A stretch of DNA of 64,000 bases. It comes from Salinivirgaceae bacterium (GTDB lineage: Bacteria; Bacteroidota; Bacteroidia; Bacteroidales; SZUA-534). The notes below the pieces were generated by a model. The model was not told the DNA's origin. It did no database searches and was given only the letters and a program-made list of their open reading frames with translations. Location of the stretch: assembly GCA_017551905.1 (NCBI GenBank), contig JAFZKK010000149.1:9-64008 (forward strand), in the 5' to 3' direction. The stretch's first letter is position 1. Each line of letters starts with the position of its first letter. Shown one piece after another: positions 1 through 64,000 of this stretch. The translations under genes and the position numbers were made by a program.

Positions 1-1
1 C

Positions 2-325
2 TATAACCGCAATGTGATTGTCCTGACGCAGCCCGATACCTACCGCAAAAAGCCAAACCGATTGTTGTGGCTGATGAGATTGTTTCTGCGGCGTTATCCA
101 ATGATTATCAAAGCCATGCGCGATCGCCACATAGAGTATAACCGCACCACCGCCACCATTCGTGAACGTGCCGCTCGGGGCGAAGTGTTTGTCATCTGTC
201 CCGACAAACCGCTCAATATCAGTCGAACCTCAAAAAATCCCGACGAGATGCAACGCGTCTATGAAGAAGGGCGCCGTGTGGCTTTGTCGCAAATCGATAG
301 AATCAGAGAGTATTTGAATAACTAA
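2..325 (+). CDS. patatin-like phospholipase family protein, C-terminal part (gene starts upstream of window)
   Basis: The frame is open from the window edge (nt 2: YNRNVIVLTQPD...) to TAA at 323-325. The GTG at 14 in the ORF track is only the first start-like codon in the window. The C-terminal block (VFVICPDKPLNISR...DEMQRVYEEGRRVA) matches my recall of bacterial patatin-family lipases. No search was run. Confidence 0.5.
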   Translation, partial: YNRNVIVLTQPDTYRKKPNRLLWLMRLFLRRYPMIIKAMRDRHIEYNRTTATIRERAARGEVFVICPDKPLNISRTSKNPDEMQRVYEEGRRVALSQIDRIREYLNN

Positions 326-384
326 TGCGGCCTGATTGAAGTGACGTTTCCGACTTGCCCATAAATTAATTTCACTCTCAAAAT

Positions 385-421
385 CCCCGTTTCGTATACA
401 GCAACCCCCGTTTTGTATACA
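385..421 (+). repeat. tandem direct repeat CCCCGTTTYGTATACA x2 in 21-nt register
   Basis: CCCCGTTTCGTATACA at 385-400 and CCCCGTTTTGTATACA at 406-421 are 15/16 identical. Each contains the palindrome GTATAC. They lie just upstream of the -7 box of the TonB-dependent receptor gene. Confidence 0.85.
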
Positions 422-448
422 ATTCAAAATTGGTGATTGGCGGCCACC

Positions 449-456
449 TACTTTTG
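449..456 (+). promoter_or_regulatory. Bacteroidetes-type -7 promoter box (TACTTTTG)
   Basis: Exact match to the TAnnTTTG -7 consensus of Bacteroides sigma-A promoters, 29 nt upstream of the ATG at 485. Confidence 0.45.
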
Positions 457-484
457 GCACCAGAATCAAAAAACAAAATTGAAT

Positions 485-2830
485 ATGAAACGGATTTTAT
501 TTCTTGCAGTTTGCTTAATGCTTCAGAATCAGATTGTTGAAGCGCAGTCGTTCACTCAAAACATTAGAGGCGTGGTTTTCGACGCGGCGTCAGGAACGCC
601 AGTGCCGTTTGCCACTGTTTACGTTGAGGACCAGCCGACACAGGGTGCGGCAGCCGACACCGCAGGTCGGTTTGTGATTAAAAACGTGACCGTCGGCCGC
701 CATACCGTTATCGTTCAGACAATCGGTTACGAACCGCTGATAATGAAAGAGTTGATGGTGTCGTCGGCAAAAGAGACATACATTGAGGCAGGTCTGCACG
801 AGTCGGTGACAGCGCTTGACGAGGTTACGGTTCGTCCGCAAATCAACAAGCAGCAGCCGCTCAACAAGATGGCTTCGACGGGCGCGCGAATGCTCTCGAT
901 TGAAGAGGCAAGCCGCTACGCAGGCGGTTTCGGCGACCCCGCGCGTTTGGCAAGTTCGTTTGCGGGTGTGTCGCAAGACGGTTGCACCAACGGCATTTCA
1001 ATCCACGGCAACGCACCGCATTTGCTCGCGTGGCGCATTGAGGGTATCGAGATTCCGAACCCCAACCACTTTGCCGACATTTCGGTGGCAGGCGGCGGAT
1101 TGGTTTCGTCGTTAAGTGCCTTTGTAGTAGGCAATTCCGACTTCTTTACGGCGGCTTTTCCTGCCGAATATGGCGATGCCGTTTCGGGCGTTTTCGATAT
1201 GAAACTGCGCCAGGGCAACAACGACAAGTATGAACACACCTTCCAGTTGGGCACTTTGGGTATCGATTTTGCGTCGGAAGGCCCTATCGGCAAGGACCGA
1301 AAGGCTTCATACATAGTCAATTACCGATATTCGTCGTTGGGTTTGGCGTCGAAAATGGATTGGGTTGATATGGGTGGCGAAGTGGTTGATTATCAGGACT
1401 TGAACTTCAAGATTAATCTGCCTACAAAATCGGCGGGAACGTTCGCTGTTTGGGGCACGGGGCTTATCGACACCGACGAGAAAATCGTTTCCGACACCAC
1501 CGAATGGGAAACCAGTTTCGACATAAATCAGGGAAAATCGAAACAAAAAATGGGCGCTATCGGCCTGAAACACCATATTTTACTGCCGCGCGGCGGACAA
1601 CTCACCACCACTTTGGCCGCCACCGCCAACACAATGGAAGCCGACCGTAAATCGTACAATTTCAGCACTAACGCCTACGACCTTCCCGCTGTTGTAATGT
1701 CGACAAGTTACACCGACCTGATTGCCGATGTGGCCCACAGCCGCAAGGTTTCGGCGCGCTACACAATGAAAAACGGCGTTCACTACACGCATTTCCTTTA
1801 CGACATTCAGATGCAGCACGGCGACACTATCGGACAGCCGCTCTACACAGTGTTTGAAGCCGATGGCGAGTCGGGGTTGCTGTCGGCCTACACAAGCCAC
1901 CAGTTGAGTTTGAGCAACGAGTTGACACTCACCGCAGGTCTGAATCTTGAGAGCCTGCGCCTGAACGGTGCCGTCAGCCTTGAGCCCCGTGTGGGACTGC
2001 GTTGGCAGCCAACTGCCCGCTCAACTTTCGCTGCAGCCTACGGTCTGCACAGCCGCCGCGAGAAAACCGATGTCTATTTTGTGAAAATCGGCGGCGAATT
2101 GGTCAACAAAGACCTTGATTTCACTAAAGCACACCACTTTATGCTGTCGTACAGCCTGAAACTCACCGACAACTCGTTGCTCAAAATCGAGCCGTTCTAC
2201 CAGCACCTTTATAATGTTCCTGTTGAGGAAGGCACTTCGTTCTCTGTGCTCAACCATATCAATTATTATATCGACAAAGCGTTGGTTAACAAAGGTTTGG
2301 GAAGAAATTACGGTGTCGATATCACGCTTGAGCGATATCTGAACAACGGTTGGTACGGAATGACCACGGCTTCGATTTTCAGTTCGCGCTACCGCGGCGG
2401 CGACGGCAAATGGTACCACTCGCGCTACGATAGAAACTACGTTATCAATGTGTTAGGCGGCAAAGAGTGGATGTTTGGAAGCGAGAAGCAGAACGTTTTT
2501 GCGCTGAACGCGAAAATCACCGTCCAGGGTGGCGACCGCCACGCGCCTGTGGCCGACGATGTTACGCCCTACGAGATTATCCATTCGTCGGAAGGTGCCG
2601 CACGCCTTGACGAGACCCGCGCCTTCACCGAGCAGTACGGCACGGCCATTGCCTACAACTATTCGGCCCGCGTCACCATTAACAAACACCGCGTGTCGCA
2701 CAGTTTCGTTATCGATATGACTCAAAACAAGGGCTACTACGACCACGTTTACAACCTGCGCACCCACAAAATTGAGCCGTACACCGTGAAACTGACTCTG
2801 CCGAATATTGCTTATAAACTTGAGTTCTAA
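485..2830 (+). CDS. TonB-dependent receptor with N-terminal carboxypeptidase-regulatory-like domain
   Basis: The ATG at 485 gives the signal peptide MKRILFLAVCLMLQNQIVEA (the track start at 437 is a TTG). A CarboxypepD_reg-like segment follows (IRGVVFDAASGTPVPFATVYV...GRFVIKNVTVGRHTVIV), then a plug-like region, a long beta-rich body and a terminal aromatic residue (YKLEF). Confidence 0.85.
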   Translation: MKRILFLAVCLMLQNQIVEAQSFTQNIRGVVFDAASGTPVPFATVYVEDQPTQGAAADTAGRFVIKNVTVGRHTVIVQTIGYEPLIMKELMVSSAKETYIEAGLHESVTALDEVTVRPQINKQQPLNKMASTGARMLSIEEASRYAGGFGDPARLASSFAGVSQDGCTNGISIHGNAPHLLAWRIEGIEIPNPNHFADISVAGGGLVSSLSAFVVGNSDFFTAAFPAEYGDAVSGVFDMKLRQGNNDKYEHTFQLGTLGIDFASEGPIGKDRKASYIVNYRYSSLGLASKMDWVDMGGEVVDYQDLNFKINLPTKSAGTFAVWGTGLIDTDEKIVSDTTEWETSFDINQGKSKQKMGAIGLKHHILLPRGGQLTTTLAATANTMEADRKSYNFSTNAYDLPAVVMSTSYTDLIADVAHSRKVSARYTMKNGVHYTHFLYDIQMQHGDTIGQPLYTVFEADGESGLLSAYTSHQLSLSNELTLTAGLNLESLRLNGAVSLEPRVGLRWQPTARSTFAAAYGLHSRREKTDVYFVKIGGELVNKDLDFTKAHHFMLSYSLKLTDNSLLKIEPFYQHLYNVPVEEGTSFSVLNHINYYIDKALVNKGLGRNYGVDITLERYLNNGWYGMTTASIFSSRYRGGDGKWYHSRYDRNYVINVLGGKEWMFGSEKQNVFALNAKITVQGGDRHAPVADDVTPYEIIHSSEGAARLDETRAFTEQYGTAIAYNYSARVTINKHRVSHSFVIDMTQNKGYYDHVYNLRTHKIEPYTVKLTLPNIAYKLEF

Positions 2831-2848
2831 TAAGTTGATGGATGTTTA

Positions 2849-2906
2849 AATTTGCTAACACAGATGTTACTAACAAGTTTGTTACTAACAATGTTGTTAG
2901 CAAATT
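2849..2906 (+). repeat. 12-bp inverted repeat enclosing two TGTTACTAACA palindromic direct repeats
   Basis: AATTTGCTAACA (2849-2860) is the exact reverse complement of TGTTAGCAAATT (2895-2906). The loop carries TGTTACTAACA at 2865-2875 and (T)TGTTACTAACA at 2879-2890. Confidence 0.85.
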
Positions 2907-2916
2907 AAAAAGTAAT

Positions 2917-2924
2917 TATCTTTG
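2917..2924 (+). promoter_or_regulatory. Bacteroidetes-type -7 promoter box (TATCTTTG)
   Basis: Exact TAnnTTTG match 21 nt upstream of the ATG at 2945. Confidence 0.45.
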
Positions 2925-2944
2925 CCGATATAAATGATGTAACT

Positions 2945-4072
2945 ATGGACAATCCGTTTGTATATGGAGTTGCTGCCGACAACGCACATTTTATCGGCAG
3001 AGAAGATGAGGCAAGACGTCTGATGATGAATTTTAGCAATGGCATCAACACCATTCTGATTTCGCAGCGACGATTAGGCAAAACTTCGCTTGTTAACAAT
3101 GTTATTGAGCGAATGGCTGACAATAAAAACGTGAGAATCATTAAGATGGATGCGTTTGCCTGCAAAGATGAAAGCGATTTTTATGTGATGTTCGCCACCG
3201 AAATTATCCGTCAGATAAGCAGCAAGGCCGAATCGCTGATTGAGAACGCCAAACGCTTCCTTTCGAGCCTTGTGCCAAAATTATCGGTGGAGCAGAGCGG
3301 AGACATTTCGTTCTCGCTTGAAACAACTGATAAACAATACAATGCCGATGTCCTATCACTTCCAGAACGCATTGCCGTTGAAAAAGGAATCCGAATTGTG
3401 GTCTGCATCGATGAGTTTCAGCAAATTGGTGAATTTACTGATTCACTGTCGTTTCAGAAGAAACTGCGGTCGGTATGGCAACATCAGCACAACACAAACT
3501 ATTGTCTGTTTGGCAGCAAGCGGCATCTTCTTATGAATATGTTCGGCAAGGCCAGTTACCCGTTTTACAAATTTGGCGACATCATTTTTCTCGAAAAAAT
3601 CCCCGTCGAACGTTGGGTAGAGTACATTCAACGGCAGTTCTCGGTTACAGGAAAATCGATTTCGAGCGAAATCTGCGAGGCGATTTGCAGTTATGTCGAG
3701 GGCAATTCTTCATACGTTCAGCAACTTGCGTGGTTGCTTTGGGCGCGGACGGACACTGCAGCAACCGAATCGTTACTTGAATTGGCAAAGCAGGATTTGT
3801 TGCAGCAAAACCACATCCTTTTCCTGAATTACATAAGCAATCTGTCGAGTTATCAAATACGTGCTGTTCAGGCAATTGCCGAAGGTCACACAACCGACCT
3901 TTCGACCAGCAATGTGATTTTCGACTATCGGTTGAGTTCAACTGCAAATGTAAGCCGAGTGAAAAAAGCCTTGGAAGAAAAGGAGTTTGTGGAGATAACA
4001 GGCAAAAACGTGGAATTGTCCGACCCCATTTTTGGTCGTTGGGTGCTTCGGAATCTGAAAACTTACATTTAG
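2945..4072 (+). CDS. AAA+ ATPase (archaeal-type ATPase / DUF234-like family)
   Basis: Walker A-like RRLGKTSLV, Walker B-like IVVCIDEFQQ, and a winged-helix-like C-terminal tail. This matches the widespread 'ATP-binding protein' family of Bacteroides accessory regions, by recall. Confidence 0.7.
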   Translation: MDNPFVYGVAADNAHFIGREDEARRLMMNFSNGINTILISQRRLGKTSLVNNVIERMADNKNVRIIKMDAFACKDESDFYVMFATEIIRQISSKAESLIENAKRFLSSLVPKLSVEQSGDISFSLETTDKQYNADVLSLPERIAVEKGIRIVVCIDEFQQIGEFTDSLSFQKKLRSVWQHQHNTNYCLFGSKRHLLMNMFGKASYPFYKFGDIIFLEKIPVERWVEYIQRQFSVTGKSISSEICEAICSYVEGNSSYVQQLAWLLWARTDTAATESLLELAKQDLLQQNHILFLNYISNLSSYQIRAVQAIAEGHTTDLSTSNVIFDYRLSSTANVSRVKKALEEKEFVEITGKNVELSDPIFGRWVLRNLKTYI

Positions 4073-4118
4073 ACAAGGATTGAAAACAAGCAAAATCACC
4101 ATTCTTCAAACTTTTCCC

Positions 4119-4126
4119 TAACTTTG
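4119..4126 (+). promoter_or_regulatory. Bacteroidetes-type -7 promoter box (TAACTTTG)
   Basis: Exact TAnnTTTG match. It overlaps the TTG at 4124 used as the start in the ORF track, which argues that the real start is the ATG at 4154. Confidence 0.45.
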
Positions 4127-4153
4127 TCTGAAATCGCACAAATCGCAGTTGTT

Positions 4154-7100
4154 ATGCTATTCCAGAAGAATATTCTCAAAAAATACACCGATGCCGTGCC
4201 GCAGGATGTTGTGGCGCAGGCTTGGCAGCAGTATCAGTCGTACTTCCTGAACCCCGAAATTCAGGCCAATATTCGCCAGAGCAAAGAGGAACAGTTTCAG
4301 GAGGGATTCCTTCGCGAATTGTTTGTCAAGGTGTTGGGCTATACGCTCAATCCGTCGCCAGACTACAATCTGATTACCGAGCAGAAGAACGAAACCAACT
4401 CGCGGAAAGCCGACGGAGCCATTCTTGTCGATGGCAAAGTGGTTGGTATTATCGAACTTAAAGACCACAAAACCACCGACTTATCGAAAATCGAGCAGCA
4501 GGCTTTCGGCTACAAAAGCCAAAACCAGAACGCGGTGTATGTTGTGATTTCGAATTTTGAGAAACTGCGATTCTATATCGACAACGCCGTGGAATGCGTC
4601 GAGTTCGATTTGTTCCATTTAACTGAAAATGAATTCTGTACACTTTGGCTTTGCCTTGCTTACACCAATATTGCCGCCAATCTGCCCAAGCGTATAAAGA
4701 CCGAGAGCGTGAGCAGCGAGGACGCCATTACCAACGCCTTGTATCGCGACTACACAAACTTCAAACGTGTTCTGTATCAGGATATTTGCGCAAACAACGA
4801 CGTGGCCGACGATGACGCGCGTGTTGAGTTGTACAAAAAGACGCAGAAATTGCTCGACCGTATGCTCTTCATTTTCTTTGCCGAAGACAGCGGACTTCTG
4901 CCGCCCAACACAATGATTCGAATCATTGACGATTGGCGCAAACTCGCCGATTTGGACGCCTATGTGCCACTCTACGAGCGTATTAAGAAATATTTCGGCT
5001 ACTTGGATACGGGATACAAAGGCAAAGATTACGAGATTTTCGCCTACAACGGCGGACTTTTCAAGCCCGACGATGTGCTCGACTCGCTCAAAATAACCGA
5101 CTCGGTTCTTGAGCAGCACACCCGCCGACTATCGGAATACGACTACCAGAGCGAGGTCGATGTCAATATTCTTGGCCATATCTTCGAAAACTCGCTGAAC
5201 GAGATTGAAGCCGTTGCCGCGCCGACCGATGCCGCGCCCAGCACCACCAAACGCAAGCGCGACGGCGTTTTCTACACCCCGCAGTACATTACCAAATACA
5301 TTGTCGAGAATACCGTGGGGCGGCTTTGCGCCGACAAGAAAGCCGAGTTGCAGATTGACGAGCAGGAGTATTTTGCCGACCGCCGACGCAACAAAGACAC
5401 CAAAATCAAACTCTTGAAACGGCTCAACGATTACCGCCAGTGGCTCTTGCAGATAACCATTTGCGACCCCGCGTGCGGCTCGGGCGCTTTTCTGAACGCC
5501 GCCCTTCAGTTCCTGATTCAGGAGCACCGCCTGATTGACGAGATGGATGCCAAGATTACCGACTCGCCGATGGTCATTCCCAATGTCGAAAACTCGATTT
5601 TGGAGAACAACCTTTTCGGTGTCGATATTAACGAGGAGAGCGTTGAGATTGCCCGTCTCTCGCTTTGGCTGCGCACCGCCCGTCCGCACCGCAAACTCAA
5701 CTCGCTCAACCAGAACATAAAGTGCGGAAACAGTCTGATTTCGGACCCCGATGTTGCCGCCGACAAAGCCTTCGATTGGCAGCGCGAGTTCCCGCAAGTG
5801 TTCGAGCGCGGTGGTTTCGACGTCGTGATTGGCAACCCGCCGTATGGCGCAACATTTAATGATGCTGAAAAAGCGTTTATTACAAAATCTTATAAATCTT
5901 ACAGATATAAGTATGAAAGTTATATCTATTTCATAGAAAAATCTTTGAATTTGGTTAAAGATGAAGGTTTTGTGGAATTTATTACACCCCAATTATGGTT
6001 GTCTCTTGATGAATCTTACAACATTCGCAATATTGTTTTAAATAATGATTTACAAACAATTAGGTTTTATGGAGAAGATGCTTTTGCTGACGCAGTAGTG
6101 AATACTTGTTCATTTATGATTAGGAAAAAAGCACCGAATAATGAACTTGTAATAATTGATATTGCAGAAAGAAAAAGATTGTTATCAAAATCGGATGTTA
6201 TTGAAAAAGAAACACTTAAAATCAATTATAGATTGGACAATATGCAAATGTCCATTATTAAAAAACTTCAACTTAACACAAGAAAACTATCATATTATGG
6301 TACTGTAATTCAAGGAATAACACCTTACGATAAGCACCGCGGCCAATCAGAAGAAATAATTAAAAACAGAGCGTATCACCATACAGAAAAAATTGATGAT
6401 ACGTGCGGTTATTGGTTAGAAGGTCAAGATGTTTCTCGTTATTCTGTATGTTGGAGCGGCAATTGGTTAAGTTATGGCACGTGGTTGGCTGCCCCCAGAG
6501 AAAAAAAATATTTTGAGGGTGCAAGAATACTCTTTAGGGAAATTCCAGGACAAGGGAAAAGATTGCAAGCCGCATATTATAATGAAGTTGCTTATTACGG
6601 GCATAGCATATCACCATTTAAGTTAAATCAAGAAAACGAATCTTTATTGAAAGCAATATTAGGTTGTGTTAATTCAAAACTTATTAGTTGGTATGGGGCT
6701 TTGTTGCTTCCCAATTTGTCAAAAGACATTTTCCCAAAGGTAAATCCAAAGGATATTTCTGAATTGCCCATTCCAAATGAGTTGGAAAATGACACAAATA
6801 CTATTTCTGCATTAGCAAATTTAGCCGACAAAATGCTGACACTAAACGCAGATTTGCAGCAGAAAGTGAGTCGATTCCTACGCCGCATAACGGAGACCTA
6901 CAATTTGGAAAAGACCACCGCCGCGCTCGAAACATTCTACACGCTCTCTTTCAGCGATTTTGTGAAGGAACTCGGCAAGCAGAAGGTGAAACTCACCCTT
7001 GTGCAAAAAGACGAACTCGAGGATTATTTCAACGCCTACCAATCGGAATGTCAGTCGCTCAAAACCGCAATCGCCACCACCGACCACGAGATTGACCGTA

Positions 7101-7156
7101 TGGTGTACGCCCTTTACGGCCTTACGGATGAGGAGATTGGGGTGGTGGAAAATTAA
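4154..7156 (+). CDS. type IIG (MmeI-like / type IIL) restriction-modification enzyme: PD-ExK nuclease + gamma-class N6-adenine methyltransferase + target-recognition region
   Basis: N-terminal D...ELK nuclease motif (ADGAILVDGKVVGIIELKDHK). AdoMet motif I DPACGSGAFL. Catalytic motif IV NPPYG (VVIGNPPYGATF). Long C-terminal region ending in the Eco57I/MmeI-type tail (IDRMVYALYGLTDEEI). Confidence 0.85.
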   Translation: MLFQKNILKKYTDAVPQDVVAQAWQQYQSYFLNPEIQANIRQSKEEQFQEGFLRELFVKVLGYTLNPSPDYNLITEQKNETNSRKADGAILVDGKVVGIIELKDHKTTDLSKIEQQAFGYKSQNQNAVYVVISNFEKLRFYIDNAVECVEFDLFHLTENEFCTLWLCLAYTNIAANLPKRIKTESVSSEDAITNALYRDYTNFKRVLYQDICANNDVADDDARVELYKKTQKLLDRMLFIFFAEDSGLLPPNTMIRIIDDWRKLADLDAYVPLYERIKKYFGYLDTGYKGKDYEIFAYNGGLFKPDDVLDSLKITDSVLEQHTRRLSEYDYQSEVDVNILGHIFENSLNEIEAVAAPTDAAPSTTKRKRDGVFYTPQYITKYIVENTVGRLCADKKAELQIDEQEYFADRRRNKDTKIKLLKRLNDYRQWLLQITICDPACGSGAFLNAALQFLIQEHRLIDEMDAKITDSPMVIPNVENSILENNLFGVDINEESVEIARLSLWLRTARPHRKLNSLNQNIKCGNSLISDPDVAADKAFDWQREFPQVFERGGFDVVIGNPPYGATFNDAEKAFITKSYKSYRYKYESYIYFIEKSLNLVKDEGFVEFITPQLWLSLDESYNIRNIVLNNDLQTIRFYGEDAFADAVVNTCSFMIRKKAPNNELVIIDIAERKRLLSKSDVIEKETLKINYRLDNMQMSIIKKLQLNTRKLSYYGTVIQGITPYDKHRGQSEEIIKNRAYHHTEKIDDTCGYWLEGQDVSRYSVCWSGNWLSYGTWLAAPREKKYFEGARILFREIPGQGKRLQAAYYNEVAYYGHSISPFKLNQENESLLKAILGCVNSKLISWYGALLLPNLSKDIFPKVNPKDISELPIPNELENDTNTISALANLADKMLTLNADLQQKVSRFLRRITETYNLEKTTAALETFYTLSFSDFVKELGKQKVKLTLVQKDELEDYFNAYQSECQSLKTAIATTDHEIDRMVYALYGLTDEEIGVVEN
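5850..6830 (+). other. AT-rich mosaic segment inside the R-M gene (post-NPPY methyltransferase motifs plus target-recognition region)
   Basis: Composition switches abruptly right after the NPPYG codons from GC-rich (e.g. ggcaacccgccgtatggcgc) to strongly AT-rich (e.g. aaatcttataaatcttacagatataagtatg). It switches back near 6830-6860 (gcagatttgcagcagaaagtgagtcg). Boundaries are judged by eye, to about +/- 30 nt. Confidence 0.7.
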
Positions 7157-7167
7157 ATAAAAACGCT

Positions 7168-7305
7168 ATGGATAACAACAAGTCAATCATACAATTAACG
7201 GAAGCAGTTGAAACCATAAAAACCGCCATTTTGCAAGGTCAGTACGAGGCGTTGAAAGACATTGAGGATATTTCGGTAGTCGGGACTACCGAATTGGCGG
7301 AATAA
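7168..7305 (+). pseudogene. 45-codon relic resembling the N-terminus of a DUF1016/YhcG-family protein
   Basis: ATG at 7168 to TAA at 7303-7305 gives MDNNKSIIQLTEAVETIKTAILQGQYEALKDIEDISVVGTTELAE. The AVETIKTAILQ segment parallels the N-terminal helix of DUF1016 proteins, including the intact neighbour (LCAIVETTKRKTAVAVN). It is too short to be the full protein. Confidence 0.35.
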
Positions 7306-7331
7306 TTGAAAACAAATTAATTAGGAACACG

Positions 7332-8381
7332 ATGGAAGAAATGAGCGAAACCAAATTGTTCTCTGACTTATGCGCCATTGTAGAGACAACAAAGCGCAAA
7401 ACCGCCGTAGCGGTCAACCGAGGAATAGTGTTTATGTATTGGCACATAGGCCACCGCATAAATACCGATGTGCTTGGTAACAAGCGCGCCGAATATGGTA
7501 AACGAATTGTGGCGGAATTGGCGACACAATTAAACGAGCATTTTCAAACCAAAGAATTCTCAAGTCGCAATTTGCACCGAATGATGCAGTTCGCCGCTGA
7601 TTTTCAAGATGTTGAAATTGTGTCGGCGCTGGCGACACAATTGACGTGGAGCCATATAATCGAGATATTGCCACTGAAAAGCACCGTTCAAAAAGAGTTT
7701 TATCTTACAATGGCTTCGAAAGAAATGTGGGGGACGAAAACCCTGCGGGCTAAAATCGACGGTATGCTTTTTGAGCGCACGGCTATCAGCGGCAAGCCCG
7801 AAGAATTTATTAAAAAGGAACTTACAGAACTTCGCGAAACCAACAATCTAACCCCCGATTTGGTTTTTAAAAATCCTTATTTCCTTGATTTTACAGGATT
7901 GAAAGGCTTTTATTCGGAACGTGATTTGGAAGACCGTTTGGTCACAAAAATCCAACAATTCTTAATGGAACTTGGCAACGGCTTTTGCTTTGTCGAACGA
8001 CAAAAACGTATAATAATCGATGGTGAGGATTATTATATCGATTTGCTGTTTTTCCACCGAAAATTGCGCCGATTGATTGCTGTCGAGTTAAAGTTAGGCC
8101 GTTTCAAAGCCGCCTACAAAGGGCAGATGGAGTTGTATTTGCGCTGGCTCGACAAATACGAGCGTCAAGAAAACGAGGAAAGTCCGTTAGGATTGCTTTT
8201 ATGCTCTGACGGAGGCGACGAGCAGATTGAATTGTTGCAATTAGACCAATCAGGCATTCGTGTTGCTCAATATCTAACCGAATTCCCTTCGAAAGAATTG
8301 TTGCAACAGCACTTGCGTCACCAGATTGAAAGTGACAATGATAATTCTGCAGAAACAGATTTGATTGGAGATAATAAATAG
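7332..8381 (+). CDS. DUF1016 / YhcG-family PD-(D/E)xK nuclease
   Basis: N-terminal DUF1016 region (AVNRGIVFMYWHIGHRI...GKRIVAELATQL) and a C-terminal nuclease core (YYIDLLFFHRKLRRLIAVELKLGRF, a D...ELK motif). Confidence 0.85.
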   Translation: MEEMSETKLFSDLCAIVETTKRKTAVAVNRGIVFMYWHIGHRINTDVLGNKRAEYGKRIVAELATQLNEHFQTKEFSSRNLHRMMQFAADFQDVEIVSALATQLTWSHIIEILPLKSTVQKEFYLTMASKEMWGTKTLRAKIDGMLFERTAISGKPEEFIKKELTELRETNNLTPDLVFKNPYFLDFTGLKGFYSERDLEDRLVTKIQQFLMELGNGFCFVERQKRIIIDGEDYYIDLLFFHRKLRRLIAVELKLGRFKAAYKGQMELYLRWLDKYERQENEESPLGLLLCSDGGDEQIELLQLDQSGIRVAQYLTEFPSKELLQQHLRHQIESDNDNSAETDLIGDNK

Positions 8382-8403
8382 TCGTTACCTAACACCCAAA
8401 GAA

Positions 8404-9423
8404 ATGCAATCCACACCAAAATCCCTAGCCACCGACCTACTTCTCGACGAGCGCTACCACCTGTTGAGGTACGTTGTTCTGTGCGTTGCGCTACTGATTT
8501 TCAGCATTTCAGAGATAACGTTCAACTACGTACAACTGATTGGCGATGCCGCAGGACAATTGAGTCTTATATTGCTGATTGCCAATTGTTTCCTTTGGAA
8601 GGTGGCGTATTTGGTAGTGCTTGTGAAGTTGCTTGTGCCGCGATTTTTCAACCGTGGGCGCTACGGATTTTTCTTCGTGAGCCTACTTGTGGTGACGGTT
8701 GCGCTTGTGGGACTGCAGTATTTGGTCGAGGGCGGAATTTGCAGCCGCTACGGCATTGCCACGCGCTACACGGCGCCGTTGCACTATATTGCGCTCGACG
8801 CGATGGTGCTCAATATCCAGTGGCTAATCGTCATAATTGGCGTAATATTAGGACTTTGCGTCAAGCGGATGGCGCAGGAACGGCAACTCAACCAACAGCA
8901 GCAGGCCGAGCGTGCGCAGATGGAAACCGCCCTGATGAAACAGCAGATTTCGCCCGCAATGCTCTGCACCACGCTTCACACCTGTGGCCAGCGCGCCTTG
9001 ACCGACGCCGAAGCCACGTCGGGTGCGCTGTTGCGGTTCAGCCGAGTGCTGCGCTACCAACTCTACGACAGCCGCCGTGAACTCTCGCTACTGAAAAGCG
9101 AACTCGATTTCGTGCACGAATATCTCAATGTTTTGCAGTTTGATGGCGTTTGTAAATCGTTCACAATCAATACCGATGGCTCGATAATGGGCATTATGGT
9201 GCCGCCGCTCGTCTTCACGTCGCTGATGCAGTACAGCGAGCCAGTTGGCAATATCGATTGTCATTTTACGGTTGGGGCTGACAATCTGCAATTTACAATT
9301 GTCGATGGCCGTACCGAGGCTGATTTTTCGGCAGCACGCAAGCGGCTCTCATTGCTCTATGCCGACCGTTACTCGCTGATTGTCAATAACAACGGCATTT
9401 GTCTCACAATTCCAATCAGTTAG
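8404..9423 (+). CDS. LytS/YehU-type membrane sensor kinase paralog, catalytically degenerate
   Basis: Multi-TM N-terminus, then a region collinear with the next gene's His_kinase and HATPase domains. QISPAMLCTTL replaces QINPHFLFN, MQYSEPVG replaces VENAVKHN, and there is no GIGL box. The ATG at 8404 is preferred over the TTG at 8365. Confidence 0.7.
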   Translation: MQSTPKSLATDLLLDERYHLLRYVVLCVALLIFSISEITFNYVQLIGDAAGQLSLILLIANCFLWKVAYLVVLVKLLVPRFFNRGRYGFFFVSLLVVTVALVGLQYLVEGGICSRYGIATRYTAPLHYIALDAMVLNIQWLIVIIGVILGLCVKRMAQERQLNQQQQAERAQMETALMKQQISPAMLCTTLHTCGQRALTDAEATSGALLRFSRVLRYQLYDSRRELSLLKSELDFVHEYLNVLQFDGVCKSFTINTDGSIMGIMVPPLVFTSLMQYSEPVGNIDCHFTVGADNLQFTIVDGRTEADFSAARKRLSLLYADRYSLIVNNNGICLTIPIS

Positions 9424-9425
9424 TT

Positions 9426-10526
9426 ATGGCACAGTTCAACTCGTTTTTCAATAAGTTGCTTTTCGATGGCAAATATCGGATAATCAGACATTTGCTGTTC
9501 CAATTCCCGATATTTATGCTGTCGCTCTGCATATTCGGCACCAACGACAGCCGCCTTTTCGATTTTCAGTTGTCGTTGGTTCCCGTATGGTTGGGATTCT
9601 ACGCTTATCTGATAATGTGTTGGTACGTAAATATTTATGTGCTGACGCCGCGATATTTGCTCAATGGTCGGATTCTGAAATTCACACTTCTTGCGCTGTT
9701 GCTCATTGCGCCAATCGCGATTTTGAGAATTATGGTGGTGGTGTTGTCCGACGCGAGTCAATTTCCGTTGAGTATCAGTATTATAAACTTTATAGGAAAC
9801 ACCCTGACGTTGGTTTTCCTGATGGCTGCGCCAACAAGTTTGGCCCTGTTCCGACAGATTGCGCTGCAGAATCTTCGCAACAGCGAACTGCAGGCCGCCA
9901 CAGCGCATACCGAGTTGCAAATGCTTAAGCAACAGATAAATCCGCACTTCCTGTTCAATATGATAAACAATGTGAACGTGCTTGTACGCCGCGAGCCCGA
10001 GCAGGCTTCAGCGTTGCTTTTCAGGCTCGAGGACCTTATCCGCTATCAGTTGGCCGACAGCAATCGCGAGCAGGTTAACTTGCTGTCCGACATTCAGTTC
10101 CTTCGCGATTTTCTTGACCTTGAGAAGGTTCGCCGTTCAAGTTTTCGTTTCAGTATCGACACCAGCGGCATTGCCCCCGACATTGAGGTGCCGCCGTTGC
10201 TTTTCATTCCGTTTGTCGAGAATGCCGTCAAGCACAACAGCGACGGCGAAAACGAATCGTGGGTGAATATAAGTTTCAGTCTGTCAGATGGTTTGCTGAC
10301 GTTTGTCTGCCAGAATTCCAAACCGCCCGTTGCGCCCGTACCGTCGAAAGCAAGCGGCATTGGCCTGAAAAATATCAGCCGCCGCCTTGAACTACTCTAC
10401 GGCAACCGCCACACGCTTTCAATTACCGACGAAAACAGTATATTTACGGTGAAACTTTCGATAGATTTGAGAATTTGGATGAAGGATTTATTGATTGCGA
10501 ATAGCGTGACTCGCTGCCGTCTGTAG
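9426..10526 (+). CDS. sensor histidine kinase, LytS/YehU family (His_kinase + HATPase_c)
   Basis: Multi-TM N-terminus. Phospho-acceptor box QINPHFLFNMINN, N-box FVENAVKHN, G2 box ASGIGLKNISRRLELLYG. The ATG at 9426 lies 3 nt after the upstream TAG. Confidence 0.85.
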   Translation: MAQFNSFFNKLLFDGKYRIIRHLLFQFPIFMLSLCIFGTNDSRLFDFQLSLVPVWLGFYAYLIMCWYVNIYVLTPRYLLNGRILKFTLLALLLIAPIAILRIMVVVLSDASQFPLSISIINFIGNTLTLVFLMAAPTSLALFRQIALQNLRNSELQAATAHTELQMLKQQINPHFLFNMINNVNVLVRREPEQASALLFRLEDLIRYQLADSNREQVNLLSDIQFLRDFLDLEKVRRSSFRFSIDTSGIAPDIEVPPLLFIPFVENAVKHNSDGENESWVNISFSLSDGLLTFVCQNSKPPVAPVPSKASGIGLKNISRRLELLYGNRHTLSITDENSIFTVKLSIDLRIWMKDLLIANSVTRCRL

Positions 10527-10572
10527 TCTGATGTCAGTTGTCCGTAGTCAAGAATTAAACTTTTGAATCAGT

Positions 10573-11289
10573 ATGAACTGCATAATAGTTGACGATGAGC
10601 CACTTGCGCGCGAGGCGATTGAGATTCTTCTTGAGTCGGAACCCGAACTGACGCTTGTGGGAACGTTTGGCAGCGCATTGGCAGCGCAGCGTTTCCTGTC
10701 GCAGACGCAAGTCGATTTGGCCTTTCTCGACATTCAGATGCCAGGGCTCACAGGCATTGAGTTCGCGCACACCATTTCGCCGCAGACGCTTGTGATTTTC
10801 ACCACGGCCTATTCCGAATACGCCATTGACAGTTACGAGGTCGATGCAGTCGATTTTCTTGTGAAACCCGTTGAGAAAGAACGCTTTCACAAGGCTGTTG
10901 ATAAGGCGGTATCTTACTTCAAATTGCTCACGCAGGGCGACAAGCAGAACATTGAGCCCGGTGCCGATGACTACTTTTTCGTCAAGTCGGACCGCAAGTT
11001 CTGCAAAGTTTGCTTCGCCGACATTCTTTTTGTCGAAGGCCTGAAGGATTATGTGGTTCTTCAACTTGAAAATCAGAAGATTATCACCCGAATGAACCTA
11101 AAAAACATATCGGCCCTTCTGCCGCAACCGATGTTTATGCGCGTCAGCAAATCGTACATTGTCAACACCGCCCGAATCGAAGCCTTTGACAACAACGACA
11201 TATTCATTGGCCCGCACGAAATTGCTATAGGTGAGAGCTTTAGAGACGAGTTTTTCGATTTGTTTGTGAAGAATCAGAGGCGGACATGA
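10573..11289 (+). CDS. LytR/AlgR-family response regulator (REC + LytTR DNA-binding domain)
   Basis: The receiver (MNCIIVDDEPLAREAI...DLAFLDIQMPGLTGIEF) is followed by a LytTR domain (ILFVEGLKDYVVLQL...MRVSKSYIVN). Confidence 0.9.
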   Translation: MNCIIVDDEPLAREAIEILLESEPELTLVGTFGSALAAQRFLSQTQVDLAFLDIQMPGLTGIEFAHTISPQTLVIFTTAYSEYAIDSYEVDAVDFLVKPVEKERFHKAVDKAVSYFKLLTQGDKQNIEPGADDYFFVKSDRKFCKVCFADILFVEGLKDYVVLQLENQKIITRMNLKNISALLPQPMFMRVSKSYIVNTARIEAFDNNDIFIGPHEIAIGESFRDEFFDLFVKNQRRT

Positions 11290-11327
11290 TAAGCACTAAA
11301 TCTTTATCCGCCGTTTCGAATTCTGTT

Positions 11328-11335
11328 TATATTTG
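11328..11335 (+). promoter_or_regulatory. Bacteroidetes-type -7 promoter box (TATATTTG)
   Basis: Exact TAnnTTTG match 27 nt upstream of the ATG at 11362. Confidence 0.45.
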
Positions 11336-11361
11336 CGTGAAAATCATAAATCAAAATTGAG

Positions 11362-12054
11362 ATGAAAGAGCATATCAATTCGTTTGTATTGGGCGCCAGC
11401 ATTGTTTTGGGCAGCTACTTACTTTATTGTGGAATAGACAATTACGCGCATAAAGACCGATATGTGTCGGTGAAAGGCTTGGCAGAACGCGAGGTTTTAG
11501 CCGACAGGGTGGTTTGGCCGCTGCAGTTCAACGAGGTGGGCAACGATATGCACCAACTCTACGACCTGATTGAAACCAAACAGCGCACCATTGTCAACTT
11601 CCTGAAACAGAATGGAATAAAAGACGATGAAATTACCATTTCGGCTCCGTCGGTGCTTGACCGTCTGGCGCAAACCTGGGCGCAGGACAACGTGCGCGAG
11701 CGCTACCAGACAAGCTGCACCATTACGGTCATTTCGTCGGATGTGCCAAAGGTTATGTCGATTATGAAAATGCAACAGGAGTTGCTGAAAAAGGGCGTGG
11801 CCGTTGGCGGAAACTCTTACGATAATCAGACTGAATATCAATACACTAACCTTAATTCGCTCAAGCCCGAAATGATTGAGGAGGCAACGCGCAACGCCCG
11901 TCAGGTGGCAGAAAAATTTGCACAGGACGCCGACTGCGATTTGGGCAGCATTAAGTTCGCCTCGCAAGGTCAATTCTCTATCAATGAGGAATATACAACT
12001 CCGCATATCAAGAAGGTGAGAGTGGTTACGACGATTGACTATTATCTGAAATAA
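11362..12054 (+). CDS. SIMPL (DUF541) domain-containing protein
   Basis: N-terminal TM/signal segment, then RYVSVKGLAEREVLADRVVWPLQF, typical of SIMPL-family periplasmic proteins. About 230 aa. Confidence 0.75.
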   Translation: MKEHINSFVLGASIVLGSYLLYCGIDNYAHKDRYVSVKGLAEREVLADRVVWPLQFNEVGNDMHQLYDLIETKQRTIVNFLKQNGIKDDEITISAPSVLDRLAQTWAQDNVRERYQTSCTITVISSDVPKVMSIMKMQQELLKKGVAVGGNSYDNQTEYQYTNLNSLKPEMIEEATRNARQVAEKFAQDADCDLGSIKFASQGQFSINEEYTTPHIKKVRVVTTIDYYLK

Positions 12055-12079
12055 CGTAAATTGAAAACGTAAACGAAAA

Positions 12080-12151
12080 CACTGACACTGACACTAACAC
12101 TAACACTAACACTACCACTGATGCTGATACTGATACTAACACTAACACTGA
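12080..12151 (+). repeat. hexanucleotide microsatellite (CACTRA and variants) x12, non-coding
   Basis: The units are CACTGA CACTGA CACTAA CACTAA CACTAA CACTAC CACTGA TGCTGA TACTGA TACTAA CACTAA CACTGA. It lies 26 nt after the SIMPL stop codon. The only frame free of stops inside it (NTDTDTNTN...) is closed by TAA at 12057 and has no start codon. Confidence 0.95.
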
Positions 12152-12197
12152 CGATTAAACATTTAAACTTTTAACAATAACTAAAAAACTTAAAACG

Positions 12198-13013
12198 ATG
12201 AAAATCAAAAGCATGGCATTAATTGCAACAACGCTGGCAGCTACGGTTGCCTGCACTTCGGCACCAAAAAAGGCTGAACCGGTACAACCGAAAGCATTGG
12301 TTGTATTCTACTCGCAAAGCAACACCACACGCACTGTGGCACAGGAAATTCAGAAGCAACTGAACTGCGATATCGCTGAAATTGAGTGCGTTGACCCGTA
12401 CACCGGCGATTTTGGCCAGTTGATTCAACGCTGGCAGAAAGAGCAACAAGAGGGCACACTGCCCGAAATCAAGCCGCTTGCAAAAAACATTAGCGACTAC
12501 GATGTTATCTTTCTTGGCTACCCGATTTGGGGTGGCACATACGCGCCTCCGGTTGCATCTTTGCTGAAGAACACTGATTTTGCAGGAAAGAAACTTGTTC
12601 CGTTCTGCACTTTTGGCAGTGGTGGTTTGAACACCAGCGTGGCAGCTTTGCAGCAAAACGCACAAAACGCAGAGATTCTTGACGGCTACGGAATCCGTCA
12701 GGCACGTGTTGCCAACGCTCCGGCCGAAGTTGAGCAATTTCTGATAAAAGGCGGATTTAAAGACGGCGAACTCGAGCAACTGCCCGATTTCTCGGCTCAA
12801 GCTGAGTGCACCGATGCTGAAAAAGAAATCTTTACACAAGCCACTTCGGGCTATCAGTTCCCGCTCGGAACACCTGTTTCAGTTGGCTCGCGCGCGATAA
12901 AAGGCGGCACCGAATACCTTTTCAATGTTGAAGGTCAAGGCGGAATGAAGTCGCAGATTTACGTTCTGGCAAAAGAAAACGAAACACCAGAGTTTACGCA
13001 AGTGGTTCGTTAA
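12198..13013 (+). CDS. flavodoxin-fold lipoprotein with C-terminal extension
   Basis: Lipoprotein signal (MKIKSMALIATTLAATVAC). Flavodoxin-like core (ALVVFYSQSNTTRTVAQEI...YDVIFLGYPIWGGTYAPPV...VPFCTFGSGG). About 100 extra C-terminal residues. Confidence 0.65.
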   Translation: MKIKSMALIATTLAATVACTSAPKKAEPVQPKALVVFYSQSNTTRTVAQEIQKQLNCDIAEIECVDPYTGDFGQLIQRWQKEQQEGTLPEIKPLAKNISDYDVIFLGYPIWGGTYAPPVASLLKNTDFAGKKLVPFCTFGSGGLNTSVAALQQNAQNAEILDGYGIRQARVANAPAEVEQFLIKGGFKDGELEQLPDFSAQAECTDAEKEIFTQATSGYQFPLGTPVSVGSRAIKGGTEYLFNVEGQGGMKSQIYVLAKENETPEFTQVVR

Positions 13014-13040
13014 CAGTCGTTTTGCCATAGCGGCACAAAC

Positions 13041-13078
13041 AAAAATCCACGGTAACAATGTTGCCGTGGATTTTTTTG
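13041..13078. terminator. bidirectional rho-independent terminator between convergent genes
   Basis: AAAAATCCACGGTAAC-AAT-GTTGCCGTGGATTTTTTT forms a 12-bp stem (one G-U pair), flanked by an A-run on one side and a T-run on the other. Confidence 0.75.
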
Positions 13079-13098
13079 TTGTGTTATGTTCAATTTTG

Positions 13099-13809
13099 TT
13101 AGTCTTCGAGTAGTATTATAGGCTCATTGTCTGACTGTTGCACCTCGACAAGCTCATTGTTGTCGCATTTGATTACGCGTCCCGGAAACTCTTTAATAAG
13201 AGGGTAGTCGTGAGTGGCTATTACAACGGCACGGCCGGTGGCGCTGATTTTTGTCAGAATCTGCATAATGCCGCGCGATGTGTCGGGGTCAAGGTTCCCG
13301 GTTGGCTCGTCGGCAAGGATAATCTCCGGATTGTTGAGCAATGCCCGCGCAATAACCACACGCTGTTGCTCGCCGCCCGAAAGCTCATTCGGCATTTTGT
13401 AACCTTTTTGCGCAAGTCCCACTTTTTCAAGCACTTCCTGAATGCGACGGTCAATCTCCATTTTGTTTTTCCAGCCAGTGGCTTTCAGCACAAACTTCAG
13501 ATTTTCGTTCACATTGCGGTCGGTAAGTAGTTGAAAATCCTGAAACACAATGCCTAACTTGCGGCGCAGGAAAGGAATCTGTTTGTTTTTGATTTTCTCG
13601 AGCTGAAATCCGGCTACAGTGCCCGTTCCCTTAGCCAAAGGCAGTTCGGCGTATAGCGTTTTGAGCAGGCTACTCTTGCCGCTGCCGGTGCGACCAATCA
13701 GATAAACAAGCTCGCCACTTTTTATCTCAAGGTTGATGTTCGACATAATGACGTTGTCGGGCTGAGCTATTGTGGCGTTCAGCAATTCTATTTTGGTATC
13801 CATTTCCAT
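13099..13809 (-). CDS. ftsE: cell-division ABC ATPase FtsE
   Basis: Walker [10 protein letters not shown], signature LSGGEQQRV, Walker [12 protein letters not shown], and an FtsE-like length. The ATG at 13809 is preferred (the track start at 13818 is a TTG). Confidence 0.8.
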
Positions 13810-13976
13810 ACTTCGCAAAATTTTTTCGACGTTTCAAAAGTAAGATTTAGAGGTGTCGCATTTGTGATAAACCGCTCATTTAATAAACATTCAATTGTTA
13901 ATTAAAACCTTGCTGAGGCCGATTATAGGCTCTCAAATGCATTTATTTTGATTTCGGTTTATTAGCTTCATTTTTT

Positions 13977-16900
13977 ATGCGTAAAACGATATTAACCAAT
14001 GTCTTAATCGCCGTATTTCTGTTGACGGCACTTGGCGTTTCCGCCCAAAAGACACAAATCTATCTTGATGAGGATTACGACTACCGAATAGGCGTCGATT
14101 TGTTTAACAAGCAGCACTATTCGCAGGCGCAGCAGTTCTTTGAGCGTGTTGTGGCGCACTACGGCAACGAGTTTTCCGACATCAAAGCCGATGCGGAGTA
14201 TTATGCGGCTTTGTGCGCGCTCGAGCTTTTCAACAGCGACGCCGAATATCGCATTGGCAAGTTCATAAACGAGTATCCCGAGAGTCCGCGCACACGGGTG
14301 GCTTATTTCGAAATGGGCCGCTATCAGTATCGGGCCAACCATTATAAAGAGGCGCTCGACTATTTCGACCGTGTGTGGAAGCAGAATCTGAACAAGGAGC
14401 AGCTTGCCGAGCTCTATTTCAAGAAAGGCTACAGCTATTTCAAACTCAAACAGTACGACCGTGCGTCGAAGATGTTCTACGAGCTTATCGACGGGAAAAG
14501 CAAATACGCCAATCCGGCAATCTATTTCTACGCTCACATAGCCTATACCAACAAGAATTACGAGACGGCGCTCAACAATCTACAAAAGATTGAGTCCGAC
14601 CCGACATTTGCGCCGGTTGTGCCATACTACAGGCTGCAGATTTACTTTATCCAAGGCAAGGACGACAAGGTTATTGAGCTTGGAAAATCACTTTTTGAGC
14701 AGACCGACGCCAAGCGCCAGGCCGAGATGTCGCGCATAGTGGGAGAGGCGCTCTACAACAAGGAGATGTACACCGAGGCCGTTCCCTATCTGGAGATTTA
14801 CAAGAGCAAGGCCGACAACTACACCCGCGAAGACATCTATCAGCTCGGCTACGCCTATTATAAGACAGGCGATTTCCAACAGGCGGCAACCACAATGTCA
14901 AATGTTACCAATATAAAAGATGAACTGACGCAGAACGCCTATTTCCACATCGCTTACTCAAATATGCAGCTTCAGCAGAAGGAGCAGGCGCGCATGGCTT
15001 TTGCCGCTGCATCGAAGTACGATTTCAACGAGCGGATAAAAGAACAGTCGTTGCTCAATTATGCTAAACTGTCTTACGAACTATCGTATTCGCCTTTCAA
15101 TGAGACGATTAAAGCTTTCAATCAATATCTGGAACAATATCCCAACTCGGTTCATCGCGATGAGGCTTACGAGTATCTAGTGAAGGCTTATCTGTCGTCG
15201 AAGAACTATCAGGCGGCGCTTGAGTCGATTGCCAAAATCAAAAACAAGACGCCCGAGATGCAGTCGGCATGGCAGCGCGTGGCTTATTTCCGCGGCTTGG
15301 AGCTCTACAACAACCTGAAATTTGAGGAGTCGGTTGTGGCGTTCGACAAAGTTATTGAGCTGAAGGCTTACGACAAGGAAATCAGGGCTTTAGCGCAGTA
15401 TTGGAAAGGTGAGGCGCTATACCGGCTCGAGAAATACACCGATGCCGCCGCCGCCTACAACCAACTTCTGACAACGCCCGGAGCCTACACAATGCCTGAG
15501 TACAAGACTTGCTATTATAACATCGGCTACTGCCATTTCAAAAATAAAGACTATACAAAGGCTGCCGACTGGTATCGCAAATACACCGAGAAAACCAGCG
15601 ACGCCGACACCGCCAAGCTGGCTGACAGCTACATCCGCATTGGCGACTGTTTCTTTGTTACGTCGAAGTTCAGCGACGCATCGCTGTTCTACGGAATGGC
15701 AGCCGACCTTAACGCGTTCGATGTCGAATACGCATTGTTCCAGAAAGGTTTTGCAATGGGACTTGGCAAAGATTTGACCGGCAAGATAAAGACAATGAGC
15801 GAGTTGCTTCGCCGTTACCCGAAATCGAACTATGCCGCCGACGCGCTTTTCGAGCGTGCGCGCGCCTACACCATTATCGATTCAACACAATTGGCAATCA
15901 ACGATTTCCACACGCTTGCCAAGAATTACCCAAACAGCTCGTATGTTGTTAAATCGCTGTTACAGACAGGTTTGCTCTATTATGCCGATGGTCAGAACTA
16001 TCTGGCTATCGACAATTTCAAGAGTGTGATTGAGAAATATCCGGGCACATCGGAGGCCGACGAGGCGCTTTTCGCTTTGAAGAATGTCTATGTCGATATG
16101 AACAAGGTTGACGACTATTTCGACTATGCCAAGAGCCGCGGAAACCTGACCGATGTCGATATGTCGGAGCGCGATTCGCTTACGTATGCTTCAGCCGAAA
16201 AGGTCTATATGACAGGCAATTGGCGTGAGGCCGGAGGCTTGTTCGACAGCTATCTCGACAAGTTCCCCGAAGGCAAATTCTCGCTCAATGCCACTTACTA
16301 TCGCGGCGACTGCAACTTGAAGATGCGCAACAACGACAAGGCTCGTGAGGATTTCGAGGCTATAGCCGCCCGTCCTAAGAATATGTTCACCGAGGCGTCG
16401 TTGCTGAGTGCAGCATCGCTTGCCGAGAGTGCAAAGGATTACAAACAGGCCGTCGAGCTTTATAAGAAGCTGGAAGACAATGCCGAAGTGAAATCGAACT
16501 TGATGATTGCGCGCGAAGGTCAGATGCAAAATGCTTTTGCCGACAGCAATTTCAATGCGGCAATCGAGGCGGCGCGTAAAGTACTGATAACCGACAAGAT
16601 AACTGAGGAGCAGATTCGCCGTGCACGTTATGTGATGGCCGTAAGCTACTATCAGACGCACCAAGCCGACCCGGCAATAACTCAGTTCCGCATTCTGGCG
16701 CTCGACATGACGAGCAAGGAGGGAGCAGAGTCGCAGTATATGGTTGCCCGAATGCTGTTTGAGCAGGGCGAGTTGCAAAAGTCGGAGGAGGCTGTCAATG
16801 CGCTCATCTCGTCGGGAACATCGCATTTCTACTGGATTGCCAAGGCGTTCTTCTTGCTGTCTGATATCTGCATGGAGCGTGGCGACCGTTTCCAGGCCAA

Positions 16901-17441
16901 GGCCAACTTGCAGAGTGTTATTGAGAACTACGGCGACACCTCCGACGGCATTGTTGACGAAGGCAACGCCAAGTTGAAACTCATTACCGATGAGGAGAAC
17001 GAGAAGTTTGTTGAGGATAATTCGACGCAGGAGGTAGTGATTAAGTTCAACGAGAACAATTCGGAAATGGAGTCGGAGGATGATGACGAAGAAGAAGCGC
17101 AACCGGAACCGGCACCCGAACCAGCCGTTGAGGAGGCTCCCAAAACCGAATCGATGCAAGTGGTAGAACCGCAAAATACTGAAACAAAACAGGTTGAACC
17201 GACTGAAAACGATACTCTGCAAGAGACAGAAACAACCGAAGACGCTGGCACGCAGACCGAAACTGAAAGTGCTGAAAGTCAGTCGGCCAACGAAACCGAA
17301 CAGTCGACAGCCGAAAGCGAACCTGAAGCCGCAGAGCCGCAAGCTGAGGAACAGCAGGAACAGAATACAGAACAGACTGATACTGAGCCTGCTAACGACA
17401 ATCAAGAACAAGACGAGGCTGAAAATCAAGAACAAGAATAA
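13977..17441 (+). CDS. large tetratricopeptide-repeat protein with acidic low-complexity C-terminal tail
   Basis: Signal peptide without a lipobox cysteine. Repeated TPR-like A/Y/F-spaced helices run throughout. The last ~130 residues are E/Q/T/D/P-rich (EEAQPEPAPEPAVEE...NQEQDEAENQEQE). Confidence 0.8.
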   Translation: MRKTILTNVLIAVFLLTALGVSAQKTQIYLDEDYDYRIGVDLFNKQHYSQAQQFFERVVAHYGNEFSDIKADAEYYAALCALELFNSDAEYRIGKFINEYPESPRTRVAYFEMGRYQYRANHYKEALDYFDRVWKQNLNKEQLAELYFKKGYSYFKLKQYDRASKMFYELIDGKSKYANPAIYFYAHIAYTNKNYETALNNLQKIESDPTFAPVVPYYRLQIYFIQGKDDKVIELGKSLFEQTDAKRQAEMSRIVGEALYNKEMYTEAVPYLEIYKSKADNYTREDIYQLGYAYYKTGDFQQAATTMSNVTNIKDELTQNAYFHIAYSNMQLQQKEQARMAFAAASKYDFNERIKEQSLLNYAKLSYELSYSPFNETIKAFNQYLEQYPNSVHRDEAYEYLVKAYLSSKNYQAALESIAKIKNKTPEMQSAWQRVAYFRGLELYNNLKFEESVVAFDKVIELKAYDKEIRALAQYWKGEALYRLEKYTDAAAAYNQLLTTPGAYTMPEYKTCYYNIGYCHFKNKDYTKAADWYRKYTEKTSDADTAKLADSYIRIGDCFFVTSKFSDASLFYGMAADLNAFDVEYALFQKGFAMGLGKDLTGKIKTMSELLRRYPKSNYAADALFERARAYTIIDSTQLAINDFHTLAKNYPNSSYVVKSLLQTGLLYYADGQNYLAIDNFKSVIEKYPGTSEADEALFALKNVYVDMNKVDDYFDYAKSRGNLTDVDMSERDSLTYASAEKVYMTGNWREAGGLFDSYLDKFPEGKFSLNATYYRGDCNLKMRNNDKAREDFEAIAARPKNMFTEASLLSAASLAESAKDYKQAVELYKKLEDNAEVKSNLMIAREGQMQNAFADSNFNAAIEAARKVLITDKITEEQIRRARYVMAVSYYQTHQADPAITQFRILALDMTSKEGAESQYMVARMLFEQGELQKSEEAVNALISSGTSHFYWIAKAFFLLSDICMERGDRFQAKANLQSVIENYGDTSDGIVDEGNAKLKLITDEENEKFVEDNSTQEVVIKFNENNSEMESEDDDEEEAQPEPAPEPAVEEAPKTESMQVVEPQNTETKQVEPTENDTLQETETTEDAGTQTETESAESQSANETEQSTAESEPEAAEPQAEEQQEQNTEQTDTEPANDNQEQDEAENQEQE

Positions 17442-17454
17442 AGGAGATATACCG

Positions 17455-19149
17455 ATGAAAAGTAATAGAATAAGTATATTGACTATCATATTGTTAGGCG
17501 CAACAACAGCATTCGCGCAGAACAACAACCTGAACCAAGAGGTGAAAGTGATAAAGGCATACGAGCCGGTAATCAACGATGCGTATAAAATCAGCTCGCT
17601 GCCCAAAATTGTTGACACTCTCAACGTTACGCCAACTTTCGACTACGATGACGGCGTTACTCCGGAGATGTACAAAACCAAATACAAACCAAAGCAGATG
17701 AAACCAGCAAAGCTTGTCGCCGAGCCGCTCCCGAAGCTCTACAACGTGTATGTGAAAGGCGGTTTCGGAATGTACACAACGCCGCTACTTAACATCTACA
17801 CCGGCAGCCAGAGGTCGGAAAAATGGCTGTGGAACGCCAACATGAACTACACTTCGAGCAGCGCCAAGGTTAAGAACGAAGACGACAAGCGGGTTTATGC
17901 AGGATTGTCGAAGTTCGACATTAACGGCAGCGTGCACCGCTATTTCAAAAACGATATGGCGGCTTCAATATCAGCTGGTTACGGCAATCGTGGCAATTAT
18001 TATTACGGATATGCCACCGAACTCAATCTGCCCGATTCGCTTATTCCTTTGAAACGGAAAGATATTGAGAAACAAAGTGTTAACTACTATAACATAGGAG
18101 CGACGGTCTATTCGACAAACCTTGATTCGGCTGAAATCGACTATAAGGTGTCGCTTGGCTACAACGGCCTGAAAACCAAAGACAGCAAGAGCGAAAACAA
18201 TATCCATTTCGACGGATATATTAGCTATCTACTTGATAAAGAGTTCTTAGGCGTTAAATGTGTGATAGACAATTACAAAACGCAAGGTCTTGCTAATGAT
18301 GTCAACTCGGCGGTTGTCAATTTCAATCCGTGGGTAGGCGCCTACGGCCGCAAATGGCGCGTCAAGGTGGGTGTCAACACTTTCTACGACCAGCGCAATC
18401 AGAAGTATATGTTCTTCCCCGACATCAGCATGCAGTATAACATTATCGACTATTTCCTACTGCCGTATGTCGAGCTGAACGGCAACTATAAAGTGCACGA
18501 TTACAAGGATATGTACTTCGAAAATCAGTTTGTGAAATCCGATTTGCGGATAAACCCGACCAAGACGCGAATCAATCTCGCTTTGGGTTTCCGCGGCAAC
18601 ATTAGCTCGCGTATCGCATTCAATATCAAGGCCGAATATGCTAAAATTGACAATCAGTATTTCTTCGTGAACGACACATCGACTTTGTTGCACGAGAAAT
18701 TCTTTGTTGTGTACGACGACATTATGCGTACTCACATCTTGGGCGAAATATCGTACAAGACGAGCGAGAAATTTAAGATTGGCCTGAAGGGACACTATTA
18801 TATTTATGATATGTCGACAGAGCTGGAGGCATGGCACTTGCCAACTTACAACATTAGCCTCGATGCTAGCTACAACCTGTCGAACAAGATAATAGCTACG
18901 GCCAATGTCTATGCCGTAAGCCGCCGTCAGGCTTGCCTCTATCAGGTGGACGGGCCGGGTAAGGTGCTACCTGTGGCCAAAGAGCTCGACGGTGTCATCG
19001 ACATCAATCTGGGCGTGGAGTACCGCATCACCAAACGGTTCTCCGGCTTCCTCGATTTGAACAACTTGACCGGCAGCCGCTATTACCAGTGGAACCAGTA
19101 TGCCAACCAGCGCTTCAATTTCATGCTTGGGTTGACTTACGCATTTTAA
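17455..19149 (+). CDS. outer-membrane beta-barrel protein (putative porin family)
   Basis: The ATG at 17455 gives the signal peptide MKSNRISILTIILLGATTAFAQ (the track ORF from 17194 overlaps the upstream tail). Alternating beta-strand pattern with a C-terminal LGLTYAF. Confidence 0.6.
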   Translation: MKSNRISILTIILLGATTAFAQNNNLNQEVKVIKAYEPVINDAYKISSLPKIVDTLNVTPTFDYDDGVTPEMYKTKYKPKQMKPAKLVAEPLPKLYNVYVKGGFGMYTTPLLNIYTGSQRSEKWLWNANMNYTSSSAKVKNEDDKRVYAGLSKFDINGSVHRYFKNDMAASISAGYGNRGNYYYGYATELNLPDSLIPLKRKDIEKQSVNYYNIGATVYSTNLDSAEIDYKVSLGYNGLKTKDSKSENNIHFDGYISYLLDKEFLGVKCVIDNYKTQGLANDVNSAVVNFNPWVGAYGRKWRVKVGVNTFYDQRNQKYMFFPDISMQYNIIDYFLLPYVELNGNYKVHDYKDMYFENQFVKSDLRINPTKTRINLALGFRGNISSRIAFNIKAEYAKIDNQYFFVNDTSTLLHEKFFVVYDDIMRTHILGEISYKTSEKFKIGLKGHYYIYDMSTELEAWHLPTYNISLDASYNLSNKIIATANVYAVSRRQACLYQVDGPGKVLPVAKELDGVIDINLGVEYRITKRFSGFLDLNNLTGSRYYQWNQYANQRFNFMLGLTYAF

Positions 19150-19383
19150 ATTTCGAAAAAGACTACTTTAAACATAAACTTTATGATGCTACCTAAAATC
19201 TTCAAATTCCGAAAGATAGAATCGAAAATTTCGGAAACTGAAAACCGAACCAGTAGGCAACAACACCTTGCGGAACTGGGAATTTTTATGTCGGAAGATG
19301 AATTTAAATTGAAAATCAAACAGTTGAAAATGGCAAATGTCAGCATCTGAAATTTGCCTGACTGAATTGTAAAAAGATTAAAT

Positions 19384-20322
19384 ATGGAAACAGAAAAAGT
19401 GAAAGTCCTGATAATTGGTTCAGGACCAGCAGGATACACTGCCGCCATTTACGCTTCGCGGGCTAACTTGCAGCCGGTTTTAATTCAGGGTTTGCAGGCT
19501 GGTGGACAGCTTACGCAAACAACTGAGATTGAGAACTTTCCGGGTTATCCGAATGGCATCGATGGCAATCAGATGATGGAGGAGTTCCGTCAGCAAGCCG
19601 AGCGTCTTGGCACCGACATCCGCTTTGGCGTTGTAACCAAAGTCGATTTTGCCGATGGCAAGCATCTTGTAACTGTCGATGGCGACAAAATAATTGACGC
19701 TGAGGCTGTTATTATTGCTACTGGCGCCACGGCCAAATATCTTGGTTTGCCCTCGGAGGAGAAATACAAGGGCAGCGGAGTGTCGGCTTGCGCCACTTGC
19801 GACGGCTTTTTCTACCGTAAGAAAGATGTGGCTGTGGTTGGCGGCGGCGACACGGCTTGCGAGGAAGCCACCTACTTGGCGCATCTTTGCAACAAGGTTT
19901 ACATGATTGTCCGCAAAAACTACCTGCGCGCCTCAAAAGCCATGCAGGACCGCGTGATGAACACACCTAACATTGAGATATTGTTCGAACACAACACTTT
20001 AGACTTGTTTGGCGATGGTGTTGTTGAGGGCGCAAACTTGGTTTACCGCCAGGGCACTCCCGACGAGCAAAAGCGTCAGATTAAGATTGACGGTTTCTTC
20101 CTTGCCATTGGTCATCACCCGAACAGCACTGTTTTTCAGCCGTTTGTGAAGACCGACGAGGACGGATACATTCTCACCGAGCCAAACTCAGGCCGCACCA
20201 ACGTGCCGGGCGTGTTTGCTTGTGGTGATGTTATGGACCGCACCTACCGTCAGGCTATTGTGGCTGCGGGTTCGGGCTGCAAGGCCGCGCTTGACGCCGA
20301 GCGTTATCTATTGTCGAAATAG
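19384..20322 (+). CDS. trxB: thioredoxin-disulfide reductase
   Basis: FAD motif IIGSGPAGYTAAIYA, redox-active CATCDG, NADPH motif VVGGGDTACEEA, and a typical length. Confidence 0.95.
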   Translation: METEKVKVLIIGSGPAGYTAAIYASRANLQPVLIQGLQAGGQLTQTTEIENFPGYPNGIDGNQMMEEFRQQAERLGTDIRFGVVTKVDFADGKHLVTVDGDKIIDAEAVIIATGATAKYLGLPSEEKYKGSGVSACATCDGFFYRKKDVAVVGGGDTACEEATYLAHLCNKVYMIVRKNYLRASKAMQDRVMNTPNIEILFEHNTLDLFGDGVVEGANLVYRQGTPDEQKRQIKIDGFFLAIGHHPNSTVFQPFVKTDEDGYILTEPNSGRTNVPGVFACGDVMDRTYRQAIVAAGSGCKAALDAERYLLSK

Positions 20323-20330
20323 CTTCGGTT

Positions 20331-23033
20331 ATGATTCTGAAATTTGATTGTTACTGCCCAACCGAGTGGGGGCAAAGCCTGAAAGTTGTCGGCTCGTCGC
20401 CTGAGCTTGGCAATTGGGACATTGAAAAAGCTTTGCCGTTAACGTGCTGTGAGTTAAATCGTTGGCGCACAACGGTGGAGTGTCCGAGTCAGCTGGTGCA
20501 TTACAAATACATTCTGGTTGACAGTAAAACGGGCAGGCAGACAATCGAAATAAGGCCGGTGCGGACATCGCCGGTCACATCAAAAAAAACGGCAACTTGC
20601 TATTGTATAGACACTTGGCAACAGTTGGGAACGGAGTACGCCGCATATCTGAGTTCGGCGTTCACAAATGTCATTTTCAAGGTTGATAAGAAATTCCGAA
20701 AGAAGGGCAAACCGCTTTCCGTCGCACGGCAACTCGAGATAAATTGCTTTGTTCCAAAGCTTAAGCTTACGCAGTTTGTGTGCATTGCCGGCGGTTGCGC
20801 GCAGCTGGGCGACTGGAACGCTCCGCTGCCAATGGTTGCCGGCGACAACGCAAAATGGAGTGTGAGCTTCGATTTGGAAGTGCTTCCGCCTGAGTTTGAG
20901 TACAAATTTGTGGTTTGCGACACCGCCGATTCCGCAACGCGCATTTGGCAGGACGGCCCAAATCATCGCTTTGTCAACACTTTCGGAAGCGAGCCGGCAA
21001 TTATCAAGGTTGACGACGGTGTGATTTGCGTGAATACTGAGAAAGTGCGTTTTGCGGGTGTCAATGTGCCGGTTTTCTCGTTGCGCACCGAGAACAGCTT
21101 CGGTGTTGGCGACTTCAGCGATTTGCGAAAACTTGTCGATTGGGCGACGAAAGTGGGGCTGAAGATGATTCAGATTCTGCCCATAAACGACACAATATCA
21201 ACATATTCGTTCCTCGATTCGTATCCATACAATGCCATTTCGGTTTTTGCGCTCAATCCGCTTTTTATCGACATTTTCAAGCTTGGCAAACTGGCCGACA
21301 AGAGACAGCAAGCCGAATATGAACGGGCGCGGAAAAGCCTGAACGAAAAGATTGACGTTGATTATGAGCAAGTTATAAAACTGAAACTGCAATATTGCAA
21401 GTCAGTTTTCGAAAGCGGTTTTGATTCAATAGTAAACTCATCTGATTTTCAGAAGTTTATAAAAGATAATTCGGAGTGGCTGATGCCATACGCGGCGTTC
21501 AGCCTTTTGCGCGACATCAATCAAACGGGCGATTTCAATAGATGGCAGAAATACTCGGTTTATTCAGCAAAGGTTATTGCTAAATTCTTCCAACCCAGCC
21601 ACTTATACTATCACAGTGCGATGTTTTGGTGCTATGTGCAGTTCAAGCTCGATGAGCAACTGCGCGAGACTACGGCCTACGCTCGCAAGGCTGGTGTCAT
21701 TCTGAAAGGCGACATCCCGATTGGAATTAGCCGTTGCAGCGTCGACGCTTGGAGCAATTCGCACCTTTTCCATTTCGATGGACAGGCTGGTGCGCCGCCC
21801 GATTTCTTCTCTGAAAACGGGCAAAACTGGGGCTTTCCGACCTACAACTGGGACAAAATGGCCAAAGACGGCTACGCTTGGTGGCGTCAGCGTTTGGCTA
21901 AGATGAACGCCTATTTCGACGCTTACCGCATCGACCATATACTCGGATTCTTCCGTATCTGGGAGATTCCAACATCGGCCATCTACGGGATGTTGGGGCA
22001 TTTCCGTCCGGCTATGCCGTTGAGCGAGGTCGAGCTGTTCAAGGCTGGCGTGGTGCTCGATTACGATGCGGCTTGCAAGCCTCAAGTTGAAGCCGAATAC
22101 ATCGACCAACTGTTTGGTGTTCAGGCCGAAAAAGTGAAACAGACTTATTTTGAGCCAACCAAAAACGTATTGTTCACACTCAAACCCGAATATGCCACAC
22201 AGCGGCAGATTTACAATAAGGTGGTGGGGCATAGGTCGCCCGATTCGCTTACCAAGCGCACGCAAACCCTGTTCAACGGCTTGACAACCATAGCTTCGGA
22301 TGTTTTGCTGTTGAAAGACACCGAGCAGGGCGGCTATCATCTGCGCATCGATTTGCAGAAAACCACAGCATACAAACGCCTTGCCGAGAGCCAGCGGAAA
22401 GTGCTTGACGAGCTATATGAGGATTTCTTCTATCATAGGCATAACCATTTTTGGGAACGTCTTGCAACACAGAAACTTACGGCGTTGTTGCAAGCCTCCG
22501 ACATGCTTGTATGCGGTGAGGATTTGGGCATGATTCCCGATTGCGTGAAACCAGTGATGGAGAAGTTCGGCATTCTGAGTCTCGAGATTCAGCGGATGCC
22601 TAAAACATTCACCGAATTTGCTCATTTACAAGACATTCCATATATGTCGGTTTGCGCCACATCGTCGCACGACACATCAACCATACGCGGCTGGTGGGAG
22701 GAGAACCACGAATCGATTCAGCGCTATTTCAACAACTGGCTTAACCAGAAAGGCAAGGCGCCGGTGCATGCCAACGAAAAGATTTGCAAGCAGATAATCG
22801 AACAGCATCTGCAGTCGCCGGCCTTGTGCGTGATGATGCCAATCCAGGATTTCTTTGCGCTTGAGACCGATTTGCGGGTGAAAAATGTGGAGCAGGAGCG
22901 GATAAACGTGCCCGCCAACCCACGCAATTTCTGGAAATACCGGATGCACGTCGGCATTGAGCGGCTGTGCGGAATGAAAAGCTTCAATTCGCGAATAAAA
23001 GCAATGCTTGAGGAAAGCAACAGACTGATTTAA
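20331..23033 (+). CDS. malQ: 4-alpha-glucanotransferase (GH77) with N-terminal starch-binding (CBM20-like) modules
   Basis: Two CBM20-like repeats (GQSLKVVGSSPELGNWD; CIAGGCAQLGDWN), then the GH77 core (GVGDFSDL...ILPINDT...YRIDHILGFFRIWEIP...VCGEDLGMIP...TSSHD). Confidence 0.9.
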   Translation: MILKFDCYCPTEWGQSLKVVGSSPELGNWDIEKALPLTCCELNRWRTTVECPSQLVHYKYILVDSKTGRQTIEIRPVRTSPVTSKKTATCYCIDTWQQLGTEYAAYLSSAFTNVIFKVDKKFRKKGKPLSVARQLEINCFVPKLKLTQFVCIAGGCAQLGDWNAPLPMVAGDNAKWSVSFDLEVLPPEFEYKFVVCDTADSATRIWQDGPNHRFVNTFGSEPAIIKVDDGVICVNTEKVRFAGVNVPVFSLRTENSFGVGDFSDLRKLVDWATKVGLKMIQILPINDTISTYSFLDSYPYNAISVFALNPLFIDIFKLGKLADKRQQAEYERARKSLNEKIDVDYEQVIKLKLQYCKSVFESGFDSIVNSSDFQKFIKDNSEWLMPYAAFSLLRDINQTGDFNRWQKYSVYSAKVIAKFFQPSHLYYHSAMFWCYVQFKLDEQLRETTAYARKAGVILKGDIPIGISRCSVDAWSNSHLFHFDGQAGAPPDFFSENGQNWGFPTYNWDKMAKDGYAWWRQRLAKMNAYFDAYRIDHILGFFRIWEIPTSAIYGMLGHFRPAMPLSEVELFKAGVVLDYDAACKPQVEAEYIDQLFGVQAEKVKQTYFEPTKNVLFTLKPEYATQRQIYNKVVGHRSPDSLTKRTQTLFNGLTTIASDVLLLKDTEQGGYHLRIDLQKTTAYKRLAESQRKVLDELYEDFFYHRHNHFWERLATQKLTALLQASDMLVCGEDLGMIPDCVKPVMEKFGILSLEIQRMPKTFTEFAHLQDIPYMSVCATSSHDTSTIRGWWEENHESIQRYFNNWLNQKGKAPVHANEKICKQIIEQHLQSPALCVMMPIQDFFALETDLRVKNVEQERINVPANPRNFWKYRMHVGIERLCGMKSFNSRIKAMLEESNRLI

Positions 23034-23066
23034 CTTTACCCTTTATTCAACTTCTAAAAGAAAAAT

Positions 23067-23074
23067 TACATTTG
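23067..23074 (+). promoter_or_regulatory. Bacteroidetes-type -7 promoter box (TACATTTG)
   Basis: Exact TAnnTTTG match 20 nt upstream of the ATG at 23094. Confidence 0.45.
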
Positions 23075-23093
23075 CGGCCGCAAAACAGACACA

Positions 23094-24074
23094 ATGGCAA
23101 CAAAGTTTAAAGTTTACATAATTCGTCCTGTCAGAAATTTCGTAATCTACCATTTCCTGCATTCGATTTTTGTTTTGGGACAGTTCATGCCGCGCCGGCC
23201 CTTGCTTTGGTGGCATGGCGTGCTGGCCAAGATTGTCTATCGGATGCTGAAAAAAACACGCCGGATTGTGGAGCAAAACCTTGCCATTGCCTTTGGTCCC
23301 GAAAAACAGAAAGGCGAGTATCATCGTATTGGACAACAGATGTTTGTGTCGCTCGGGAAGACCTTTACCGACTATGCGCTGTTCTGGAAGATGAAAACCC
23401 GCGAGCAGTTCTCACGTTATTTCCGTTTTGAGGGCGAAGAAAACCTGAAAGCAGCCTACGAGAAGGGCAAGGGCGTGCTGTGTTTGGTTACGCACACGTC
23501 GGGTTGGGAGTTTTCGGCTTTTATGCCGCCGGTGCTGGGCTACAAATCGATGGGAGTGAGTAGCCGCATCAAAAATCCGGCACTCAACAAGCTGATGATT
23601 GGTCTGCGCGAGTCGCGCGGCATGGCTAACATAACCCGCGACCATTGCTACGACACGCTTGTGGAGCGGCTCAAAAAAGGCGAGTGTCTGATAATAATGA
23701 TTGACCAAGACAGCCTGAATATCCGTGGTGAGTTTCTGCAATTCTTTGGAAAAGAGGCATATACGCCGATTGGCTGCGCCCGGTTAGCAATGGACACCGG
23801 AGCGGCGGTTGTGCCAATGTACACTTATCGCAACGACGATAACACCTACGTTTTCAAGATGTTGCCTGAGATTCCTTTTGAACACAAAGCGACCGATTTG
23901 GAGACAATCAGATACAACACGCAGAAGCACAACGACGCCATTGAGCAGATAATCCGTGAGCATCCCGAGCAGTGGGTGTGGATGCACGAGCGTTGGAAAA
24001 CAACACCTGAAATTCTGCGCCAACATCTTGAGCGTAAGCGTATTGCAAAAGAAAACTCACAAAAACAACAATAG
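23094..24074 (+). CDS. lysophospholipid / lipid A biosynthesis acyltransferase (LpxL/HtrB family)
   Basis: The HTSGWE (HX4E-like) acyltransferase motif and family-typical length and layout. Confidence 0.75.
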   Translation: MATKFKVYIIRPVRNFVIYHFLHSIFVLGQFMPRRPLLWWHGVLAKIVYRMLKKTRRIVEQNLAIAFGPEKQKGEYHRIGQQMFVSLGKTFTDYALFWKMKTREQFSRYFRFEGEENLKAAYEKGKGVLCLVTHTSGWEFSAFMPPVLGYKSMGVSSRIKNPALNKLMIGLRESRGMANITRDHCYDTLVERLKKGECLIIMIDQDSLNIRGEFLQFFGKEAYTPIGCARLAMDTGAAVVPMYTYRNDDNTYVFKMLPEIPFEHKATDLETIRYNTQKHNDAIEQIIREHPEQWVWMHERWKTTPEILRQHLERKRIAKENSQKQQ

Positions 24075-24076
24075 CC

Positions 24077-24283
24077 ATGACCGCAAAATTCTCTTACGAA
24101 AAGACCGTTGCCGAAATTGAGGCGATTATCGATGATATCGAAAACAACCGCCTTGATGTTGACCAGCTAACCGATGCTGTTGCCCGTGTTGGCGAATTGC
24201 TTGCCAAATGCAAAAAGAAACTCACCGATGCCCGTACCGTCGTCGATGAACTTGAAGCCAAGATGAACGGAGAAGAGGAGTGA
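24077..24283 (+). CDS. xseB: exodeoxyribonuclease VII small subunit
   Basis: A 68-aa helical protein. FSYEKTVAEIEAIIDDIENNRLDVDQL is typical of XseB. Confidence 0.85.
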   Translation: MTAKFSYEKTVAEIEAIIDDIENNRLDVDQLTDAVARVGELLAKCKKKLTDARTVVDELEAKMNGEEE

Positions 24284-24301
24284 GGCGTAAATAGCGCAAT
24301 C

Positions 24302-26875
24302 CTACAAATCCATAGTAGTATACCGTATTCCAATCACCAGAATATCGTCAACCTGGTCGTATTTAGTGCCGCGCCATTCTTCGTTGGCTATGCGTATCAG
24401 GTCTTTCTGTTCGCGCATCGGTTTGTCTTTGATGCTCTCGAGCAGGTCTTTGAACCGGCGTGTCAGGTATTTCTTGCCGTCATCGCCGCCAAATTGGTCA
24501 GTGATTCCATCGGAGAAGATGTAGAACTGGTCGCCCGGATTGAATGAGCGAACATTGTTGTAGTATGTGGTGTTGATTGAAGTGCCTGTAATATTGCTGC
24601 TTATCGGTATTTTGTCGCCTTTAATCTCCTCAAATCCATTTTGGTTGAACAGATAAAGAGGACGCATAGCCCCACTGTATTCGAGCGTGTGCAACTCTTT
24701 GTCAATCACCGCAAAGGCAATGTCCATACCGTCGTTGTTCTGCTCTTGTGAGTCGCTTTTGAGCGATATTTTGATTTTGCGGTTCAGGTTTTTCAAGATG
24801 TCGGCTGGTGTGTGTATCCCGTTGTGTATCACTATTGAATTGAGCAGATAGCTACCGATAATCGATAGGAACGCGCCCGGAACGCCGTGTCCCGTGCAAT
24901 CGACAGCCGCTATAAAGTATTTGTTCTCAATGCGATGATACCAATAAAAGTCGCCGCTCACAATGTCTTTCGGCATAAACAGCACAAAACTGTCGTTGAA
25001 GTCGCGGTGTATCTGCTTGGGTTTAGGCAAGATAGATGTCTGAATGCGTTTTGCGTAGCGTATGCTGCCGAACATCTCGTTCTGCCGGTTCTCTATTTCG
25101 TTTTTCTGCACAAGAGCAAGGTTGCGTTGCGTCTCGGCTTCGTTTTTCTGTTGCTCAATTTTTTTCTCGTACTGCTTAATCTGGGTTATGTCAGTGTCCA
25201 CCGATATAATCAGTTTCACCTCGTCGTTGTCGTCAAGAATAGGGGTGAGGGTGGTTTGCAGCCAGCGTTGGTCGTTTTCGTTCTTCATCTCCGACTCGTA
25301 GGCAACCACGCTTTTTTCCTTTAGCACCGATGCAATCACGTGTTTCAGATTCTTGTTTGAACTCACAGTGGTCACGTTTATCGGTTTCTCAAGGAATTTG
25401 TAGTCTTCAATGTCGATGTTGAGCCGTTTGCCGTAGGCTGCGTTGTACCAGTCGATATCGCCGTTCGGCTTATAGATGACAATCATGTTGTTCGACATGT
25501 TGGTCACGGTCGAAATCTTGCTTAGGTCGGCGTTTCGCATTTGCAGTAGCTCCTTTTGCGCACGCAGTTCCTCGCGTTGCGTCTGCAAGGTGTCGCGTTG
25601 CTGAATCAGCTCCTCACGCTGCGAACTCAGTTCCTCTTTCTGCAGGTTAATTAGCTCGGTGCGCTTCTTGATGCCTTCTTCCATGTTCTGGCTCACTTTG
25701 ATGTACTCGCTGCGCGCTCTCACAAATTTCCGTCCGAAAATGTACAGTAGCAGCAGCGCAGTCGTCATCATCGCTGTAAAGGCGAAATCTTCGTCGGAGT
25801 GCAGAAAGCCGATGCTCGATGAGTAGAAGAAGTATTTTATCGACATTTCCGCCAAAATCAAAGCCGATACTCCGACTCTCAGTTTGAAGAAATCGGAGCG
25901 GCGCTCGGTTGTCACAACGCAGTAGATGAAATATGCCAATACCGCCAGAATCATTGTGCAGATGAGGCCGGTAAACAGCATCCTAAGCCTTGACAGAATA
26001 TTGACAACAGTAGCAATGATGCATACGTAGGTTATTATCATTGAGGGCGATGTGTAACGGTGCCTCGTCTTTTTGGGTGTGAAGTTCCATTTTGTGTAAT
26101 AGGCAAATGCGGAAAAGGCGGCCGGCACTATGAAATGGAACATCATTATGTTGTTCGACGGTGTGTCGGGTGCCAGATATTTGAACAGTGTAGTGTCGTA
26201 CCACAGAGCCAATAGCATGGTGCTTAGCAGCAGCAGCGCATTGCTGATATACATCTTGTTTCGTTCCGACAGATAGCTTAGCAGACTGATAATCAGCACG
26301 GCAATCACCAGACCATAGGCAAAACCGTTTGTACGTTTTTGGGTGTTGCCTTCGTTCATGAAGCTGTCGCGGCTCCACATCTCCAGTTTGACGCTGCACA
26401 ACGATGTCTGTTTTGACAGTTTTATGCAGTATCGGCCTTTTTGTTTCGGCGCCAGGTTTATCTTGAAGGTGAAGTATTGCGAGTAAACATAGCGTTGGTA
26501 GGGGTAGAGCAGACCTGTGTTTAACGTTGTTGAGTCGATACCGTTGTAGAAGATTATTTCGGTAATCAGAGGGTTGTCGAGAGTCAGAAAGGCGGTGAAA
26601 TTTTCGTTTGTGGTGTTGTTTATGTCGATGAGCACCCAAATGTTGTTGCGGCCGCCGCCAATGTTTATCTGGTCGCTTGCCGACTGCGAAAAATTGCGGA
26701 AGAACCGCTCCGATATGGCGTCATCAATGGTGAGAGTGTTTGTCGGGTCTTCGTACACAAAGAAATGCTCGGCAAGGTCAATCTTGCCGTTGCGGTTTGC
26801 TTTGTTGATAACCACATTGGCTTTCAGCCCCATTGCGGTCACCACAAAAATCGCCAGCAATATTATTCTTCTCAT
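24302..26875 (-). CDS. 7TM-DISM receptor with coiled coil, PAS-like region and C-terminal PP2C/SpoIIE phosphatase domain
   Basis: Signal peptide plus an extracellular 7TMR-DISMED2-like domain, seven hydrophobic helices and a Q/E-rich coiled coil. The SpoIIE signature is present (SGDFYWY...DCTGHGVPGAFLS...SDGITDQFGG). Confidence 0.85.
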   Translation of the reverse strand: MRRIILLAIFVVTAMGLKANVVINKANRNGKIDLAEHFFVYEDPTNTLTIDDAISERFFRNFSQSASDQINIGGGRNNIWVLIDINNTTNENFTAFLTLDNPLITEIIFYNGIDSTTLNTGLLYPYQRYVYSQYFTFKINLAPKQKGRYCIKLSKQTSLCSVKLEMWSRDSFMNEGNTQKRTNGFAYGLVIAVLIISLLSYLSERNKMYISNALLLLSTMLLALWYDTTLFKYLAPDTPSNNIMMFHFIVPAAFSAFAYYTKWNFTPKKTRHRYTSPSMIITYVCIIATVVNILSRLRMLFTGLICTMILAVLAYFIYCVVTTERRSDFFKLRVGVSALILAEMSIKYFFYSSSIGFLHSDEDFAFTAMMTTALLLLYIFGRKFVRARSEYIKVSQNMEEGIKKRTELINLQKEELSSQREELIQQRDTLQTQREELRAQKELLQMRNADLSKISTVTNMSNNMIVIYKPNGDIDWYNAAYGKRLNIDIEDYKFLEKPINVTTVSSNKNLKHVIASVLKEKSVVAYESEMKNENDQRWLQTTLTPILDDNDEVKLIISVDTDITQIKQYEKKIEQQKNEAETQRNLALVQKNEIENRQNEMFGSIRYAKRIQTSILPKPKQIHRDFNDSFVLFMPKDIVSGDFYWYHRIENKYFIAAVDCTGHGVPGAFLSIIGSYLLNSIVIHNGIHTPADILKNLNRKIKISLKSDSQEQNNDGMDIAFAVIDKELHTLEYSGAMRPLYLFNQNGFEEIKGDKIPISSNITGTSINTTYYNNVRSFNPGDQFYIFSDGITDQFGGDDGKKYLTRRFKDLLESIKDKPMREQKDLIRIANEEWRGTKYDQVDDILVIGIRYTTMDL

Positions 26876-26935
26876 ACTCAGTTTTTATCTCGACTAATTT
26901 AGCAAAATCCGTTTTGCAAAACCTTATTCCGATTT

Positions 26936-28945
26936 TTATTCTGATATTTTTTTGAATTTATCGATTCCTTCATCCAAAAAATCCACAAACTCGCTGACAT
27001 TCAGGTTGTAACCCATTGGCGGGACAAGTAGTTGGCCGTCGGTGTCGAGCAGGCAGTAGTAGGGTTGGGCGTTGATTTTGAAGCGGCTGATTTGAAAATC
27101 GGCATTCACCTTGCCGATGCTTTTCTTCACTTTGCCGTCGTAGGCCGATGTCACCCATTCCGATTCTGGCAGCATGGTTTTGTCGTCAACATAAAGAGCC
27201 ACAACTATATAGTCGTTGCGCAGGCGGTCGAGCACTTCGGCATCGGACCACACGCGGGCTTCCATCTCGCGGCAGTTGACGCAGCCGTGGCCGGTAAAAT
27301 CGATAAACAGCGGTTTGCCTTGCTCTTTGGCGCACGCAAGTGCCTGATTATAATTGAAATAACCTTGCAGTCCGTGTGGCAGATGCAGAAGGTCGGCATA
27401 TTTGGGTGTCTCGCAAATGGCTGATTCATAATCGTCTGCCACGGCGGCGGTTTTAGCCGAAAGGTCGAAGTCGATTGTTGTTTGCGGCGGCAGATATCCC
27501 GAAAGGGCCTTCAATGGCGCGCCCCACATTCCGGGAATCAGGTAGATGACGAACGCCAATGTGAGCATTCCGAGCAGCAGCCGCAGCACACGCACGGGTC
27601 TGTGCTTGGTGCCCCAAACTTGCAGTTTTCCAAGCAGAAACAGCGCCAGCAGACTGAAGTCGGCAATCCAAATGGCAAGATAGACTTCGCGGTCCAAGAT
27701 GCCCCAGTGGTAGGTTTGGTCGGCCACGCTCAGGAATTTCAAGCCGAGTGCAATCTCGATGAATCCAAGTGTTACTTTAACTGTATTGAGCCAACTGCCT
27801 GATTTTGGCAACTTTGTGAGCCACGATGGAAAGAACGCCAGCAGCGTGAACGGCAGTGCGAAAGCTGCCGAAAAAGCCAGCATTGTGATTATCGGTTCCC
27901 AAATGTCGCCCTGCGTCGATTTCACGAGTATTGTGCCGACAATGGGGCCCGTGCACGAGAACGACACCAAAACCAGCGTCAGAGCCATAAAGAGTACGCC
28001 CACAAGGCCGCCTTTGTTCGAATTTGAGTCGGCTTTATTTATTAGTGAGCTTGGCAGAACAATCTCGAACGCGCCCAAAAACGATGCGGCGAACACCATA
28101 AAAATGATGAAAAACAGCACGTTAGGCAGCCAGTGCGTCGAGAGCCAGTTAAAAATATCGGCTGTAACCGATTGTCCGCCAATCAAGTATGTTGCAAAAA
28201 TGATGATTGCGATTGGAATGGTGTAGAGCGCCACTATCGACAGCCCGAACGTAGTGGCCATCGAGCGTGAGCGGCCTTTGTTCTGTTCGTTTTTCAGGAA
28301 GAACGACACGGTCATCGGCACCATCGGGAAGACGCACGGCGTGAGCAACGCGGCAAAGCCCCACAGAATGGCCTCGAGAATCACTTTCCAGAGCGAGTTT
28401 GAGTTGGCGGTGTGCACTACGGGTTCACTTTCCGTTAGTTTTGCGCCGTCCGACGGCTCGGCAGGTGCCGGAACCGCACTCTGTCCGCCGTCTAAAAACG
28501 ACAGGCTGAATTCTTTGTCGCCCATCACGCATTGCTCGTCGCTACAAGCCTGATATTCAATCTTTCCGCTCACGGCAGGGGCGGGGCCGGTAACTTTGAA
28601 AGTCTGTGCGAAGTGCGCCTCACGACTGAAAAACCGCACCACTGCGCCGGCATACTCGTCGTTTTCCTCTGTCACTTTCGACAGCTCACGAACGGTGTCA
28701 ACTCGCTCAACATCTGTCAGTTGCTCGAACGTGAAACTTGTGGGCAGCGAGTAGTTGCCTTTGGGCAGATATTGCGCGAAAATGTGCCAATTGGCATCGA
28801 TTTGTGCCTTAAAATCAATCTGATACTCGGTATCGGACAGCTTTTGGCTACTGATGTTCCATTTGACCGGATTTTGGATTTGCGCGTTGACGGCTATCGT
28901 GCAAAACGCGAAAATTGCTGAAAGTGTTTGTTTTATGAATTTCAT
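26936..28945 (-). CDS. dsbD: protein-disulfide reductase DsbD family (N-terminal DsbD-alpha-like, CcdA membrane core, C-terminal thioredoxin)
   Basis: Membrane-core cysteines (LLTPCVFPMVP and SFSCTGPIVG) and a C-terminal thioredoxin CxxC (GHGCVNCREME). Confidence 0.85.
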   Translation of the reverse strand: MKFIKQTLSAIFAFCTIAVNAQIQNPVKWNISSQKLSDTEYQIDFKAQIDANWHIFAQYLPKGNYSLPTSFTFEQLTDVERVDTVRELSKVTEENDEYAGAVVRFFSREAHFAQTFKVTGPAPAVSGKIEYQACSDEQCVMGDKEFSLSFLDGGQSAVPAPAEPSDGAKLTESEPVVHTANSNSLWKVILEAILWGFAALLTPCVFPMVPMTVSFFLKNEQNKGRSRSMATTFGLSIVALYTIPIAIIIFATYLIGGQSVTADIFNWLSTHWLPNVLFFIIFMVFAASFLGAFEIVLPSSLINKADSNSNKGGLVGVLFMALTLVLVSFSCTGPIVGTILVKSTQGDIWEPIITMLAFSAAFALPFTLLAFFPSWLTKLPKSGSWLNTVKVTLGFIEIALGLKFLSVADQTYHWGILDREVYLAIWIADFSLLALFLLGKLQVWGTKHRPVRVLRLLLGMLTLAFVIYLIPGMWGAPLKALSGYLPPQTTIDFDLSAKTAAVADDYESAICETPKYADLLHLPHGLQGYFNYNQALACAKEQGKPLFIDFTGHGCVNCREMEARVWSDAEVLDRLRNDYIVVALYVDDKTMLPESEWVTSAYDGKVKKSIGKVNADFQISRFKINAQPYYCLLDTDGQLLVPPMGYNLNVSEFVDFLDEGIDKFKKISE

Positions 28946-29038
28946 ACCAAAACAGTTTGTTTTTGTAAAAGTATGAAAATTGTTGGCTGTAACTTTAAAA
29001 ACGCCGTTTTTCTTGCTGATAAGCCGCAGAAATCACAG

Positions 29039-29070
29039 AAAACACGGAATTTTGAGCGTTTCCGTGTTTT
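29039..29070 (-). terminator. perfect 11-bp hairpin AAAACACGGAA / TTCCGTGTTTT downstream of the TonB-dependent receptor gene
   Basis: The arms are at 29039-29049 and 29060-29070, with a 10-nt loop. On the minus strand the stem ends in TTTT. It overlaps the repeated element listed next, so its function is ambiguous. Confidence 0.4.
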
Positions 29071-29088
29071 CAGTGAGTTCCGTGGTAA
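29059..29088. repeat. 30-nt intergenic element, copy A (TTTCCGTGTTTTCAGTGAGTTCCGTGGTAA)
   Basis: 28/30 identical to 49662-49691. It lies between the receptor stop (29094) and the dsbD start (28945). Confidence 0.9.
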
Positions 29089-29093
29089 TTGTT

Positions 29094-31130
29094 TCATCGT
29101 TTAGCCAATTCAACTTTCACGCCAGCCTTCACCCAACGCCCCGGCAGTTGCAAACCGCTGAAATCGAACGCTTTGGCATTGCCGATGTTGGTTGCTTCGG
29201 CAAACACGGTCAGCCATTTGAGCGAGTAGGCCGCACCCGCGTCAACGGTGCAAAAGCCGTTGTATGGCCGCGTCTCGACGGTTCCGTCGGCAAGGGCCAC
29301 ATCGTAGTTGCCGTTGCGTTTTTGATAGACGAAACGGATGTCAACTTTCAGTCGTTCAGCCGATTGCAGGTCGATGGCGGCTGTGAATTTGTGCTTCAGT
29401 TGGTCGAAGGCGTAGAGCGATTCGTAGCCGCTCGATGCCTTTGAAACCGAAATGTGCGAGTAGCTACATTCCACCTGATTGACTGTCAGCCATTTGCTGC
29501 ACAAATATTCCGACGGACGTGCAATAATCTGCACTTCCTGCCCGAAGGTGTTTAGCTCTGTAATGTTTTGTGATTCATACAGTTCCGCCGCCGATGTCCG
29601 TGCCCAGTCGATAATGTTGCGGCCGCGGCGCAGGTAGATGTTGCCGTTCATTTCAAGAACCGACATTTTCGACCGCAGTCCAAGTTCGTAAGTGGTTGCT
29701 TTTTCAGCTTTTAGGTCGGGATTTTGACGGTGTTTTGGGTCGTTGTAGAACAGGTCGGTGAACGTGGGCAGGCGGTACGAGCGGTTGGCGGCGGCGTACA
29801 GCTTCAGGTTGCGGTTGGCGGCGTAGCTTACGTCGATGCCGGGGAAAACGTCGGTGCCTTTGTATTGCAAAACGGCCGCCCCAACCGACACGGCAAATTT
29901 GCTGCCGACATATTTATTGTTCAGTGCCACAGTTAGATAGCCGCGGTCATAGAAATGGTCGTAGCGGATGCTGTCCGATGTGCGCGCGCGGCGGCTGAGG
30001 CTCTCGTCTGCATTGCCCAAACGGTTGCTACTGATGCGCTCGCTGCGGTATTCGGCGTTCAGCGTTGTGCGGCCAATGGCGGTGGAGGTCTCAAGTCCGG
30101 CGTTCGCGCCCCAAACATCCGTAAGATGGTGATTTTGATATATGTTAGGATTGTCGCGCACCAGCACGTAATAGTCGCGTAGGCGGCGCCCATACACGTT
30201 TGCCGACATTTTCAGCCGTTGTCCGGCCTCGATGCCGATACTGCCGATGGTCAGTCTATTTTCTTCATATTGAGTAGGATAGGACAGCGTGTAAAATCCA
30301 TTGCTGCCGAATTTCTTGTCGGTCAAGCCAAATTGTGCGTTGACGCTGAACCGCCCATCCGTGTAAACGCCTCTGTAATAGACGGTTTGGATGTCGTAAT
30401 CGGTGTTCGCGGTGTAGCCGTCGGAATGTGATTTTGCGGCAGCGGCAAAACTGTTCAACCCATTGATTGTCAGGTTGGTCGATGCCGATATTTTGTAAAG
30501 TCCGTGCTGTCCGGCCGTCAGCCTTGCGGTGGCTGTGTTGACGGTGTCGGTGGGCGTGCTGAAGCAAACCGCGCCGTTGAGCGCGTTGGTGCCCAAAATG
30601 CGGCTTTGCGCACCGCTCACAATTTCAATCTTTTGCGTGTTGGCAAGGTCGATTGGCAGACAGAAATTGTTGTGTCCCGTTTGCGGGTCACTGAAGTTTA
30701 TTTTGTTGATTATGATTGCGTTTTGGTCGGTTGAGCCGCCGCGGATTGAGAGGTCGGCTTGCACATCGTTCAGGCCGCGCTGCCTGATGTCTAAGGAAGG
30801 AATGTACTCGAGGAAATCGGTGAGGCTTTGTTGGGGCGCAGCGTCCATTTGGCGCGTGCTGACGACGGTTTGTTGCAGCACCATCTGCGTGAAGGTTACG
30901 GGCGTTCGGTCGGTTGCAACAATCACCTCGTCAATGTCGATGTGACTGCCTACTTGCACCGAGTCAATCATCGACTCACACTTTGCCTGCGTGGCCACAA
31001 CTGTCAGTGTGTCAACCAGAACGCAGATTTTAATCACTTTGCCGATGCTGCAAAACGTAGCATACGGCTTTCGCGTCCATTGCGAAAAATGGACAAGTTT
31101 CTTTCCGAAACTTCGCTTTTTCTGTTTCAT
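29094..31130 (-). CDS. TonB-dependent receptor (plug + beta-barrel)
   Basis: Plug-domain motifs (DEVIVAT...LDIRQRGLNDVQADLSIRGGSTDQNAIIINKINFSDP...IEIVSGAQSRILGTNALNGAV) and a long beta-barrel. Confidence 0.85.
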   Translation of the reverse strand: MKQKKRSFGKKLVHFSQWTRKPYATFCSIGKVIKICVLVDTLTVVATQAKCESMIDSVQVGSHIDIDEVIVATDRTPVTFTQMVLQQTVVSTRQMDAAPQQSLTDFLEYIPSLDIRQRGLNDVQADLSIRGGSTDQNAIIINKINFSDPQTGHNNFCLPIDLANTQKIEIVSGAQSRILGTNALNGAVCFSTPTDTVNTATARLTAGQHGLYKISASTNLTINGLNSFAAAAKSHSDGYTANTDYDIQTVYYRGVYTDGRFSVNAQFGLTDKKFGSNGFYTLSYPTQYEENRLTIGSIGIEAGQRLKMSANVYGRRLRDYYVLVRDNPNIYQNHHLTDVWGANAGLETSTAIGRTTLNAEYRSERISSNRLGNADESLSRRARTSDSIRYDHFYDRGYLTVALNNKYVGSKFAVSVGAAVLQYKGTDVFPGIDVSYAANRNLKLYAAANRSYRLPTFTDLFYNDPKHRQNPDLKAEKATTYELGLRSKMSVLEMNGNIYLRRGRNIIDWARTSAAELYESQNITELNTFGQEVQIIARPSEYLCSKWLTVNQVECSYSHISVSKASSGYESLYAFDQLKHKFTAAIDLQSAERLKVDIRFVYQKRNGNYDVALADGTVETRPYNGFCTVDAGAAYSLKWLTVFAEATNIGNAKAFDFSGLQLPGRWVKAGVKVELAKR

Positions 31131-31175
31131 ATAAAATGTGTTTAAAATTAGCGTCGGCTTTATTGCAAAAAGCGC

Positions 31176-31212
31176 ACCAAAAAAGGCATGGTCGGAACAA
31201 CCATGCCTTTTC
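31176..31212 (-). terminator. rho-independent terminator after the alcohol dehydrogenase gene
   Basis: On the minus strand, AAAGGCATGG-loop-CCATGCCTTT forms a 10-bp stem (31182-31191 / 31201-31210) followed by six T (complement of the A-run at 31179-31184). Confidence 0.8.
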
Positions 31213-31234
31213 TTCGTTTTCTATGTCGCAAATC

Positions 31235-32440
31235 CTATTTGTTTGCCAACTGATAAATCGCCAATATGTCGTTGTAAGCCAGCTTCTTAAGGTTGCCGAC
31301 GGTTGAAGTTTTTCCAATTGAGCATTTGTCGGCCATAAGTTGCATTTCGCTGTCGGTGGCTTTGCGGCCAATCAGTTCCGGAATCGATGTCGGCATGCCG
31401 ATGCTGTGGTAGAAGCGGCACATTGCGGCTATGCCTTCAAGAGCGGTGTCTTTTGCCGAACGGAAATTGTTGGGCACATCAAGCACGTTTACAGCAAATT
31501 GCGCAAAGCGTGTCGGATTCTCGTCGAGCACATAGGCGGCCCAGTGCGGCCAAATGGCGGCCAGTCCGGCTCCGTGCGCCACATTGTACAATGCCGACAG
31601 TTCGTGTTCGATGCAGTGTGTTGCCCAGTCGCCCGTTGTGCCGCAGCCAGTCAAGCCGTTGTGTGCAATAGAGCCGGCCCACATTATTTGGGAGCGCAGA
31701 TGGTAATTGTCGGGCTCAGCCAGCACTTTCGGTCCGCATTGGCGCACGGTTTTCAGTATCGATTCGGCAACAGCGTCGGTTATCAGCATATCATCGTCGT
31801 GCGAGAAATAGCGTTCCATGGTGTGCATCATAATGTCGGTGATGCCGCATGCGGTCTGGAATGGCGGTAGCGTAAGGGTGCGCTCAGGGTTCATTATGGC
31901 GAAGCGCGGACGGCACAAATCGACATCGTACGAGCGTTTCACATCGGTTGACGTAACAGGCTCTTGCTCAGCTTCTTTTGTTATCACGCAGCCTTCGCTC
32001 ATCTCTGAGCCGGCGGCCGGTATGGTAAGCACCACGCCAAGCGGACGGCAGGTGTCGGCTTCGCCTTTGCCAATAAACAAATCCCACACATCGCCTTTAT
32101 AATCAAGCCCATAGCCAATAGCTTTAACCGAGTCGATGACGGAGCCGCCGCCAACGGCAAGTAGAAAATCGACATTTTCGGCCTTGCAAAGCGCGATGCC
32201 TTTGCGCACCAGCGACAATCTTGGGTTTGGTACCACACCGCCCAATTCAACGTGTTTAATTCCTGCAGAATCAAGGCTTTTGCGTACAACGTTGAGCACC
32301 CCCGACCGCTCGGCGCTTTGTCCGCCGTAGTGGATGAGCACTTTTTTGCCGCCATATTTCTGAACCATTGCGGCTATCTGGCTTTCCGAATCGCGGCCGA
32401 AGATGACTTCGGTTGGCGCATAGTACTTGAAATCTTTCAT
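31235..32440 (-). CDS. iron-containing (group III) alcohol dehydrogenase, butanol-dehydrogenase-like
   Basis: MKDFKYYAPTEVIFG...GGGSVIDSVKA...HGLTG...HELSALYNVAHGAG are typical Fe-ADH motifs. The ATG at 32440 is preferred over the upstream start at 32491. Confidence 0.85.
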   Translation of the reverse strand: MKDFKYYAPTEVIFGRDSESQIAAMVQKYGGKKVLIHYGGQSAERSGVLNVVRKSLDSAGIKHVELGGVVPNPRLSLVRKGIALCKAENVDFLLAVGGGSVIDSVKAIGYGLDYKGDVWDLFIGKGEADTCRPLGVVLTIPAAGSEMSEGCVITKEAEQEPVTSTDVKRSYDVDLCRPRFAIMNPERTLTLPPFQTACGITDIMMHTMERYFSHDDDMLITDAVAESILKTVRQCGPKVLAEPDNYHLRSQIMWAGSIAHNGLTGCGTTGDWATHCIEHELSALYNVAHGAGLAAIWPHWAAYVLDENPTRFAQFAVNVLDVPNNFRSAKDTALEGIAAMCRFYHSIGMPTSIPELIGRKATDSEMQLMADKCSIGKTSTVGNLKKLAYNDILAIYQLANK

Positions 32441-32543
32441 ATTGTGATGTTTTTGCAGTGTAAATAGCTGTTTGTAAATGCTTTCCGACAAAGATAATTA
32501 TTGTCGGCAAAGTTGTTCGTTTGCAGCTATTTTCTTTTTTGTG

Positions 32544-33263
32544 CTAATTGTTTTTCAGAAACGCTTCGGCCTCAGCAATTTTCTCAACAGAGCCGGCGTC
32601 GAACCAATAGTCGCTTTGGTGCGGATATCCGATAATTTTGTGGGAGGAGGCAAGTTTCAAATAATGAGGAATTATCGGGAAGACATCGTCGTCGGGAAAT
32701 TTATCAATAATACTTGGCGAGATGATGTGAATGCCGCTGAAAGCATACTGCGAAAGCCCCGATTTTTCGGCCACGTATATGGCTTCGCACGTCTTTGTGT
32801 TCTGCCAGCCTTTAAGTTGTAAATTATTGTCAAACAACAGATAACGTGAACTTTTCCGCTCTCTTATAGCCAGTGTTGCGTCGGCTTTCGATTCAATGTG
32901 ACGGCGCAGCATTTTCTGTAAGTCGATGTTGCTCAGAATATCGACGTTGGTTATCATAATCGGAGCTTTGCCGCTGAACAAACCGATGGCTTTTTTCAGT
33001 CCGCCGCCCGTGTCGAGTAGCAAATCGCTCTCGTCGGAAATCAGAATGTCGATGTCGTATTTCAGGTTGGCGATGTATGTTTTCATCATTTCGGCAAAGT
33101 GGTGCACGTTGATAACCACACGTGTGACACCGTTCCTAATCAGTAACTCGATGCAGTGCTGCAAGAGCGTTTTTCCGCACACTTCGACCAAGGCTTTCGG
33201 CTTGTCGTTTGTCAGCGGCCGCAAGCGTGTGCCCAAGCCGGCGGCAAATATCATTGCTTCCAT
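32544..33263 (-). CDS. sugar-1-phosphate nucleotidyltransferase, MurU-like (N-acetylmuramate-1-P uridylyltransferase candidate)
   Basis: MEAMIFAAGLGTRLRPLTNDKPKALV is the NTP_transferase G-loop. About 240 aa. Collinear by eye with Pseudomonas MurU. It starts 11 nt after the AmgK-like gene. Confidence 0.7.
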   Translation of the reverse strand: MEAMIFAAGLGTRLRPLTNDKPKALVEVCGKTLLQHCIELLIRNGVTRVVINVHHFAEMMKTYIANLKYDIDILISDESDLLLDTGGGLKKAIGLFSGKAPIMITNVDILSNIDLQKMLRRHIESKADATLAIRERKSSRYLLFDNNLQLKGWQNTKTCEAIYVAEKSGLSQYAFSGIHIISPSIIDKFPDDDVFPIIPHYLKLASSHKIIGYPHQSDYWFDAGSVEKIAEAEAFLKNN

Positions 33264-33274
33264 TGTTTGACAGA

Positions 33275-34699
33275 TTAACTGATTGATGGGTTGAATATCT
33301 GATTGATTTTCAGTTCGCGATGAATGAGTTTTACGCGGACATTGTGCTTTTTGCTTATTGCTTCGGCAAAATTCTGCGCGCAATAGGCGGAGCGGTGCTG
33401 ACCGCCGGTGCAGCCAAAGCACACCATAAGTTTGGTAAAACCGCGCTCAATGTATTTTTCGATTGTAGGTGTCACAATATCAATGGCTTGCGACAGAAAA
33501 TGGTCGATAGTGGAGTTCGCTTTCAGAAAGTCGATAACCGGCTGGTCGCGTCCGGTAAGCATTTTGTACTCGTCGTAGCGGCCGGGATTGTGCTGCCCGC
33601 GGCAGTCGAACACAAAGCCGCCGCCGGTTTCAGCGTCTGTCGGAATGCCTTTTTTGTACGAGAAGCTGACAACGGTTACCGTCAGTCCGCTGTAGTCATC
33701 TTTTTCGGGTTCTTCAATCTCAATTTTGTCGGCAATCTCGCATAAATGCGGTAGAGGCAAAATGTTGAGTGCCAGCAAGTTTTTGAGGTTTTTCAGTGCA
33801 AACGGAATGCTTTCGATAAAATGCTGTTTTTTCTCGTAATAGCCTCTATATCCGTATGCACCAAGCACTTGCAGAGTTCTTATGAGAGCGAATATCTTGA
33901 ACTCGCGCTTCAGTTGCGCAGTGTCAATATCTATCAGTTTTTTAACCGACTCTAAATATTTGTTGAACAACAAATTGCGTGTTTCTTCGCTCAGCTTGGC
34001 TTTTGCCTGATACAAAAGCGAAGCCACATCGTAAGCCAATGGACCGTGTTTGCCGCCTTGAAAATCAATGTAATACGGAGTACCATTTTTCAACATTATA
34101 TTCCTCGACTGAAAATCGCGGAACATAAAGTATTGATTGTCAGTGCCAGCAACGGCTTGTTTTATTGTCTCAAAGTCGGTTTCAAGTTTTTGCTCGTCGA
34201 AGTTGATGTGAGCGTTTTTTAAGTAACAGTATTTGAAATAGTTAAGGTCCCATTGAATGGCTGTTTGGTCAAAATTTTGAGAGCCTATGCACAGACTGTA
34301 ATCGATTTTCCTTCCGGCCGAAATCTGTATTTTGGCCAAATCGTCTAAAACTTTGGAAAACAGCTTTATAAGTTCGCTATCTGGATTGCCGTCGGCTGCC
34401 GTTACCAAGTCGTAGAGCGTTTCACGGCCAATGTCTTCCACCAAATAGTAGCGCATGGTGTCATCGTGAGAGAGCACTGTCGGCACATTTATTCCGCAGT
34501 CGGTAAATGTCTGTGTGAAAGATAGATATGCTTTGTTTTCTGTTGTGTCATCGTTGTGAACGGCTAAAACCGTTGTGCCGTCGGAGGCCGTAAGACGGTA
34601 GTAGCGCCGGTTTGAGCCGGAGTGGGGCAGTGGCTCGCATTTTTTGTACGGCTCGCCAAATCTCTCCTGAAAAAGCCGTTCTATTGTGTTGTCTGGCAT
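33275..34699 (-). CDS. fusion protein: aminoglycoside-phosphotransferase-fold (AmgK-like) kinase + RapZ C-terminal-like domain
   Basis: The N-terminal ~330 aa are APH-fold (FRDFQSRNIMLKNGTPYYIDFQG catalytic loop). The C-terminal ~140 aa match the RapZ/YvcJ C-domain (VVSFSYKKGIP...FVFDCRGQHNPGR...LTGRD..V..FL...GCTGGQHRS). Confidence 0.7.
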   Translation of the reverse strand: MPDNTIERLFQERFGEPYKKCEPLPHSGSNRRYYRLTASDGTTVLAVHNDDTTENKAYLSFTQTFTDCGINVPTVLSHDDTMRYYLVEDIGRETLYDLVTAADGNPDSELIKLFSKVLDDLAKIQISAGRKIDYSLCIGSQNFDQTAIQWDLNYFKYCYLKNAHINFDEQKLETDFETIKQAVAGTDNQYFMFRDFQSRNIMLKNGTPYYIDFQGGKHGPLAYDVASLLYQAKAKLSEETRNLLFNKYLESVKKLIDIDTAQLKREFKIFALIRTLQVLGAYGYRGYYEKKQHFIESIPFALKNLKNLLALNILPLPHLCEIADKIEIEEPEKDDYSGLTVTVVSFSYKKGIPTDAETGGGFVFDCRGQHNPGRYDEYKMLTGRDQPVIDFLKANSTIDHFLSQAIDIVTPTIEKYIERGFTKLMVCFGCTGGQHRSAYCAQNFAEAISKKHNVRVKLIHRELKINQIFNPSIS

Positions 34700-34708
34700 A
34701 TAATTAGC

Positions 34709-35053
34709 TTATAACGAGGCAATTGCTTCGTCTAAATTGCTGTAAATGTCAAGAATCTGATTAATGCGTGTCATTGTTATCACATTGTTAACCGACTGGC
34801 TCAGATTGAAGAATTTCAGCTTGCAGTTGTTGTTGCGCGAGTGGTTGTAAATGCTTATCAATGTGCCTAATCCGGTACTATCGATAACCTCGATGTTGCT
34901 CATATCAACTAGAATCGAAAGGTAATAATGCTGGTCGACAAGCTCGTTGAGTTGATTTTTTATCTCGTTGTCGCTTGAAACCGTCAGACGGTTGTTTTCT
35001 GGCATGGGGGTTACTATGGCGCAACCTGCAATCTGATTGTCTATCTTTATCAT
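34709..35053 (-). CDS. STAS-domain protein (anti-sigma-factor antagonist, SpoIIAA-like)
   Basis: 114 aa. The STAS core is VIDSTGLGTLISIY, carrying the conserved phosphorylatable Ser/Thr position in DSTG. Confidence 0.85.
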   Translation of the reverse strand: MIKIDNQIAGCAIVTPMPENNRLTVSSDNEIKNQLNELVDQHYYLSILVDMSNIEVIDSTGLGTLISIYNHSRNNNCKLKFFNLSQSVNNVITMTRINQILDIYSNLDEAIASL

Positions 35054-35101
35054 AATTAGTGAGATATAAGAGTCCTAAGTTTAAAGTTTTAAGTTAGAAA
35101 G

Positions 35102-37435
35102 TTATGATTTAGTGTCAGCGTTAGTGTCTGTGTCAGCGTTAGTGTCAGTGTCAGTGTTTGCGTTATTTATGCTTTGCCGCAGCAATTCTATTTCCGACAA
35201 CACATCGGTGCTGACCGATATGAAGTTGGTTACGATTCCTGCATACGTGTCGATGTCTTCGCCGGTTTTGGTTTTCTTCTCAAGCGTGGCCATGTCGAGA
35301 CGCAACGACTCAATACCCATAAGCGCCACCGATGATTTGGTCTTGTGCGCTATTGCCCCAAGTTGCGCATAATTCTTTTCTTGCAAAGCTTTTTCGAGCC
35401 CTACGGCCAATATCGGCATCTGTTGCACAAAAACATCAATCAGTTCTTGTTTGAATTTGTTGTCGCCGCCCGTAATCGAGTCTAAATGAGCCGGATTGAT
35501 GAACTTGAAATTGTTATATTCCGTAGCGGTTTCTGTTGCGGGCTGTTGCTCGGCGGCTGGTGCCTTTTTGCCGATATGCTTTTGAATCATGTTGATAAGG
35601 TCTTGTGTCTCAAATGGTTTCGAAATATAATCGTCCATTCCGGCGGCAAGACATTTCTCTTTTTCGCCTTTTATCGCAGCTGCGGTCAGCGCAATGATTG
35701 GTATGGTGCGTTTTTCCTGATTTTCCATCTTCCTGATGACCGAAGTGGCAGTGTAACCGTCCATTTCCGGCATGTGTAAGTCCATAAGTATCACGTCGAA
35801 AGGCTCTTTTTTGAGTAGGTCGATGACTACTTTTCCGTTTGGCGCAACCATTATGTTGAAGTCTTTTTTCAAGATTGTCTTCACAAACAATTGGTTTATC
35901 TCGTTGTCTTCGGCCAACAGAATGTTTGGTGTGTAATTGAGCAACTTCTCTGGCTTGTTTGTGCTTGATTCTGTGCTCTTTGTCACAACGGGTTCTTTGC
36001 TGTGCTTGTAAGTTATCTCCAAACAGAAGCTACTGCCCAATCCGTTTTCGCTGTTGAGCGTAATGTTGCCGCCTTGCAGCTCGGCAAGCTGTTTCGAAAT
36101 GGTCAGTCCCAAGCCGGTGCCGCCGTATTTGCGGGTGGTGTCGCTACTTGCTTGTGAGAAGCTCGAGAAAATAAGCTCTTGCTTGTCTTTAGGTATGCCG
36201 ATGCCGGTGTCGTGTACAATGAAATTCAGTTTGCTGGAGTTTTTGGTCTGGCTTACCACGCTGACTGTAAGTGTGATACCGCCATATTCGGTGAATTTGA
36301 GCGCATTGCTCAAAAGGTTGTTCAGAATCTGGTTCAGCCTTGTCGGGTCGCCGATAACGTTCTCTGGTGTGCGCGGGTCGGTGTTCACTTTGAAGTACAG
36401 ACCTTTGTTTTTGGTGTGCTGCGTGTAAATGGCTGACAGATTTTCGATTATATTGTGCAGATTGAAACTGATGTTCTCAATCTCCATTTTTCCGGCCTCA
36501 ATTTTCGAGAAGTCGAGAATGTCGTTTATGATTATCAGTAGGTTGTTGGCCGATATGGTGATGTTGTTAAGGAAAGTGTGCTGTTCCTCAGTTAGTTTAG
36601 TCTCGTTAAGCAGCCGTGCCATACCCACAATTCCGTTCATAGGCGTGCGTATCTCGTGGCTCATGTTGGCAAGGAACTGGTCTTTCACTTTTGCCAGATT
36701 CTCGGCTTGCTCCTTGGCTATTGTCAGGTCGATGTTCTGTTTTTTTATCTGCCGAATCATCATGTTGAAGCCTTTCATCAGCTCGCCAATCTCATCGTTG
36801 CGCTTTTCGATTTTTTTAACCTGATAATCAGTAATATCCGACATTGTGCGCATGGTTATTGTCAGGTCGATGATTGGGTTTGTGATGGCGTCCTGCATCT
36901 TGCTCGACAGCAGCAGCGCGATAATCATCGACACAATTATCATTATCAGCACCACTTGAGCCAGCTGTTTTATGTGCATGTGATATTCGTCGAGGCTGGC
37001 TTGCAGGAATATGGAGCCGATTTTTTCATCGTCAAGTATTATTATCCGGCTGACAAGCAATGCGTTATCGACAAAGGCGAATGTGTCGCGCTCCGATATG
37101 AAATTCAGGTTGGTGTTGCTGTATTTGGCCGATTTGGTGTATTCGGCAAAAATGCGGTTGTTGTTGTCGTAGATTCGGGCGGCGCAGATGTTTGTATCGA
37201 CGCTGAGTGTCTGCAGCACCGTTTGCGCCTCCTCGGGGTAATCGAACGTGATGTTGGCGGTGTTGTTGCTACCGACAATGTCGGCAAGTATTGTCAGGTT
37301 GTTGAGCGCCTGACGGTCGAACTGCCGCTTGTCGTAGCGGGCAAAGATGATACTTGCTATGACAATGGCTATAAAGCTGATTATCATCACAAGTATGGTG
37401 ATTTTCGTACGTATCGATAAATCCTTAAAACTCAT
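35102..37435 (-). CDS. hybrid sensor histidine kinase / response regulator (TM sensor, HAMP, HisKA, HATPase_c, REC, HPt)
   Basis: H-box [17 protein letters not shown] boxes ([29 protein letters not shown]). Receiver ([11 protein letters not shown]...[12 protein letters not shown]). HPt ([11 protein letters not shown]). The 5' end overlaps the upstream yfiR-like gene by 11 nt. Confidence 0.9.
35111..35158 (-). repeat. coding copy of the (ACTGAC/ACTAAC-type) hexanucleotide repeat, encoding the kinase tail [16 protein letters not shown]
   Basis: The minus strand reads AACACTGACACTGACACTAACGCTGACACAGACACTAACGCTGACACT. The first 21 nt are identical to 12078-12098. Confidence 0.9.
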
Positions 37436-37973
37436 CTTCCTTGGTCGATATTATTTTTGCGAGCAGCAGCAGTTTGGGGCTGATTTTCACACCGATACCG
37501 TCGGCGGCGTCTTTGTTTATCTCAAACTGGTGCTTCGAGAACTGCGGCATGAAATTGATTATTCCGCCCGTTATGCAGAATCCCGCTATTTCGTCGCCTA
37601 TGGTCACTATCGGCTTCTTGTCGATGGCTTTCAGAACCTGCATTATCTCGTGTTGCCTGGTGCCCGAAAGAATCAATATGTGGCAGTTTCCAATATCGTT
37701 AGTGTTGTTTACCCGTCTGATGTTCCAGCTGCGGCCGTTGGCTTTCCGGCCTATCATGGTCTTTTCCAGAATGATACCGAACGGGTCGTCTTTGTAGATG
37801 CACAGTTGAATGGTGTCGCCGATGTAGTTTTCGGGCCACTCTATGAATTTCGCAAAGTTGAAGATGTAGGCCGCTTTAACCTCATATTCAGAATATTGCG
37901 CGTGCGCGCTGCCAGCAATCAAGCTTAAGACCGCTATCGCTCCGACTATCGTTATGTTTCTGATTGTCTTCAT
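37425..37973 (-). CDS. YfiR-family (DUF4154) periplasmic protein
   Basis: Signal peptide, then [20 protein letters not shown], the hallmark N-terminal motif of DUF4154/YfiR proteins. Confidence 0.8.
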
Positions 37974-37979
37974 AATAGC

Positions 37980-40442
37980 TTAATCTTTAAGTTCGAAAAG
38001 GTTTATCTCTACGCGGCGGTAGTTCATCTCGCGCGTTTTAGCTTCGTAGCGCCCGTGCTCGGTCGATTCGCCATGGCCTTGGGTTATTATCTTTCGTCCG
38101 TCGACATTTTGTTCGAGCAGATACTTCAGAACGTTCTGCGCTCGTCGTTGCGACAGGCTGTAGTTGTGCTCGGCTTCGCCCAGTTGGTCGGCGTAACCGT
38201 TAATCTCAGCACCTATCTTTTCGTTGTCAATCAGCAAGTTGATAATTTGCTGAAGGCCTTTTTTGTCTTTTTCTGTCAGCTCGCTCAAATCGTTACCATA
38301 ATATATGGTGTGCGTGTAGACAATTTTCCGCTGTTCTTGTTGCGATGTCTTGAACTGAGCCAGTTTGCTCTCTTTCTTGTCTTCGTTGTTGGCAACACGT
38401 CGGGGATGCGAGTAGCGGCGGCTGAGGTCGATAGGAGCGGCGGTGTAGAAGGTGTCGCGGCCTATGACTTGCATTGTCAGTGAGTTGTTTTGGTCGCCGT
38501 CGGTGTAGAAGTGTGTCTCGGTAACTTTGCCTTTCTGTTTCGAGTTGGCGTCAAGAATGCTCAGCGTCACGGGGTCGTTGGTGTTGATGGCGTCCTCAAT
38601 CATGTTGAGCAAGTTGTCGGTGTTCTCTTTCAGCTTCTGTTTGTTGCCCTGCGTGTATGTGGCGTCGGAGTAGTTCAGTTTGCTTATGGTGTCCGATGTC
38701 TGGATTATATTCTCCACTAAATCAAGAAGATGCTCGTAGTACTTTGGTTGCTTGAGCGAGTCGTTTTGTTTTATCGAGTCGGCTTCGTTTGTCTGGTAGA
38801 TGTCGTAGAAGATGTTGTTGACAATCACTTCCTCGCCTATGCTCTTGTTGTTCAGTTCGATAGGCGTAAGCGTTATCTCTTGATACAGCTCGTAGAAATA
38901 GTTCTGATAGGGGATGTGGACGCTGATGAGCTGCGGCATGAAGTTGGGTGTCGAAATCACCAGTTGGTAGTTCTTTGCCGGCGGGAAAATCATCAGGTAT
39001 TTGCCTGTTTTTGAATCGGGTGTGTAGACATATTTTACCTCCTCCTGGGTGTTTTTGTCATACACTTTTATGTCCACCTTCAAAGGTTTGCCCGTGTCGC
39101 CGGCTTTGACGGTTCCTTTAACAAGTGTCAGCGGAATGGGGTCGGTGTAGTCGGCCTTCATTATCGACTGCCTGTTGTAAGGATTGTTCTTCGACGACGC
39201 GAAATAGCCCGTCTCACCGCTTGCGTTCAGCATAAAGTTGAAGTCGTCGAGCGTGGTGTTTGTAAAGCCCATATTTTCCGGCTCGGTCCAGCCGTTGAAC
39301 TGCCGTGTGGTGCGGAAGATGTCGCGGCCGCCCATTGTCTTGTGTCCCTCAGAGCTGAAGAAGAGCGTGCGTCCGTCATAGTGTATGGTTGGCGCGTCCT
39401 CGTCATATTTGGTGTTCACCTTGTCGCCAAGGTTCTCGGGCTCGCCCCATTCGCCTTTCTTGTTGATAGTCGATACGTAGATGTCGCGGCCACCAAGTCC
39501 GCCCGGGCGGTCACTCACAAAATAGAGTTTGGTGCCGTCGGGGGTGATGCTGGCTGAGCCTTCATAATAAGGTGTGTTTATGTTCTTGTTCAGCTTTTTG
39601 ATGTCGCTGATGGTTTTGCCTTGCAGCTGCCCGATGTAGATGTCCTGGTTAAGACCATCGCCGATGTTCAGGAAAACCGAGCGTCCGTCGGGCGACAGGC
39701 CGGCCAGACGTATCTCGTGGTTCAGCAATTTATGCTCGGCTACAATCTCAACTTTTTCGGCCCGCCGCCAGTTGTCGAGCGAGTCTTTGGTCGAAATCAT
39801 TATGCTTTTGGTTGTGGGCACGCCCTTGCCAAAGTTGTATTCGCGCATCAGCAACATTATGCTTTCGTCGGCGCTAATCAGCGGAAAATAGTCCGATTCG
39901 GTCGAGAACAGGCCATTCACGGCTTCAACCTTCACTTTGTAGGGACGGTCCATTATCTTTATGGCTGTCTCGCAAATCGTAATCATGCGTTTGCAGTAGT
40001 TCAGCTTGTTGATGTCGGCGTTGTTGGTCTTGGCTGTTTTCGAAATGTATTTGTTGTACTCTTTTATGGCGTCTTCAAACCGATATTCGACATGATAGGC
40101 GTCGCCCAGGTAGATTATAGCGTCCATTGGGATGAGCGTGCCCGACGACGGCGCCACCTCTTCCAGATATTTTATCGACTGGTATTTGTTGGCTTGCGAG
40201 TTAAGGTAGCAAATGCCGATGTGGTAGGGCAGATTGATATCGTCGATAATCGAATCGAGCTTCAGATAGAGCGGAAGCGCTTTCTCATATTGGCCTGCGG
40301 TGAAGTAGTTGTGCGCCGTTTTGAACATTTTGCGTTCCGACTGCGAATACTGAGCGACAGCATGATGACTCACCGTCAGCAACAAAATGCCGACAGCAAT
40401 CTTACCGATTAAACTTTTTACACAAATTTTGTTTGAAGTCAT
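37980..40442 (-). CDS. OmpA-family outer-membrane protein with TPR, PD40/TolB-like beta-propeller repeats, beta-sandwich and C-terminal OmpA peptidoglycan-binding domain
   Basis: PD40-like repeats (SPDGRSVFL, TPDGTKLYFVSDRPGGLGGRDIYVS, DGRTLFFSSEGHKTMGGRDIF). OmpA_C (INGYADQLGEAEHNYSLSQRRAQNV...RRVEINL). Confidence 0.85.
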   Translation of the reverse strand: MTSNKICVKSLIGKIAVGILLLTVSHHAVAQYSQSERKMFKTAHNYFTAGQYEKALPLYLKLDSIIDDINLPYHIGICYLNSQANKYQSIKYLEEVAPSSGTLIPMDAIIYLGDAYHVEYRFEDAIKEYNKYISKTAKTNNADINKLNYCKRMITICETAIKIMDRPYKVKVEAVNGLFSTESDYFPLISADESIMLLMREYNFGKGVPTTKSIMISTKDSLDNWRRAEKVEIVAEHKLLNHEIRLAGLSPDGRSVFLNIGDGLNQDIYIGQLQGKTISDIKKLNKNINTPYYEGSASITPDGTKLYFVSDRPGGLGGRDIYVSTINKKGEWGEPENLGDKVNTKYDEDAPTIHYDGRTLFFSSEGHKTMGGRDIFRTTRQFNGWTEPENMGFTNTTLDDFNFMLNASGETGYFASSKNNPYNRQSIMKADYTDPIPLTLVKGTVKAGDTGKPLKVDIKVYDKNTQEEVKYVYTPDSKTGKYLMIFPPAKNYQLVISTPNFMPQLISVHIPYQNYFYELYQEITLTPIELNNKSIGEEVIVNNIFYDIYQTNEADSIKQNDSLKQPKYYEHLLDLVENIIQTSDTISKLNYSDATYTQGNKQKLKENTDNLLNMIEDAINTNDPVTLSILDANSKQKGKVTETHFYTDGDQNNSLTMQVIGRDTFYTAAPIDLSRRYSHPRRVANNEDKKESKLAQFKTSQQEQRKIVYTHTIYYGNDLSELTEKDKKGLQQIINLLIDNEKIGAEINGYADQLGEAEHNYSLSQRRAQNVLKYLLEQNVDGRKIITQGHGESTEHGRYEAKTREMNYRRVEINLFELKD

Positions 40443-40466
40443 CGTTTCGCTTTATTTGTGATATTC

Positions 40467-40474
40467 AAAGTTAT
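40467..40474 (-). promoter_or_regulatory. Bacteroidetes-type -7 promoter box (TAACTTTG on minus strand)
   Basis: Exact TAnnTTTG match 25 nt upstream of the minus-strand ATG at 40442. Confidence 0.45.
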
Positions 40475-40516
40475 GATTTTTACTTTTATTGCAAACTAAT
40501 AAATCCGTTTTGAATC

Positions 40517-41314
40517 ATGTCTTTTTTCAATGGATTGATAAACAGATTGTTTCCCGCGAAAAATCTTTCTTCAGCCATGCGTCGGGCGGGCTATTTGAAA
40601 GACCAGACGGGCATCCGCAGGCGTTATGAGCGCGAACAAGAGCCATGGCAACAGCATATCGACAACACGCGGAGGTTTATTGTTGAGTCGGCGCGGAAAG
40701 TGGCAAGCCACAAGTCGGTGGCGGTGCTCGGCAGCGGCTGGTTGCTCGATGTGCCTGTCGATGAGCTATCGCAAATGTTTGAGAATGTGTATCTTGTCGA
40801 CATTGTGCACCCTGAGCCGGTAAAAGTGCGGGCGCGCAAACTGGGCAATGTGCATCTGGTGGAGGCCGACCTCACTGGTGGCGCCGTGCAGATGGCTGTC
40901 AACGCACGCTCGTTTCAGCAATTTGTTGACAATTTGAAGAATATCAAACCTGATGCTGAGCTGTCGGGGTACGATTTTGTGGTGTCGGTCAATTTGCTCA
41001 ATCAGCTCGATATAATAATGTGCGACTATCTGCAAGAACGATTCTGTGTTGATAATCAGCAACTTGAGCCGGTGCGCGCCATGGTTCAGCAACGCCATAT
41101 CGACAGTCTGCCAATCGAAAAAAGCTGCCTGATAACTGATTATCAGCAAATTGACACTGATATAGACGGCGCGGTTACCGCCACAGTCAATCTTCTTCAT
41201 TGCAAACTGCCCGATGTGGGCGAAAAAAAGGAGTGGAATTGGCTGTTTGACACCAATCAGCGTTATTCTGTAAAAAATAACACCACATTTAAGGTAATGG
41301 CTTTTTGTTTTTAG
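40517..41314 (+). CDS. hypothetical protein, possibly class I SAM-dependent methyltransferase fold
   Basis: Rossmann-like pattern VAVLGSGWLLD ... VYLVDIVHP ... DFVVSVNLLNQL, read by eye. There is no firm family assignment. Confidence 0.35.
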   Translation: MSFFNGLINRLFPAKNLSSAMRRAGYLKDQTGIRRRYEREQEPWQQHIDNTRRFIVESARKVASHKSVAVLGSGWLLDVPVDELSQMFENVYLVDIVHPEPVKVRARKLGNVHLVEADLTGGAVQMAVNARSFQQFVDNLKNIKPDAELSGYDFVVSVNLLNQLDIIMCDYLQERFCVDNQQLEPVRAMVQQRHIDSLPIEKSCLITDYQQIDTDIDGAVTATVNLLHCKLPDVGEKKEWNWLFDTNQRYSVKNNTTFKVMAFCF

Positions 41315-41378
41315 GCCGAACTTTATAATTTTAGCGTTTTTCAGTAAATGAATTTGGATAACATTTAAGTTCAATATT

Positions 41379-42437
41379 ATGACAAGATTACGACTTATTT
41401 CCATTGCTGGAACACTGTTGATTTCCCTGTCGGGAATGGCTCAAAATGCCGTCAATAAAGATTCCACACTTGTAGTGGCCGACAATCAGGAGGCCGAAGT
41501 GGCATTTAATGCCGGCAACGATTTTGTTGCGCAAAAGAATTATCAAGAGGCGATAAACAGCTTCACTAAAGCTTTGTCGGTGAACCCGAAATTTACCAAG
41601 GCCATGGTGAACAGAGCTTTCGCCAAGTCGGAAATGGCCGATTACAGCGGCGCCATAACCGATTTCACAATGGCTATCGAGATTGAGGAGTCGCCTGTGG
41701 CTTACTACGGACGCGGTCTGGCTTACTTCAACCAGAACAACTCGAGCGACGCGCTCAACGATTTCGAGCTTGCCATAAAAGCCGGCTACGACGAGGCAAA
41801 GGTTTACTATTACGCCGGTGTCGCTCATTTTGAGTGCGGCAACTACGAGGAGAGTGTCAACAACCTAACGCTTTCAATCACCTTCGACGGCAACAACGCC
41901 CAGGCCTACAACGACCGCGGCAGCGCCAAGCGTATGAAGGAGGATTACGACGGCGCCATTGCGGATTATCAGCAAGCTATCAAGATTGACCCGAAGCTGG
42001 CCACAGCCTATAACAACCTTGCCAGTGCATTGCTCAAGAAGGGCAACATCGACGATGCCATAAGCAACTACGGTCTGGCTATCGGTCTCGACCAGGATTA
42101 TGTTATCGCCTACAACAACCGCGCTCGCGCCAAGTTTGAGAAGAATGACTTCGACGGAATGATTGCCGATTGCCAGAAGGCTGTCGAGATAAATCCGAAC
42201 TACGCATACGCATATAATAATATGGGTATCGCCCAGATGAAGAAGAAAGACTACGATGCCGCTTACCAGTCGTTCAGCAAGGCCATTCAGGTGAACGAGA
42301 ATTTTGCCGAGGCTTATCTGAATCGCGGTTCGTGCCTCGAAATGCAGCGCAAGTTTGAAGACGCCGTTGCCGACTGGCGCATGGCTTACAAACTTGGCAT
42401 CACCAAGGCCAGAAACTATATCTCATTCTACGAATAA
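41379..42437 (+). CDS. secreted tetratricopeptide-repeat protein
   Basis: Signal peptide plus about 8 canonical 34-aa TPR units (A..Y..RG.A....DY.GAI.D...AI..DP). Confidence 0.8.
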   Translation: MTRLRLISIAGTLLISLSGMAQNAVNKDSTLVVADNQEAEVAFNAGNDFVAQKNYQEAINSFTKALSVNPKFTKAMVNRAFAKSEMADYSGAITDFTMAIEIEESPVAYYGRGLAYFNQNNSSDALNDFELAIKAGYDEAKVYYYAGVAHFECGNYEESVNNLTLSITFDGNNAQAYNDRGSAKRMKEDYDGAIADYQQAIKIDPKLATAYNNLASALLKKGNIDDAISNYGLAIGLDQDYVIAYNNRARAKFEKNDFDGMIADCQKAVEINPNYAYAYNNMGIAQMKKKDYDAAYQSFSKAIQVNENFAEAYLNRGSCLEMQRKFEDAVADWRMAYKLGITKARNYISFYE

Positions 42438-42449
42438 TCTGATAATACG

Positions 42450-44501
42450 ATGAATATGAAAAAATTATATATTGTTTTGATTGCGGTTTTGTGCAGCTCA
42501 GCCGCATTTGCGCAAGATGTTCCTTTCGACAAGAATTTATTCCAGAATCAGAAAGACGCTTTTAAGGAGGCTAACAACAACCTGAAAGACGGTGAGTCGT
42601 ATTACAGCAAGGAGCAATACCATGAGGCTCTTCAGTATTATCTTGAGGCTCAGAAGTTTAACCCGAATTTCTCTACATTGAACTATCGTATTGGCGTGTG
42701 CTATATGAACTTGTCGGCCAAATACAAAAGTCTTGAATATTTTGAAAAGGCCTACCAGTTGCGCCGCGATGTCGCCGACGACATTCATCTGATGCTTGCT
42801 CGCAGCTATCATCTTAACAATCAGTTCGATAAAGCTATTGCGGAATACAAGGCTCACATAGCTGTCATTCCGCCGGTTGATGCTCCCAAAGAGCGCCCGC
42901 TGATTGAGAAATACATTGCTGAGTGCAACGCCGGAAAAGCCATGATTGAAGAGCCGGCCCGCGCTTTTGTCGATAATGCAGGCTCGGTGCTCAACTCGCG
43001 CTTCAACGACCATAGTCCGCTGATTTCAGCCGACGAGTCGATGATGATTTTCACATCGACGCGCAACAACGGCCGTACAGTCAATGGTTACGACGGTCAG
43101 TACGACGAGGACATCTACACCAGTATCAATGTCGATAAGAATTGGAAAGTTCCGGAGTCGATAGGTGAGCCAATTAACACGCAGTTCGACGATGCTACCG
43201 TGGGTTTGTTCCCCGACGGTCAGCAACTTCTTATCTACAACGGACGTAAGGGTAGTGGCGACATCGAGGTTTGCTCGCTGAAAGGCGACAAGTGGGAGTA
43301 CCCGAAGTCGATGCCGAAACCAATCAACACTGAATATCGTGAGACCTCGGCTTGCTTCTCGCCCGATGGACGGCAAATCTATTTCGTGAGCGACCGTCCG
43401 GGCGGATACGGTGGCAGCGATATTTATGTGAGCACACGCGGCCCGAAAGACAAATGGAGCGAGCCGGTGAACCTTGGCCCGACTATCAATTCGGAATATG
43501 ACGAGGAGGCAGTGTTTATGCACCCTGATGGCCGTACGCTCTATTTCAGCTCGACCGGCCACAATACAATGGGCGGCTACGACATCTTCACATCAAGAAT
43601 GGACGACAGCGGCAAATGGAGCGAGCCTGTCAATCTGGGCTATCCAATCAACTCGTCGGACCACGACCTTTGCTTTGTGATTTCGGCAAACGGACGCCAC
43701 GGCTATTTCAGTAGCACACGTCCCGACGGCTCTGGCGGTCTGGATATCTATCGTGTAACCTTCCTCGGACCCGAAAAGCCATACACTCTGTCGGGTGAGG
43801 ACAACCTGATTTCGGCGCGCTCGCAACCGGTTTCCGATATGGTTATGGAGGCTTCGGTTGAGCTTGTCACCATTCGCTTGACAATTGTAAAAGGCACTGT
43901 CCGCGACGCTATCAGCAATGACCCGGTAAGCGCAACTATCGATATTATTGATAATGAGAAGAATGAGGTCATCTTCACCTCACAGACCAACTCCGCTACC
44001 GGTAAATTCCTTGTCTCGCTGCCTTCTGGTAAGAACTACGGTCTGGCTGTGAAAGCCGACAACTATCTGTTCCATTCGGAGAACTTCGATATTCCGGCTG
44101 CAACTGAGTATCAGGAGATTGAGAAGGATATCGCTTTGAACAACATCAAGAAAGACGTGAAGATAATCCTGAAAAACGTCTTCTTTGAGACAGGCAGCGC
44201 CAAGTTGAAACCGACATCGTACGCCGAGCTGGGCCGTCTGACAAAGATGATGAGCGACATGCCGGCAATGCGCATCGAGATTTCGGGACACACCGACAAC
44301 CAGGGCAGCAAGGTTACCAACCAACGTCTGTCGGAGGCTCGTGCCAAGGCCGTTGTCGACTTCCTGATTTCGGAAGGTGTCGATGCAAGCCGTCTTGAGT
44401 ACAAGGGCTACGCTTTCGACCAGCCGGTGGCCGACAACTCCACCAAGGAGGGACGCGCAATGAACCGCCGTGTCGAGTTTAAGGTGTTGAGTACAGAATA
44501 A
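42450..44501 (+). CDS. OmpA-family outer-membrane protein with TPR, PD40/TolB-like repeats, beta-sandwich and OmpA_C domain (paralog of 37980-40442)
   Basis: Same architecture and motifs as the paralog (SPDGRQIYFVSDRPGGYGGSDIYVS, DGRTLYFSSTGHNTMGGYDIF). OmpA_C is ISGHTDNQGSKVTNQRLSEARAKAV...NRRVEFKV. Confidence 0.85.
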   Translation: MNMKKLYIVLIAVLCSSAAFAQDVPFDKNLFQNQKDAFKEANNNLKDGESYYSKEQYHEALQYYLEAQKFNPNFSTLNYRIGVCYMNLSAKYKSLEYFEKAYQLRRDVADDIHLMLARSYHLNNQFDKAIAEYKAHIAVIPPVDAPKERPLIEKYIAECNAGKAMIEEPARAFVDNAGSVLNSRFNDHSPLISADESMMIFTSTRNNGRTVNGYDGQYDEDIYTSINVDKNWKVPESIGEPINTQFDDATVGLFPDGQQLLIYNGRKGSGDIEVCSLKGDKWEYPKSMPKPINTEYRETSACFSPDGRQIYFVSDRPGGYGGSDIYVSTRGPKDKWSEPVNLGPTINSEYDEEAVFMHPDGRTLYFSSTGHNTMGGYDIFTSRMDDSGKWSEPVNLGYPINSSDHDLCFVISANGRHGYFSSTRPDGSGGLDIYRVTFLGPEKPYTLSGEDNLISARSQPVSDMVMEASVELVTIRLTIVKGTVRDAISNDPVSATIDIIDNEKNEVIFTSQTNSATGKFLVSLPSGKNYGLAVKADNYLFHSENFDIPAATEYQEIEKDIALNNIKKDVKIILKNVFFETGSAKLKPTSYAELGRLTKMMSDMPAMRIEISGHTDNQGSKVTNQRLSEARAKAVVDFLISEGVDASRLEYKGYAFDQPVADNSTKEGRAMNRRVEFKVLSTE

Positions 44502-44506
44502 TTTAA

Positions 44507-44545
44507 GGCGCACCGCTGGAATGCCGGCGGTGTGCTTCTTTTTTT
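44507..44545 (+). terminator. rho-independent terminator
   Basis: GGCGCACCGC (44507-44516) pairs with GCGGTGTGCT (44527-44536), with two G-U pairs and a 10-nt loop. TCTTTTTTT follows. Confidence 0.7.
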
Positions 44546-46390
44546 ATGAAGGGCAACAGGTTTTTCAAGATTAGAGAGCTATTCACCAAATACTTCCTGA
44601 TTTTTCAAGATATATCGAGGAAGCTGGGAGTGTTGGTGGCCGGACTTTGCAATGTTGTGATAGTGTTGTGCGGCTTTTTGTTCGCCACGCTGTTCATTGC
44701 CAGGCTCGGTTTCTACAATCATCAGATTGTGCAGGACAATCTGATATCGCTTATGCGCAACATCTTGTTTGTGACCTATTGCGCCAAAATTTTCGTAACC
44801 TACATTGCCCGCAATCCCGACGGTACTATGCAGATTGTCAACCGGAAAGGGTGGGCGAGGTGGATTGACATTTCGGCAACGTTGCTTGCCACAATAGTGT
44901 TGTTCGCCAACACCCAGATATCTTGGTTTCAGCCGCTTAACGGCACATTTCTGTCGGGTTTTGTGGCCATATCGTTTGTGCTGGTTCTGATTTTCATATC
45001 GGAGTTCCACAAAGTGTCTAAGTTCTTGATGCTGGCCAAGTTATCGCCGCCGATGTTCTTTGCCATCAGCTTCCTGATACTTATTTTAATAGGCTCCGGC
45101 TTGCTAATGCTGCCCGACATCCGAATAGGCCAGATGAGTTATTTTGAGGCACTTTTCACCTCCACCAGCACCATTTGCGTGTCGGGTTTGTCGATAGTCG
45201 ATTTGCCGGCTACGCTTACGTTGAAGGGTAATTGCCTGTTGCTGGTTTTGTTTCAGGTTGGCGGTTTGGGCATTATGGTTTTCACAGGTTTGTTCGCATA
45301 CGCGTTTACCGGCAACGTGTCGTTCAAAGACCGTATGATGCTGAAAGACATGTTCTCATCAGAGGCCATGAGCGATGTCTTCGCCTTTCTGGCCAAAGTC
45401 ATTTCGATAACATTGCTTTTCGAGTTGATAGGCGCTGTTGTTATTTATCTGAGCATTGCCGAAAGCAATATTTCAAATCCGATATTCTTTTCGATATTCC
45501 ACTCTGTATCAGCATTTTGTAACTGTGGAATATCAACTTTGCCAAACGGTTTTGCCAATCCGCTGGTTGAAGGCAACAACATGTTTCTTTTGACGATAGC
45601 CATACTGACAACGTTTGGCGGCATCGGTTTCCCGGTTCTTATATCTATCTATCAGATAACGGCTTACAATACCCGCCGCTTGCTGCATCTGTCAACAAAC
45701 CATATTCCCAATGCCACAGGTTCGCACATGGCTACTCGCATTGCGCTCATCACCACTATTGCCATTCTGATAGTCGGCACGTTGAGCTATTATTGGCTCG
45801 AAATCAAGAACACGCTTGCCAGTGACGATTCGTTTACAAGCTGGGTGAAGTCGTTTTTCTGTTGCGCCACGGCTCGCACAGCCGGTTTCAACGTTTCCGA
45901 CGTTTCCAGCTGGAGTAACGGAACAATCGTTCTTATTATGGCAATAATGTGGATTGGCGCTTCGCCTGGCTCGACGGGCGGCGGCATAAAAACAACCACT
46001 TTCGCTTTGGCCGTATGCGCGATTGTCAGTTTTGTGCGTGGCAACCGCTATATTGAACTTGGTTATCATCGTATTGGTTTTGAGACAGTTCTGCGTGTGC
46101 TGGCGTTCATATTCATATCGCTTGTCGTTATTTTCAGTGCGTTTATTCTGTTCACCGTTTTTGAGCCCGACAAGAATCCTTTCGACTTGTTCTTCGACAC
46201 GGTGTCGGTTTACAGCACCACAGGCCTTTCGCTGATAGGCACCACCGAGCTTTCGATGCCATCGCGCGTGCTCACAATGATACTGATGTTTGTTGGCCGC
46301 GTTGGACCGCTGACATTGCTGTCGGGAATGTTTGTGTCGCGTAAGCCGAAATATGCTAAATATCCATATAAAAACTTGACAATAAACTAA
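44546..46390 (+). CDS. TrkH/KtrB-family potassium uptake membrane protein
   Basis: Polytopic protein with repeated pore-loop motifs (CVSGLS, FCNCGIS, ARTAGFN, YSTTGLS) typical of TrkH/KtrB. The start is uncertain because the ATG at 44546 abuts the terminator T-run. Confidence 0.8.
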   Translation: MKGNRFFKIRELFTKYFLIFQDISRKLGVLVAGLCNVVIVLCGFLFATLFIARLGFYNHQIVQDNLISLMRNILFVTYCAKIFVTYIARNPDGTMQIVNRKGWARWIDISATLLATIVLFANTQISWFQPLNGTFLSGFVAISFVLVLIFISEFHKVSKFLMLAKLSPPMFFAISFLILILIGSGLLMLPDIRIGQMSYFEALFTSTSTICVSGLSIVDLPATLTLKGNCLLLVLFQVGGLGIMVFTGLFAYAFTGNVSFKDRMMLKDMFSSEAMSDVFAFLAKVISITLLFELIGAVVIYLSIAESNISNPIFFSIFHSVSAFCNCGISTLPNGFANPLVEGNNMFLLTIAILTTFGGIGFPVLISIYQITAYNTRRLLHLSTNHIPNATGSHMATRIALITTIAILIVGTLSYYWLEIKNTLASDDSFTSWVKSFFCCATARTAGFNVSDVSSWSNGTIVLIMAIMWIGASPGSTGGGIKTTTFALAVCAIVSFVRGNRYIELGYHRIGFETVLRVLAFIFISLVVIFSAFILFTVFEPDKNPFDLFFDTVSVYSTTGLSLIGTTELSMPSRVLTMILMFVGRVGPLTLLSGMFVSRKPKYAKYPYKNLTIN

Positions 46391-46405
46391 TTAAAATCTA
46401 TTGCG

Positions 46406-47080
46406 ATGAAATTTATAGTTATCGGTTTGGGTTATTTTGGTGCAACATTAGCCACCCGTCTGACCGAACAAGGACACGAAGTAATCGGCATCGACAACCG
46501 TTATGAGCGCATTGATGAGCTTAAAAACCAGATTACCAGCGTGATGGAAATGGAGGCGACCAACGAGAACGCCTTGAAGACATTGCCGCTGAACGATACC
46601 GACGCTGTGATTGTGGCCATTGGCGAGGATATAGGCTCGTCAATCCTGTCGCTTTCGATATTGAAAAAACTTGGTGTGAAAAACATTATCGGCCGCATAA
46701 TCAGCCCGATACACAAGAATATCCTGAATCAGATTGGCATCGACAACACAGTCCATCCCGAGTCGCAGACAGCCGTGCTGATAAGTCTTCAGTTGCAGAT
46801 AAAAAACGCATTGAAAATCACCGAGATAGACGCCAACAATGTGATTGTGGAGTTCCGTGTGCCGCAAAAATACCTGACACACACGCTGGGAACTGCAAAC
46901 TTCAACTCGCGTTTCAAACTGAAAGTTATCGCTGTTAAATCGCAGGAAAAGAAGGGGTTACTGTCGCGCGACCAGATAAAGACAACGCTCATGCCCGATG
47001 ACAACTACATCTTCCGCGAGAACGACATCATAGTGCTTATGGGCGCTCTTGACGATATGAAACGTTTTGCGGCTGATTAA
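46406..47080 (+). CDS. TrkA/KtrA-family potassium uptake regulatory protein (RCK N + C domains)
   Basis: NAD-binding fold MKFIVIGLGYFGATLATRL...EVIGID. About 224 aa. It lies directly downstream of the trkH-like gene. Confidence 0.85.
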   Translation: MKFIVIGLGYFGATLATRLTEQGHEVIGIDNRYERIDELKNQITSVMEMEATNENALKTLPLNDTDAVIVAIGEDIGSSILSLSILKKLGVKNIIGRIISPIHKNILNQIGIDNTVHPESQTAVLISLQLQIKNALKITEIDANNVIVEFRVPQKYLTHTLGTANFNSRFKLKVIAVKSQEKKGLLSRDQIKTTLMPDDNYIFRENDIIVLMGALDDMKRFAAD

Positions 47081-47124
47081 TTGACAGATAAACAATGAAT
47101 TAACCATCCGAAAATAATCGACTG

Positions 47125-48081
47125 ATGAGAAAAATACTATTACTGACATTTTGTGCGTTTTTGTCGCAATTGTCTGTTGCTCAAAGACAAACGCGAGCAC
47201 AATACATCGATAAATACAACAAGATAGCTGTCCGCGAGATGCAACGCGTGGGCATTCCGGCAAGCATAACGTTGGCGCAGGGTATTCTGGAGTCGGGCGA
47301 CGGCAACAGCACGCTGGCACGGAAAGCCAACAACCACTTCGGTATCAAGTGCCACAAGGACTGGAAAGGTGAGTCGATGTACCGCGACGATGACCGCCCA
47401 AACGAGTGCTTCCGTTCGTATAAAGATGCCAATCAGTCGTTTGTCGACCATTCGGAATTTCTTTGCACCCATCAGCGTTACGCGTTTCTTTTCGAATACG
47501 GCACCACTGATTATAAAAAGTGGGCAAAAGGCTTGAAACAAGCAGGTTACGCAACCAGCCCCACATACGCCGATCGCTTGATTCAGATTATCGAACAGAA
47601 CAACCTGCAACGTTTCGACAAGGCGGTAAAGCCCGAATCGACGCCTGAGGAGCGGACGGAGATTGCCGAACAAACCAACAACTTCATCGAGGTTGATGTG
47701 AACGATATGGAGGTTTCGCCATTCGGTAACATCAAAACCAACAACGGAGTTGATTACGTTGAGGTGCTTCCGGGAGACAACATTGAGTCTGTTGCCGCAC
47801 GTTACGAGTTGGAACCGTGGCAGTTACGAATGTTCAACGATTTTGATTCAAAATCCGTCAAGCTGAAAACAGGTCAACGTTTGTATATCAGCCGCAAACA
47901 ATCGAAAGCCGAAAAGCAATACAAAACTCACACTGTGAAGAAAGGCGAGACAATGCATAGCATATCACAGCAGTACGCCATTCGCTTGAAAGCGCTTTAC
48001 AAACTCAACTTGATGGAGGAAGGCTCGCAACCTAACGAGGGTGATGTATTGCAGTTGAGGAAGAAGGCGAAGAAGAAATAA
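47125..48081 (+). CDS. peptidoglycan hydrolase: glucosaminidase (FlgJ/LytD-like) domain + two LysM domains
   Basis: GIPASITLAQGILESGDGNSTLARKANNHFGIK is the glucosaminidase motif. The LysM repeats are YVEVLPGDNIESVAARYELEPWQLRMFN and HTVKKGETMHSISQQYAIRLKALYKLN. Confidence 0.85.
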   Translation: MRKILLLTFCAFLSQLSVAQRQTRAQYIDKYNKIAVREMQRVGIPASITLAQGILESGDGNSTLARKANNHFGIKCHKDWKGESMYRDDDRPNECFRSYKDANQSFVDHSEFLCTHQRYAFLFEYGTTDYKKWAKGLKQAGYATSPTYADRLIQIIEQNNLQRFDKAVKPESTPEERTEIAEQTNNFIEVDVNDMEVSPFGNIKTNNGVDYVEVLPGDNIESVAARYELEPWQLRMFNDFDSKSVKLKTGQRLYISRKQSKAEKQYKTHTVKKGETMHSISQQYAIRLKALYKLNLMEEGSQPNEGDVLQLRKKAKKK

Positions 48082-48109
48082 TTGTATTTTATTGTAAAAT
48101 AGAAGAATT

Positions 48110-48541
48110 ATGAAAGCACGGAACTTGTTTTGTGTGGTTTTATTTCTCGGTTTGCTTTCGTGTGAAAAGCATGAAGGAAATTCATCAAATTCCGAATCAG
48201 CCATTGAAATCGCAGGAGATTGGAAAATAGTTAGTATTTCAGGTGGAATAACAGGCCGTGCAATTGTCTCAAGTTATTTTAAATACTTAAGTATCAGGCC
48301 TAATGGTGAGTTCCTCTTTTCAAATGATACAGCCATACTTGCAATTGGTAATATTAAAACCGAAACCGATTCGCGTAACGATGTATGGTATTATTTTGAT
48401 GTGGATAGCACAAAATATTTGCCTATAGTGCCATTGCCAACACATTTCCCTAAAACGGTCTTACAAATTGATTCTGAAAATTTGGTTTTGGCCGACCCTT
48501 GCTGCGATTTATACTCATATATATTCGTTAAAAAGGAGTGA
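48110..48541 (+). CDS. small hypothetical lipoprotein
   Basis: Lipobox LGLLSC. More AT-rich than its neighbours. No recognisable family. Confidence 0.5.
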   Translation: MKARNLFCVVLFLGLLSCEKHEGNSSNSESAIEIAGDWKIVSISGGITGRAIVSSYFKYLSIRPNGEFLFSNDTAILAIGNIKTETDSRNDVWYYFDVDSTKYLPIVPLPTHFPKTVLQIDSENLVLADPCCDLYSYIFVKKE

Positions 48542-48620
48542 TTGTATGTTGAAGCAATGTGTCGTCAGTGCGAAAAATCTATGCAAAACCATTCAATCTG
48601 TGTAATCCGCATTCTAAATC

Positions 48621-49601
48621 CTAATTCCTAAATCCTAACTCACAACCTTCCGTCTTAAACCCACGCAGAAAATCCGCCACAGGCATACGTTTTTTGCCGG
48701 CAAGTTGAACGTCGGCAAGGGCAATGGTGCCGCCATTGACATACACCTTAAACGTGTTTTTGCCGTCGGTGTTGACTTTGCCAAACGGTTGGTTGTGAGC
48801 GCATTGCTCGAATTTGGCAGTAAAAATCTTCATTGGCAGGGGTTCTTCGTCGCCGCGTTGCAGATTGCTGAAAGCGGCAGGATAGGGGCTTAAGCCGCGA
48901 ATTTGGTTGATGATTGTTTGTGGCTCGGCGTTCCAATTGATGCGGCAGTCGTCTTTGAAAATCTTTGGTGCGCTTTTCAGAATTCCGTCGGCGGGCATAA
49001 GGTCGCTTTGAGGCGTGCCGTGGGTGTTGTCAGCGCAAATCTGTTCAACGGTTTTGATGAGCAGTCCGGCACCAATCGTCATTAGGCGGTCGTGGAGCGT
49101 GCCGGCGTTGTCGTCGGGAGTGATGGGCGTGCGCTCGAATTGCAGAATGTCGCCCGTGTCAATCTCGTGTTTCAGCAGGAACGTGGTGACGCCCGATTCT
49201 GTCTCGCCGTTCATAATGGCGCGGTTGATGGGCGCGGCGCCGCGATAGTTGGGCAGGAGCGAGGCGTGCACATTGATTGAGCCCAATGGCGGCATTGACC
49301 ACACGCTCTCGGGCAACATTCGAAACGCCACAATCACCTGCAAATCGGCCTTCCAATTGCGCAGAGCCGACTGAAAATCAGCGTCTTTCAACTTCTCGGG
49401 TTGCAGTACGGGCAGACCTTTGCTCACCGCGAATTGCTTCACGGCACTTTCGCTCAATTTCTGTCCGCGGCCGGCAGGCTTGTCGGGTGTGGTGACCACC
49501 CCAACCACGTTGTACCCATTATCAATCAACGCTTTAAGGCTCTCAACCGCAAAGTCGGGCGTGCCCATAAAAACTATTCTCAACGACTCTTTAGTATACA
49601 T
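48621..49601 (-). CDS. fmt: methionyl-tRNA formyltransferase
   Basis: RIVFMGTPDFAV...VVTTPDKPAGRGQK...NVHASLLPNYRGAAPIN are hallmark Fmt motifs. The ATG at 49601 is preferred (the track start at 49607 is a TTG). Confidence 0.9.
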   Translation of the reverse strand: MYTKESLRIVFMGTPDFAVESLKALIDNGYNVVGVVTTPDKPAGRGQKLSESAVKQFAVSKGLPVLQPEKLKDADFQSALRNWKADLQVIVAFRMLPESVWSMPPLGSINVHASLLPNYRGAAPINRAIMNGETESGVTTFLLKHEIDTGDILQFERTPITPDDNAGTLHDRLMTIGAGLLIKTVEQICADNTHGTPQSDLMPADGILKSAPKIFKDDCRINWNAEPQTIINQIRGLSPYPAAFSNLQRGDEEPLPMKIFTAKFEQCAHNQPFGKVNTDGKNTFKVYVNGGTIALADVQLAGKKRMPVADFLRGFKTEGCELGFRN

Positions 49602-49615
49602 ATTCAATAGTGTTT

Positions 49616-49630
49616 TTTCCGTGTTTTAGT
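49616..49630. repeat. half-copy of the intergenic element (TTTCCGTGTTTTAGT)
   Basis: It matches the first half of the 30-nt element found at 29059 and 49662. Confidence 0.7.
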
Positions 49631-49661
49631 AAGGCGTTTACGCCATTTTTGAAAATAATGA

Positions 49662-49691
49662 TTTCCGTGTTTTTAGTGCGTTCCGTGGTAA
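49662..49691. repeat. 30-nt intergenic element, copy B (TTTCCGTGTTTTTAGTGCGTTCCGTGGTAA)
   Basis: 28/30 identical to 29059-29088. It lies between a terminator (49712-49738) and the fmt start. Confidence 0.9.
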
Positions 49692-49711
49692 AATCTGTGC
49701 GAAAATCTAAC

Positions 49712-49738
49712 AAAAAAGGCCGCACGCGGCAGCCTTTT
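49712..49738 (-). terminator. rho-independent terminator after the GH16-like gene
   Basis: The minus strand reads AAAAGGCTGC-CGCGT-GCGGCCTTTTTT: a 6-bp GC-rich stem (one G-U pair) followed by a T6 run. Confidence 0.6.
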
Positions 49739-49758
49739 CTGTTTGTATCTTTTTGATA

Positions 49759-51198
49759 TTATGCCTTTTCGTAGCAGCGAACCCAATCAATTTGCATTGC
49801 AGCCGGCAGATTGTCGGCATCTTTATTCAAGCCAGCCGACAGCATTATGAATAAAGGCTCGTTGATGTTGTTAGTTGCAGAAGCAACCTCGTAACCATTT
49901 ATTTTCCAGCTGATTTTGTCGGCCGTCCAATCAACGGTGTAGATGAAGAAATCTTTTGCCAGACCCGAGCCGCCGAATTTGTTGCCTGCGGCAGCGCCCT
50001 TGTTGTAGGCTGACAATTGCATCTGACCTTTTTTGATGTTGTATTTGAAAATGTCAATTTCAGGTTCCTTGTTTTCGCCTTTCAGCCAGAAAGCTTGATA
50101 TACAGGTGCTTCTGCGTTTATTTTTATTTTGGCCTCGAAGCGTCCGTATTGCTGGCGGAAGCTGTTGGCGGTGCTCAGCAAGCCCGAAGTGTAGTCGAAA
50201 TCCTGTGTGAAGAAGCCGTGTTTTGCGTCCCAAACCTTGCCGTTGGCTTTCTCTTTTTTGGTGACGATGCTCAAAACCGAGTTTTTGATGTCTACGTTCT
50301 TGTTGTCAGTGTAATACTGTTTGTCACCGGCCAGCACGTAGCGGTCGTTCAGCATCATCTTGCCCCAGAAGAATGAGTTCATCCACTTCTTCTCGTCAAC
50401 TTTTGCCTCGTCAAAATTGTCCTCAAAGGTTAGTTTCCAAGCGTTCAGCTCGTCAAATTTGTTCGAGTTGACGGTGGCCTGATACCATTTTATCTCTTCT
50501 GAGTTCTGCATCTCGATGAACTGTTGCTCGCGTTTGGCCTCATCTGTTTTGCTAAAGCGGTCTTTGTCAAGAAGATAGGCTTTCTGAGTTTTGAACTCCT
50601 CTGAGTTGACGTATGTTTTAAGTTCTTCGTAATCAGCAATCAACGACGAGTTGCTGGTTTCGACATACATCTTGTAAGCCGATTTTTTCTGGTATTTTGT
50701 CCAGAATTTTATTTCCGAATTCTTTGTCAGCGATTTGTATTCCTGTTGCAGGCTTTTGCATTCGGCCATTTTCTCCGGATTCGATTTGTCCGATTTTGCC
50801 TGTTGGAAGTCGGCGCTGTTGACAGTCTCGGCCAATTCCTTCATGCGTTTCAGCGCATCGGAGTTGGCGGCAGATTCAAATCGTTTTAAATCAGCCGATT
50901 GGCTTACACTGAAATAGTTCTTCACGCGTTTGTCCTTCTCAAGCGCAATGTATTGCTGTTCCTTTTTATAATATTCAGAATCAGCGTATTTGAGCGAGGT
51001 AACATCGCTTTTTATTTTCTTGAATTCAGCCGAATCGACATATTCCTGCAACTTGTTGAAGGTTTTCAGCGTGTCTGATTTCTTAAACTCCTCCAACCTA
51101 TTGTATTCATCGATAAGCTGTTTGCGGTCGTTTTCTATTTTTTCTGTTTTTGGCAGCAGGCCAAATGCTAAACGCAGTGCGAAACTGAAATTTGCCAT
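49759..51198 (-). CDS. protein with N-terminal helical repeats and C-terminal GH16-fold (concanavalin-A-like) domain
   Basis: The C-terminal ~230 aa have GH16-like strands (YTSGLLST...YGRFEAKIK...AFWLKG...PEIDIFKY...YTVDWTADKISWKINGYEV...IDWVRCY). The N-terminus has recurring NS[AE][DE]F[KQ] motifs. No signal peptide is evident. Confidence 0.55.
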   Translation of the reverse strand: MANFSFALRLAFGLLPKTEKIENDRKQLIDEYNRLEEFKKSDTLKTFNKLQEYVDSAEFKKIKSDVTSLKYADSEYYKKEQQYIALEKDKRVKNYFSVSQSADLKRFESAANSDALKRMKELAETVNSADFQQAKSDKSNPEKMAECKSLQQEYKSLTKNSEIKFWTKYQKKSAYKMYVETSNSSLIADYEELKTYVNSEEFKTQKAYLLDKDRFSKTDEAKREQQFIEMQNSEEIKWYQATVNSNKFDELNAWKLTFEDNFDEAKVDEKKWMNSFFWGKMMLNDRYVLAGDKQYYTDNKNVDIKNSVLSIVTKKEKANGKVWDAKHGFFTQDFDYTSGLLSTANSFRQQYGRFEAKIKINAEAPVYQAFWLKGENKEPEIDIFKYNIKKGQMQLSAYNKGAAAGNKFGGSGLAKDFFIYTVDWTADKISWKINGYEVASATNNINEPLFIMLSAGLNKDADNLPAAMQIDWVRCYEKA

Positions 51199-51285
51199 GT
51201 TTTATCGTGTTTTTTATGTGTGCAAATATAAAATAAGTTGAACAAGTTGACTCAAAACTTAAAACTTAAATGCTTATAACATCAT

Positions 51286-52500
51286 TTACATCGCCTTAGG
51301 CATCGTAAAAAAGAACGTGCTTCCGCTGTCTTTAGTGCTTGTGGCCCAGATTTTTCCGTTGTTTTTCTCGACAAATTCCTTGCAGAGAATCAGTCCGAGT
51401 CCGGTGCCTTCAAGCTCGTTGTTTTCGTTGTGGCTCAGGGTGCGGCTGTCGATGCGGAACACCTTAGCCAGCTGTTCCTCGTCCATTCCGGGGCCTTGGT
51501 CGGCAATGCTGACCTCCACCATGTCGTCTTCAACCTCGCGCGCCTTGATTGTGATAGAGCTGTTTTGCGGACTGAATTTCAGTGCGTTCGACACAATGTT
51601 GCGAATCACAAACGTAGTCATATCCTGGTCGGCGTAAATGTCGAGATACGGGTCGGCTTCAGTGTCGATGTTGATGTTTTTCTCTTTGATGACGCCAGCT
51701 TGTTGCTCTACAACGCTGTTTATGACGCTGTTAAGGTTGACGCTCTTGAAGTTGATTTTTATCTGTCCGGTCTGCGAGCGCGCCCATTGCAGCAGGTTCT
51801 CGAGCAGGCCGAAAATCTTGTGCGAGTAGAAGTTTATCTGTTTGATGTACTCGTGGTCTTTGTGCGGATTCGATTGGTATATCCCGCTCAGCATCAGGTC
51901 GGTAATGTTGATGATAGCCGAGAACGGGTTCTTCAGGTCGTGCGAGATTATTGTGAAGAATTTGTCTTTGGCGGCGTTTTTCTGTTCCAGTTCGTTTTTC
52001 TGTTTCTCCAGATTACGCTTCTCAACTACAAGTTTCTCCTGTTCTTTTTGTATCTCGTTGGCTTTCTGAGTCATAGCCTCCTCACGGTTGTTGAAGTTGC
52101 GCAGGCGGCCCAGCAGCGAAATCATCATCTTCTCCCAAAGGTCGGGGCGTTGCGCCACCACTTGGCTGAACCTTTCGCGTGTCAGAATCAGGAACGTTGA
52201 GCCGTGCAGTGTTGTCACACTGGTTGAGCGTGGCGACTCGTCGATGAGCGCGTATTCGCCAAAATATTGGCGGCTGTTGAGTGTGGCAAAGGTATGCTCG
52301 CCATTGTGGATTTTCACGCTTCCGTCGACAATTATGTACATCGATTTGCCCGGCGACCCTTTGGCAAACAAAAGCTCATCTTTCTTATAATGAACCTCTT
52401 TCATGTTGCTTGCCATGGCTGTGAGCGCATCCTCGTCAAAGTCGCGGAACAATTCAACCTGGCGGAGCAGCATAATCGATTTCTGAATATCATCTTGCAT
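51286..52500 (-). CDS. cyclic-nucleotide-binding-domain sensor histidine kinase
   Basis: cNMP-binding domain (LFAKGSPGKSMYIIVDGSVKI...FGEYALIDESPRSTSV), coiled coil, H-box FFTIISHDLKNPF, and HATPase (NALKFS, DQGPGMD, GTGLGL). The ATG at 52500 is preferred over the GTG at 52506. Confidence 0.85.
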   Translation of the reverse strand: MQDDIQKSIMLLRQVELFRDFDEDALTAMASNMKEVHYKKDELLFAKGSPGKSMYIIVDGSVKIHNGEHTFATLNSRQYFGEYALIDESPRSTSVTTLHGSTFLILTRERFSQVVAQRPDLWEKMMISLLGRLRNFNNREEAMTQKANEIQKEQEKLVVEKRNLEKQKNELEQKNAAKDKFFTIISHDLKNPFSAIINITDLMLSGIYQSNPHKDHEYIKQINFYSHKIFGLLENLLQWARSQTGQIKINFKSVNLNSVINSVVEQQAGVIKEKNINIDTEADPYLDIYADQDMTTFVIRNIVSNALKFSPQNSSITIKAREVEDDMVEVSIADQGPGMDEEQLAKVFRIDSRTLSHNENNELEGTGLGLILCKEFVEKNNGKIWATSTKDSGSTFFFTMPKAM

Positions 52501-52657
52501 AAACACGTGTTTTTACATCTCCTAAAAATAAAGAAACTTAGGTAGAAACTTCAAAAAAAAGAGATTTTATTTGATAATATTCCGATAAATGCAGAAAAAC
52601 GGAACTTTTCCGCTTGTGTCTTGCATTTTTTTGTAGATTTAGTAAAATTTTGAAGAT

Positions 52658-54694
52658 ATGAAAGTGCCAAAAATTGTTAAGGACGACCCTTGGTTGAATC
52701 CTTACCGACAAGTAATTACAGACAGAATGCAGCACTGCGCCGATGTTGAGGCTCACTTGACAGGCGGCGGCAAACAGTCGCTTTACGATTTCGCCAACGG
52801 CTATATGTATTACGGTACTTTTTGCGACGGACAGACAACGACAATCCGCGAATGGCTGCCCAACGCAATGCGCGTGACGCTCATAGGCGACATAAACGGC
52901 TGGCAGGAGAGTGCCGATTACGATTTCAAACCGCTCGACGGCGGCAACTGGGAGTTGAAACTGCCGGCGGCAAAGTTCGGGCACGGCTCCATTTTCCGTC
53001 TGAAAGTTTACTGGAACGGCGGCGAGGGCGAGCGCATTCCGGCTTGGTCGCGCAGGGTGGTGCAGGATTCGAAAACCAATATCTTCAGCGCGCAGGTGTG
53101 GTGTCCGCCGCAGCCTTACGAGTGGAAATGCACCGAGCGTCCGAAAGCCGACGAGCCTTTCATCTACGAGGTGCACGTGGGCATGGCGGGCGAGAAGGAG
53201 GCCGTGAGCACATTCAACGATTTTCGCCGCGATGTGCTGCCGCGCGTCATCAAGCTTGGCTACAACACCATTCAGATGATGGCCATTCAGGAGCATCCTT
53301 ACTACGGCTCGTTCGGCTATCATGTGTCGAGTTTCTTTGCCGTCTCGTCGCGGTTTGGCACGCCTGACGACCTCAAGGCGCTCATCGACGAATGTCACCA
53401 GAATGGCATCCGTGTGGTTATGGATTTGGTTCATTCTCATGCAGTTAAAAACGAAAACGAAGGTCTTGGCCTTTACGACGGAACACGCTATCAGTTCTTC
53501 CACAGTGGCGACCGAGGCGTGCATCCGGCGTGGGATTCGTACTGTTTCAATTACGGAAAAGACGAGGTTATCCATTTCCTTCTGTCGAACATAAAATATT
53601 GGCTCGAGGAGTTCCATTTCGACGGTTTCCGTTTCGATGGCGTTACCAGCATGATTTATCTGAATCATGGTCTGGGCGAGGATTTTACGTCGTATGAGCT
53701 TTATTTCAACGGCGCGCAGGACGAGGACGCCATTGTTTATCTGATGCTTGCCAACAAACTGATAAAGCAAGTCAATCCGGAATCGATATCGATTGCCGAG
53801 GAGATGAGCGGTTATCCGGGCTTGGCAATGCCTTTGGCCGACGGCGGTGTCGGTTTCGATTACCGTCTGGCTATGGGAATCCCCGATATGTGGATTAAAG
53901 TGCTGAAAGAGAGCCCGAACGATGAGTCGTGGGACTTGGGGCACATTTATCACGAACTGACTTCGAAGCGCGCCGATGAGCGGACAATCTCGTATGCCGA
54001 GTCGCACGACCAGGCGCTTGTGGGCGATAAGACCATGGCTTTCTGGCTGATGGACAAGGAGATGTATTTCAGCATGCTTGTCACGACGCAGAATCTGCAA
54101 ATCGACCGAGGCATCGCCTTGCATAAGATGATAAGATTGCTGACAATGGCAACGGCCGGCGGCGGCTATTTGAACTTTATGGGCAATGAGTTTGGACATC
54201 CCGAATGGATTGATTTTCCACGTGAGGGCAACAACTGGTCGTATAAATACGCCATGCGCCAATGGAGCCTTGCCGACCGCGACGACTTGAAATACAAATA
54301 CTTGGATGCTTTCGATGTTGCAATTGTGCATCTTCTTCGCGAGCGTCATTTGCTCAAGATTTTCCCGTTCTATGCGCAGCTGGTGAGCCAGGAGAATATG
54401 GTGCTGTCGTTCTCGCGTGGCGATTTGCTGTTTGTCTTCAATTTCCACCCGACGCGCAGCTACACCGATTTCGAGATACCGGTTGTCGAGGGCAAATACA
54501 AGATATTGCTCAGCACCGACGAACTGCAGTTTGGCGGTTTCGGCCGCATCGACGAGGCTATGTCGTACCCGACATCGGTTGCCAGCGTTGACGATAAATC
54601 GACTATAAAACTCTATATACCAGCGCGTTCGGCAATCGTTTTGCAACGGCAGTTTATACCTAATGTTTATCAGCGGTTGCTGGGGAAAAAGTAA
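52658..54694 (+). CDS. glgB: 1,4-alpha-glucan branching enzyme (GH13)
   Basis: GH13 conserved regions are VVMDLVHSHAV, GFRFDGVTSM, IAEEMSG and YAESHDQ. The length is typical of a branching enzyme, with an N-terminal E-set region. Confidence 0.9.
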   Translation: MKVPKIVKDDPWLNPYRQVITDRMQHCADVEAHLTGGGKQSLYDFANGYMYYGTFCDGQTTTIREWLPNAMRVTLIGDINGWQESADYDFKPLDGGNWELKLPAAKFGHGSIFRLKVYWNGGEGERIPAWSRRVVQDSKTNIFSAQVWCPPQPYEWKCTERPKADEPFIYEVHVGMAGEKEAVSTFNDFRRDVLPRVIKLGYNTIQMMAIQEHPYYGSFGYHVSSFFAVSSRFGTPDDLKALIDECHQNGIRVVMDLVHSHAVKNENEGLGLYDGTRYQFFHSGDRGVHPAWDSYCFNYGKDEVIHFLLSNIKYWLEEFHFDGFRFDGVTSMIYLNHGLGEDFTSYELYFNGAQDEDAIVYLMLANKLIKQVNPESISIAEEMSGYPGLAMPLADGGVGFDYRLAMGIPDMWIKVLKESPNDESWDLGHIYHELTSKRADERTISYAESHDQALVGDKTMAFWLMDKEMYFSMLVTTQNLQIDRGIALHKMIRLLTMATAGGGYLNFMGNEFGHPEWIDFPREGNNWSYKYAMRQWSLADRDDLKYKYLDAFDVAIVHLLRERHLLKIFPFYAQLVSQENMVLSFSRGDLLFVFNFHPTRSYTDFEIPVVEGKYKILLSTDELQFGGFGRIDEAMSYPTSVASVDDKSTIKLYIPARSAIVLQRQFIPNVYQRLLGKK

Positions 54695-54824
54695 AGAAGG
54701 CATTAGGCAAAAGGCATAAGTATTTAGGAGTTAGGAATTAGTAATTAACAATGAATGCTTTAAACTTGTTCAACCTGTTCAACTTTTAAACTAAACATTA
54801 AACTCTAAACACTAAACATTTACA

Positions 54825-56516
54825 ATGTCTCTAATATCAATATATCAGGTTTTGCCGCGATTGTTCGGAAACAAGAACACGAATCCGGTTCTGAACGGCT
54901 CGCGCGAGGAGAACGGAGTGGGGAAGATGAACGATTTTACTCCGCACATTTTCAGGCAGATAAAGTCGATGGGATTTACCCACATCTGGTACACGGGGCT
55001 TATTGAGCACGCCCGTTGCACCGCCGACGAACAATTCGGCATACCGGGCGGCAATCCGCGCATAGTCAAGGGCCGCGCCGGTTCACCCTACGCCATAACC
55101 GACTATTATGACATCGACCCCGATTTGGCGGTTTCAGTGCCTAACCGCATGAAGGAATTTGCTGATTTAGTGAAGCGTACACACGCCGCCGGTCTGAAGT
55201 TCATTATCGATTTTGTGCCAAACCATGTGGCGCGTCAGTATCATTCCGATGTCAAGCCTGAAGCCGATTTCGGGCTAAACGACTGTCAGGAGTGGCACTT
55301 CTCGCCGCTCAACGACTTCTACTACACCGGTGAGCCGCTGCATCTGCCTTTCGGCTCGGGCACCAATATCGATTTGCAGACAACATACGAGGAAAATCCG
55401 GCAAAAGCCACCGGCAACGACCAGTTCTCGGCTTGGCCGTCGATTAACGACTGGTACGAGACGGTGAAGCTCAACTATGGTGTCGATTACATGAACAATC
55501 AGCACAAACAGTTTGCTCCTATGCCTGTCCTGTGGCCTAAAATGGTTGATATTCTACTCTATTGGGCGCAGAAAGGTGTCGATGCCTTCCGTTGCGACAT
55601 GGCCGAAATGGTGCCGGTTGAGTTCTGGCATTTCGCGATAGCCAAAGTTAAATCGCAATATCCTGACATTCAGTTTATTGCCGAGGTTTATAATCCGAAT
55701 ATGTATCGCGATTATATCTTCACTGGCGGATTCGATTACCTCTACGACAAGGTTGGCCTTTACGACACGCTGCGAGGCATAACTTGCTGGGGCGCACCGG
55801 CTTACGACATCACCCAGACGTGGAAAAATCTAGAGGGTATCAACAATAAGATGCTCCGTTTTTTGGAGAACCACGATGAGCAACGCATCGCCTCGCGTTT
55901 CTTTGCCGGCTGCGCCGAAAAAGCCATTCCGGCAATGCTTGTCACAGCTACAATCAACCAAGGCGCGCTGATGCTCTATTTCGGGCAGGAGGTGGGCGAA
56001 CCGGCCAATGGCGAGTCGGGCTTCAGCGGCGACGACGGGCGCACCACAATCTTCGATTATTACAACGTTCTGGCGTTTCAGCGCTGGTATAACGGCGGAA
56101 AAGCCGATGGCGTCTTGCTTAGCGACAGTGAGCGCCGGCTCCGCGATACATACGTTTCGATTTTGCGATTGGCAACCACCGAAAAATGCTTCACCGACGG
56201 AGCCTTCTACGATTTGATGTGGGCCAACAGCAATGTCGATAGCTCAAAGATTTACGCCTATCTGCGTCATACTGAGGGCGAAGCTATGCTTGTGGTTGTC
56301 AATTTTGATGCTTGCAGTGCCCGTGATTTCAACATTCATATTCCGCAGCATGCCTGGCAGACAATGGGTTTCAACACAATGGGCGAGGTGTCGGTTAGTG
56401 CTGTTTTTGGCGGCAGCCTGAGCATACGGCAATCGGCACAAAGCATCGACGAGACAGGTCTGTTCGTTCAAATGCCGCCCATGAGCGGAGTGGTGTATAA
56501 AATAAAGGAAGTCTGA
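54825..56516 (+). CDS. alpha-amylase-family glycoside hydrolase (GH13)
   Basis: GH13 regions are IIDFVPNHVA, DAFRCDMAEMV, FIAEVY and FLENHDEQR. Confidence 0.85.
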   Translation: MSLISIYQVLPRLFGNKNTNPVLNGSREENGVGKMNDFTPHIFRQIKSMGFTHIWYTGLIEHARCTADEQFGIPGGNPRIVKGRAGSPYAITDYYDIDPDLAVSVPNRMKEFADLVKRTHAAGLKFIIDFVPNHVARQYHSDVKPEADFGLNDCQEWHFSPLNDFYYTGEPLHLPFGSGTNIDLQTTYEENPAKATGNDQFSAWPSINDWYETVKLNYGVDYMNNQHKQFAPMPVLWPKMVDILLYWAQKGVDAFRCDMAEMVPVEFWHFAIAKVKSQYPDIQFIAEVYNPNMYRDYIFTGGFDYLYDKVGLYDTLRGITCWGAPAYDITQTWKNLEGINNKMLRFLENHDEQRIASRFFAGCAEKAIPAMLVTATINQGALMLYFGQEVGEPANGESGFSGDDGRTTIFDYYNVLAFQRWYNGGKADGVLLSDSERRLRDTYVSILRLATTEKCFTDGAFYDLMWANSNVDSSKIYAYLRHTEGEAMLVVVNFDACSARDFNIHIPQHAWQTMGFNTMGEVSVSAVFGGSLSIRQSAQSIDETGLFVQMPPMSGVVYKIKEV

Positions 56517-56529
56517 AAGGCGAGGAGTC

Positions 56530-56766
56530 TTATTTTGAATTGATTATCTTGATAATCTCCTCAAGACTTTTGTTCGAGTTGGGCATGATGCTTTCGGGAA
56601 CTGGCTTGCCGGTTGCCTGTGCCGCCAAATAACGCTTGCACGTTTTGTATTTTTCCGGAACCAGGCAGTACATGTTCTTGTAAGCCAAATCAGCAAAATC
56701 ATTCACAAGAACACCCTTTACAAAAATCGGGCATCTCTCAAGATTTTTACAAACATCATTCTCCAT
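56530..56766 (-). CDS. small four-cysteine hypothetical protein
   Basis: About 78 aa from MENDVCKNLERCPIF, with CX5C ... CX8C spacing. No recognised family. The start is chosen at the internal ATG. Confidence 0.4.
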   Translation of the reverse strand: MENDVCKNLERCPIFVKGVLVNDFADLAYKNMYCLVPEKYKTCKRYLAAQATGKPVPESIMPNSNKSLEEIIKIINSK

Positions 56767-56996
56767 TGTTACAACTTTTAGTTTCCCGATTACGAACATA
56801 CGAAAAAATACTATTGAGGTTACGATTTAGTCGAAAAAAACTGAATAAGATGGTTGGAAAGCCTGCATTTCGCAGGTTGACAAGAAATGTTTTTTTATGG
56901 GATACATATTTAAAAAAGAGTATTATTGTAGTTTAAAATGGAATATAGCCGGAGATATATTCAATATTCACGGCTGCAAAATTGGATTTAACAGAT

Positions 56997-58076
56997 ATGG
57001 ACGGATTCAAAAACATTGAGATTAAGAACTTCAGAGGCATTGACCATCTGACAATTGATGATTGTTCACGCGTGAATGTCTTTCTCGGGCAAAACGGTTC
57101 GGGGAAGTCATCAATCCTTGAAGCATTATTGATGATTGCAGGAATGTCAAATCCGGAACTTCCCCGAAATATCAATATGTTACGTTCAAAGGGAACATAT
57201 GGGCATTTTCTTGACGTAAGGTATATGTTTCACAATTTAATGTTAATGAATCCTCCGGAAATTTCCACAATTCAAACAAAAGGAGCGAAACGACATCTTA
57301 CTCTAAAAATGCCATTTGTTTTCGACGAACAATCTCAAACCACAACGCCGATAGGCCAAATCCAACGGTCCGACGCAATGGTTCAAGTCAATCAAGTGGA
57401 GATGAATTTTGATATTACAGAAGACGAAATCGTTAATAGGTATAAAAGCACATTGTCCTTCAACCAACAAGGTCCCATTAGGGGAAAAATTGCTGACGGA
57501 TATCAAGAAAAAATGTATGCATCACTGATTCCTGCGAATATTCCTACCGGGAATTCGACAAGTGATTTGTCGGAATTAGTAAAACGGAAAATGAAACAAT
57601 TGGTTGTTGACCGGCTTGTCTATTTTGATAATAGGATAACGACCATTGAAGTATTGTCTGACGGCGTTTTTGTTGGTATCGAAGGTGTGCCGGAATTATT
57701 ACCGGTCACAATGCACGGCGATGGTATGTTCCGTTATTTGACAATTGTGGCGGCGTCCGCCAATCCAATATCCGATGTTGTTCTGATTGACGAAATCGAA
57801 AATGGTCTGCATTATTCAGCCTACAAAAAACTCTGGGAAGCCATCTTTGCTTTGGCAACCGAAACAAACAAACAAATATTTATAACAACCCACAGCAAGG
57901 AAACTCTATACCGGTTGAACGAAATGCTTGAAGAGAAACCCTGCTACCAAGATGCATTGCGGCTATATACAATAGAGAACACCAAACTTAAAGGGCAGCA
58001 AGCATACAAATATTCCTTTGAGGAACTGAATGCCGCTTGCAAGAATGGTGTGGAAATTAGAAGTTTAGCATTATGA
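56997..58076 (+). CDS. ABC/SMC-type ATPase (AAA_21-like; AriA/OLD-family ATPase-like)
   Basis: Walker A GQNGSGKSS, signature-like HGDGMF, Walker B VVLIDEIENGLH, and His-switch ITTHS. The ATG at 56997 is preferred (the track start at 56982 is a TTG). Confidence 0.75.
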   Translation: MDGFKNIEIKNFRGIDHLTIDDCSRVNVFLGQNGSGKSSILEALLMIAGMSNPELPRNINMLRSKGTYGHFLDVRYMFHNLMLMNPPEISTIQTKGAKRHLTLKMPFVFDEQSQTTTPIGQIQRSDAMVQVNQVEMNFDITEDEIVNRYKSTLSFNQQGPIRGKIADGYQEKMYASLIPANIPTGNSTSDLSELVKRKMKQLVVDRLVYFDNRITTIEVLSDGVFVGIEGVPELLPVTMHGDGMFRYLTIVAASANPISDVVLIDEIENGLHYSAYKKLWEAIFALATETNKQIFITTHSKETLYRLNEMLEEKPCYQDALRLYTIENTKLKGQQAYKYSFEELNAACKNGVEIRSLAL

Positions 58077-58684
58077 AAGAACGTTTTCACATTATTGTTG
58101 AAGGAATTGCTGATTTAGTGTTTTTTGAACAATACTACCAACATCTGTTCGGGAAACCAGCGCCAGAAGGTTTTATTTTTAAAACTGACGGAAAAGACAA
58201 TTTGCATAAGTTTGTGAACAAGATGCGTAGTATGACGGCCAATGACGGGGTGAATCTTGTTATCTTCGATGCAGATAAAGACATAGATGCAAGGCGAAAC
58301 GAATTATTGGAGTGGAAAGAAAAAGCGGGCGTTAACTTCGAGTTGTTTTTGCTGCCAAATAACAAAAATAAAGGTGCCTTGGAAGATTTGTTGGAAAGCA
58401 TCATAAATCCGAATAACCGACCGATCTTCAATTGTTGGGAAGATTACGAAAAAGAACTTGTCAAATTAGAGATTCCTGGCCGCACACCACCGCCATTAAC
58501 CACTCCCGCCAAGAAAACAAAGATTTATGGATATTTGGAGGCATTGCTTGGACCAACGAATGACGAAAAAGAATTGATAAAAGAGCGAAATAGAGAGTAT
58601 TTCAACACAAAACATTGGAATTTGGATGCGGAGTATTTGGAGCCGTTGAGGAGGTTTTTAATTGAGCATTTAAAAGAAAACTAA
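58073..58684 (+). CDS. TOPRIM-like protein (DUF4435/DUF4276-like; AriB/OLD-nuclease-like partner of the ATPase)
   Basis: N-terminal IIVEGIADLVFF (TOPRIM Glu) and VIFDADKD (DxD). About 200 aa. The start overlaps the ATPase stop (ATGA at 58073-58076). Confidence 0.55.
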   Translation: MKERFHIIVEGIADLVFFEQYYQHLFGKPAPEGFIFKTDGKDNLHKFVNKMRSMTANDGVNLVIFDADKDIDARRNELLEWKEKAGVNFELFLLPNNKNKGALEDLLESIINPNNRPIFNCWEDYEKELVKLEIPGRTPPPLTTPAKKTKIYGYLEALLGPTNDEKELIKERNREYFNTKHWNLDAEYLEPLRRFLIEHLKEN

Positions 58685-59904
58685 TGAAAAAGAAAAACTA
58701 TACAGTAATTGACCTTTTTGCAGGGTGTGGGGGCTTATCGCTAGGCTTATATCAAGCCGGCTGGAAGGGTCTTTTTGCTATCGAAAAGAATGCATTTGCA
58801 TTTGAAACTCTGAAATACAATCTGATTGACAACAAAAAACACTTCCAATGGCCTGATTGGCTGCCTCAAAAGGAACATGACATCAATGAAGTGCTGGAAA
58901 AATATCCAAAGCAATTGGAAGCATTGCAAGGCAAGGTTGATTTGGTAGCAGGAGGACCACCTTGTCAAGGTTTTTCCATGGCAGGGAAACGTGTTGAAGA
59001 TGATGTGCGTAATCAATTAGTATTCTCGTATATTAAGTTTATCGACTTAGTGCGGCCGAAAATGATTCTTTTTGAAAATGTAAAAGGTTTTACATACGCT
59101 TTCGACAAAGGGAAATCAACTTCAACCGAGAATGAACCTTATTCTCACAAAGTAATTCGTGAATTGAGAAACTTGGGATACAATGTAAGACCCCACGTGA
59201 TTGATTTTTCTGAATACGGCGTACCACAACGCCGCAAACGTTTTATTCTTGTTGGGATTCGACAAGAATTAGGTGCACCTGAGCAATTTGAGGATTTGTT
59301 GAAAGCCAATCGCGATACTTTTTTGACAAAAAAAGGATTGAAAACAACCACCACTTTGCAAGATGCCATTTCAGACCTTTTGCGTTCCAATGGGGAAGTT
59401 TCTTCTCCAGACAGAAAAGGGTTTTATTCTGGAATATATGATAAGAAAAAACTTACGGCATACGAAAAAATAATGCGTGGAGATTACCCAAAAACACATG
59501 ATATAGCCGATAGCCATAGTTTTGCCAAACAAACACCAGATAAAATCAATTGTTACAAACGGTTGCTTGCTGAATACCCACAACGAGGTAAACGGATTGA
59601 CGGGAAATCCCGTGAGCAGTGGGGTATCAAACAACGAGGTATTACGGTGCTGGATCCCAATGCCGTTTCGCCAACCATTACGGGGCATCCTGACGATTAT
59701 CTGCACTATTGTGAGCCTCGTATCATGACCGTTCGTGAGTGCGCTCGTATCCAATCGTTTCCCGATTGGTACGAGATTAAGAAAAAGTACACCACTGGCG
59801 GCAAGATGCGCAAGTTGGAAGTTCCTCGTTATACACAAATCGGCAATGCCATTCCGCCTTTGTTTGCAGAACAAGCGGGGAATGTACTTAAAATGATGAT
59901 ATAA
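58684..59904 (+). CDS. dcm: DNA (cytosine-5)-methyltransferase
   Basis: Motif I DLFAGCGGLSLG, motif IV GGPPCQGFS, motif VI ENV, motif VIII QRRKRF, motif X GNAIPPLF. Confidence 0.95.
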   Translation: MKKKNYTVIDLFAGCGGLSLGLYQAGWKGLFAIEKNAFAFETLKYNLIDNKKHFQWPDWLPQKEHDINEVLEKYPKQLEALQGKVDLVAGGPPCQGFSMAGKRVEDDVRNQLVFSYIKFIDLVRPKMILFENVKGFTYAFDKGKSTSTENEPYSHKVIRELRNLGYNVRPHVIDFSEYGVPQRRKRFILVGIRQELGAPEQFEDLLKANRDTFLTKKGLKTTTTLQDAISDLLRSNGEVSSPDRKGFYSGIYDKKKLTAYEKIMRGDYPKTHDIADSHSFAKQTPDKINCYKRLLAEYPQRGKRIDGKSREQWGIKQRGITVLDPNAVSPTITGHPDDYLHYCEPRIMTVRECARIQSFPDWYEIKKKYTTGGKMRKLEVPRYTQIGNAIPPLFAEQAGNVLKMMI

Positions 59905-59907
59905 GAT

Positions 59908-62457
59908 ATGGCAAGTCTTCACTTTAAAACAAATGTGCAAATAAAAAGTATCATTGGTAAAGATCTTATCAATGATGATAATATTGCCATCCTTGAACTC
60001 GTCAAGAATTCCTTTGATGCAGATGCAAAACGAGTGGATATTTCATTTCTGAACCTTAAAGAAAATGACGATAGCGAAGTCGAGGAATATTCGCATAAAA
60101 CCTCGAAATTGATATTAGCTGATGATGGAGTCGGAATGGACATAGTGGATATTCGTGAGAAATGGTTAAATATCGCTTATTCCGAGAAAAAAACAAAGTC
60201 CAGACAGTATAATAGATTAATGGCTGGAGCCAAAGGTGTTGGACGTTTTTCATGTGACAGGTTAGGCAAATATCTTAATTTATACTCTACGAAAGATAGC
60301 AACACATACTATTCTTTAAAGATAGATTGGAAAAAATTTGAAATAAATGACAAAGATACAGAAATACAATCTATTGCTCTGGATTATGAAGTGTTAACTT
60401 CTTCGGAGTTATTGCAACGTGGCATCCAACCGTTTAAGCATGGTGTTGTCTTGGAGATCATAAAATTGCGCAGCAATTGGGTTGCATATGATGGCAATCG
60501 CTGGATAACAGACAAATTAACAAACTTGAAAAAGTATCTCGAAAAACTCATCAATCCCAATCAGGCATTTGAGAAGAATGATTTTGGTATATATCTAAAT
60601 GCACCAGAATTTTTGGCAGAGAATGCCGAACAGGAAGAAAATGACAAGTTTATAGGCAAAGTAGAAAATACGATTTTTCAGAAACTTGATTTTAAAACAA
60701 CAAGCATTGAGTGCAAATCAATAGAAGGTGGCTCTCAAATACAAACAACTCTTAAAGATAAAGGAGAAACTATTTATTGGATTAAGGAAGTATCGGATTA
60801 TTATCCGGCCATCAAGGATTTTAAAATCACTTTATATTTCCTTAATACTTATGCTAAAGCCTTTTTTACCAAACAAACAGGTATTCGCTCTGTTGATTAC
60901 GGTTCTATTTTTTTGTTTCTTAATGGGTTTAGAATACCTCCGTATGGAGAATTTGGCGATGATTGGTTGAAACTTGATCAAAGGCGTGCACAAGGCTATG
61001 CGCGTTTTATTAGTGCTCGTGATTTGGTTGGTCAGATAGAAATATTGGATGTAGATGAAACTTTTCAGATTGTATCCAGCAGGGAAGGATTGGTCAAAAA
61101 CGACAACTATGACATACTTACGAATAAAAAAAATGGTTTATTTTATAGGGTATTGAGACGATTGGAAAGGTATGTCGTTGATGGTTTGGATTGGGATAGT
61201 ATTCCTGAAGAAGATAGAAACAAAACGTCAGAAATCGAGAAGAAAATTATTAGTGGTGAACTTGTTGAAAAAGATTTAAAATATAAAGAAGATTCTAATA
61301 TAAAGCGACGTAGAATCTATGAAAGTATACATTATATTATTAATGCAAATCCGCAAAAGGTAATAGAATTATATATTAATGAGGACTTGATTGAGTCAAA
61401 AGTCGCAGAGGAAAAAGTGCTGGCTGAACAAGAATTTTCCCAGCTATTATCCGACTTTGAAAATAAAAAAGTATCTGGTGAACTTTTGGCACAAATATTA
61501 AGAAGAAAGGCAGAAGAGAGTGTGGAATTAGAGAAACAATTGGCTGCTTTCTCAAGATATACTACAACAGAGGCCACCTCTAAAGCTATAGCAGAGATTC
61601 AACAGTATAAAAAAACGATAGAAGAACAAACGCATGTTATTGAAGCTCTGAAAAAACAATTGGACGAAATCCAAAAGGAGATTGACGCGACAAAACAGGC
61701 TGCCCACATACGTATCTCGACTGCTGAAAAGAAGCAACAAGAAGCGGAAAGAGAGAGAGATTTGTTCAAACAAGCCAATACATACCTACAATCCACGCGA
61801 ACCATATCTGAGGAAGAAGAATCTTTTATACACATCATAAATGTCTATGCAGCAGAAATTGAACCGGCGTTTGATAAGATTGACCATATTGTAAAGTCAA
61901 ATAGTTCTATATCGAAAGAGTTTATTCTTGAGATTGGAGTCATTCGCGCTTTCTTTGATAAAATCATAAGCACAGCGAGTCTGTTGACAAAAGCTAACAT
62001 AAAAAAACTTGCAGATAAAGAGATAATAAATTTATCCGATTTTATCGTTGAATACATAAATAAGTGTTCGGAAGTTCTCTTTAGGGATATAGATTTTAAA
62101 ATCATCAATGAGAAAAATGCAGAATATTTCGGAGCATATAGTTTATTGGACATATCTGTATTGATAGATAATTTAATTAGCAATGCGAAAAAAGAGCATG
62201 CTGATAAAATACAAATAAATATCTTCCAAAAAGAGAACAAATATGTTATAGATTTTTCAGATTCTGGTAATGGAGTTTCAGACCCCACTATAGGAAAGCA
62301 CATGTTTGACATAGGTGTAACTACCCGCTATGGAGGATCTGGAATAGGCCTCGCATCAGTTAAAAAGATAGTGAACGATATGAATGGGAAAATCTCGTTC
62401 TTGGGGAATAATATATATCTCAAAGGAGCAACATTTAGAATAGAATTTGACATATGA
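59908..62457 (+). CDS. dual-GHKL protein: N-terminal MORC/Hsp90-like ATPase (HATPase_c_3-like), coiled coil, C-terminal histidine-kinase-like ATPase
   Basis: N-terminal module: ELVKNSFDADA (N-box), LADDGVGMD (G1), GAKGVGRFS (G2). Long K/E/Q-rich helical segment. C-terminal module: LIDNLISNAKKE (N-box), DFSDSGNGV (G1), GGSGIGLASVKK (G2). A candidate phospho-acceptor motif, ESFIHIINVY, lies upstream of the second module. Confidence 0.7.
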   Translation: MASLHFKTNVQIKSIIGKDLINDDNIAILELVKNSFDADAKRVDISFLNLKENDDSEVEEYSHKTSKLILADDGVGMDIVDIREKWLNIAYSEKKTKSRQYNRLMAGAKGVGRFSCDRLGKYLNLYSTKDSNTYYSLKIDWKKFEINDKDTEIQSIALDYEVLTSSELLQRGIQPFKHGVVLEIIKLRSNWVAYDGNRWITDKLTNLKKYLEKLINPNQAFEKNDFGIYLNAPEFLAENAEQEENDKFIGKVENTIFQKLDFKTTSIECKSIEGGSQIQTTLKDKGETIYWIKEVSDYYPAIKDFKITLYFLNTYAKAFFTKQTGIRSVDYGSIFLFLNGFRIPPYGEFGDDWLKLDQRRAQGYARFISARDLVGQIEILDVDETFQIVSSREGLVKNDNYDILTNKKNGLFYRVLRRLERYVVDGLDWDSIPEEDRNKTSEIEKKIISGELVEKDLKYKEDSNIKRRRIYESIHYIINANPQKVIELYINEDLIESKVAEEKVLAEQEFSQLLSDFENKKVSGELLAQILRRKAEESVELEKQLAAFSRYTTTEATSKAIAEIQQYKKTIEEQTHVIEALKKQLDEIQKEIDATKQAAHIRISTAEKKQQEAERERDLFKQANTYLQSTRTISEEEESFIHIINVYAAEIEPAFDKIDHIVKSNSSISKEFILEIGVIRAFFDKIISTASLLTKANIKKLADKEIINLSDFIVEYINKCSEVLFRDIDFKIINEKNAEYFGAYSLLDISVLIDNLISNAKKEHADKIQINIFQKENKYVIDFSDSGNGVSDPTIGKHMFDIGVTTRYGGSGIGLASVKKIVNDMNGKISFLGNNIYLKGATFRIEFDI

Positions 62458-63158
62458 GAACACATTGCTTAATAATAGATGATGATAATCAGGAAGAATA
62501 TTTCAATACTCATGTGCAGCGCGTATTAGGAGCTGAAGGTATTGAAGTCGTTCCTGTTTTTATCAAACCTACAGAGCGAAAATACATAAAACCAGACCAT
62601 TCCGGTTTGGATATAGATTCCATTATTTCGGATTGTAATAACTTGATAGAAACATTAGATGTATCCATCATTGTTTCTGATTATAAGATTGCCACAAGAA
62701 AAGATTCTTTTACTGGTGTGGATATAGTTTTAGCTCTTATAGAAAGATATCCCCAAATTTATAAGATATTATATTCTGCCACAATTAAAGATGCCATTAA
62801 ACAAGTCTTATCATTATTGCCTGCGAAAGCTAAAATTGATGATATAGATGTCGATAAAGTTATTGAAGATTTGGCAAGGATAGCCAAAATAAATGATTTT
62901 GTCAGTGGTAAAGGGTATGAGCAGAAACTAATAAAACATCTTCGCAATCCGGAAATACAATATAAGCAGCATTTAATCAATGTTCTTAAAGAATGTGCCC
63001 CAGATATTGTATTTAAATCATGTTATCCTCCGTTTGTTGGAAAGACATTAAAGGAAATTGGGAAAGAAATAGAATCTGATACACTCCAAGGACGTGAATT
63101 TCAGGAAGAATTGATTCGTCAAACACTTGCATATATAGTAGCCGTCAATCATGAGTAA
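62454..63158 (+). CDS. receiver-like (REC-fold) protein with uncharacterised helical C-terminal half
   Basis: CLIIDDD (beta1 acidic cluster), SIIVSDYKI (candidate phospho-acceptor Asp76, nt 62679-62681), KILYSAT (beta4 Ser/Thr). The start overlaps the upstream stop (ATGA). Confidence 0.45.
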   Translation: MRTHCLIIDDDNQEEYFNTHVQRVLGAEGIEVVPVFIKPTERKYIKPDHSGLDIDSIISDCNNLIETLDVSIIVSDYKIATRKDSFTGVDIVLALIERYPQIYKILYSATIKDAIKQVLSLLPAKAKIDDIDVDKVIEDLARIAKINDFVSGKGYEQKLIKHLRNPEIQYKQHLINVLKECAPDIVFKSCYPPFVGKTLKEIGKEIESDTLQGREFQEELIRQTLAYIVAVNHE

Positions 63159-63792
63159 AACTGTTTGTATATATTCTCAAGAGAGGGACGGTTCTACGGA
63201 TTTCCTAAAACCTCTATATGACCATATTTGTACGACGCTCTCTGCAGATGGCGTTGGCTATGATGCGGATAGTGAAGAGGATACTATTTCCAGAATATAT
63301 GATGCCACTAAGGATGCAGATACAATTATTTTCTTAGGGCATGGTAATAGCAAGGGGCTATATGCATGTGTTCAGGATAATTTTGAATTATTCAATCAGA
63401 AGAATGTTGCTATGTTGACTGATAAGTCATTGTTCCTACTTGCGTGTAGATCATCTGATTTTATAAAAAGATTCTCCTTAACTAATGCTATCGGCTTTGG
63501 GCATTTACCTACAAGTAATGAAGATGCTAAACATTGGAATAATGAGCATAGTATCGCATTGAATGATTTTTCTAAAGATGATATTAAACTTTACGATAAC
63601 GCAATAGTAAGTATCCTCTACAATGCGATAGCCCCCGAAACAATATCAAATTCCAATCTGCTATATAATAGGATTAAGTTACAAGCGAGTATGGAAATTG
63701 TCAAGTGTCTTATTCTGCACAAAGATAACCCGCATTACCGGAAGATAGCCGATTTGTTATTCTATTTGCAGAAAGATATACGGATACAATAA
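63151..63792 (+). CDS. hypothetical protein with caspase/CHAT-like His...Cys dyad pattern
   Basis: A hydrophobic strand plus GHG (TIIFLGHGNSKG, His64 at 63340-63342). About 35 residues later, a hydrophobic strand plus AC (SLFLLACRSS, Cys99 at 63445-63447). It overlaps the upstream gene by 8 nt. The function is inferred only from this pattern. Confidence 0.35.
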   Translation: MSKTVCIYSQERDGSTDFLKPLYDHICTTLSADGVGYDADSEEDTISRIYDATKDADTIIFLGHGNSKGLYACVQDNFELFNQKNVAMLTDKSLFLLACRSSDFIKRFSLTNAIGFGHLPTSNEDAKHWNNEHSIALNDFSKDDIKLYDNAIVSILYNAIAPETISNSNLLYNRIKLQASMEIVKCLILHKDNPHYRKIADLLFYLQKDIRIQ

Positions 63793-63821
63793 TCAAGAAC
63801 AGTTTTTTAACAAACTATGTA

Positions 63822-64000
63822 ATGAGGAAAAAAGCCGTAACTATTATGCCCAAGAAAAAATATACATTCATAGACCTATTTGCAGGAGCTGGCGGGCTTT
63901 CTGAAGGTTTTATTAGAGCAGGATTTGAACCTGTAGCGCACATTGAAATGAACAAGTATGCGTGTGACACTCTTCGCTCAAGGATGAAACACTATGGCTA
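63822..64000 (+). CDS. dcm: second DNA (cytosine-5)-methyltransferase, N-terminal fragment (continues past window end)
   Basis: Motif I is FIDLFAGAGGLSEGF. The start is either ATG 63822 or ATG 63846. The ORF is open at the window edge. Confidence 0.85.
   Translation, partial: MRKKAVTIMPKKKYTFIDLFAGAGGLSEGFIRAGFEPVAHIEMNKYACDTLRSRMKHYG

Follow-up and report, generated by a model that had tools for sequence, protein, structure and literature searches.

A four-gene unit joining a C5 cytosine methylase to a GHKL-histidine-kinase protein, a divergent receiver-like protein and a putative caspase-like effector

Background

Two-component-like elements linked to C5 methylases, the HEF_HK/Response_reg_2 elements (Pfam PF19191 and PF19192), have been described by Bellieny-Rabelo, Pretorius and Moleleki (2021, PMC8011034). 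The description is purely computational, leaves the effectors unnamed and assigns the receiver proteins to no further known domain; signalling that controls restriction-modification (R-M) systems was suggested by the authors (PMC8011034). GHKL ATPases of the paraMORC type act in R-M contexts (Iyer, Abhiman & Aravind 2008, PMC2292703); for fusions of paraMORC with HEPN (Ymh), a role as PrrC-like guards has been put forward (Anantharaman 2013, PMC3710099). The toxic domains of paraMORC systems (RE-fold nuclease, TIR, HEPN) are C-terminal or neighbouring.

Detocs, ascribed to Rousset et al. in 2023, reportedly combines a TPR-type sensor kinase and a buffer receiver with a receiver-PNP effector, by which ATP is depleted, and is said to include no methylase. 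Type II restriction enzymes of the BbrUII/HgiDII family pair with C5 methylases.

The locus analysed here lies at the end of a 64,000-nt stretch of a Salinivirgaceae contig (the window). Its core consists of four genes, all on the plus strand:

58684..59904, + strand: core gene 1, C5 cytosine DNA methyltransferase (Dcm), 406 aa; Pfam DNA_methylase 5.5e-60, NCBIfam dcm 2e-48
59908..62457, + strand: core gene 2, soluble GHKL-histidine-kinase protein, 849 aa; Pfam HATPase_c_3 and HATPase_c
62454..63158, + strand: core gene 3, receiver-like protein, 234 aa; REC-like aa 1-120 and a helical C-terminal domain of roughly 110 aa
63151..63792, + strand: core gene 4, His/Cys-dyad protein, 213 aa; His64 codon 63340-63342, Cys99 codon 63445-63447; helical C-terminal domain

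Comparison with described systems

The HEF_HK elements, the nearest relatives described so far, share with the window module a soluble kinase with an N-terminal HATPase_c_3 domain, a His-bearing DHp-like helix and a C-terminal HATPase_c domain, an adjacent divergent receiver-like gene, an upstream C5 methylase and the absence of membrane segments. Furthermore, Vsr and HNH_2 are frequent neighbours of both. The H-box differs, the window family having no acidic residue after the His, unlike the "HEF" of HEF_HK, and so do the outputs, here either a His/Cys protein or a fusion with a HEPN-like domain; the HEF_HK paper names none. Searches of the window proteins and their 70 relatives gave no match to PF19191 or PF19192 at E<=0.1. 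The kinases of the window and of loci L054, L049, L074, L082 and L083 had no PF19191 match at this threshold, while the L075 kinase, the positive control, scored 6.3e-5 (23.8 bits, slightly under the cutoff of 24.1); the window and L075 kinases are 29% identical over aa 3-416. PF19192, a model for which there was no positive control, matched neither the 234-aa protein nor the c4 proteins nor the plasmid relatives. Among the two-component-like elements already known beside C5 methylases, the window module represents a diverged branch. The operon had been called undescribed in an earlier note made from the sequence; this goes too far, as the pairing of a GHKL-kinase with a receiver-like protein beside C5 methylases had been reported from computation in 2021 (PMC8011034). 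The present branch escapes the Pfam models of that paper, and its effectors are not named in it.

The paraMORC proteins have in common with the window kinase an N-terminal HATPase_c_3-type GHKL domain encoded beside cytosine methylases and Vsr. Their effector is fused directly to the ATPase, whereas the window module interposes a histidine-kinase core and a separate receiver. Detocs shares the logic of a kinase, a receiver and a toxic effector acting on infection, and the stand-alone receivers of loci L033 and L034 add to the likeness, but no sequence relationship to the module was seen beyond generic kinase and receiver domains. The only NCBIfam likeness of the GHKL N-domain is to the N-terminus of BbrUII/HgiDII restriction enzymes (NF050001; 4.6e-15 over aa 28-188, and 4e-12 for the L054 kinase). 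This match, of 55 bits against a cutoff of 550, covers the ATPase domain alone, and the nuclease half is replaced by the kinase core. PADLOC-DB 2.0.0 names none of the three non-methylase proteins: its best matches are insignificant (DruC 0.079, PDC-M49A 0.0012), with none for the 213-aa or c4 proteins; this result does not bear on Detocs.

A conserved four-gene unit

Re-reading of the sequence bore out all plus-strand open reading frames and stop/start junctions of the earlier note. The junction into the Dcm start is TAATG (58682-58686), a 3-nt gap separates Dcm from the kinase gene (59905-59907), kinase and receiver genes meet at ATGA (62454-62457), and the receiver and His/Cys genes overlap by 8 nt (ATGAGTAA, 63151-63158). 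Dcm, GHKL-kinase, receiver-like protein and 213-aa His/Cys protein form a conserved, translationally coupled unit (58684-63792).

Of 79 independent loci from other genomes, 74 have Dcm directly upstream of the kinase gene and in the same orientation. The sample is tilted to relatives of the same layout because the peptide patterns used to retrieve the loci were taken from the window protein. The core Dcm belongs to a subfamily that precedes the kinase, with homologues of 42-84% identity and a median gap of -1 nt in these 74 loci; the core genes as a whole are spaced by median gaps of -1 to -4 nt. A receiver gene after the kinase gene (39 loci, median gap -4 nt) is followed by the His/Cys gene in 38 loci. 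This pair lies downstream of the kinase in 38 of the 79 other genomes, and in 31 its place is taken by a fusion of a receiver with a HEPN-like RNxxAH domain; two loci, L033 and L034, have a stand-alone receiver. The synteny of the three non-methylase genes, which the earlier note had asked to be checked, is thereby conserved across other genomes, and its layout of kinase, receiver and effector joined to a methyltransferase stands, the activities being predicted.

The surveyed loci span Bacteroidota, Chloroflexota, Proteobacteria, Acidobacteriota and a Methanosarcina. The flanking genes vary from locus to locus and include Vsr, HhH-GPD, HNH_2, SIR2, PIN, Schlafen-AlbA_2 and EcoRII-C. In the window the genes sit in an AT-rich block, as the note had observed, with a GC content of 0.366 (56900-64000) versus 0.478 for positions 1-56500. 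The module is mobile; its close relatives from the genome scan sit on chromosomal contigs.

The GHKL-histidine-kinase protein

The 849-aa protein belongs to a family of at least 430 clusters (50% identity; matches at E<=1e-30), and its architecture is kept across 71 aligned homologues:

59980..60375, + strand: N-terminal Hsp90/MORC-type GHKL ATPase domain, aa 25-156; Pfam HATPase_c_3 1.1e-18
60478..61389, + strand: strongly conserved middle region, about aa 191-494; many invariant columns, e.g. NGFRxPPYG (339-347) and SSREG (390-394)
61831..61833, + strand: codon of His642, candidate phospho-accepting His, in a helical segment after a coiled-coil stretch
62155..62451, + strand: C-terminal histidine-kinase catalytic (CA) domain, aa 750-848, with N, G1, F and G2 boxes; Pfam HATPase_c 1.5e-17

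Both GHKL modules that the earlier note had recognised were recovered, the first being of the MORC/Hsp90 type as it proposed. The ATP-binding motifs of the N-domain are intact (E30..N34..D37, D72xGxG76 and G107xKGxG112, residues at least 95% conserved), and the family profile matches Hsp90/HtpG N-domains in PDB at about 1e-6. The middle region has no sequence match in Pfam or PDB, and may correspond in fold to the S5-like or DNA-binding part of paraMORC proteins.

The PDB matches of the CA domain are exclusively histidine kinases, and its conserved residues comprise D754, N755, N759, K762, D785xGxG789, F800 and G810xGxG814. Between aa 541 and 716, His642 is the sole residue conserved at 95% or more, and it is invariant in 71 of 71 homologues. 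The features of a canonical two-component kinase are present, namely N, G1, F and G2 boxes and a conserved His in a predicted helical segment. Kinases of the HisKA type need an acidic residue beside the phospho-His; position 643 is T, Q, I or H across the 71 homologues, and not acidic.

The receiver-like protein and the outputs

The 234-aa protein has no Pfam match, Response_reg included. Its profile aligns to the REC-containing c4 family with a probability of 96.4% (hhalign) and matches the receiver of NtrC1 in PDB at 7e-5, and response regulators are the top Foldseek matches of the N-terminal beta-alpha topology of its AF2 model, which is poor (pLDDT 61). These profile and model comparisons agree with the REC-like assignment of the earlier note and argue for a very divergent receiver-like protein. 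Canonical receivers have an acidic pair after beta1, Asp after beta3, Ser/Thr after beta4 and Lys after beta5. In the window family Asp76 and S108 (of Y107-S108) are invariant; at D9/D10 the family keeps only an acidic position, and the usual conserved Lys has no clear placement. RcsB is among the weak Foldseek matches of the protein.

The earlier note had seen a caspase/CHAT-like His and Cys pattern in the 213-aa protein. His64 and Cys99 do not vary among 19 sequences with identities as low as 24%, so that all four residues that the note singled out (His642, Asp76, His64 and Cys99) are invariant among homologues. The dyad lies within an invariant FLGHG...LLxCxS motif, the invariant residues being D13, F61, G63-H64-G65, L96, C99, S101 and G115-F116. 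In the AF2 model (pLDDT 94.2) F61-L-G-H64-G65 follows strand 58-62 and L96-L-A-C99 follows the adjacent strand 93-97; His-Gly and Ala-Cys each stand directly after a hydrophobic beta-strand, as in the motif of clan CD. Caspase-7 is the top Foldseek match (7e-4), with RgpB (TM 0.47) and procaspases also present. However, caspases are matched at low TM-scores (0.38-0.47), and flavodoxin-like and DNPH1-like folds reach comparable values. Profile searches of Pfam and PDB returned nothing significant for the 213-aa protein, and in the family the clan CD models of Pfam (Peptidase_C14, CHAT, C13, C25 and C50) gave no match above threshold; those below it were to Peptidase_C50 in 2 of 19 members (0.018) and to Peptidase_C25 in 1 of 19 (0.047). 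What stands of the caspase-like claim is the invariant dyad and the place of caspase-7 and gingipain among the top structural matches, tempered by the low scores and the rival folds; we regard the protein as a putative clan-CD (caspase/gingipain-like) effector.

The output end of the module is swappable. The alternative output protein carries an invariant RNxxAH motif, by which its domain is predicted to be HEPN-like. The kinases paired with either output are equally near to the window kinase (50-55% identity). More distant relatives on conjugative plasmids, whose matches (<33% identity) are confined to the N-terminal ~45% of the kinase, carry a receiver and an HNH nuclease, together with an N6 methylase or dcm.

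Neighbouring systems

Three further genes adjoin the core in the window:

56997..58076, + strand: AbiLi-like ABC/OLD-type ATPase, 359 aa from ATG (364 aa from TTG at 56982); PADLOC AbiLi 2e-59, full length; Pfam AAA_15 and AAA_21
58073..58684, + strand: AbiLii-like DUF3226/TOPRIM-like protein, 203 aa; Pfam DUF3226 4e-13; PADLOC AbiLii 1e-5 and PDC-M38B 5.5e-8
63822..64000, + strand: second Dcm, N-terminal stump with motif I (FxDLFAGxGG); ATG at 63822 after a 29-nt spacer

The two upstream genes, which overlap by ATGA (58073-58076), have the composition of AbiL, an AbiLi ATPase with an adjacent AbiLii partner. The pair lies upstream of the module in only 3 of 80 loci (L001, L003 and L004), and is a separate known system, a neighbour rather than part of the core. 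As regards MADS (methylation-associated defence system), the AbiLi-like ATPase reached 39.7 bits against NCBIfam MAD3 (cutoff 420), and the kinase, receiver and His/Cys proteins match no mad model in PADLOC.

On L001, a longer contig bearing the same sequence as the window, the open reading frame of the second Dcm stops after 65 aa (13915-14112), 19 nt past the window end, and aligns solely to the first ~60 aa of full-length Dcm proteins. It is followed directly by a McrB-like AAA_5 protein (R1; AAA_5 2e-7, PADLOC REase_II 9e-45) and a RE_LlaJI protein (R2; 1.1e-5). R-M systems of the LlaJI type consist of two C5 methylases with a McrB-like R1 and a RE_LlaJI R2, whereas the adjoining methylase is here a 65-aa stump. 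Of the two m5C methyltransferases of the earlier note, the one in the core is secure and the second is a fragment. Its statement that no restriction endonuclease is present was an artefact of the window edge, because McrB-like and RE_LlaJI genes follow immediately outside. AbiL and LlaJI-type genes are missing from most loci with the four-gene core; they are separate systems in the same low-GC island. The island is composite, and the single unit of six or seven genes in the note gives way to a core of four.

Possible function

From its genes, the four-gene unit looks like a candidate immune or addiction module. On balance we consider it somewhat probable that the module works as a methylation-linked phosphorelay, by which exchangeable toxic effectors are turned on, with phosphotransfer, DNA binding and protease activity as predicted functions. 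The methylase would mark the host's own DNA, and the N-terminal GHKL domain and middle region would act as an ATP-driven clamp reporting unmarked DNA, or lost or inhibited methylation. This signal would lead to autophosphorylation on His642 by the C-terminal kinase domain and to transfer of the phosphoryl group to Asp76 of the receiver protein, whose C-terminal domain would release or activate the His/Cys protein. The latter may then cleave host or phage proteins, with growth arrest, abortive infection or post-segregational killing as the outcome.

In favour of the phosphorelay we count the synteny, the intact kinase features and His642, the receiver assignment, the dyad and fold of the 213-aa protein and the RNxxAH output. 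To these are added the swapping of effectors, the plasmid relatives, the GHKL link to BbrUII/HgiDII, the flanking genes, the low-GC island and the paraMORC literature. Against it we count the non-acidic H-box, the divergent receiver with its poor model, the low caspase TM-scores, the absence of significant Pfam and PDB profile matches for the 213-aa protein, the HEPN assignment by motif only and the sampling of loci with the same layout. A more specific version is put forward only tentatively: R-M without a restriction enzyme, in which a MORC-like clamp reads the C5 mark, signals non-self by His-to-Asp transfer and triggers interchangeable suicide effectors. In this same tentative version, Bacteroidota would use a minimal caspase-like protease as effector, plasmids an HNH nuclease and the remaining carriers a HEPN RNase.

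It seems unlikely that the kinase and receiver merely tune neighbouring R-M genes (Dcm, LlaJI-type), with the 213-aa protein as an accessory factor. Such a regulatory two-component system corresponds to the R-M-control signalling proposed in PMC8011034. In gut and rumen Bacteroidales the genes after the module are repeatedly further Dcm genes with McrB/McrC- or LlaJI-like pairs (L004, L007, L008, L009, L012 and L074), and the helical C-terminal domain of the receiver could bind DNA, RcsB being among its weak Foldseek matches. However, no HTH or other DNA-binding domain was detected in the receiver protein by Pfam and NCBIfam, restriction genes do not adjoin the module at most loci, the fusion of receiver and HEPN-like domain with its invariant RNxxAH in 31 loci points to an effector rather than a regulator, and the His/Cys dyad is invariant.

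Type II R-M systems are established agents of post-segregational killing, a topic also taken up in PMC8011034. We give equally little credence to a selfish addiction module, in which the methylase would be the antidote and the relay would fire as methylation decays after loss of the element, killing segregants rather than defending against phage. The gene layout is equally expected under this explanation and under a defensive phosphorelay, and mobility (low-GC island, variable flanks, relatives on conjugative plasmids) agrees with it. On the other side, the close loci are chromosomal and the plasmid matches are limited to the distant ones noted above; addiction and defence are inseparable by sequence analysis alone, and the two readings are not exclusive.

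Joint action of the AbiL-like pair, Dcm, kinase relay, second Dcm and downstream restriction genes as one seven-gene system is less likely still: stop/start overlaps link all genes in the window contig, L003 and L004 show the same AbiL-Dcm-kinase order and several relatives have LlaJI-type genes after the module, but AbiL is a stand-alone known system found at so few loci, the LlaJI-/McrBC-type genes follow in a minority only and come from two different families (c11/c9 and c12/c13), and the second Dcm is a stump.

Implications

If the methylation-linked phosphorelay is a working immune or addiction system, bacteria would couple the self-marking of DNA by methylation to a two-component phosphorelay instead of a nuclease, with a MORC/Hsp90-type ATPase serving as the sensor. 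Eukaryotic MORC proteins are readers of chromatin state, and the parallel with a GHKL sensor is therefore of interest. The 213-aa protein would be the smallest known caspase-like effector under receiver control, and the protease-like, HEPN-like and HNH outputs behind one sensor would be a natural set, useful for tracing signal transfer. In the more specific version put forward tentatively above, epigenetic self-marking, a phosphorelay and a bacterial caspase-like executioner would together amount to a new immune signalling logic.

The 2021 description went no further than two domains and a guess at a regulatory role. With the conserved units of four and of three genes now defined, the hypothesis is directly testable by a few point mutants. 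The kinase family is large, and common in gut, rumen and oral Bacteroidales; since it is absent from the current catalogues of defence systems, the defence annotation of such genomes misses the module.

Gene layout and extent of the conserved unit

According to the ORF list, the window closes at its 3' end with seven genes that all point the same way. An identical 849-aa protein is encoded on an ENA metagenome scaffold of 84 kb (ERZ28653494 scaffold_554; locus L001) that continues past the window end.

Features of the gene block in the window and beyond its end on scaffold L001
56997-58684, plus strand: AbiLi-like ATPase and DUF3226/AbiLii-like partner (genes 1 and 2); PADLOC 2e-59 for AbiLi
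58684-59904, plus strand: Dcm, 406 aa; Pfam 5.5e-60
59908-62457, plus strand: 849-aa kinase-like protein; HATPase_c_3 at residues 25-156, HATPase_c at residues 750-848
62454-63158, plus strand: 234-aa receiver-like protein; no assignment by Pfam, NCBIfam or PADLOC
63151-63792, plus strand: 213-aa His/Cys protein; no assignment by Pfam, NCBIfam or PADLOC
63822 onward, plus strand: ORF with Dcm motif I at its opening
L001, after the Dcm stump: McrB-like AAA_5 protein; PADLOC REase_II 9e-45
L001, after the AAA_5 protein: RE_LlaJI protein; Pfam 1.1e-5
L001, after the RE_LlaJI gene: NUDIX gene, 342-aa gene and Vsr

An earlier note, made from the sequence alone, described these genes as one translationally coupled, AT-rich unit. 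Its junctions are exact: ATGA at 58073-58076, TAATG at 58682-58686, a 3-nt gap at 59905-59907, ATGA at 62454-62457, an 8-nt overlap (ATGAGTAA) at 63151-63158, and a 29-nt spacer followed by ATG at 63822. GC content is 0.366 at 56900-64000 versus 0.478 in the remaining window, and the low-GC island covers about 6600-18000 of L001. Upstream, at normal GC, a cNMP-binding histidine kinase of the ordinary type (51286-52506, minus strand; HisKA and HATPase_c in precomputed Pfam data for L001) is unrelated to the module. A 721-aa ORF at 52538-54703 (minus strand), antisense to a glycogen-branching-enzyme-like gene at 52658-54694, is a mechanical ORF and not a gene.

Scanning one genome per species yielded 79 loci carrying relatives of the kinase, in which ORFs were called, clustered and compared with the window proteins. 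In 74 of the 79 the gene immediately before the kinase, in the same orientation, encodes a Dcm of the same subfamily (42–84% identity), with a median gap of -1 nt. In 38 loci, all from Bacteroidota, the kinase is followed by a homologue of the 234-aa protein (about 232 aa) and then a His/Cys homologue of about 213 aa, with median gaps of -4 nt (variant A), which bears out the earlier grouping of the 849-, 234- and 213-aa proteins. Genes beyond the core three or four vary from locus to locus. Among the 132 nearest flanking ORFs were Vsr (9), HhH-GPD glycosylases (5), HNH_2 (5) and Dcm (3), together with PIN, SIR2_2, Schlafen-AlbA_2, EcoRII-C, RhuM and ordinary housekeeping genes. The conserved core and variable flanks show that the unit consists of four genes (58684-63792) within a composite island. 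A single seven-gene system, the wider reading drawn from the coupled junctions, is rejected on this synteny. The unit of methylase, kinase, receiver and putative effector is conserved and translationally coupled.

Flanking genes

The AbiL pair at 56997-58684 is translationally coupled to dcm through the TAATG overlap. Among the scanned loci this arrangement occurs only in L001 and two others (L003 and L004), so that in this lineage the module has acquired a known abortive-infection pair.

The second Dcm, which had been counted as part of the core, ends at 65 aa on L001 and is thus a remnant. It is directly followed (L001 13915-18064; window 63822 onward, mostly past the window end) by LlaJI-type R1 (McrB-like) and R2 genes, so that the absence of a restriction endonuclease reported from the window was an edge effect. 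These restriction genes are not conserved with the core, and their own methylase appears to be lost. At the position of the stump, L007, L008, L009, L012 and L074 retain one or two intact dcm genes. McrB/McrC- or LlaJI-like pairs, belonging to two different families, are found downstream in a few Bacteroidales from gut and rumen. Just after the island, at normal GC, L001 18097-20234 encodes a NUDIX hydrolase, a 342-aa protein whose start resembles a signal peptide, and Vsr.

Across the loci Vsr is the commonest flanking gene, and HhH-GPD glycosylases recur upstream, which is consistent with repair of C5-methylation damage. Many Flavobacteriia loci encode an HTH_3 (Cro/C1-type) protein of about 70 aa directly upstream of Dcm (e.g. 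L021 8553-8774), perhaps a controller protein of the kind found in Type II restriction-modification (R-M) systems. The window has no such gene.

The kinase protein

As the earlier note had proposed, the 849-aa protein contains two separate GHKL-type domains, matching HATPase_c_3 and HATPase_c. Across 71 aligned full-length homologues the motifs of the N-terminal GHKL domain are preserved (E30..N34..D37, D72xGxG76 and G107xKGxG112), and they are followed by a very strongly conserved middle region of about 300 aa, which has no match in Pfam or the PDB, and by a variable, coiled-coil-like stretch. His642 is invariant (71/71) and is the sole residue between positions 541 and 716 that is at least 95% conserved. 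The N, G1, F and G2 boxes are kept in the C-terminal domain. The N-terminal domain profile matches the ATPase domains of Hsp90/HtpG (about 1e-6), and the C-terminal domain matches histidine kinases exclusively. Residue 643 (His642-Ile643 is encoded at 61831-61836) is T, Q, I or H in the homologues and never Asp or Glu. The lack of an acidic residue after the histidine makes the H-box unlike that of HisKA, and the kinase may represent a distinct DHp family or use a different chemistry.

The only curated family resembling the N-terminal domain is that of the BbrUII/HgiDII restriction enzymes. The kinase is not itself such an enzyme, as the ATPase domain alone matches, at 55 bits against a cutoff of 550. 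The resemblance nonetheless links its type of ATPase to methylase-linked DNA enzymes. The kinase belongs to a large family: cluster representatives, searched exhaustively (E<=1e-30), gave at least 430 clusters at 50% identity.

The receiver-like and His/Cys proteins

The 234-aa protein is not recognised by Pfam. The earlier reading of it as REC-like is nevertheless upheld by several comparisons. Its family profile matches the NtrC1 receiver (7e-5) and aligns with the N-terminal domain of the proteins that replace it in other loci (variant B, below) at 96.4% hhalign probability, D76 pairing with an invariant Asp and the YS motif being matched. Those variant B proteins score about 3e-6 against Pfam Response_reg, and in the PDB their profile finds nothing but response regulators. 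For the 234-aa protein the AlphaFold model is of poor overall quality (pLDDT 61), with a beta-alpha repeat over residues 1-120, and Foldseek ranks the response regulators MaeR, RssB and RcsB highest. D76, Y107 and S108 are invariant in the family. The C-terminal portion of about 110 residues is helical, with conserved F187, P192, G196, A226 and N232; the model there (pLDDT 30-50) is too poor for a fold to be assigned. The predicted catalytic and phospho-acceptor residues of the module are intact.

In the 213-aa protein D13, F61, G63-H64-G65, L96, C99, S101 and G115-F116 are kept in 19 homologues, down to 24% identity. In its confident model (pLDDT 94.2) His64 and Cys99 come immediately after adjacent strands, with a helical C-terminal domain behind them. 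Clan CD has as its signature a His-Gly...Ala-Cys pattern following two strands. The best Foldseek match in the PDB is caspase-7 (7e-4), and gingipain RgpB and several procaspases are among the further hits, with TM-scores of only 0.38-0.47 and similar scores for flavodoxin-like and DNPH1 folds. Profile searches gave only sub-threshold matches to separase and gingipain families, nothing significant in Pfam and no match in the PDB, so that proof of a caspase at the sequence level failed. Of the caspase/CHAT-like His...Cys protein proposed earlier, the invariant His64 and Cys99 therefore stand, while the predicted clan-CD/caspase-like fold is tentative.

At the very divergent locus L074, a 714-aa GHKL-kinase is followed by a receiver of 201 aa (Pfam 4e-7) and by a 213-aa protein in which FGHG...FSC keeps the spacing of His and Cys. 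This trio (9977-13368), which lies between two pairs of dcm genes and LlaJI-type genes, may represent another lineage of the receiver and His/Cys pairing; despite the equal spacing, hhalign comparison of the two 213-aa proteins was not significant.

Alternative outputs

In 31 loci (variant B) one protein of about 300 aa stands in place of the receiver and His/Cys pair. The hosts are Chloroflexota, Proteobacteria, Acidobacteriota, Deferribacterales, a Methanosarcina and some Bacteroidota. MRG and RNxxAH motifs are invariant in its C-terminal half. The motif of HEPN RNases is Rx4-6H, which RNxxAH fits, and this half is accordingly read, from its motif and with no supporting family hit, as a putative HEPN-like domain. 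The Bacteroidota kinases of variants A and B are equally close to that of the window (50–55% identity), indicating that the output end has been exchanged between close relatives; the outputs are swappable.

In two loci the kinase is followed only by a stand-alone receiver of 127 aa (L033 5676-6062 and L034 12671-13054), with no obvious effector adjoining, and in L031 by an unassigned 137-aa protein. The module is mobile. Distant relatives of the kinase are found on a Bacteroides finegoldii plasmid (L082 6001-11103; kinase, receiver-like protein, HNH nuclease and N6 methylase) and on Campylobacter jejuni conjugative plasmids (L083 5989-10454; kinase, 340-aa response regulator and convergent dcm), which extends the theme to other methylase types and nuclease outputs.

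Relation to described systems

The closest description of the module is that of the HEF_HK (PF19191)/Response_reg_2 (PF19192) elements (Bellieny-Rabelo et al. 2021, PMC8011034). In that purely computational study of 644 regions, soluble HATPase_c_3 + HEF_HK + HATPase_c proteins adjoin Response_reg_2 proteins, in which no other domains were found; a C5 methylase lies upstream, and Vsr or HNH_2 is close by. The window proteins have this architecture in common, whereas they match neither PF19191 nor PF19192, and the residue after the invariant His is non-acidic, unlike in the published HEF motif. The kinase of locus L075, to which the window kinase is 29% identical over the first 416 residues, matches PF19191 at 6e-5, showing that the model was present in the searched library. 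The module is therefore placed outside both Pfam families, as a diverged sister branch.

PADLOC has no model matching the kinase, receiver or His/Cys protein, so that none of the three belongs to a defence system named there, and MADS was rejected on scores. We found no experimental study of the module in the literature; the DefensePredictor paper names HATPase and REC only among the abbreviations explained for a figure whose systems are predicted and unvalidated. What the earlier note observed is real and mostly accurate, and its interpretation is right in outline, although it drew the unit too wide and overstated its novelty in calling it undescribed. The module is a variant of an already described but uncharacterised class of GHKL-kinase, receiver and C5 methylase.

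Possible function

The mechanism considered most likely is that the methylase would mark self DNA, and that the GHKL and middle regions of the kinase would form an ATP-driven sensor of unmarked DNA or failing methylation. [quoted passage not shown] This idea follows published views of paraMORC ATPases as R-M components (PMC2292703) and of paraMORC-HEPN fusions as PrrC-like guards (PMC3710099). A rival explanation is that kinase and receiver are purely regulatory, in line with the regulation of R-M systems proposed for the HEF_HK elements (PMC8011034); another is a role in addiction, and the third is the single seven-gene system rejected above. What has not been described before is the minimal, putatively caspase-like partner and the exchangeable outputs.

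What the first reader, a model, noticed from the sequence alone, without database searches (positions are those of the whole stretch)
59908..62457. One polypeptide carrying two different GHKL ATPase modules separated by a long coiled coil
The N-terminal module has N-box ELVKNSFDADA, G1 DDGVGMD and G2 GAKGVGRF, which is the MORC/Hsp90/MutL-like HATPase_c_3 flavour seen in R-M-linked ATP-binding proteins. The C-terminal ~120 residues form a second, histidine-kinase-flavoured module (NLISNAKKE, DSGNGV, GGSGIGL).

Between them are about 200 residues of K/E/Q-rich helix. A short motif, ESFIHIINVYAAEIE (His642, nt 61831-61833), lies where a DHp phospho-acceptor helix would sit. A receiver-like gene overlaps its stop codon. 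I do not know of a described family that fuses a MORC-like GHKL to a histidine-kinase transmitter.
Basis: partly seen in the sequence, partly recalled or inferred. Interest (0 to 1): 0.8.

Follow-up and report, generated by a model that had tools for sequence, protein, structure and literature searches.

The report
MORC-like ATPase fused to histidine kinase
This gene really does encode one soluble protein that joins a MORC-like DNA-clamp ATPase to a histidine-kinase transmitter, but the architecture was already described in 2021. Here it sits in a four-gene DNA-methylase-linked cassette that probably defends against phages, whose output (a receiver protein plus a caspase-like protein) has not been described.

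Summary
ORF 59908-62457 (849 aa) has HATPase_c_3 at residues 25-156 and HATPase_c at 750-848. An AlphaFold model matches MORC2/3/4 ATPase modules at the N-terminus and DHp+CA histidine-kinase cores at the C-terminus. His642 lies in the first helix of a helical hairpin, 117 residues before the N-box, and is invariant in 54 relatives of 30-48% identity.

The novelty claim fails. Bellieny-Rabelo et al. 2021 described HATPase_c_3 + HEF_HK + HATPase_c proteins with an adjacent receiver-like gene and an upstream C5-methylase. A 2025 preprint validated a cousin, Ambrosia, as anti-phage.

What is new here:
- This lineage (at least 574 species) is not recognised by PF19191 or PF19192.
- Its receiver proteins carry no DNA-binding domain.
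- In 81 loci the cassette is Dcm - MORC-kinase - receiver. The output is a REC-HEPN fusion (50 loci), a REC-only protein with an MvaI/BcnI nuclease, or, as in this window (21 loci), a REC-helical protein plus a 213-aa protein with an invariant His-Gly...Cys caspase-type motif.
- Close relatives keep the sensor half (about 82% identity) but swap the transmitter (about 27%) together with the receiver type.

Most likely this is a methylation-linked defensive phosphorelay with a post-translational effector. No biochemistry exists.

The parts
58684..59904 (+). C5 cytosine DNA methyltransferase (Dcm, 406 aa), first gene of the cassette
   Evidence: PF00145 E 5.5e-60 and TIGR00675. Its stop codon lies 3 nt before the kinase ATG. 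A Dcm gene lies immediately upstream of the kinase in about 70 of 81 loci.
59908..62457 (+). MORC-like GHKL / histidine-kinase hybrid (849 aa, soluble)
   Evidence: No transmembrane segment (maximum Kyte-Doolittle 19-residue window 1.33). Identical to MBR5959072.1, 'ATP-binding protein', Salinivirgaceae bacterium MAG.
59908..60387 (+). N-terminal Bergerat-fold ATPase (residues 1 to about 160): catalytic Glu30, Asn34, Asp37, G1 D72-G74-G76, G2 G107-K109-G110-G112
   Evidence: PF13589 at residues 25-156. All listed residues are invariant in 54 relatives.
60388..61377 (+). Transducer/S5-like and middle domain of the MORC-like module (residues about 161-490), the most conserved part of the protein
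   Evidence: Foldseek alignments to MORC2/3/4 GHKL+S5 modules span 470-550 columns. Identity among close relatives is 71-83%. Invariant residues include P345, G347, D352, R371, G375, R392 and G394.
61381..61794 (+). Coiled-coil linker (residues 492-629), including a single 75-residue helix 555-629
   Evidence: Its length varies. 11 of 16 close relatives either match the window's linker length or differ from it by a multiple of 7 residues. This is the recombination breakpoint between the sensor and transmitter halves.
61810..61989 (+). DHp-like helical hairpin (H635-663, H670-694); predicted phospho-acceptor His642 (codon 61831-61833)
   Evidence: Foldseek matches DHp+CA cores: EnvZ chimera 4kp4 (TM 0.74, rmsd 3.9 over 225 columns), WalK 4u7o and HK853. 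His642 is invariant. The His-to-N-box spacing is 117 residues (range 109-126).
62020..62451 (+). Histidine-kinase catalytic (CA) domain, residues 705-848: N759, D785-G787-G789, F800, G810-G812-G814
   Evidence: PF02518 E 1.5e-17. PDB sequence hits are to WalK, PrrB and EnvZ. The box residues are invariant or nearly so.
62454..63158 (+). Receiver (REC) protein, 234 aa: acidic pair D9-D10, predicted phospho-acceptor Asp76 (codon 62679-62681), Y107-S108, then a helical C-terminal domain of about 115 aa with no DNA-binding or HEPN match
   Evidence: ATGA overlap with the kinase stop. hhalign to the REC domain of the 300-aa class gives 97% probability, E 9e-11. 38 of 50 members of that class hit PF00072. 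The profile's best PDB hits are response regulators.
63151..63792 (+). Fourth gene ('g4'), 213 aa: alpha/beta domain plus helical bundle with invariant His64-Gly65 (63340-63345), Cys99 (63445-63447), Ser101 and Gly115-Phe116. A candidate clan-CD (caspase-like) cysteine protease.
   Evidence: 8-nt overlap with the receiver gene. Present in all 21 loci with a 220-245-aa receiver. AlphaFold pLDDT 94.4. The top Foldseek hits are caspase-7, -3 and -8, but they are weak. The profile aligns HG and C to caspase-1 His237 and Cys285.

Best explanation
The 849-aa protein is the sensor kinase of a self-contained four-gene cassette: Dcm methylase, MORC-kinase, receiver protein and a caspase-like protein. 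The cassette lies in a low-GC defence island.

Proposed mechanism:
1. The N-terminal MORC-like GHKL+S5 ATPase takes the place that a sensor domain occupies in ordinary histidine kinases. By analogy with MORC2/3 it would dimerise on ATP binding and clamp DNA.
2. The state of that clamp is passed down a long coiled coil to a DHp/CA transmitter.
3. The transmitter autophosphorylates His642 and passes the phosphate to Asp76 of the next gene's receiver domain.
4. The receiver does not regulate transcription. It controls an effector post-translationally. In sister cassettes the effector is a HEPN RNase fused to the receiver, or a co-encoded MvaI/BcnI nuclease. In this subtype it is the translationally coupled 213-aa protein with a caspase-type His/Cys dyad.
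5. The cognate Dcm most probably marks host DNA, so that only unmodified (invading) DNA, or loss of methylation, switches the relay on.

Shown here: domain architecture, predicted folds, invariant catalytic residues, operon structure and co-variation of transmitter with receiver type.
Inferred: the phosphotransfer itself.
Speculative: the DNA or methylation signal, and protease activity of the fourth protein.
For: - Two intact GHKL modules with all nucleotide-binding residues invariant, including the GHL catalytic Glu30.
- MORC-like and DHp+CA folds.
- His642 is invariant across 54 relatives of 30-48% identity, although its flanks vary.
- A receiver gene lies immediately downstream in essentially every locus, and a Dcm gene immediately upstream in about 70 of 81.
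- The receiver has the conserved D, D, S/T and K/R positions and matches REC profiles.
- No helix-turn-helix in any receiver class.
- Class A receivers carry invariant R140-G141 and R243-N244-x3-H248, the HEPN Rx4H signature.
- Class C pairs a REC-only protein with an MvaI/BcnI nuclease.
- Partner-specific exchange: P0117 is 83/82/70% identical to the window protein over residues 1-600 but only 26-27% over 601-849, and it pairs with a REC-HEPN. P0086 shows the same break and pairs with a different REC+g4 set.
- g4 evidence.
- Defence context: AbiLi/AbiLii genes directly upstream, a second methylase downstream and a GC drop from 0.48 to 0.34-0.40.
- A cousin system, Ambrosia, is experimentally anti-phage and needs its receiver aspartate.
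Against: - There is no biochemical or genetic test of this lineage.
- PF19191, PF19192 and all HisKA-type models fail to match.
- His642 is followed by Ile rather than the Glu/Asp used by HisKA kinases, and that column is variable.
- The caspase similarity of g4 is weak (Foldseek E 2e-3, TM 0.36-0.40, mixed with flavodoxin-like folds; sequence E about 0.4).
- Some close relatives add an HNH_2 nuclease after g4, so g4 may be an accessory rather than the effector.
- Nothing shows that the MORC module binds DNA or reads methylation.
- No PADLOC model matches the kinase, receiver or g4.
Confidence: 0.6

Rival explanations
1. It is a transcription-regulating two-component system. The kinase phosphorylates the receiver, which switches on neighbouring restriction-modification genes. 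This is what the 2021 paper suggested and what the Ambrosia working model proposes.
For: PMC8011034 speculates about regulatory control of R-M systems. Ambrosia's AbrC is a REC-wHTH protein and its genes are induced on infection. A second methylase gene follows the cassette. In a 78%-identical relative, HNH_2 and LlaJI-type genes follow it.
Against: The window receiver and all three receiver classes lack any detectable DNA-binding domain. The largest class is fused to a HEPN RNase-type domain instead. Most cassettes are bounded by a gap or a strand switch and contain no nuclease gene to regulate.
Confidence: 0.12
2. It is a guard of the methylase or R-M system rather than a DNA sensor. The MORC-kinase monitors the Dcm protein or the methylation state and fires when a phage inhibits it, as PrrC and RloC do for type I R-M systems.
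For: Dcm and the kinase are almost always translationally coupled. PMC3710099 proposes that paraMORC-HEPN fusions act analogously to PrrC and RloC. Class C embeds a complete MvaI/BcnI R-M pair.
Against: There is no evidence of a Dcm-kinase contact. The MORC-like fold with its S5 domain resembles DNA clamps. The cassettes work with very different Dcm lengths and positions, including convergent downstream copies.
Confidence: 0.15
3. The C-terminal kinase module does not signal. The protein would be a paraMORC-type R-M subunit with two ATPase sites, His642 would be structural, and the receiver-like protein would never be phosphorylated.
For: No HisKA or HEF_HK model matches, and no acidic residue follows the histidine. 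The N-terminus resembles BbrUII/HgiDII restriction enzymes.
Against: His642 and the receiver's Asp76 are invariant or nearly invariant over wide divergence. The His-to-N-box spacing is typical of kinases. The DHp+CA fold matches active kinases. The transmitter co-varies with receiver type, as cognate kinase-regulator pairs do. No nuclease domain is detectable in the protein.
Confidence: 0.08
4. The fourth protein is not a protease effector. It would be a regulatory partner, such as a phosphate sink, a phosphatase or a pseudo-receiver with a flavodoxin-like fold. The true effector would be elsewhere, for example HNH_2 in relatives.
For: Foldseek hits mix caspases with flavodoxin-like proteins at similar scores. 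Its conserved residues sit after strands 3, 4 and 5, where receiver domains keep theirs. An HNH gene follows g4 in two close relatives.
Against: The invariant His-Gly and Ala/Ser-Cys, each preceded by a hydrophobic strand, fit the clan-CD protease signature and align in register with caspase-1 His237 and Cys285. HNH_2 is absent from the window and from most of the 21 loci.
Confidence: 0.3

Closest known systems
HATPase_c_3 + HEF_HK (PF19191) + HATPase_c kinase-like proteins with Response_reg_2 (PF19192) partners (Bellieny-Rabelo et al. 2021, PMC8011034)
   Same: Same three-part architecture ('group 1'). Soluble. A receiver-like gene is adjacent, a C5-methylase is upstream, R-M and Vsr/HNH_2/MvaI_BcnI genes are nearby, and paraMORC ancestry is proposed.
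   Different: The window protein, 54 diverse relatives and several proteobacterial relatives give no PF19191 hit. PF19192 matches one relative only, below threshold. No Glu/Asp follows the histidine. The paper reports no further domain in the receiver proteins, whereas here they carry HEPN, or a helical domain plus a caspase-like partner. That study was purely computational.
Ambrosia anti-phage system of Pseudomonas (bioRxiv 10.1101/2025.09.30.679545)
   Same: A methylase, a 'sensor histidine kinase/HSP90-like ATPase', a receiver protein and a nuclease in one cluster. Experimentally defensive, and the receiver aspartate is required.
   Different: Ambrosia has an XRE regulator, an N6-adenine methylase, a REC-wHTH receiver (a transcriptional model) and an HNH nuclease. 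The window has a C5 methylase, no XRE, no wHTH and no HNH. I could not obtain the AbrB sequence, so homology is not tested.
MORC and paraMORC GHKL+S5 ATPases (Iyer et al. 2008, PMC2292703; MORC2/3/4 structures)
   Same: Bergerat ATPase with a catalytic Glu plus an S5-type transducer. Best structural matches. Found in R-M gene neighbourhoods with cytosine methylases, Vsr and HNH.
   Different: The described paraMORC1-5 families end in nuclease, TIR-like or unknown domains, not in a DHp+CA kinase transmitter.
Detocs defensive two-component system (Rousset et al. 2023; from my own knowledge, no paper retrieved)
   Same: A cytoplasmic kinase-to-receiver phosphorelay used for phage defence, with a non-transcriptional enzymatic effector.
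   Different: Detocs uses a TPR sensor, a receiver-only buffer protein and a receiver-PNP effector. It has no methylase and no MORC module. No PADLOC model matched the kinase, receiver or g4.
BbrUII/HgiDII family restriction enzymes (NCBIfam NF050001)
   Same: The N-terminal GHKL domain aligns (residues 28-188, 55 bits). Both partner with C5 methylases.
   Different: The score is far below the 550-bit cut-off and covers only the ATPase domain. There is no counterpart of the rest of those 659-aa enzymes.
Clan CD cysteine peptidases (caspases, legumain, gingipain), for the fourth gene only
   Same: The His-Gly ... Ala/Ser-Cys signature follows hydrophobic strands. The top Foldseek hits are caspases, and the dyad aligns with that of caspase-1.
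   Different: No Pfam peptidase or CHAT hit. Low TM scores. Much smaller (about 135-residue core), with an added C-terminal helical bundle.

Membership tests
paraMORC-histidine kinase, 'group 1' of PMC8011034 | N-terminal HATPase_c_3 domain | tested here: met
   PF13589 at residues 25-156, E 1.1e-18.
paraMORC-histidine kinase, 'group 1' of PMC8011034 | C-terminal HATPase_c domain | tested here: met
   PF02518 at residues 750-848, E 1.5e-17.
paraMORC-histidine kinase, 'group 1' of PMC8011034 | Central HEF_HK (PF19191) DHp domain, with the core His followed by Glu/Asp | tested here: not met
   No PF19191 hit at E up to 10 on the excised region, nor in 54 relatives or other relatives. His642 is followed by Ile. 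A DHp-like hairpin with an invariant His is nevertheless present. I could not verify directly that PF19191 is in the library; its sibling PF19192 is.
paraMORC-histidine kinase, 'group 1' of PMC8011034 | Adjacent gene with a Response_reg_2 (PF19192) domain | tested here: inconclusive
   An adjacent receiver-like gene is present, but it has no PF19192 hit. One relative's receiver hits PF19192 at 22 bits, below the 27-bit cut-off. REC homology is shown by other means.
paraMORC-histidine kinase, 'group 1' of PMC8011034 | C5-methylase upstream; soluble protein | tested here: met
   Dcm lies 3 nt upstream. No hydrophobic segment.
Two-component sensor histidine kinase (transmitter core) | CA domain with N, G1, F and G2 boxes and an ATP lid | tested here: met
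   N759, D785xGxG789, F800 and G810xGxG814 are invariant or nearly so. The fold matches WalK, EnvZ and HK853 cores.
Two-component sensor histidine kinase (transmitter core) | DHp helical hairpin carrying a conserved His about 105-120 residues before the N box | tested here: met
   H635-663 and H670-694. His642 is invariant. The spacing is 117 residues.
Two-component sensor histidine kinase (transmitter core) | Match to a HisKA-type sequence family | tested here: not met
   No HisKA, HisKA_2, HisKA_3, HWE_HK or HEF_HK hit.
Two-component sensor histidine kinase (transmitter core) | Dimeric four-helix bundle; autophosphorylation and phosphotransfer | not testable with these tools
   Only a monomer prediction was possible. 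No biochemistry.
MORC/paraMORC GHKL+S5 ATPases | Bergerat motifs with a catalytic Glu, followed by an S5-type transducer domain | tested here: met
   E30, N34, D37, D72, G74, G76, G107, K109, G110 and G112 are invariant. Foldseek matches MORC2/3/4 over 470-550 columns, TM (target) 0.5-0.6.
MORC/paraMORC GHKL+S5 ATPases | ATP-driven dimerisation and DNA clamping | not testable with these tools
   Inferred from the MORC2-DNA structural matches only.
Ambrosia defence system | Five genes: XRE regulator, N6-adenine methylase, HATPase kinase, REC-wHTH, HNH nuclease | tested here: not met
   The window has a C5 methylase and no XRE, wHTH or HNH gene. HNH_2 is present only in some relatives.
Detocs | TPR-kinase DtcA, receiver-only DtcB, receiver-effector DtcC | tested here: not met
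   No PADLOC hit for the kinase, receiver or g4 beyond noise. No TPR domain. I did not check that PADLOC-DB 2.0.0 contains Detocs models, so the absence of a PADLOC hit is weak evidence.
Response-regulator receiver domain (for the 234-aa protein) | (beta-alpha)5 domain with an acidic pair after beta1, an Asp after beta3, Ser/Thr after beta4 and Lys after beta5 | tested here: met
   D9 is invariant; D76, S108 and G88 are conserved in at least 90% of sequences; K/R152 is conserved. hhalign to class A REC gives 97% probability. The PDB profile hits are response regulators. No structure model was made and there is no Pfam hit for this protein itself.
Clan CD cysteine peptidase (for the 213-aa protein) | His-Gly and Ala-Cys catalytic dyad, each after a hydrophobic strand; caspase-hemoglobinase fold | tested here: inconclusive
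   The motif is met and invariant in 68 sequences, and it aligns in register with caspase-1. The fold match is top-ranked but weak (E 2e-3, TM 0.36-0.40) and mixed with flavodoxin-like folds. No Pfam hit.

The most novel reading that the evidence does not exclude
The cassette is a 'restriction-modification system without a restriction nuclease'. A MORC-type ATP-driven DNA clamp reads the methylation state of DNA set by the cognate Dcm. It converts that reading directly into a His-to-Asp phosphorelay. The phosphorylated receiver then unleashes a caspase-like protease (in sister cassettes, a HEPN RNase) to abort infection. This would be the first case of a MORC ATPase acting as the input domain of a kinase, and of a two-component relay activating a caspase-like protease in bacterial immunity.
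Probability: 0.3. Interest if true: 0.8.

Novelty: new variant of a known kind. Interest (0 to 1): 0.5.

Why it matters
MORC ATPases are important chromatin regulators in eukaryotes, and their bacterial relatives are barely studied. A natural fusion that wires a MORC-like clamp to a kinase gives a direct biochemical read-out, histidine phosphorylation, of what activates such a clamp.

The lineage is very widespread: 430 clusters at 50% identity below E 1e-30, and at least 574 species across many bacterial phyla and some archaea. It is tightly tied to a cytosine methylase. Its outputs are interchangeable and non-transcriptional (HEPN, caspase-like protein, MvaI/BcnI nuclease).

If the relay works as proposed, it would extend defensive two-component signalling beyond Detocs and Ambrosia. 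It would also link epigenetic self-marking to abortive-infection effectors. The architecture itself, however, is already published and in Pfam, so the two-GHKL fusion alone is not a discovery.

Tried and rejected
- **PF19191/PF19192 membership.** I scanned the whole protein, the excised DHp region, 54 diverse relatives, 50 class A receivers and proteobacterial and plasmid relatives. There was no PF19191 hit anywhere and only one sub-threshold PF19192 hit.
- **Known defence-system models.** PADLOC gave only noise for the kinase (DruC, E 0.08) and the receiver (PDC-M49A, E 1e-3), and nothing for g4.
- **MADS (methylation-associated defence system).** The upstream AAA ATPase and DUF3226 proteins hit the MAD3 and MAD4 models weakly, but they match AbiLi and AbiLii better. 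No MADS model matches the kinase. The literature search found nothing.
- **Supplementary tables of the 2021 paper.** I wanted to check whether Prevotella or Salinivirgaceae members were in its data set, but the tables are not held.
- **Is the receiver's C-terminal domain a decayed HEPN?** hhalign gives no support (probability below 1%). Only an 'RQTLAY' versus 'RNxLAH' resemblance remains.
- **Is HNH_2 a core component?** It is found near only about 4 of 81 loci, plus two close relatives, so it is rejected as core.
- **Heptad periodicity of linker length.** It is clear in close relatives but ambiguous in distant ones, where the anchor columns are unreliable.
- **Other dead ends.** A plasmid tblastn search found only distant relatives matching the N-terminal half. 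The Detocs literature search returned nothing.


Full report
**1. The observation**

The ORF at 59908-62457 (+) is real and encodes 849 aa.

Pfam reports two independent GHKL domains well above threshold:
- HATPase_c_3 at residues 25-156 (E 1.1e-18)
- HATPase_c at residues 750-848 (E 1.5e-17)

NCBIfam shows the N-terminal domain resembling the ATPase end of BbrUII/HgiDII restriction enzymes. The C-terminal domain resembles many sensor kinases. PDB sequence hits for the C-terminus are WalK, PrrB and EnvZ.

The protein has no hydrophobic segment. It is identical to MBR5959072.1, 'ATP-binding protein', from a Salinivirgaceae bacterium MAG.

**2. Structure**

An AlphaFold2 model built on 54 relatives has mean pLDDT 82.6. 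From N- to C-terminus it shows:
- an alpha/beta ATPase domain and a second mixed domain (residues 1 to about 490)
- helices 492-518 and 524-549, and one 75-residue helix at 555-629
- a two-helix hairpin (635-663, containing His642, and 670-694)
- an alpha/beta domain at 705-848

Foldseek against the PDB returns two classes of hit:
- MORC2-DNA, MORC3, MORC4 and Hsp90 for the first half (E about 1e-11, 470-550 aligned columns)
- DHp+CA kinase cores for the last 220 residues (EnvZ chimera 4kp4 with TM 0.74 and rmsd 3.9; WalK; HK853)

So the protein is a MORC-like GHKL+S5 module joined by a coiled coil to a canonical transmitter.

**3. Conservation**

In 54 relatives of 30-48% identity the following are invariant:
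- MORC module: E30 (the GHL catalytic base), N34, D37, D72, G74, G76, G107, K109, G110, G112
- His642
- kinase module: N759, G787, F800, G812, G814, with D785, G789 and G810 at 90% or more

His642 stays invariant even where its flanks change completely. The His-to-N-box distance is 117 residues (range 109-126), which is typical of kinases.

The residue after the histidine is Ile here and varies across the family, unlike the Glu/Asp of HisKA and HEF_HK. No HisKA-type Pfam model matches.

**4. It is a large family with a fixed gene order**

An exhaustive search of 1.84 billion representative proteins gives 430 clusters below E 1e-30. A scan of one genome per species found relatives in at least 574 stretches. 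They span Bacteroidota, Proteobacteria, Acidobacteriota, Firmicutes, Planctomycetota, Verrucomicrobiota, Chloroflexota and some archaea.

Using my own ORF calling and iterated HMMs on 86 loci plus the window:
- A C5-methylase lies immediately upstream of the kinase, usually abutting or overlapping it, in about 70 of 81 distinct loci. In a few loci it is downstream or convergent.
- A receiver-like gene lies immediately downstream in essentially all loci that are not cut by a contig end.

**5. Three output classes**

- **Class A (50 loci).** The receiver is about 300 aa. 38 of 50 hit PF00072, best E 3.6e-9. Its C-terminal domain has invariant R140-G141 and R243-N244-x3-H248, the HEPN Rx4H signature. 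There are scattered weak hits to HEPN Pfam families.
- **Class B (21 loci, including this window).**
  - The receiver is about 235 aa. Its REC domain is homologous to class A (hhalign 97%, E 9e-11). D9 is invariant and D76, G88 and S108 are nearly so. Its best PDB profile hits are response regulators.
  - The C-terminal helical domain is unrelated to HEPN by profile comparison.
  - This receiver is always followed by a translationally coupled gene of 210-250 aa, 'g4'.
- **Class C (3 loci).** The receiver is REC-only, about 135 aa. In two of the three loci (L028, L054) the order is a long Dcm, an MvaI/BcnI-family nuclease, the kinase and the REC; in the third (L085) a Vsr gene follows the REC.

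No receiver class has a DNA-binding domain.

**6. The fourth gene**

g4 (63151-63792, 213 aa) has no Pfam, NCBIfam or PADLOC hit. In 68 homologues, H64, G65, C99, S101, G115 and F116 are invariant.

Its AlphaFold model is very confident (pLDDT 94.4). It consists of an alpha/beta sandwich followed by a helical bundle.

Foldseek's first hits are caspase-7, procaspase-3 and procaspase-8 (probability 0.96-0.97). These are weak (E 2e-3, TM 0.36-0.40) and are interleaved with flavodoxin-like proteins.

The sequence profile picks caspase-1 p20 chains as 13 of its 17 PDB hits. It aligns 'fLgHG' to 'MSHG' (His237) and 'LsC' to 'QAC' (Cys285) in register, at a non-significant E of about 0.4.

The pattern of a hydrophobic strand then His-Gly, followed by a hydrophobic strand then Ala/Ser-Cys, is the clan-CD peptidase signature (established knowledge). 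I regard 'caspase-like cysteine protease' as the best reading, but it is not a secure one.

**7. Transmitter and receiver travel together**

Among close relatives the sensor half is strongly conserved but the transmitter is exchangeable.

| Relative | Identity to window, residues 1-160 / 161-500 / 501-600 | Identity, residues 601-700 / 701-849 | Partner |
|---|---|---|---|
| P0117 | 83 / 82 / 70% | 26 / 27% | class A REC-HEPN ('RNDLAH') |
| P0086 | 80 / 81 / 71% | 28 / 36% | a different class B receiver plus g4 |

The breakpoint lies in the coiled coil. There, 11 of 16 close relatives either match the window's linker length or differ from it by a multiple of seven residues.

Co-inheritance of the DHp+CA module with the receiver type is what is expected of cognate phosphotransfer partners.

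**8. Context in the window**

From about 56 kb the GC content falls from about 0.48 to 0.34-0.40.

Six genes are chained by overlapping or nearly abutting stop and start codons:
- an AbiLi-like AAA ATPase (56982-58076)
- an AbiLii/DUF3226 TOPRIM-like protein (58073-58684)
- Dcm
- the kinase
- the receiver
- g4

The AbiL pair is not conserved next to the cassette elsewhere, so I treat it as a neighbouring system.

A second C5-methylase starts at 63846, 53 nt after g4, and runs off the window. In a 78%-identical relative the order is Dcm, kinase, receiver, g4, HNH_2, Dcm, AAA_5, RE_LlaJI. The second methylase therefore probably begins a LlaJI-type system. The window lacks the HNH_2 gene.

**9. 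What is already known**

- Bellieny-Rabelo et al. 2021 (PMC8011034):
  - It described 'HATPase_c_3 + HEF_HK + HATPase_c' proteins (174 of 222).
  - These show 91.6% linkage to a receiver-like gene, upstream C5-methylases, enrichment of type II R-M, Vsr, HNH_2 and MvaI_BcnI genes, and paraMORC ancestry.
  - It deposited PF19191 and PF19192.
  - It was computational only. It found no further domain in the receiver proteins and suggested a regulatory role.
- Iyer et al. 2008 defined paraMORCs in R-M operons.
- Anantharaman et al. 2013 noted paraMORC-HEPN fusions as analogues of PrrC and RloC.
- A 2025 preprint validated Ambrosia (XRE, N6 methylase, 'sensor kinase/HSP90-like ATPase', REC-wHTH, HNH) as anti-phage. 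A D60A receiver mutant is inactive.
- DefensePredictor (2026) lists HATPase and REC domains among predicted, unvalidated defence domains.

The fusion is therefore not new. This lineage is not captured by the Pfam models, and neither its HEPN output nor its caspase-like output is described in the papers I could read.

**10. Mechanism and verdict**

The best-supported model has four steps:
1. The MORC-like ATPase is the input.
2. The coiled coil transmits its state to the transmitter.
3. His642 is phosphorylated by the CA domain, and Asp76 of the receiver accepts the phosphate.
4. The receiver gates an effector post-translationally. Here that is probably g4; in sister cassettes it is HEPN or a nuclease.

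Dcm would provide the self mark.

The architecture, conservation, gene order and co-variation are shown. Phosphotransfer is inferred. The DNA or methylation signal and the protease activity are speculative.

Rivals are transcriptional control as in Ambrosia, a PrrC-like guard of the methylase, a non-signalling second ATPase, and g4 as a regulator rather than an effector.

Overall this is a confirmed observation with a correct structural interpretation and an incorrect novelty claim. It is an uncharacterised, widespread variant of a published kind of system. Interest is moderate.

Noticed in passing
window 56982-58684 (+): An AbiLi-like AAA_15/AAA_21 ATPase (364 aa; PADLOC AbiLi E 2e-59) and an AbiLii/DUF3226 OLD-TOPRIM-like protein (203 aa). 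They overlap each other (ATGA), and the second overlaps the Dcm start (TAATG). A second defence system is therefore translationally chained to the cassette. Both also give weak MADS MAD3/MAD4 hits.
   Followed up: partly
window 63846-64000 (+): A second C5-methylase gene (MPKKKYTFIDLFAGAGGLSEGF...) starts 53 nt after g4 and is cut by the window end. In a 78%-identical relative (L093) the equivalent methylase is followed by AAA_5 and RE_LlaJI genes, i.e. a LlaJI/McrBC-like system. That relative also has an HNH_2 gene after g4, which this window lacks.
   Followed up: partly
loci L015-L084 (e.g. L016:9343-10296, L091:7570-8496): The commonest partner of this kinase family is a protein of about 300 aa that fuses a receiver domain to a domain with invariant RG and RNxxAH (HEPN Rx4H). 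This is a phosphorylation-gated HEPN RNase candidate that I did not find described in the papers I read.
   Followed up: partly
P0117 / L091 and P0086 / L089 versus window 59908-62457: Relatives with about 82% identity over residues 1-500 have only about 27% identity over residues 601-849, and they pair with a different receiver class. This indicates recombination in the coiled coil that swaps the whole output module (transmitter plus receiver plus effector).
   Followed up: yes
window 61381-61794 (residues 492-629) and alignment A1: 11 of 16 close relatives either match the window's coiled-coil linker length or differ from it by a multiple of 7 residues (7, 14 or 21, as repeated 'KKQKEAE'-type units), so helical register appears to be kept. 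The pattern is unclear in distant relatives.
   Followed up: partly
L028:3529-9654 and L054:3605-9654: A third cassette type: a long Dcm (with an Arm DNA-binding domain), an MvaI/BcnI-family nuclease with an N-terminal extension of about 160 aa, the MORC-kinase and a stand-alone 135-aa receiver. L085 has a Vsr gene after the receiver.
   Followed up: partly
window 63100-63155 (receiver residues about 216-234): The receiver's C-terminal 'RQTLAY' sits where class A proteins have the HEPN 'RNxLAH', and some class B relatives keep 'AH'. It may be a decayed HEPN domain, but profile comparison gives no support (probability below 1%).
   Followed up: partly
L001:10547-12641 (Prevotella histicola-type contig): In one metagenomic copy the receiver gene is split (31 aa and 140 aa) and g4 is truncated (158 aa) next to a transposase-like gene, while the Dcm and kinase genes are intact. 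The output module appears to decay in some strains.
   Followed up: no
window 51286-52506 (-): A conventional cytoplasmic histidine kinase (406 aa). From reading the translation only, it has an N-terminal cyclic-nucleotide-binding-like region, an 'ISHDLKNP' H-box and a standard CA domain. It is unrelated to the finding.
   Followed up: no
window 52658-56516 (+): Two glycoside-hydrolase-type genes (678 aa and 563 aa, alpha-amylase/branching-enzyme-like by eye). They mark the ordinary chromosomal flank before the low-GC island begins at about 56.5 kb.
   Followed up: no

Follow-up and report, generated by a model that had tools for sequence, protein, structure and literature searches.

HEF_HK/Response_reg_2 elements (PF19191/PF19192), which occur with C5 methylases and paraMORC ATPases, were described in 2021 as a computational prediction (Bellieny-Rabelo, Pretorius & Moleleki, PMC8011034), and the same authors speculate that such pairs steer restriction-modification (R-M) systems directly or indirectly. 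Ambrosia (AbrR-AbrA-AbrB-AbrC-AbrD) was validated as an anti-phage system in 2025 (van den Berg et al., bioRxiv 10.1101/2025.09.30.679545). Its defence is abolished by the receiver Asp mutant AbrC D60A, and AbrC, which consists of REC and wHTH, has been put forward as an inducer of the operon upon infection (bioRxiv 10.1101/2025.09.30.679545). Detocs (Rousset et al., bioRxiv 10.1101/2023.01.24.525353) is a DtcA/DtcB/DtcC phosphorelay that no longer defends once either the His of its kinase or the Asp of its receiver is mutated; for its stand-alone receiver DtcB, a role in soaking up stray phosphate has been proposed.

The locus analysed here lies in a stretch of 64,000 nucleotides (the window) and encodes a C5 cytosine methylase (Dcm1), a dual-GHKL protein (gene G), a receiver protein (gene X) and a candidate effector (gene Y). 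This cassette is a putative variant within the known class of R-M-like immune cassettes with phosphotransfer signalling. The features identified are listed in Table 1.

Table 1. Positions of the genes, domains and residues discussed in the text.
Feature	Position	Strand	Basis
Dcm1, C5 cytosine DNA methylase heading the cassette	58684..59904	+	PF00145, E=5.5e-60
Gene G, 849 aa: MORC-like HATPase_c_3, coiled coil, histidine-kinase-like DHp+CA	59908..62457	+	Pfam, profile
His642 of G, candidate phospho-donor (predicted role)	61831..61833	+	invariant in 7, then 9 divergent homologues
Gene X, 234-aa receiver protein	62454..63158	+	ORF call
REC domain of X, residues 1-163	62454..62942	+	AF2 model, Foldseek, profile matches
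Acidic cluster D9-D10-D11, end of beta1, metal-binding pair	62478..62486	+	conservation; aligned to DD of RR468
Insertion 1, residues 38-53, beta2-alpha2, 16 residues	62565..62612	+	model secondary structure, spacing statistics
Asp76, predicted phospho-acceptor, end of beta3	62679..62681	+	aligned to CheY D57 and to the acceptor Asp of RR468
Ser108-Ala109, [ST][AG] motif, end of beta4	62775..62780	+	aligned to CheY T87-A88
Insertion 2, residues 120-144, variable loop and extra helix, alpha4-beta5	62811..62885	+	model, alignment
F149-V-S-G152-K153: beta5, aromatic switch position and basic residue	62898..62912	+	AF2 model, conservation
C-terminal domain of X, three helices, residues 166-234	62949..63155	+	alignment and AF2 model
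Gene Y, 213 aa, invariant His64/Cys99, probable caspase-fold effector	63151..63792	+	alignment, profile
Second C5 methylase, start only, cut by contig end	63822..64000	+	contig ends 64068

Gene content and order of the cassette

The preliminary description of this DNA had proposed that X is translationally coupled to the dual-GHKL gene. The ORF was confirmed, and its ATG overlaps the TGA of G as ATGA (62454-62457); at the other end, the last 8 nt of X are shared with the start of Y at 63151. G, X and Y follow one another in this order, overlapping or almost abutting, at all 15 independent loci compared, over which the identity of X falls from 82% to about 20%. X is the only receiver of the cassette at each of the 15, and a Dcm gene lies upstream of G at every locus whose contig extends that far. 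Second methylases and McrBC-like genes are often situated 3' of the cassette: a second Dcm gene is followed by AAA_5 in L069, L072 and L001, with a DUF2357-PDDEXK_7 protein further downstream in the first two. These downstream R-M genes vary between loci, and several loci (L014, L016) lack them, while Y is constant; HNH is likewise a variable neighbour, present at some loci only. The second C5 methylase in the window probably belongs to a neighbouring McrBC/LlaJI-like module, and Dcm, G, X and Y rather probably form a conserved four-gene R-M-like cassette. For the ATPase/TOPRIM pair located upstream, the label 'PARIS-like' was rejected, the best PADLOC match being AbiLi/AbiLii.

With the HEF_HK/Response_reg_2 elements the locus shares the order of a Dcm gene, a soluble protein bearing HATPase_c_3 at its N-terminus and HATPase_c at its C-terminus, and a receiver-like protein. 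Homology to genuine HEF_HK proteins extends over all of G (E=1e-29 to 1e-39), and both kinds of receiver have the DD, D and S/T positions as well as loop insertions. The differences are that the conserved His of G is out of register with the HEF motif, that Response_reg_2 proteins, of 528-615 aa, have an extensive C-terminal part and lack an accompanying Y gene, whereas the much shorter X is followed by a separate Y, and that the X family is nearer to canonical PF00072. Pfam scans (E<=1) gave no match of the window proteins to PF19192 or PF19191. A six-frame search of the genome (E<=10) returned nothing for PF19192, and for PF19191 one match that lies at another place in the genome. Two of 132 X relatives match PF19192 (E>=0.015), and hhalign of the X family against real Response_reg_2 proteins gave only 24.7% probability over 43 columns. 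On the missing Pfam match and this hhalign value, membership of X in Response_reg_2/HEF_HK was rejected. Nor do X and Y represent a split long Response_reg_2 protein, since the Y profile found nothing in the C-terminal parts of such proteins; the X profile did not match these proteins either, and the profile of the X tail showed no similarity to them.

Ambrosia likewise combines a methylase, a histidine-kinase/HSP90-like ATPase, a receiver and an effector in one operon, and it backs the class by experiment. It is set apart, as judged by its description, by an XRE regulator, an N6-adenine methylase, a REC-wHTH protein and an HNH nuclease, whereas the cassette in the window has no XRE gene, a C5 methylase, a receiver tail that is not wHTH and a caspase-like fourth gene. 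An assignment to Ambrosia was rejected on these four components. Detocs, to whose receivers the preliminary description had compared X, resembles the cassette as a defensive phosphorelay from a soluble kinase through a receiver to a toxic effector. However, Detocs has a TPR-sensor kinase and two receivers, DtcB as the buffer and DtcC fused to a PNP effector, and lacks a methylase, whereas here the sensor is MORC-like GHKL, the receiver is single and the candidate effector is separate. As the N-terminus of G is HATPase_c_3 and not TPR, and only one receiver is encoded, the cassette was not assigned to Detocs, and no Detocs model was among the PADLOC matches of X and G. The parallel holds as a loose analogy only; HEF_HK/Response_reg_2 (PMC8011034) and Ambrosia (bioRxiv 10.1101/2025.09.30.679545) are closer.

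Domain structure of X

Used as a single sequence, the X protein gave no meaningful match in Pfam, NCBIfam, PADLOC, PHROGs or PDB. Its sole PADLOC match, to PDC-M49A, an unnamed candidate model, was weak (E=0.0012), PF00072 was not matched at E<=1 in the Pfam scan, and a PDB profile search with 13 close relatives found nothing. Homologues comprise 14 close sequences and, at E<=1e-3, 183 representatives, of which nearly all have 220-250 aa, and all annotation names seen among the relatives were 'hypothetical protein' except for one 'response regulator' (NCBI). Because no Pfam, NCBIfam or PADLOC model detects the X family, its members are overlooked or labelled 'hypothetical', and this gap in annotation would be closed by a profile of the 132 aligned members.

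The assignment of X to the CheY-like receiver superfamily rests on profile and fold evidence. The profile of 132 relatives matched only response-regulator receivers in the PDB, with dozens of matches (best E=4e-7); 66 of these relatives match PF00072 at E<=1 (best E=9e-8) and 22 match cREC_REC. Against E. coli CheY, hhalign gave 74% probability and paired D76 with D57, G88 with G65, and S108-A109 with T87-A88. The AF2 model of X (m0111772a8624, pLDDT 85.8) has the (beta-alpha)5 topology with five strand-helix units, and receivers account for 48 of its top 50 Foldseek matches in the PDB, with a TM-score to target of 0.56-0.70 for stand-alone receiver-domain targets; in the viral library receivers were ranked first too. 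A first AF2 model, with 13 close sequences as input, was of poor quality (pLDDT 61.7), and its Foldseek matches were a mixture of receivers, KaiC, TIR, PurE and PTS-IIA; for both reasons it was not used for the C-terminal half. The REC pattern noticed earlier is thus not due to chance, as profile, hhalign and Foldseek searches all return receivers, and the proposal of a REC fold withstood both the profile and the structure searches. X almost certainly has a genuine, but very divergent, CheY-like receiver fold.

In the AF2 model the receiver elements are beta1 (2-8), alpha1 (14-27), beta2 (31-37), alpha2 (54-68), beta3 (72-76), alpha3 (88-98), beta4 (103-108), alpha4 (111-119), an extra helix (133-144), beta5 (148-151) and alpha5 (155-163). 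Like PF00072 receivers, X has the (beta-alpha)5 arrangement, an acidic pair, an acceptor Asp, S/T, an aromatic switch and a basic residue after beta5; unlike them it carries two insertions (16 residues; about 25 residues with a helix), and Arg mostly replaces Lys in the family. A beta1-beta3 spacing longer than in CheY-like domains had been observed before, and it was borne out: D10 and D76 are 66 residues apart (58-73 in the family) against 44 in CheY, which is due to insertion 1. In the second insertion, alignment columns 120-134 are variable and gap-rich, and the distance from S108 to the basic residue has a family median of 41 against 22 in CheY. The preliminary description had limited REC to the first ~115 residues and left a helical remainder of ~120. 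The REC identity holds, but the fold reaches residue ~163; as the extra helix, beta5 and alpha5 lie within it, the tail beyond comprises only ~70 residues (166-234). The statement that this remainder has no nameable DNA-binding or enzymatic motif stands for the shorter tail.

The tail has a conserved motif, F-x-S-x-Y-P-x-F-x-G-K-T-L-x-E-I-A, and gave no consistent Pfam or PDB match when 63 members were scanned singly and as a profile. As a whole, X is rather more probably than otherwise a phosphorylatable single-domain response regulator with a small acidic three-helix module, which receives from G and relays to Y. An alternative, with AbrC of Ambrosia (REC and wHTH, proposed operon inducer) as a precedent, is that X is a transcriptional regulator whose tail is a degenerate HTH and which, phosphorylated at Asp76, induces the cassette or the neighbouring restriction genes. 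The stretch G-K-T-L-x-E-I-A-x-E-I, followed by a turn and a helix, does resemble the first helix of many HTH motifs, and several full-length NarL-type regulators could be aligned by Foldseek over 188-250 columns; these full-length alignments, however, have an rmsd of 15-21 A. Against DNA binding, the module is acidic throughout the family (median pI 5.2, net charge -3), with a positive net charge in only 15 of 132 members and an acidic last helix as well, and in the AF2 model it has no wing and the protein terminates in a long helix. No HTH family was matched in the tail scans, and a LuxR/NarL HTH was rejected (hhalign against the NarL HTH, 0.2% probability). A transcriptional role of X is therefore unlikely.

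Phospho-pocket of the receiver

The three strings on which the REC pattern had been based could be located in the protein as described: L6-I-I-D9-D10-D11, I72-I-V-S-D76-Y-K and I105-L-Y-S108-A-T. A conservation check of the acidic pocket over 139 homologues upheld it. Asp76 is invariant, D9 is kept in 137, and position 10 is D in 119 and N (14) or E (6) in the rest. Position 108 is always S (133) or T (6), position 109 is G, A or S in 133, and position 149 is F or Y in 101, the others being aliphatic. At position 152, R (109), K (10) or G (16) is found; all 16 homologues with G152 have K153, a compensated shift, so that a basic residue follows beta5 in 136 of the 139. In the clade of the window this is Lys153, one position late, after Gly152. 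All five positions of the phospho-chemistry are kept in 136 homologues. From this conservation Asp76 is likely to be a real phospho-acceptor.

X could instead act as a phosphate sink in the manner of DtcB, or as a non-phosphorylated pseudo-receiver that scaffolds G and Y, with the output of G bypassing X. Besides the precedent of DtcB in Detocs, the large insertions and the replacement of the beta5 Lys by Arg in most members are in favour of this. That replacement, and the displacement by one residue in the X of the window, could alter or even abolish normal phospho-chemistry. The pseudo-receiver option, which had been raised in the preliminary description, is nevertheless improbable because every catalytic position is kept, and the constraint on these positions is strong, as seen in the invariant Asp76 and the compensated basic shift. 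For a sink, X as sole receiver at all 15 loci would have nothing to buffer for, and a conserved C-terminal module would be needless. Taken together, these options are quite unlikely, and a phosphorylatable X remains the preferred reading.

Partner proteins G and Y and the proposed relay

Gene G matches PF13589 at residues 25-156 and PF02518 at residues 750-848, while PF19191 gave no match and the sole PADLOC match was DruC (E=0.079). A profile of its C-terminal 236 residues returned only sensor histidine kinases from the PDB (41 matches, E=6.6e-10). Even among G homologues whose X proteins are only ~20% identical, the N, G1 and G2 boxes are invariant, as is one His. This residue, His642, is situated ~115 residues ahead of the N-box and could be aligned neither with the H-box His of HK853 nor with the HEF motif. 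G would, on balance, be a soluble MORC/paraMORC-type GHKL ATPase fused via a coiled coil to a histidine-kinase core, with X as its cognate receiver.

In the Y family, H64, G65, C99 and S101 are invariant in 15 sequences. The Y profile matched almost only caspases in the PDB with the dyad aligned, at weak E-values (0.04-0.7) that did not become significant when the alignment was enlarged to 15 sequences; Y is a probable caspase-fold effector as judged from its sequence. X and Y have diverged in parallel (42% and 30%, against 70-79% for Dcm and G), and such a joint change beside a steadier Dcm and G fits a functional X-Y pair. It is gene order and parallel divergence that link X to Y, and an action of the X output on Y by protein contact is a possible, somewhat tentative, extension of this link. 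That X regulates the ATPase of G or the methylase instead of Y, as a feedback switch or to delay the effector until the genome is methylated, would agree with the speculation on R-M control (PMC8011034), with the ATGA overlap and with the frequent second methylases and McrBC-like genes, but is very unlikely given that the downstream R-M genes vary and are missing at several loci (L014, L016) whereas Y is always present, and that the divergence of X tracks Y and not G or Dcm.

For the preferred relay from G through X to Y, we infer the phosphotransfer, the nature of the signal and the target Y. The MORC-like module of G would sense DNA that lacks the cytosine methylation of the cassette, or another cue of infection. 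The kinase core would then autophosphorylate at His642 and pass the phosphate to Asp76 of X, where the usual Ser108/Phe149 switch would alter the face made of alpha4, beta5 and alpha5 together with the C-terminal module joined to it. The changed X could activate or free the caspase-like Y through protein-protein contact, and the outcome would be abortive infection or addiction and not DNA cutting.

To our knowledge, no two-component system has been described in which a phosphorelay controls a caspase-like effector. It is doubtful at present that the cassette serves immunity or addiction by having a MORC-like ATPase read methylation and His-Asp phosphotransfer to X activate a minimal caspase-fold protease. 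If true, the acidic tail of X would act as a novel adaptor domain through which a protease is gated directly. The X-Y variant would then have a tiny adaptor tail and a separate caspase-like protein in place of a DNA-binding or nuclease output, and the cassette would offer a simple test system for the gating of a protease by a receiver and for the sensing of unmethylated DNA by MORC-like ATPases.

Receiver fold and phospho-pocket of X

X, the 234-aa receiver-like protein encoded downstream of the dual-GHKL protein G, belongs to a receiver family that is new and invisible to Pfam, within a class of phosphorelay cassettes linked to methylases that is already known. In single-sequence searches with X alone, Pfam returned no family below E=0.075, and neither NCBIfam nor the PDB gave a match; a profile of 13 close relatives likewise found nothing in the PDB. 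At E<=1e-3, an HMM search of the whole library yielded 183 sequences representing clusters. Almost all are 220-250 aa long with matches over their full length, and 132 of them were aligned for a family profile. Against the PDB, this profile identified dozens of response-regulator receivers and almost nothing else, including RR468 (E=4e-7), NtrC1, CovR, PhoP and CheY. When members were scanned singly, PF00072 was matched by 66 of the 132 (best 9e-8) and cREC_REC by 22. Comparison of the family with E. coli CheY by hhalign (74% probability) placed D76 on D57, G88 on G65 and S108-A109 on T87-A88. For the AlphaFold model of X (43 sequences, pLDDT 85.8, pTM 0.74), receiver domains made up 48 of the 50 best Foldseek matches in the PDB (best E=9e-6). 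Where the target was a stand-alone receiver domain, the TM-score to it was 0.56-0.70. Receivers also ranked first in a viral structure library.

The strings by which the receiver pattern had been recognized, LIIDDD, IIVSDYK and ILYSAT, were confirmed at residues 6-11, 72-78 and 105-110. Rather than stopping near residue 115, as the preliminary description had it, the receiver is extended to about 163 residues by two insertions: one of 16 residues between b2 and a2, and, between a4 and b5, a variable loop with an extra helix. The first accounts for the long beta1-beta3 spacing already noticed (66 residues from D10 to D76 versus 44 in CheY). From S108 to the basic residue, the median spacing is 41 in the family versus 22 in CheY.

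Pocket residues were counted over 139 family members. All five phospho-chemistry positions are kept in 136, a pattern unlike that of the pseudo-receiver which had been considered for X. The preference for Arg over Lys after b5 is unusual among receivers; all 16 members with Gly152, the window's clade included, carry Lys153. The receiver assignment had been open to refutation by a lack of REC-fold matches or by variable acidic residues; such matches were found by the family profile (PDB, PF00072) and by structure search (Foldseek), the acidic pocket is conserved among homologues, and the assignment is supported.

Coordinates of genes, domains, model elements and pocket positions (nt, window; aa, residues of the named protein; pocket counts over 139 X-family members)
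Feature	Position	Strand	Detail
ATPase (364 aa) and TOPRIM/DUF3226 (203 aa) pair	nt 56982-58684		upstream of Dcm1; PADLOC AbiLi E=2e-59, AbiLii 1e-5
C5 cytosine methylase Dcm1	nt 58684-59904	+	upstream of G; PF00145 E=5.5e-60
G	nt 59908-62457	+	849 aa
X	nt 62454-63158	+	ORF, 234 aa
Y	nt 63151-63792	+	ORF, 213 aa
Second C5 methylase	nt 63822 (start)-64000	+	cut by contig end (base 64068 of the contig)
G, HATPase_c_3	aa 25-156
G, HATPase_c	aa 750-848
X, b1	aa 2-8		AlphaFold model
X, a1	aa 14-27		AlphaFold model
X, b2	aa 31-37		AlphaFold model
X, a2	aa 54-68		AlphaFold model
X, b3	aa 72-76		AlphaFold model
X, a3	aa 88-98		AlphaFold model
X, b4	aa 103-108		AlphaFold model
X, a4	aa 111-119		AlphaFold model
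X, extra helix	aa 133-144		AlphaFold model
X, b5	aa 148-151		AlphaFold model
X, a5	aa 155-163		AlphaFold model
X, tail helices	aa 166-181, 199-207, 211-233		AlphaFold model
X, D9	aa 9		137/139
X, D10	aa 10		D 119/139, N 14, E 6
X, D76	aa 76		139/139
X, G88	aa 88		137/139
X, S/T108	aa 108		139/139
X, position 109	aa 109		G/A/S in 133/139
X, F/Y149	aa 149		101/139; CheY Tyr106 position
X, position 152	aa 152		directly after b5; Arg 109, Lys 10, Gly 16 of 139

Tail of X and the partner proteins

The C-terminal half of X had been described as some 120 residues with no recognizable DNA-binding or enzymatic motif; no such match was found, while the unassigned stretch is only about 70 residues (166-234). 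A motif, F-x-S-x-Y-P-x-F-x-G-K-T-L-x-E-I-A, is conserved in this tail, which is acidic family-wide (median pI 5.2, net charge -3; net positive in only 15 of 132 members). Searched as a profile and member by member, it gave no consistent match to Pfam or the PDB, and showed no similarity to the NarL HTH (0.2% probability) or to any part of the Response_reg_2 (PF19192) proteins.

For G, a profile of the last 236 residues matched sensor histidine kinases only in the PDB (41 matches, best 6.6e-10), and the alignment to HK853 runs through the DHp helices. The N box (DNLxSN), G1 (DxGxG), G2 (GSGIG) and His642 in FIHIIN are invariant among divergent homologues. His642 lies at a normal distance, about 115 residues, ahead of the N box, but is out of register with the H-box His of HK853 and with the HEF motif, and for this reason its role as phospho-donor is a putative one. 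The invariant His is located about 7 residues (two helical turns) beyond the HK853-aligned H-box site, where the window's clade has SEEEE in place of the canonical SHE; residues 636-640 (EEESF, window 61813-61827) adjoin His642. The offset reflects either an error of the alignment or an acceptor site that has shifted. Nowhere is the cassette more strongly conserved than in a stretch of the middle domain of G, at about residues 330-420 (YGS-FLF-NGFRI-PYG--GDDW--L--R--QGY-R----RDL-G-I, then F---SSR-G); this domain has no match in Pfam and may correspond to the S5/transducer-like or DNA-clamp portion of a MORC-like module.

In Y, the protein encoded downstream of X, His64-Gly65 and Cys99-x-Ser101 are invariant. 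In the PDB its profile retrieved caspases almost alone, and the dyad coincides in these alignments; as the E-values are 0.04-0.7, the caspase assignment is a lead rather than a result.

Cassette across loci

The start ATG of X and the stop of G overlap as ATGA (62454-57, ORF analysis), and the last eight bases of X are shared with the start of Y. Fifteen independent loci were compared: the window, metagenome contigs L001, L004/5 and L008/9, Myroides (L014), L016, Olivibacter (L018), two Bacteroidota genomes (L067, L068) and six Bacteroidales, Prevotellaceae and Lentimicrobiaceae MAGs (L069-L074). The order G, X and a Y of about 215 aa, with genes overlapping or near-abutting, was found in 15/15. 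X identity across them falls from 82% to about 20%. On every contig long enough to show it, G is preceded by a C5 methylase. Downstream content varies, with nothing related in L014 and L016, HNH with or without Vsr in L008, L018 and L071, and further methylases, McrB-like AAA_5 and a DUF2357-PDDEXK_7 protein in L069 and L072 (L001 similar); the four genes Dcm-G-X-Y are therefore taken as the unit. In L069, the nearest relative (X 82% identical), a second C5 methylase is followed by McrB-like AAA_5, SLFN/AlbA_2 with HATPase_c_4, and the DUF2357-PDDEXK_7 (McrC-like) nuclease. The second methylase of the window probably belongs to a separate LlaJI/McrBC-type module.

An assignment of the ATPase/TOPRIM pair to PARIS AriA/AriB was rejected, the best PADLOC matches being AbiLi/AbiLii. 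In L071 and L073 the pair again immediately precedes Dcm1 (57-59% identity), and it thus accompanies the cassette in 3 of the 15 loci. An 89-aa ORF with four cysteines (56530-56799, minus strand) sits at the compositional boundary between an amylase gene and the AT-rich island.

Identity to the window copy in L070-L074 is 76-79% for Dcm1, 70-74% for G (middle domain 79-82%, coiled coil 54-73%), 42-43% for X and 29-33% for Y. By these values X and Y diverge in parallel; this putative output pair either evolves much faster than methylase and kinase or is exchanged as a unit. The X family is rare: of 401 Bacteroidota genomes sampled, no more than 3 contain a full-length member, the remaining profile matches being ordinary receivers within larger proteins.

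Relation to known systems and proposed phosphorelay

Bellieny-Rabelo et al. (2021) described computationally a linkage of Dcm, an 'HK-like' protein (HATPase_c_3, HEF_HK, HATPase_c) and an 'RR-like' protein (Response_reg_2) in 91.6% of 644 regions (PMC8011034). Actual HEF_HK loci (L064-L066) encode Dcm, a HEF_HK protein of about 990 aa and a Response_reg_2 protein of 528-575 aa, and no Y was seen in them. G is homologous to the HEF_HK kinases over its whole length; however, PF19191 (HEF_HK) and PF19192 have no match in the window proteins, and at 24.7% probability Response_reg_2 is not a detectably nearer relative of the X family than any other receiver. That X and Y represent a split long Response_reg_2 protein was ruled out by profile and tail comparisons. 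ORFs of about 240-250 aa in other Bacteroidota (L031-L034) show sub-threshold PF19192 matches (21-28 bits, model positions 40-106) and no match to the X-family profile, and may form one more family of short receiver-like proteins belonging to this class. A literature search found no experiments on the HEF_HK/Response_reg_2 class itself. Experimental validation exists for a relative of the class, Ambrosia, composed of XRE, N6 methylase, HK/HSP90-like ATPase, REC-wHTH and HNH, in which the receiver Asp is essential (bioRxiv 10.1101/2025.09.30.679545). Of the earlier comparison with Detocs (bioRxiv 10.1101/2023.01.24.525353), the common logic stands and nothing further.

A phosphorelay from G to X to Y is the best-supported reading; its established parts are the receiver fold, the constraint on the pocket, the kinase features of G and the invariant gene linkage. 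G would autophosphorylate on His642 and pass the phosphate to Asp76 of X, which would then act on Y; the putative signal is DNA lacking methylation, which the MORC-like module of G would sense, as long proposed for paraMORCs. A protein-protein output is favoured because the acidic tail has no match among DNA-binding families, apart from Y no other gene is invariant, and X and Y co-diverge. The main rival, that X is a transcriptional regulator as proposed for Ambrosia, is considered unlikely. A phosphate buffer or pseudo-receiver role is quite improbable and fits poorly with X being the sole receiver present and with the constraint on its every catalytic position.

The architecture has been known computationally since 2021, and the X family with its tail and Y is a variant within it. 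The interest of X lies in its output, probably a small new tail domain plus the caspase-like partner Y.
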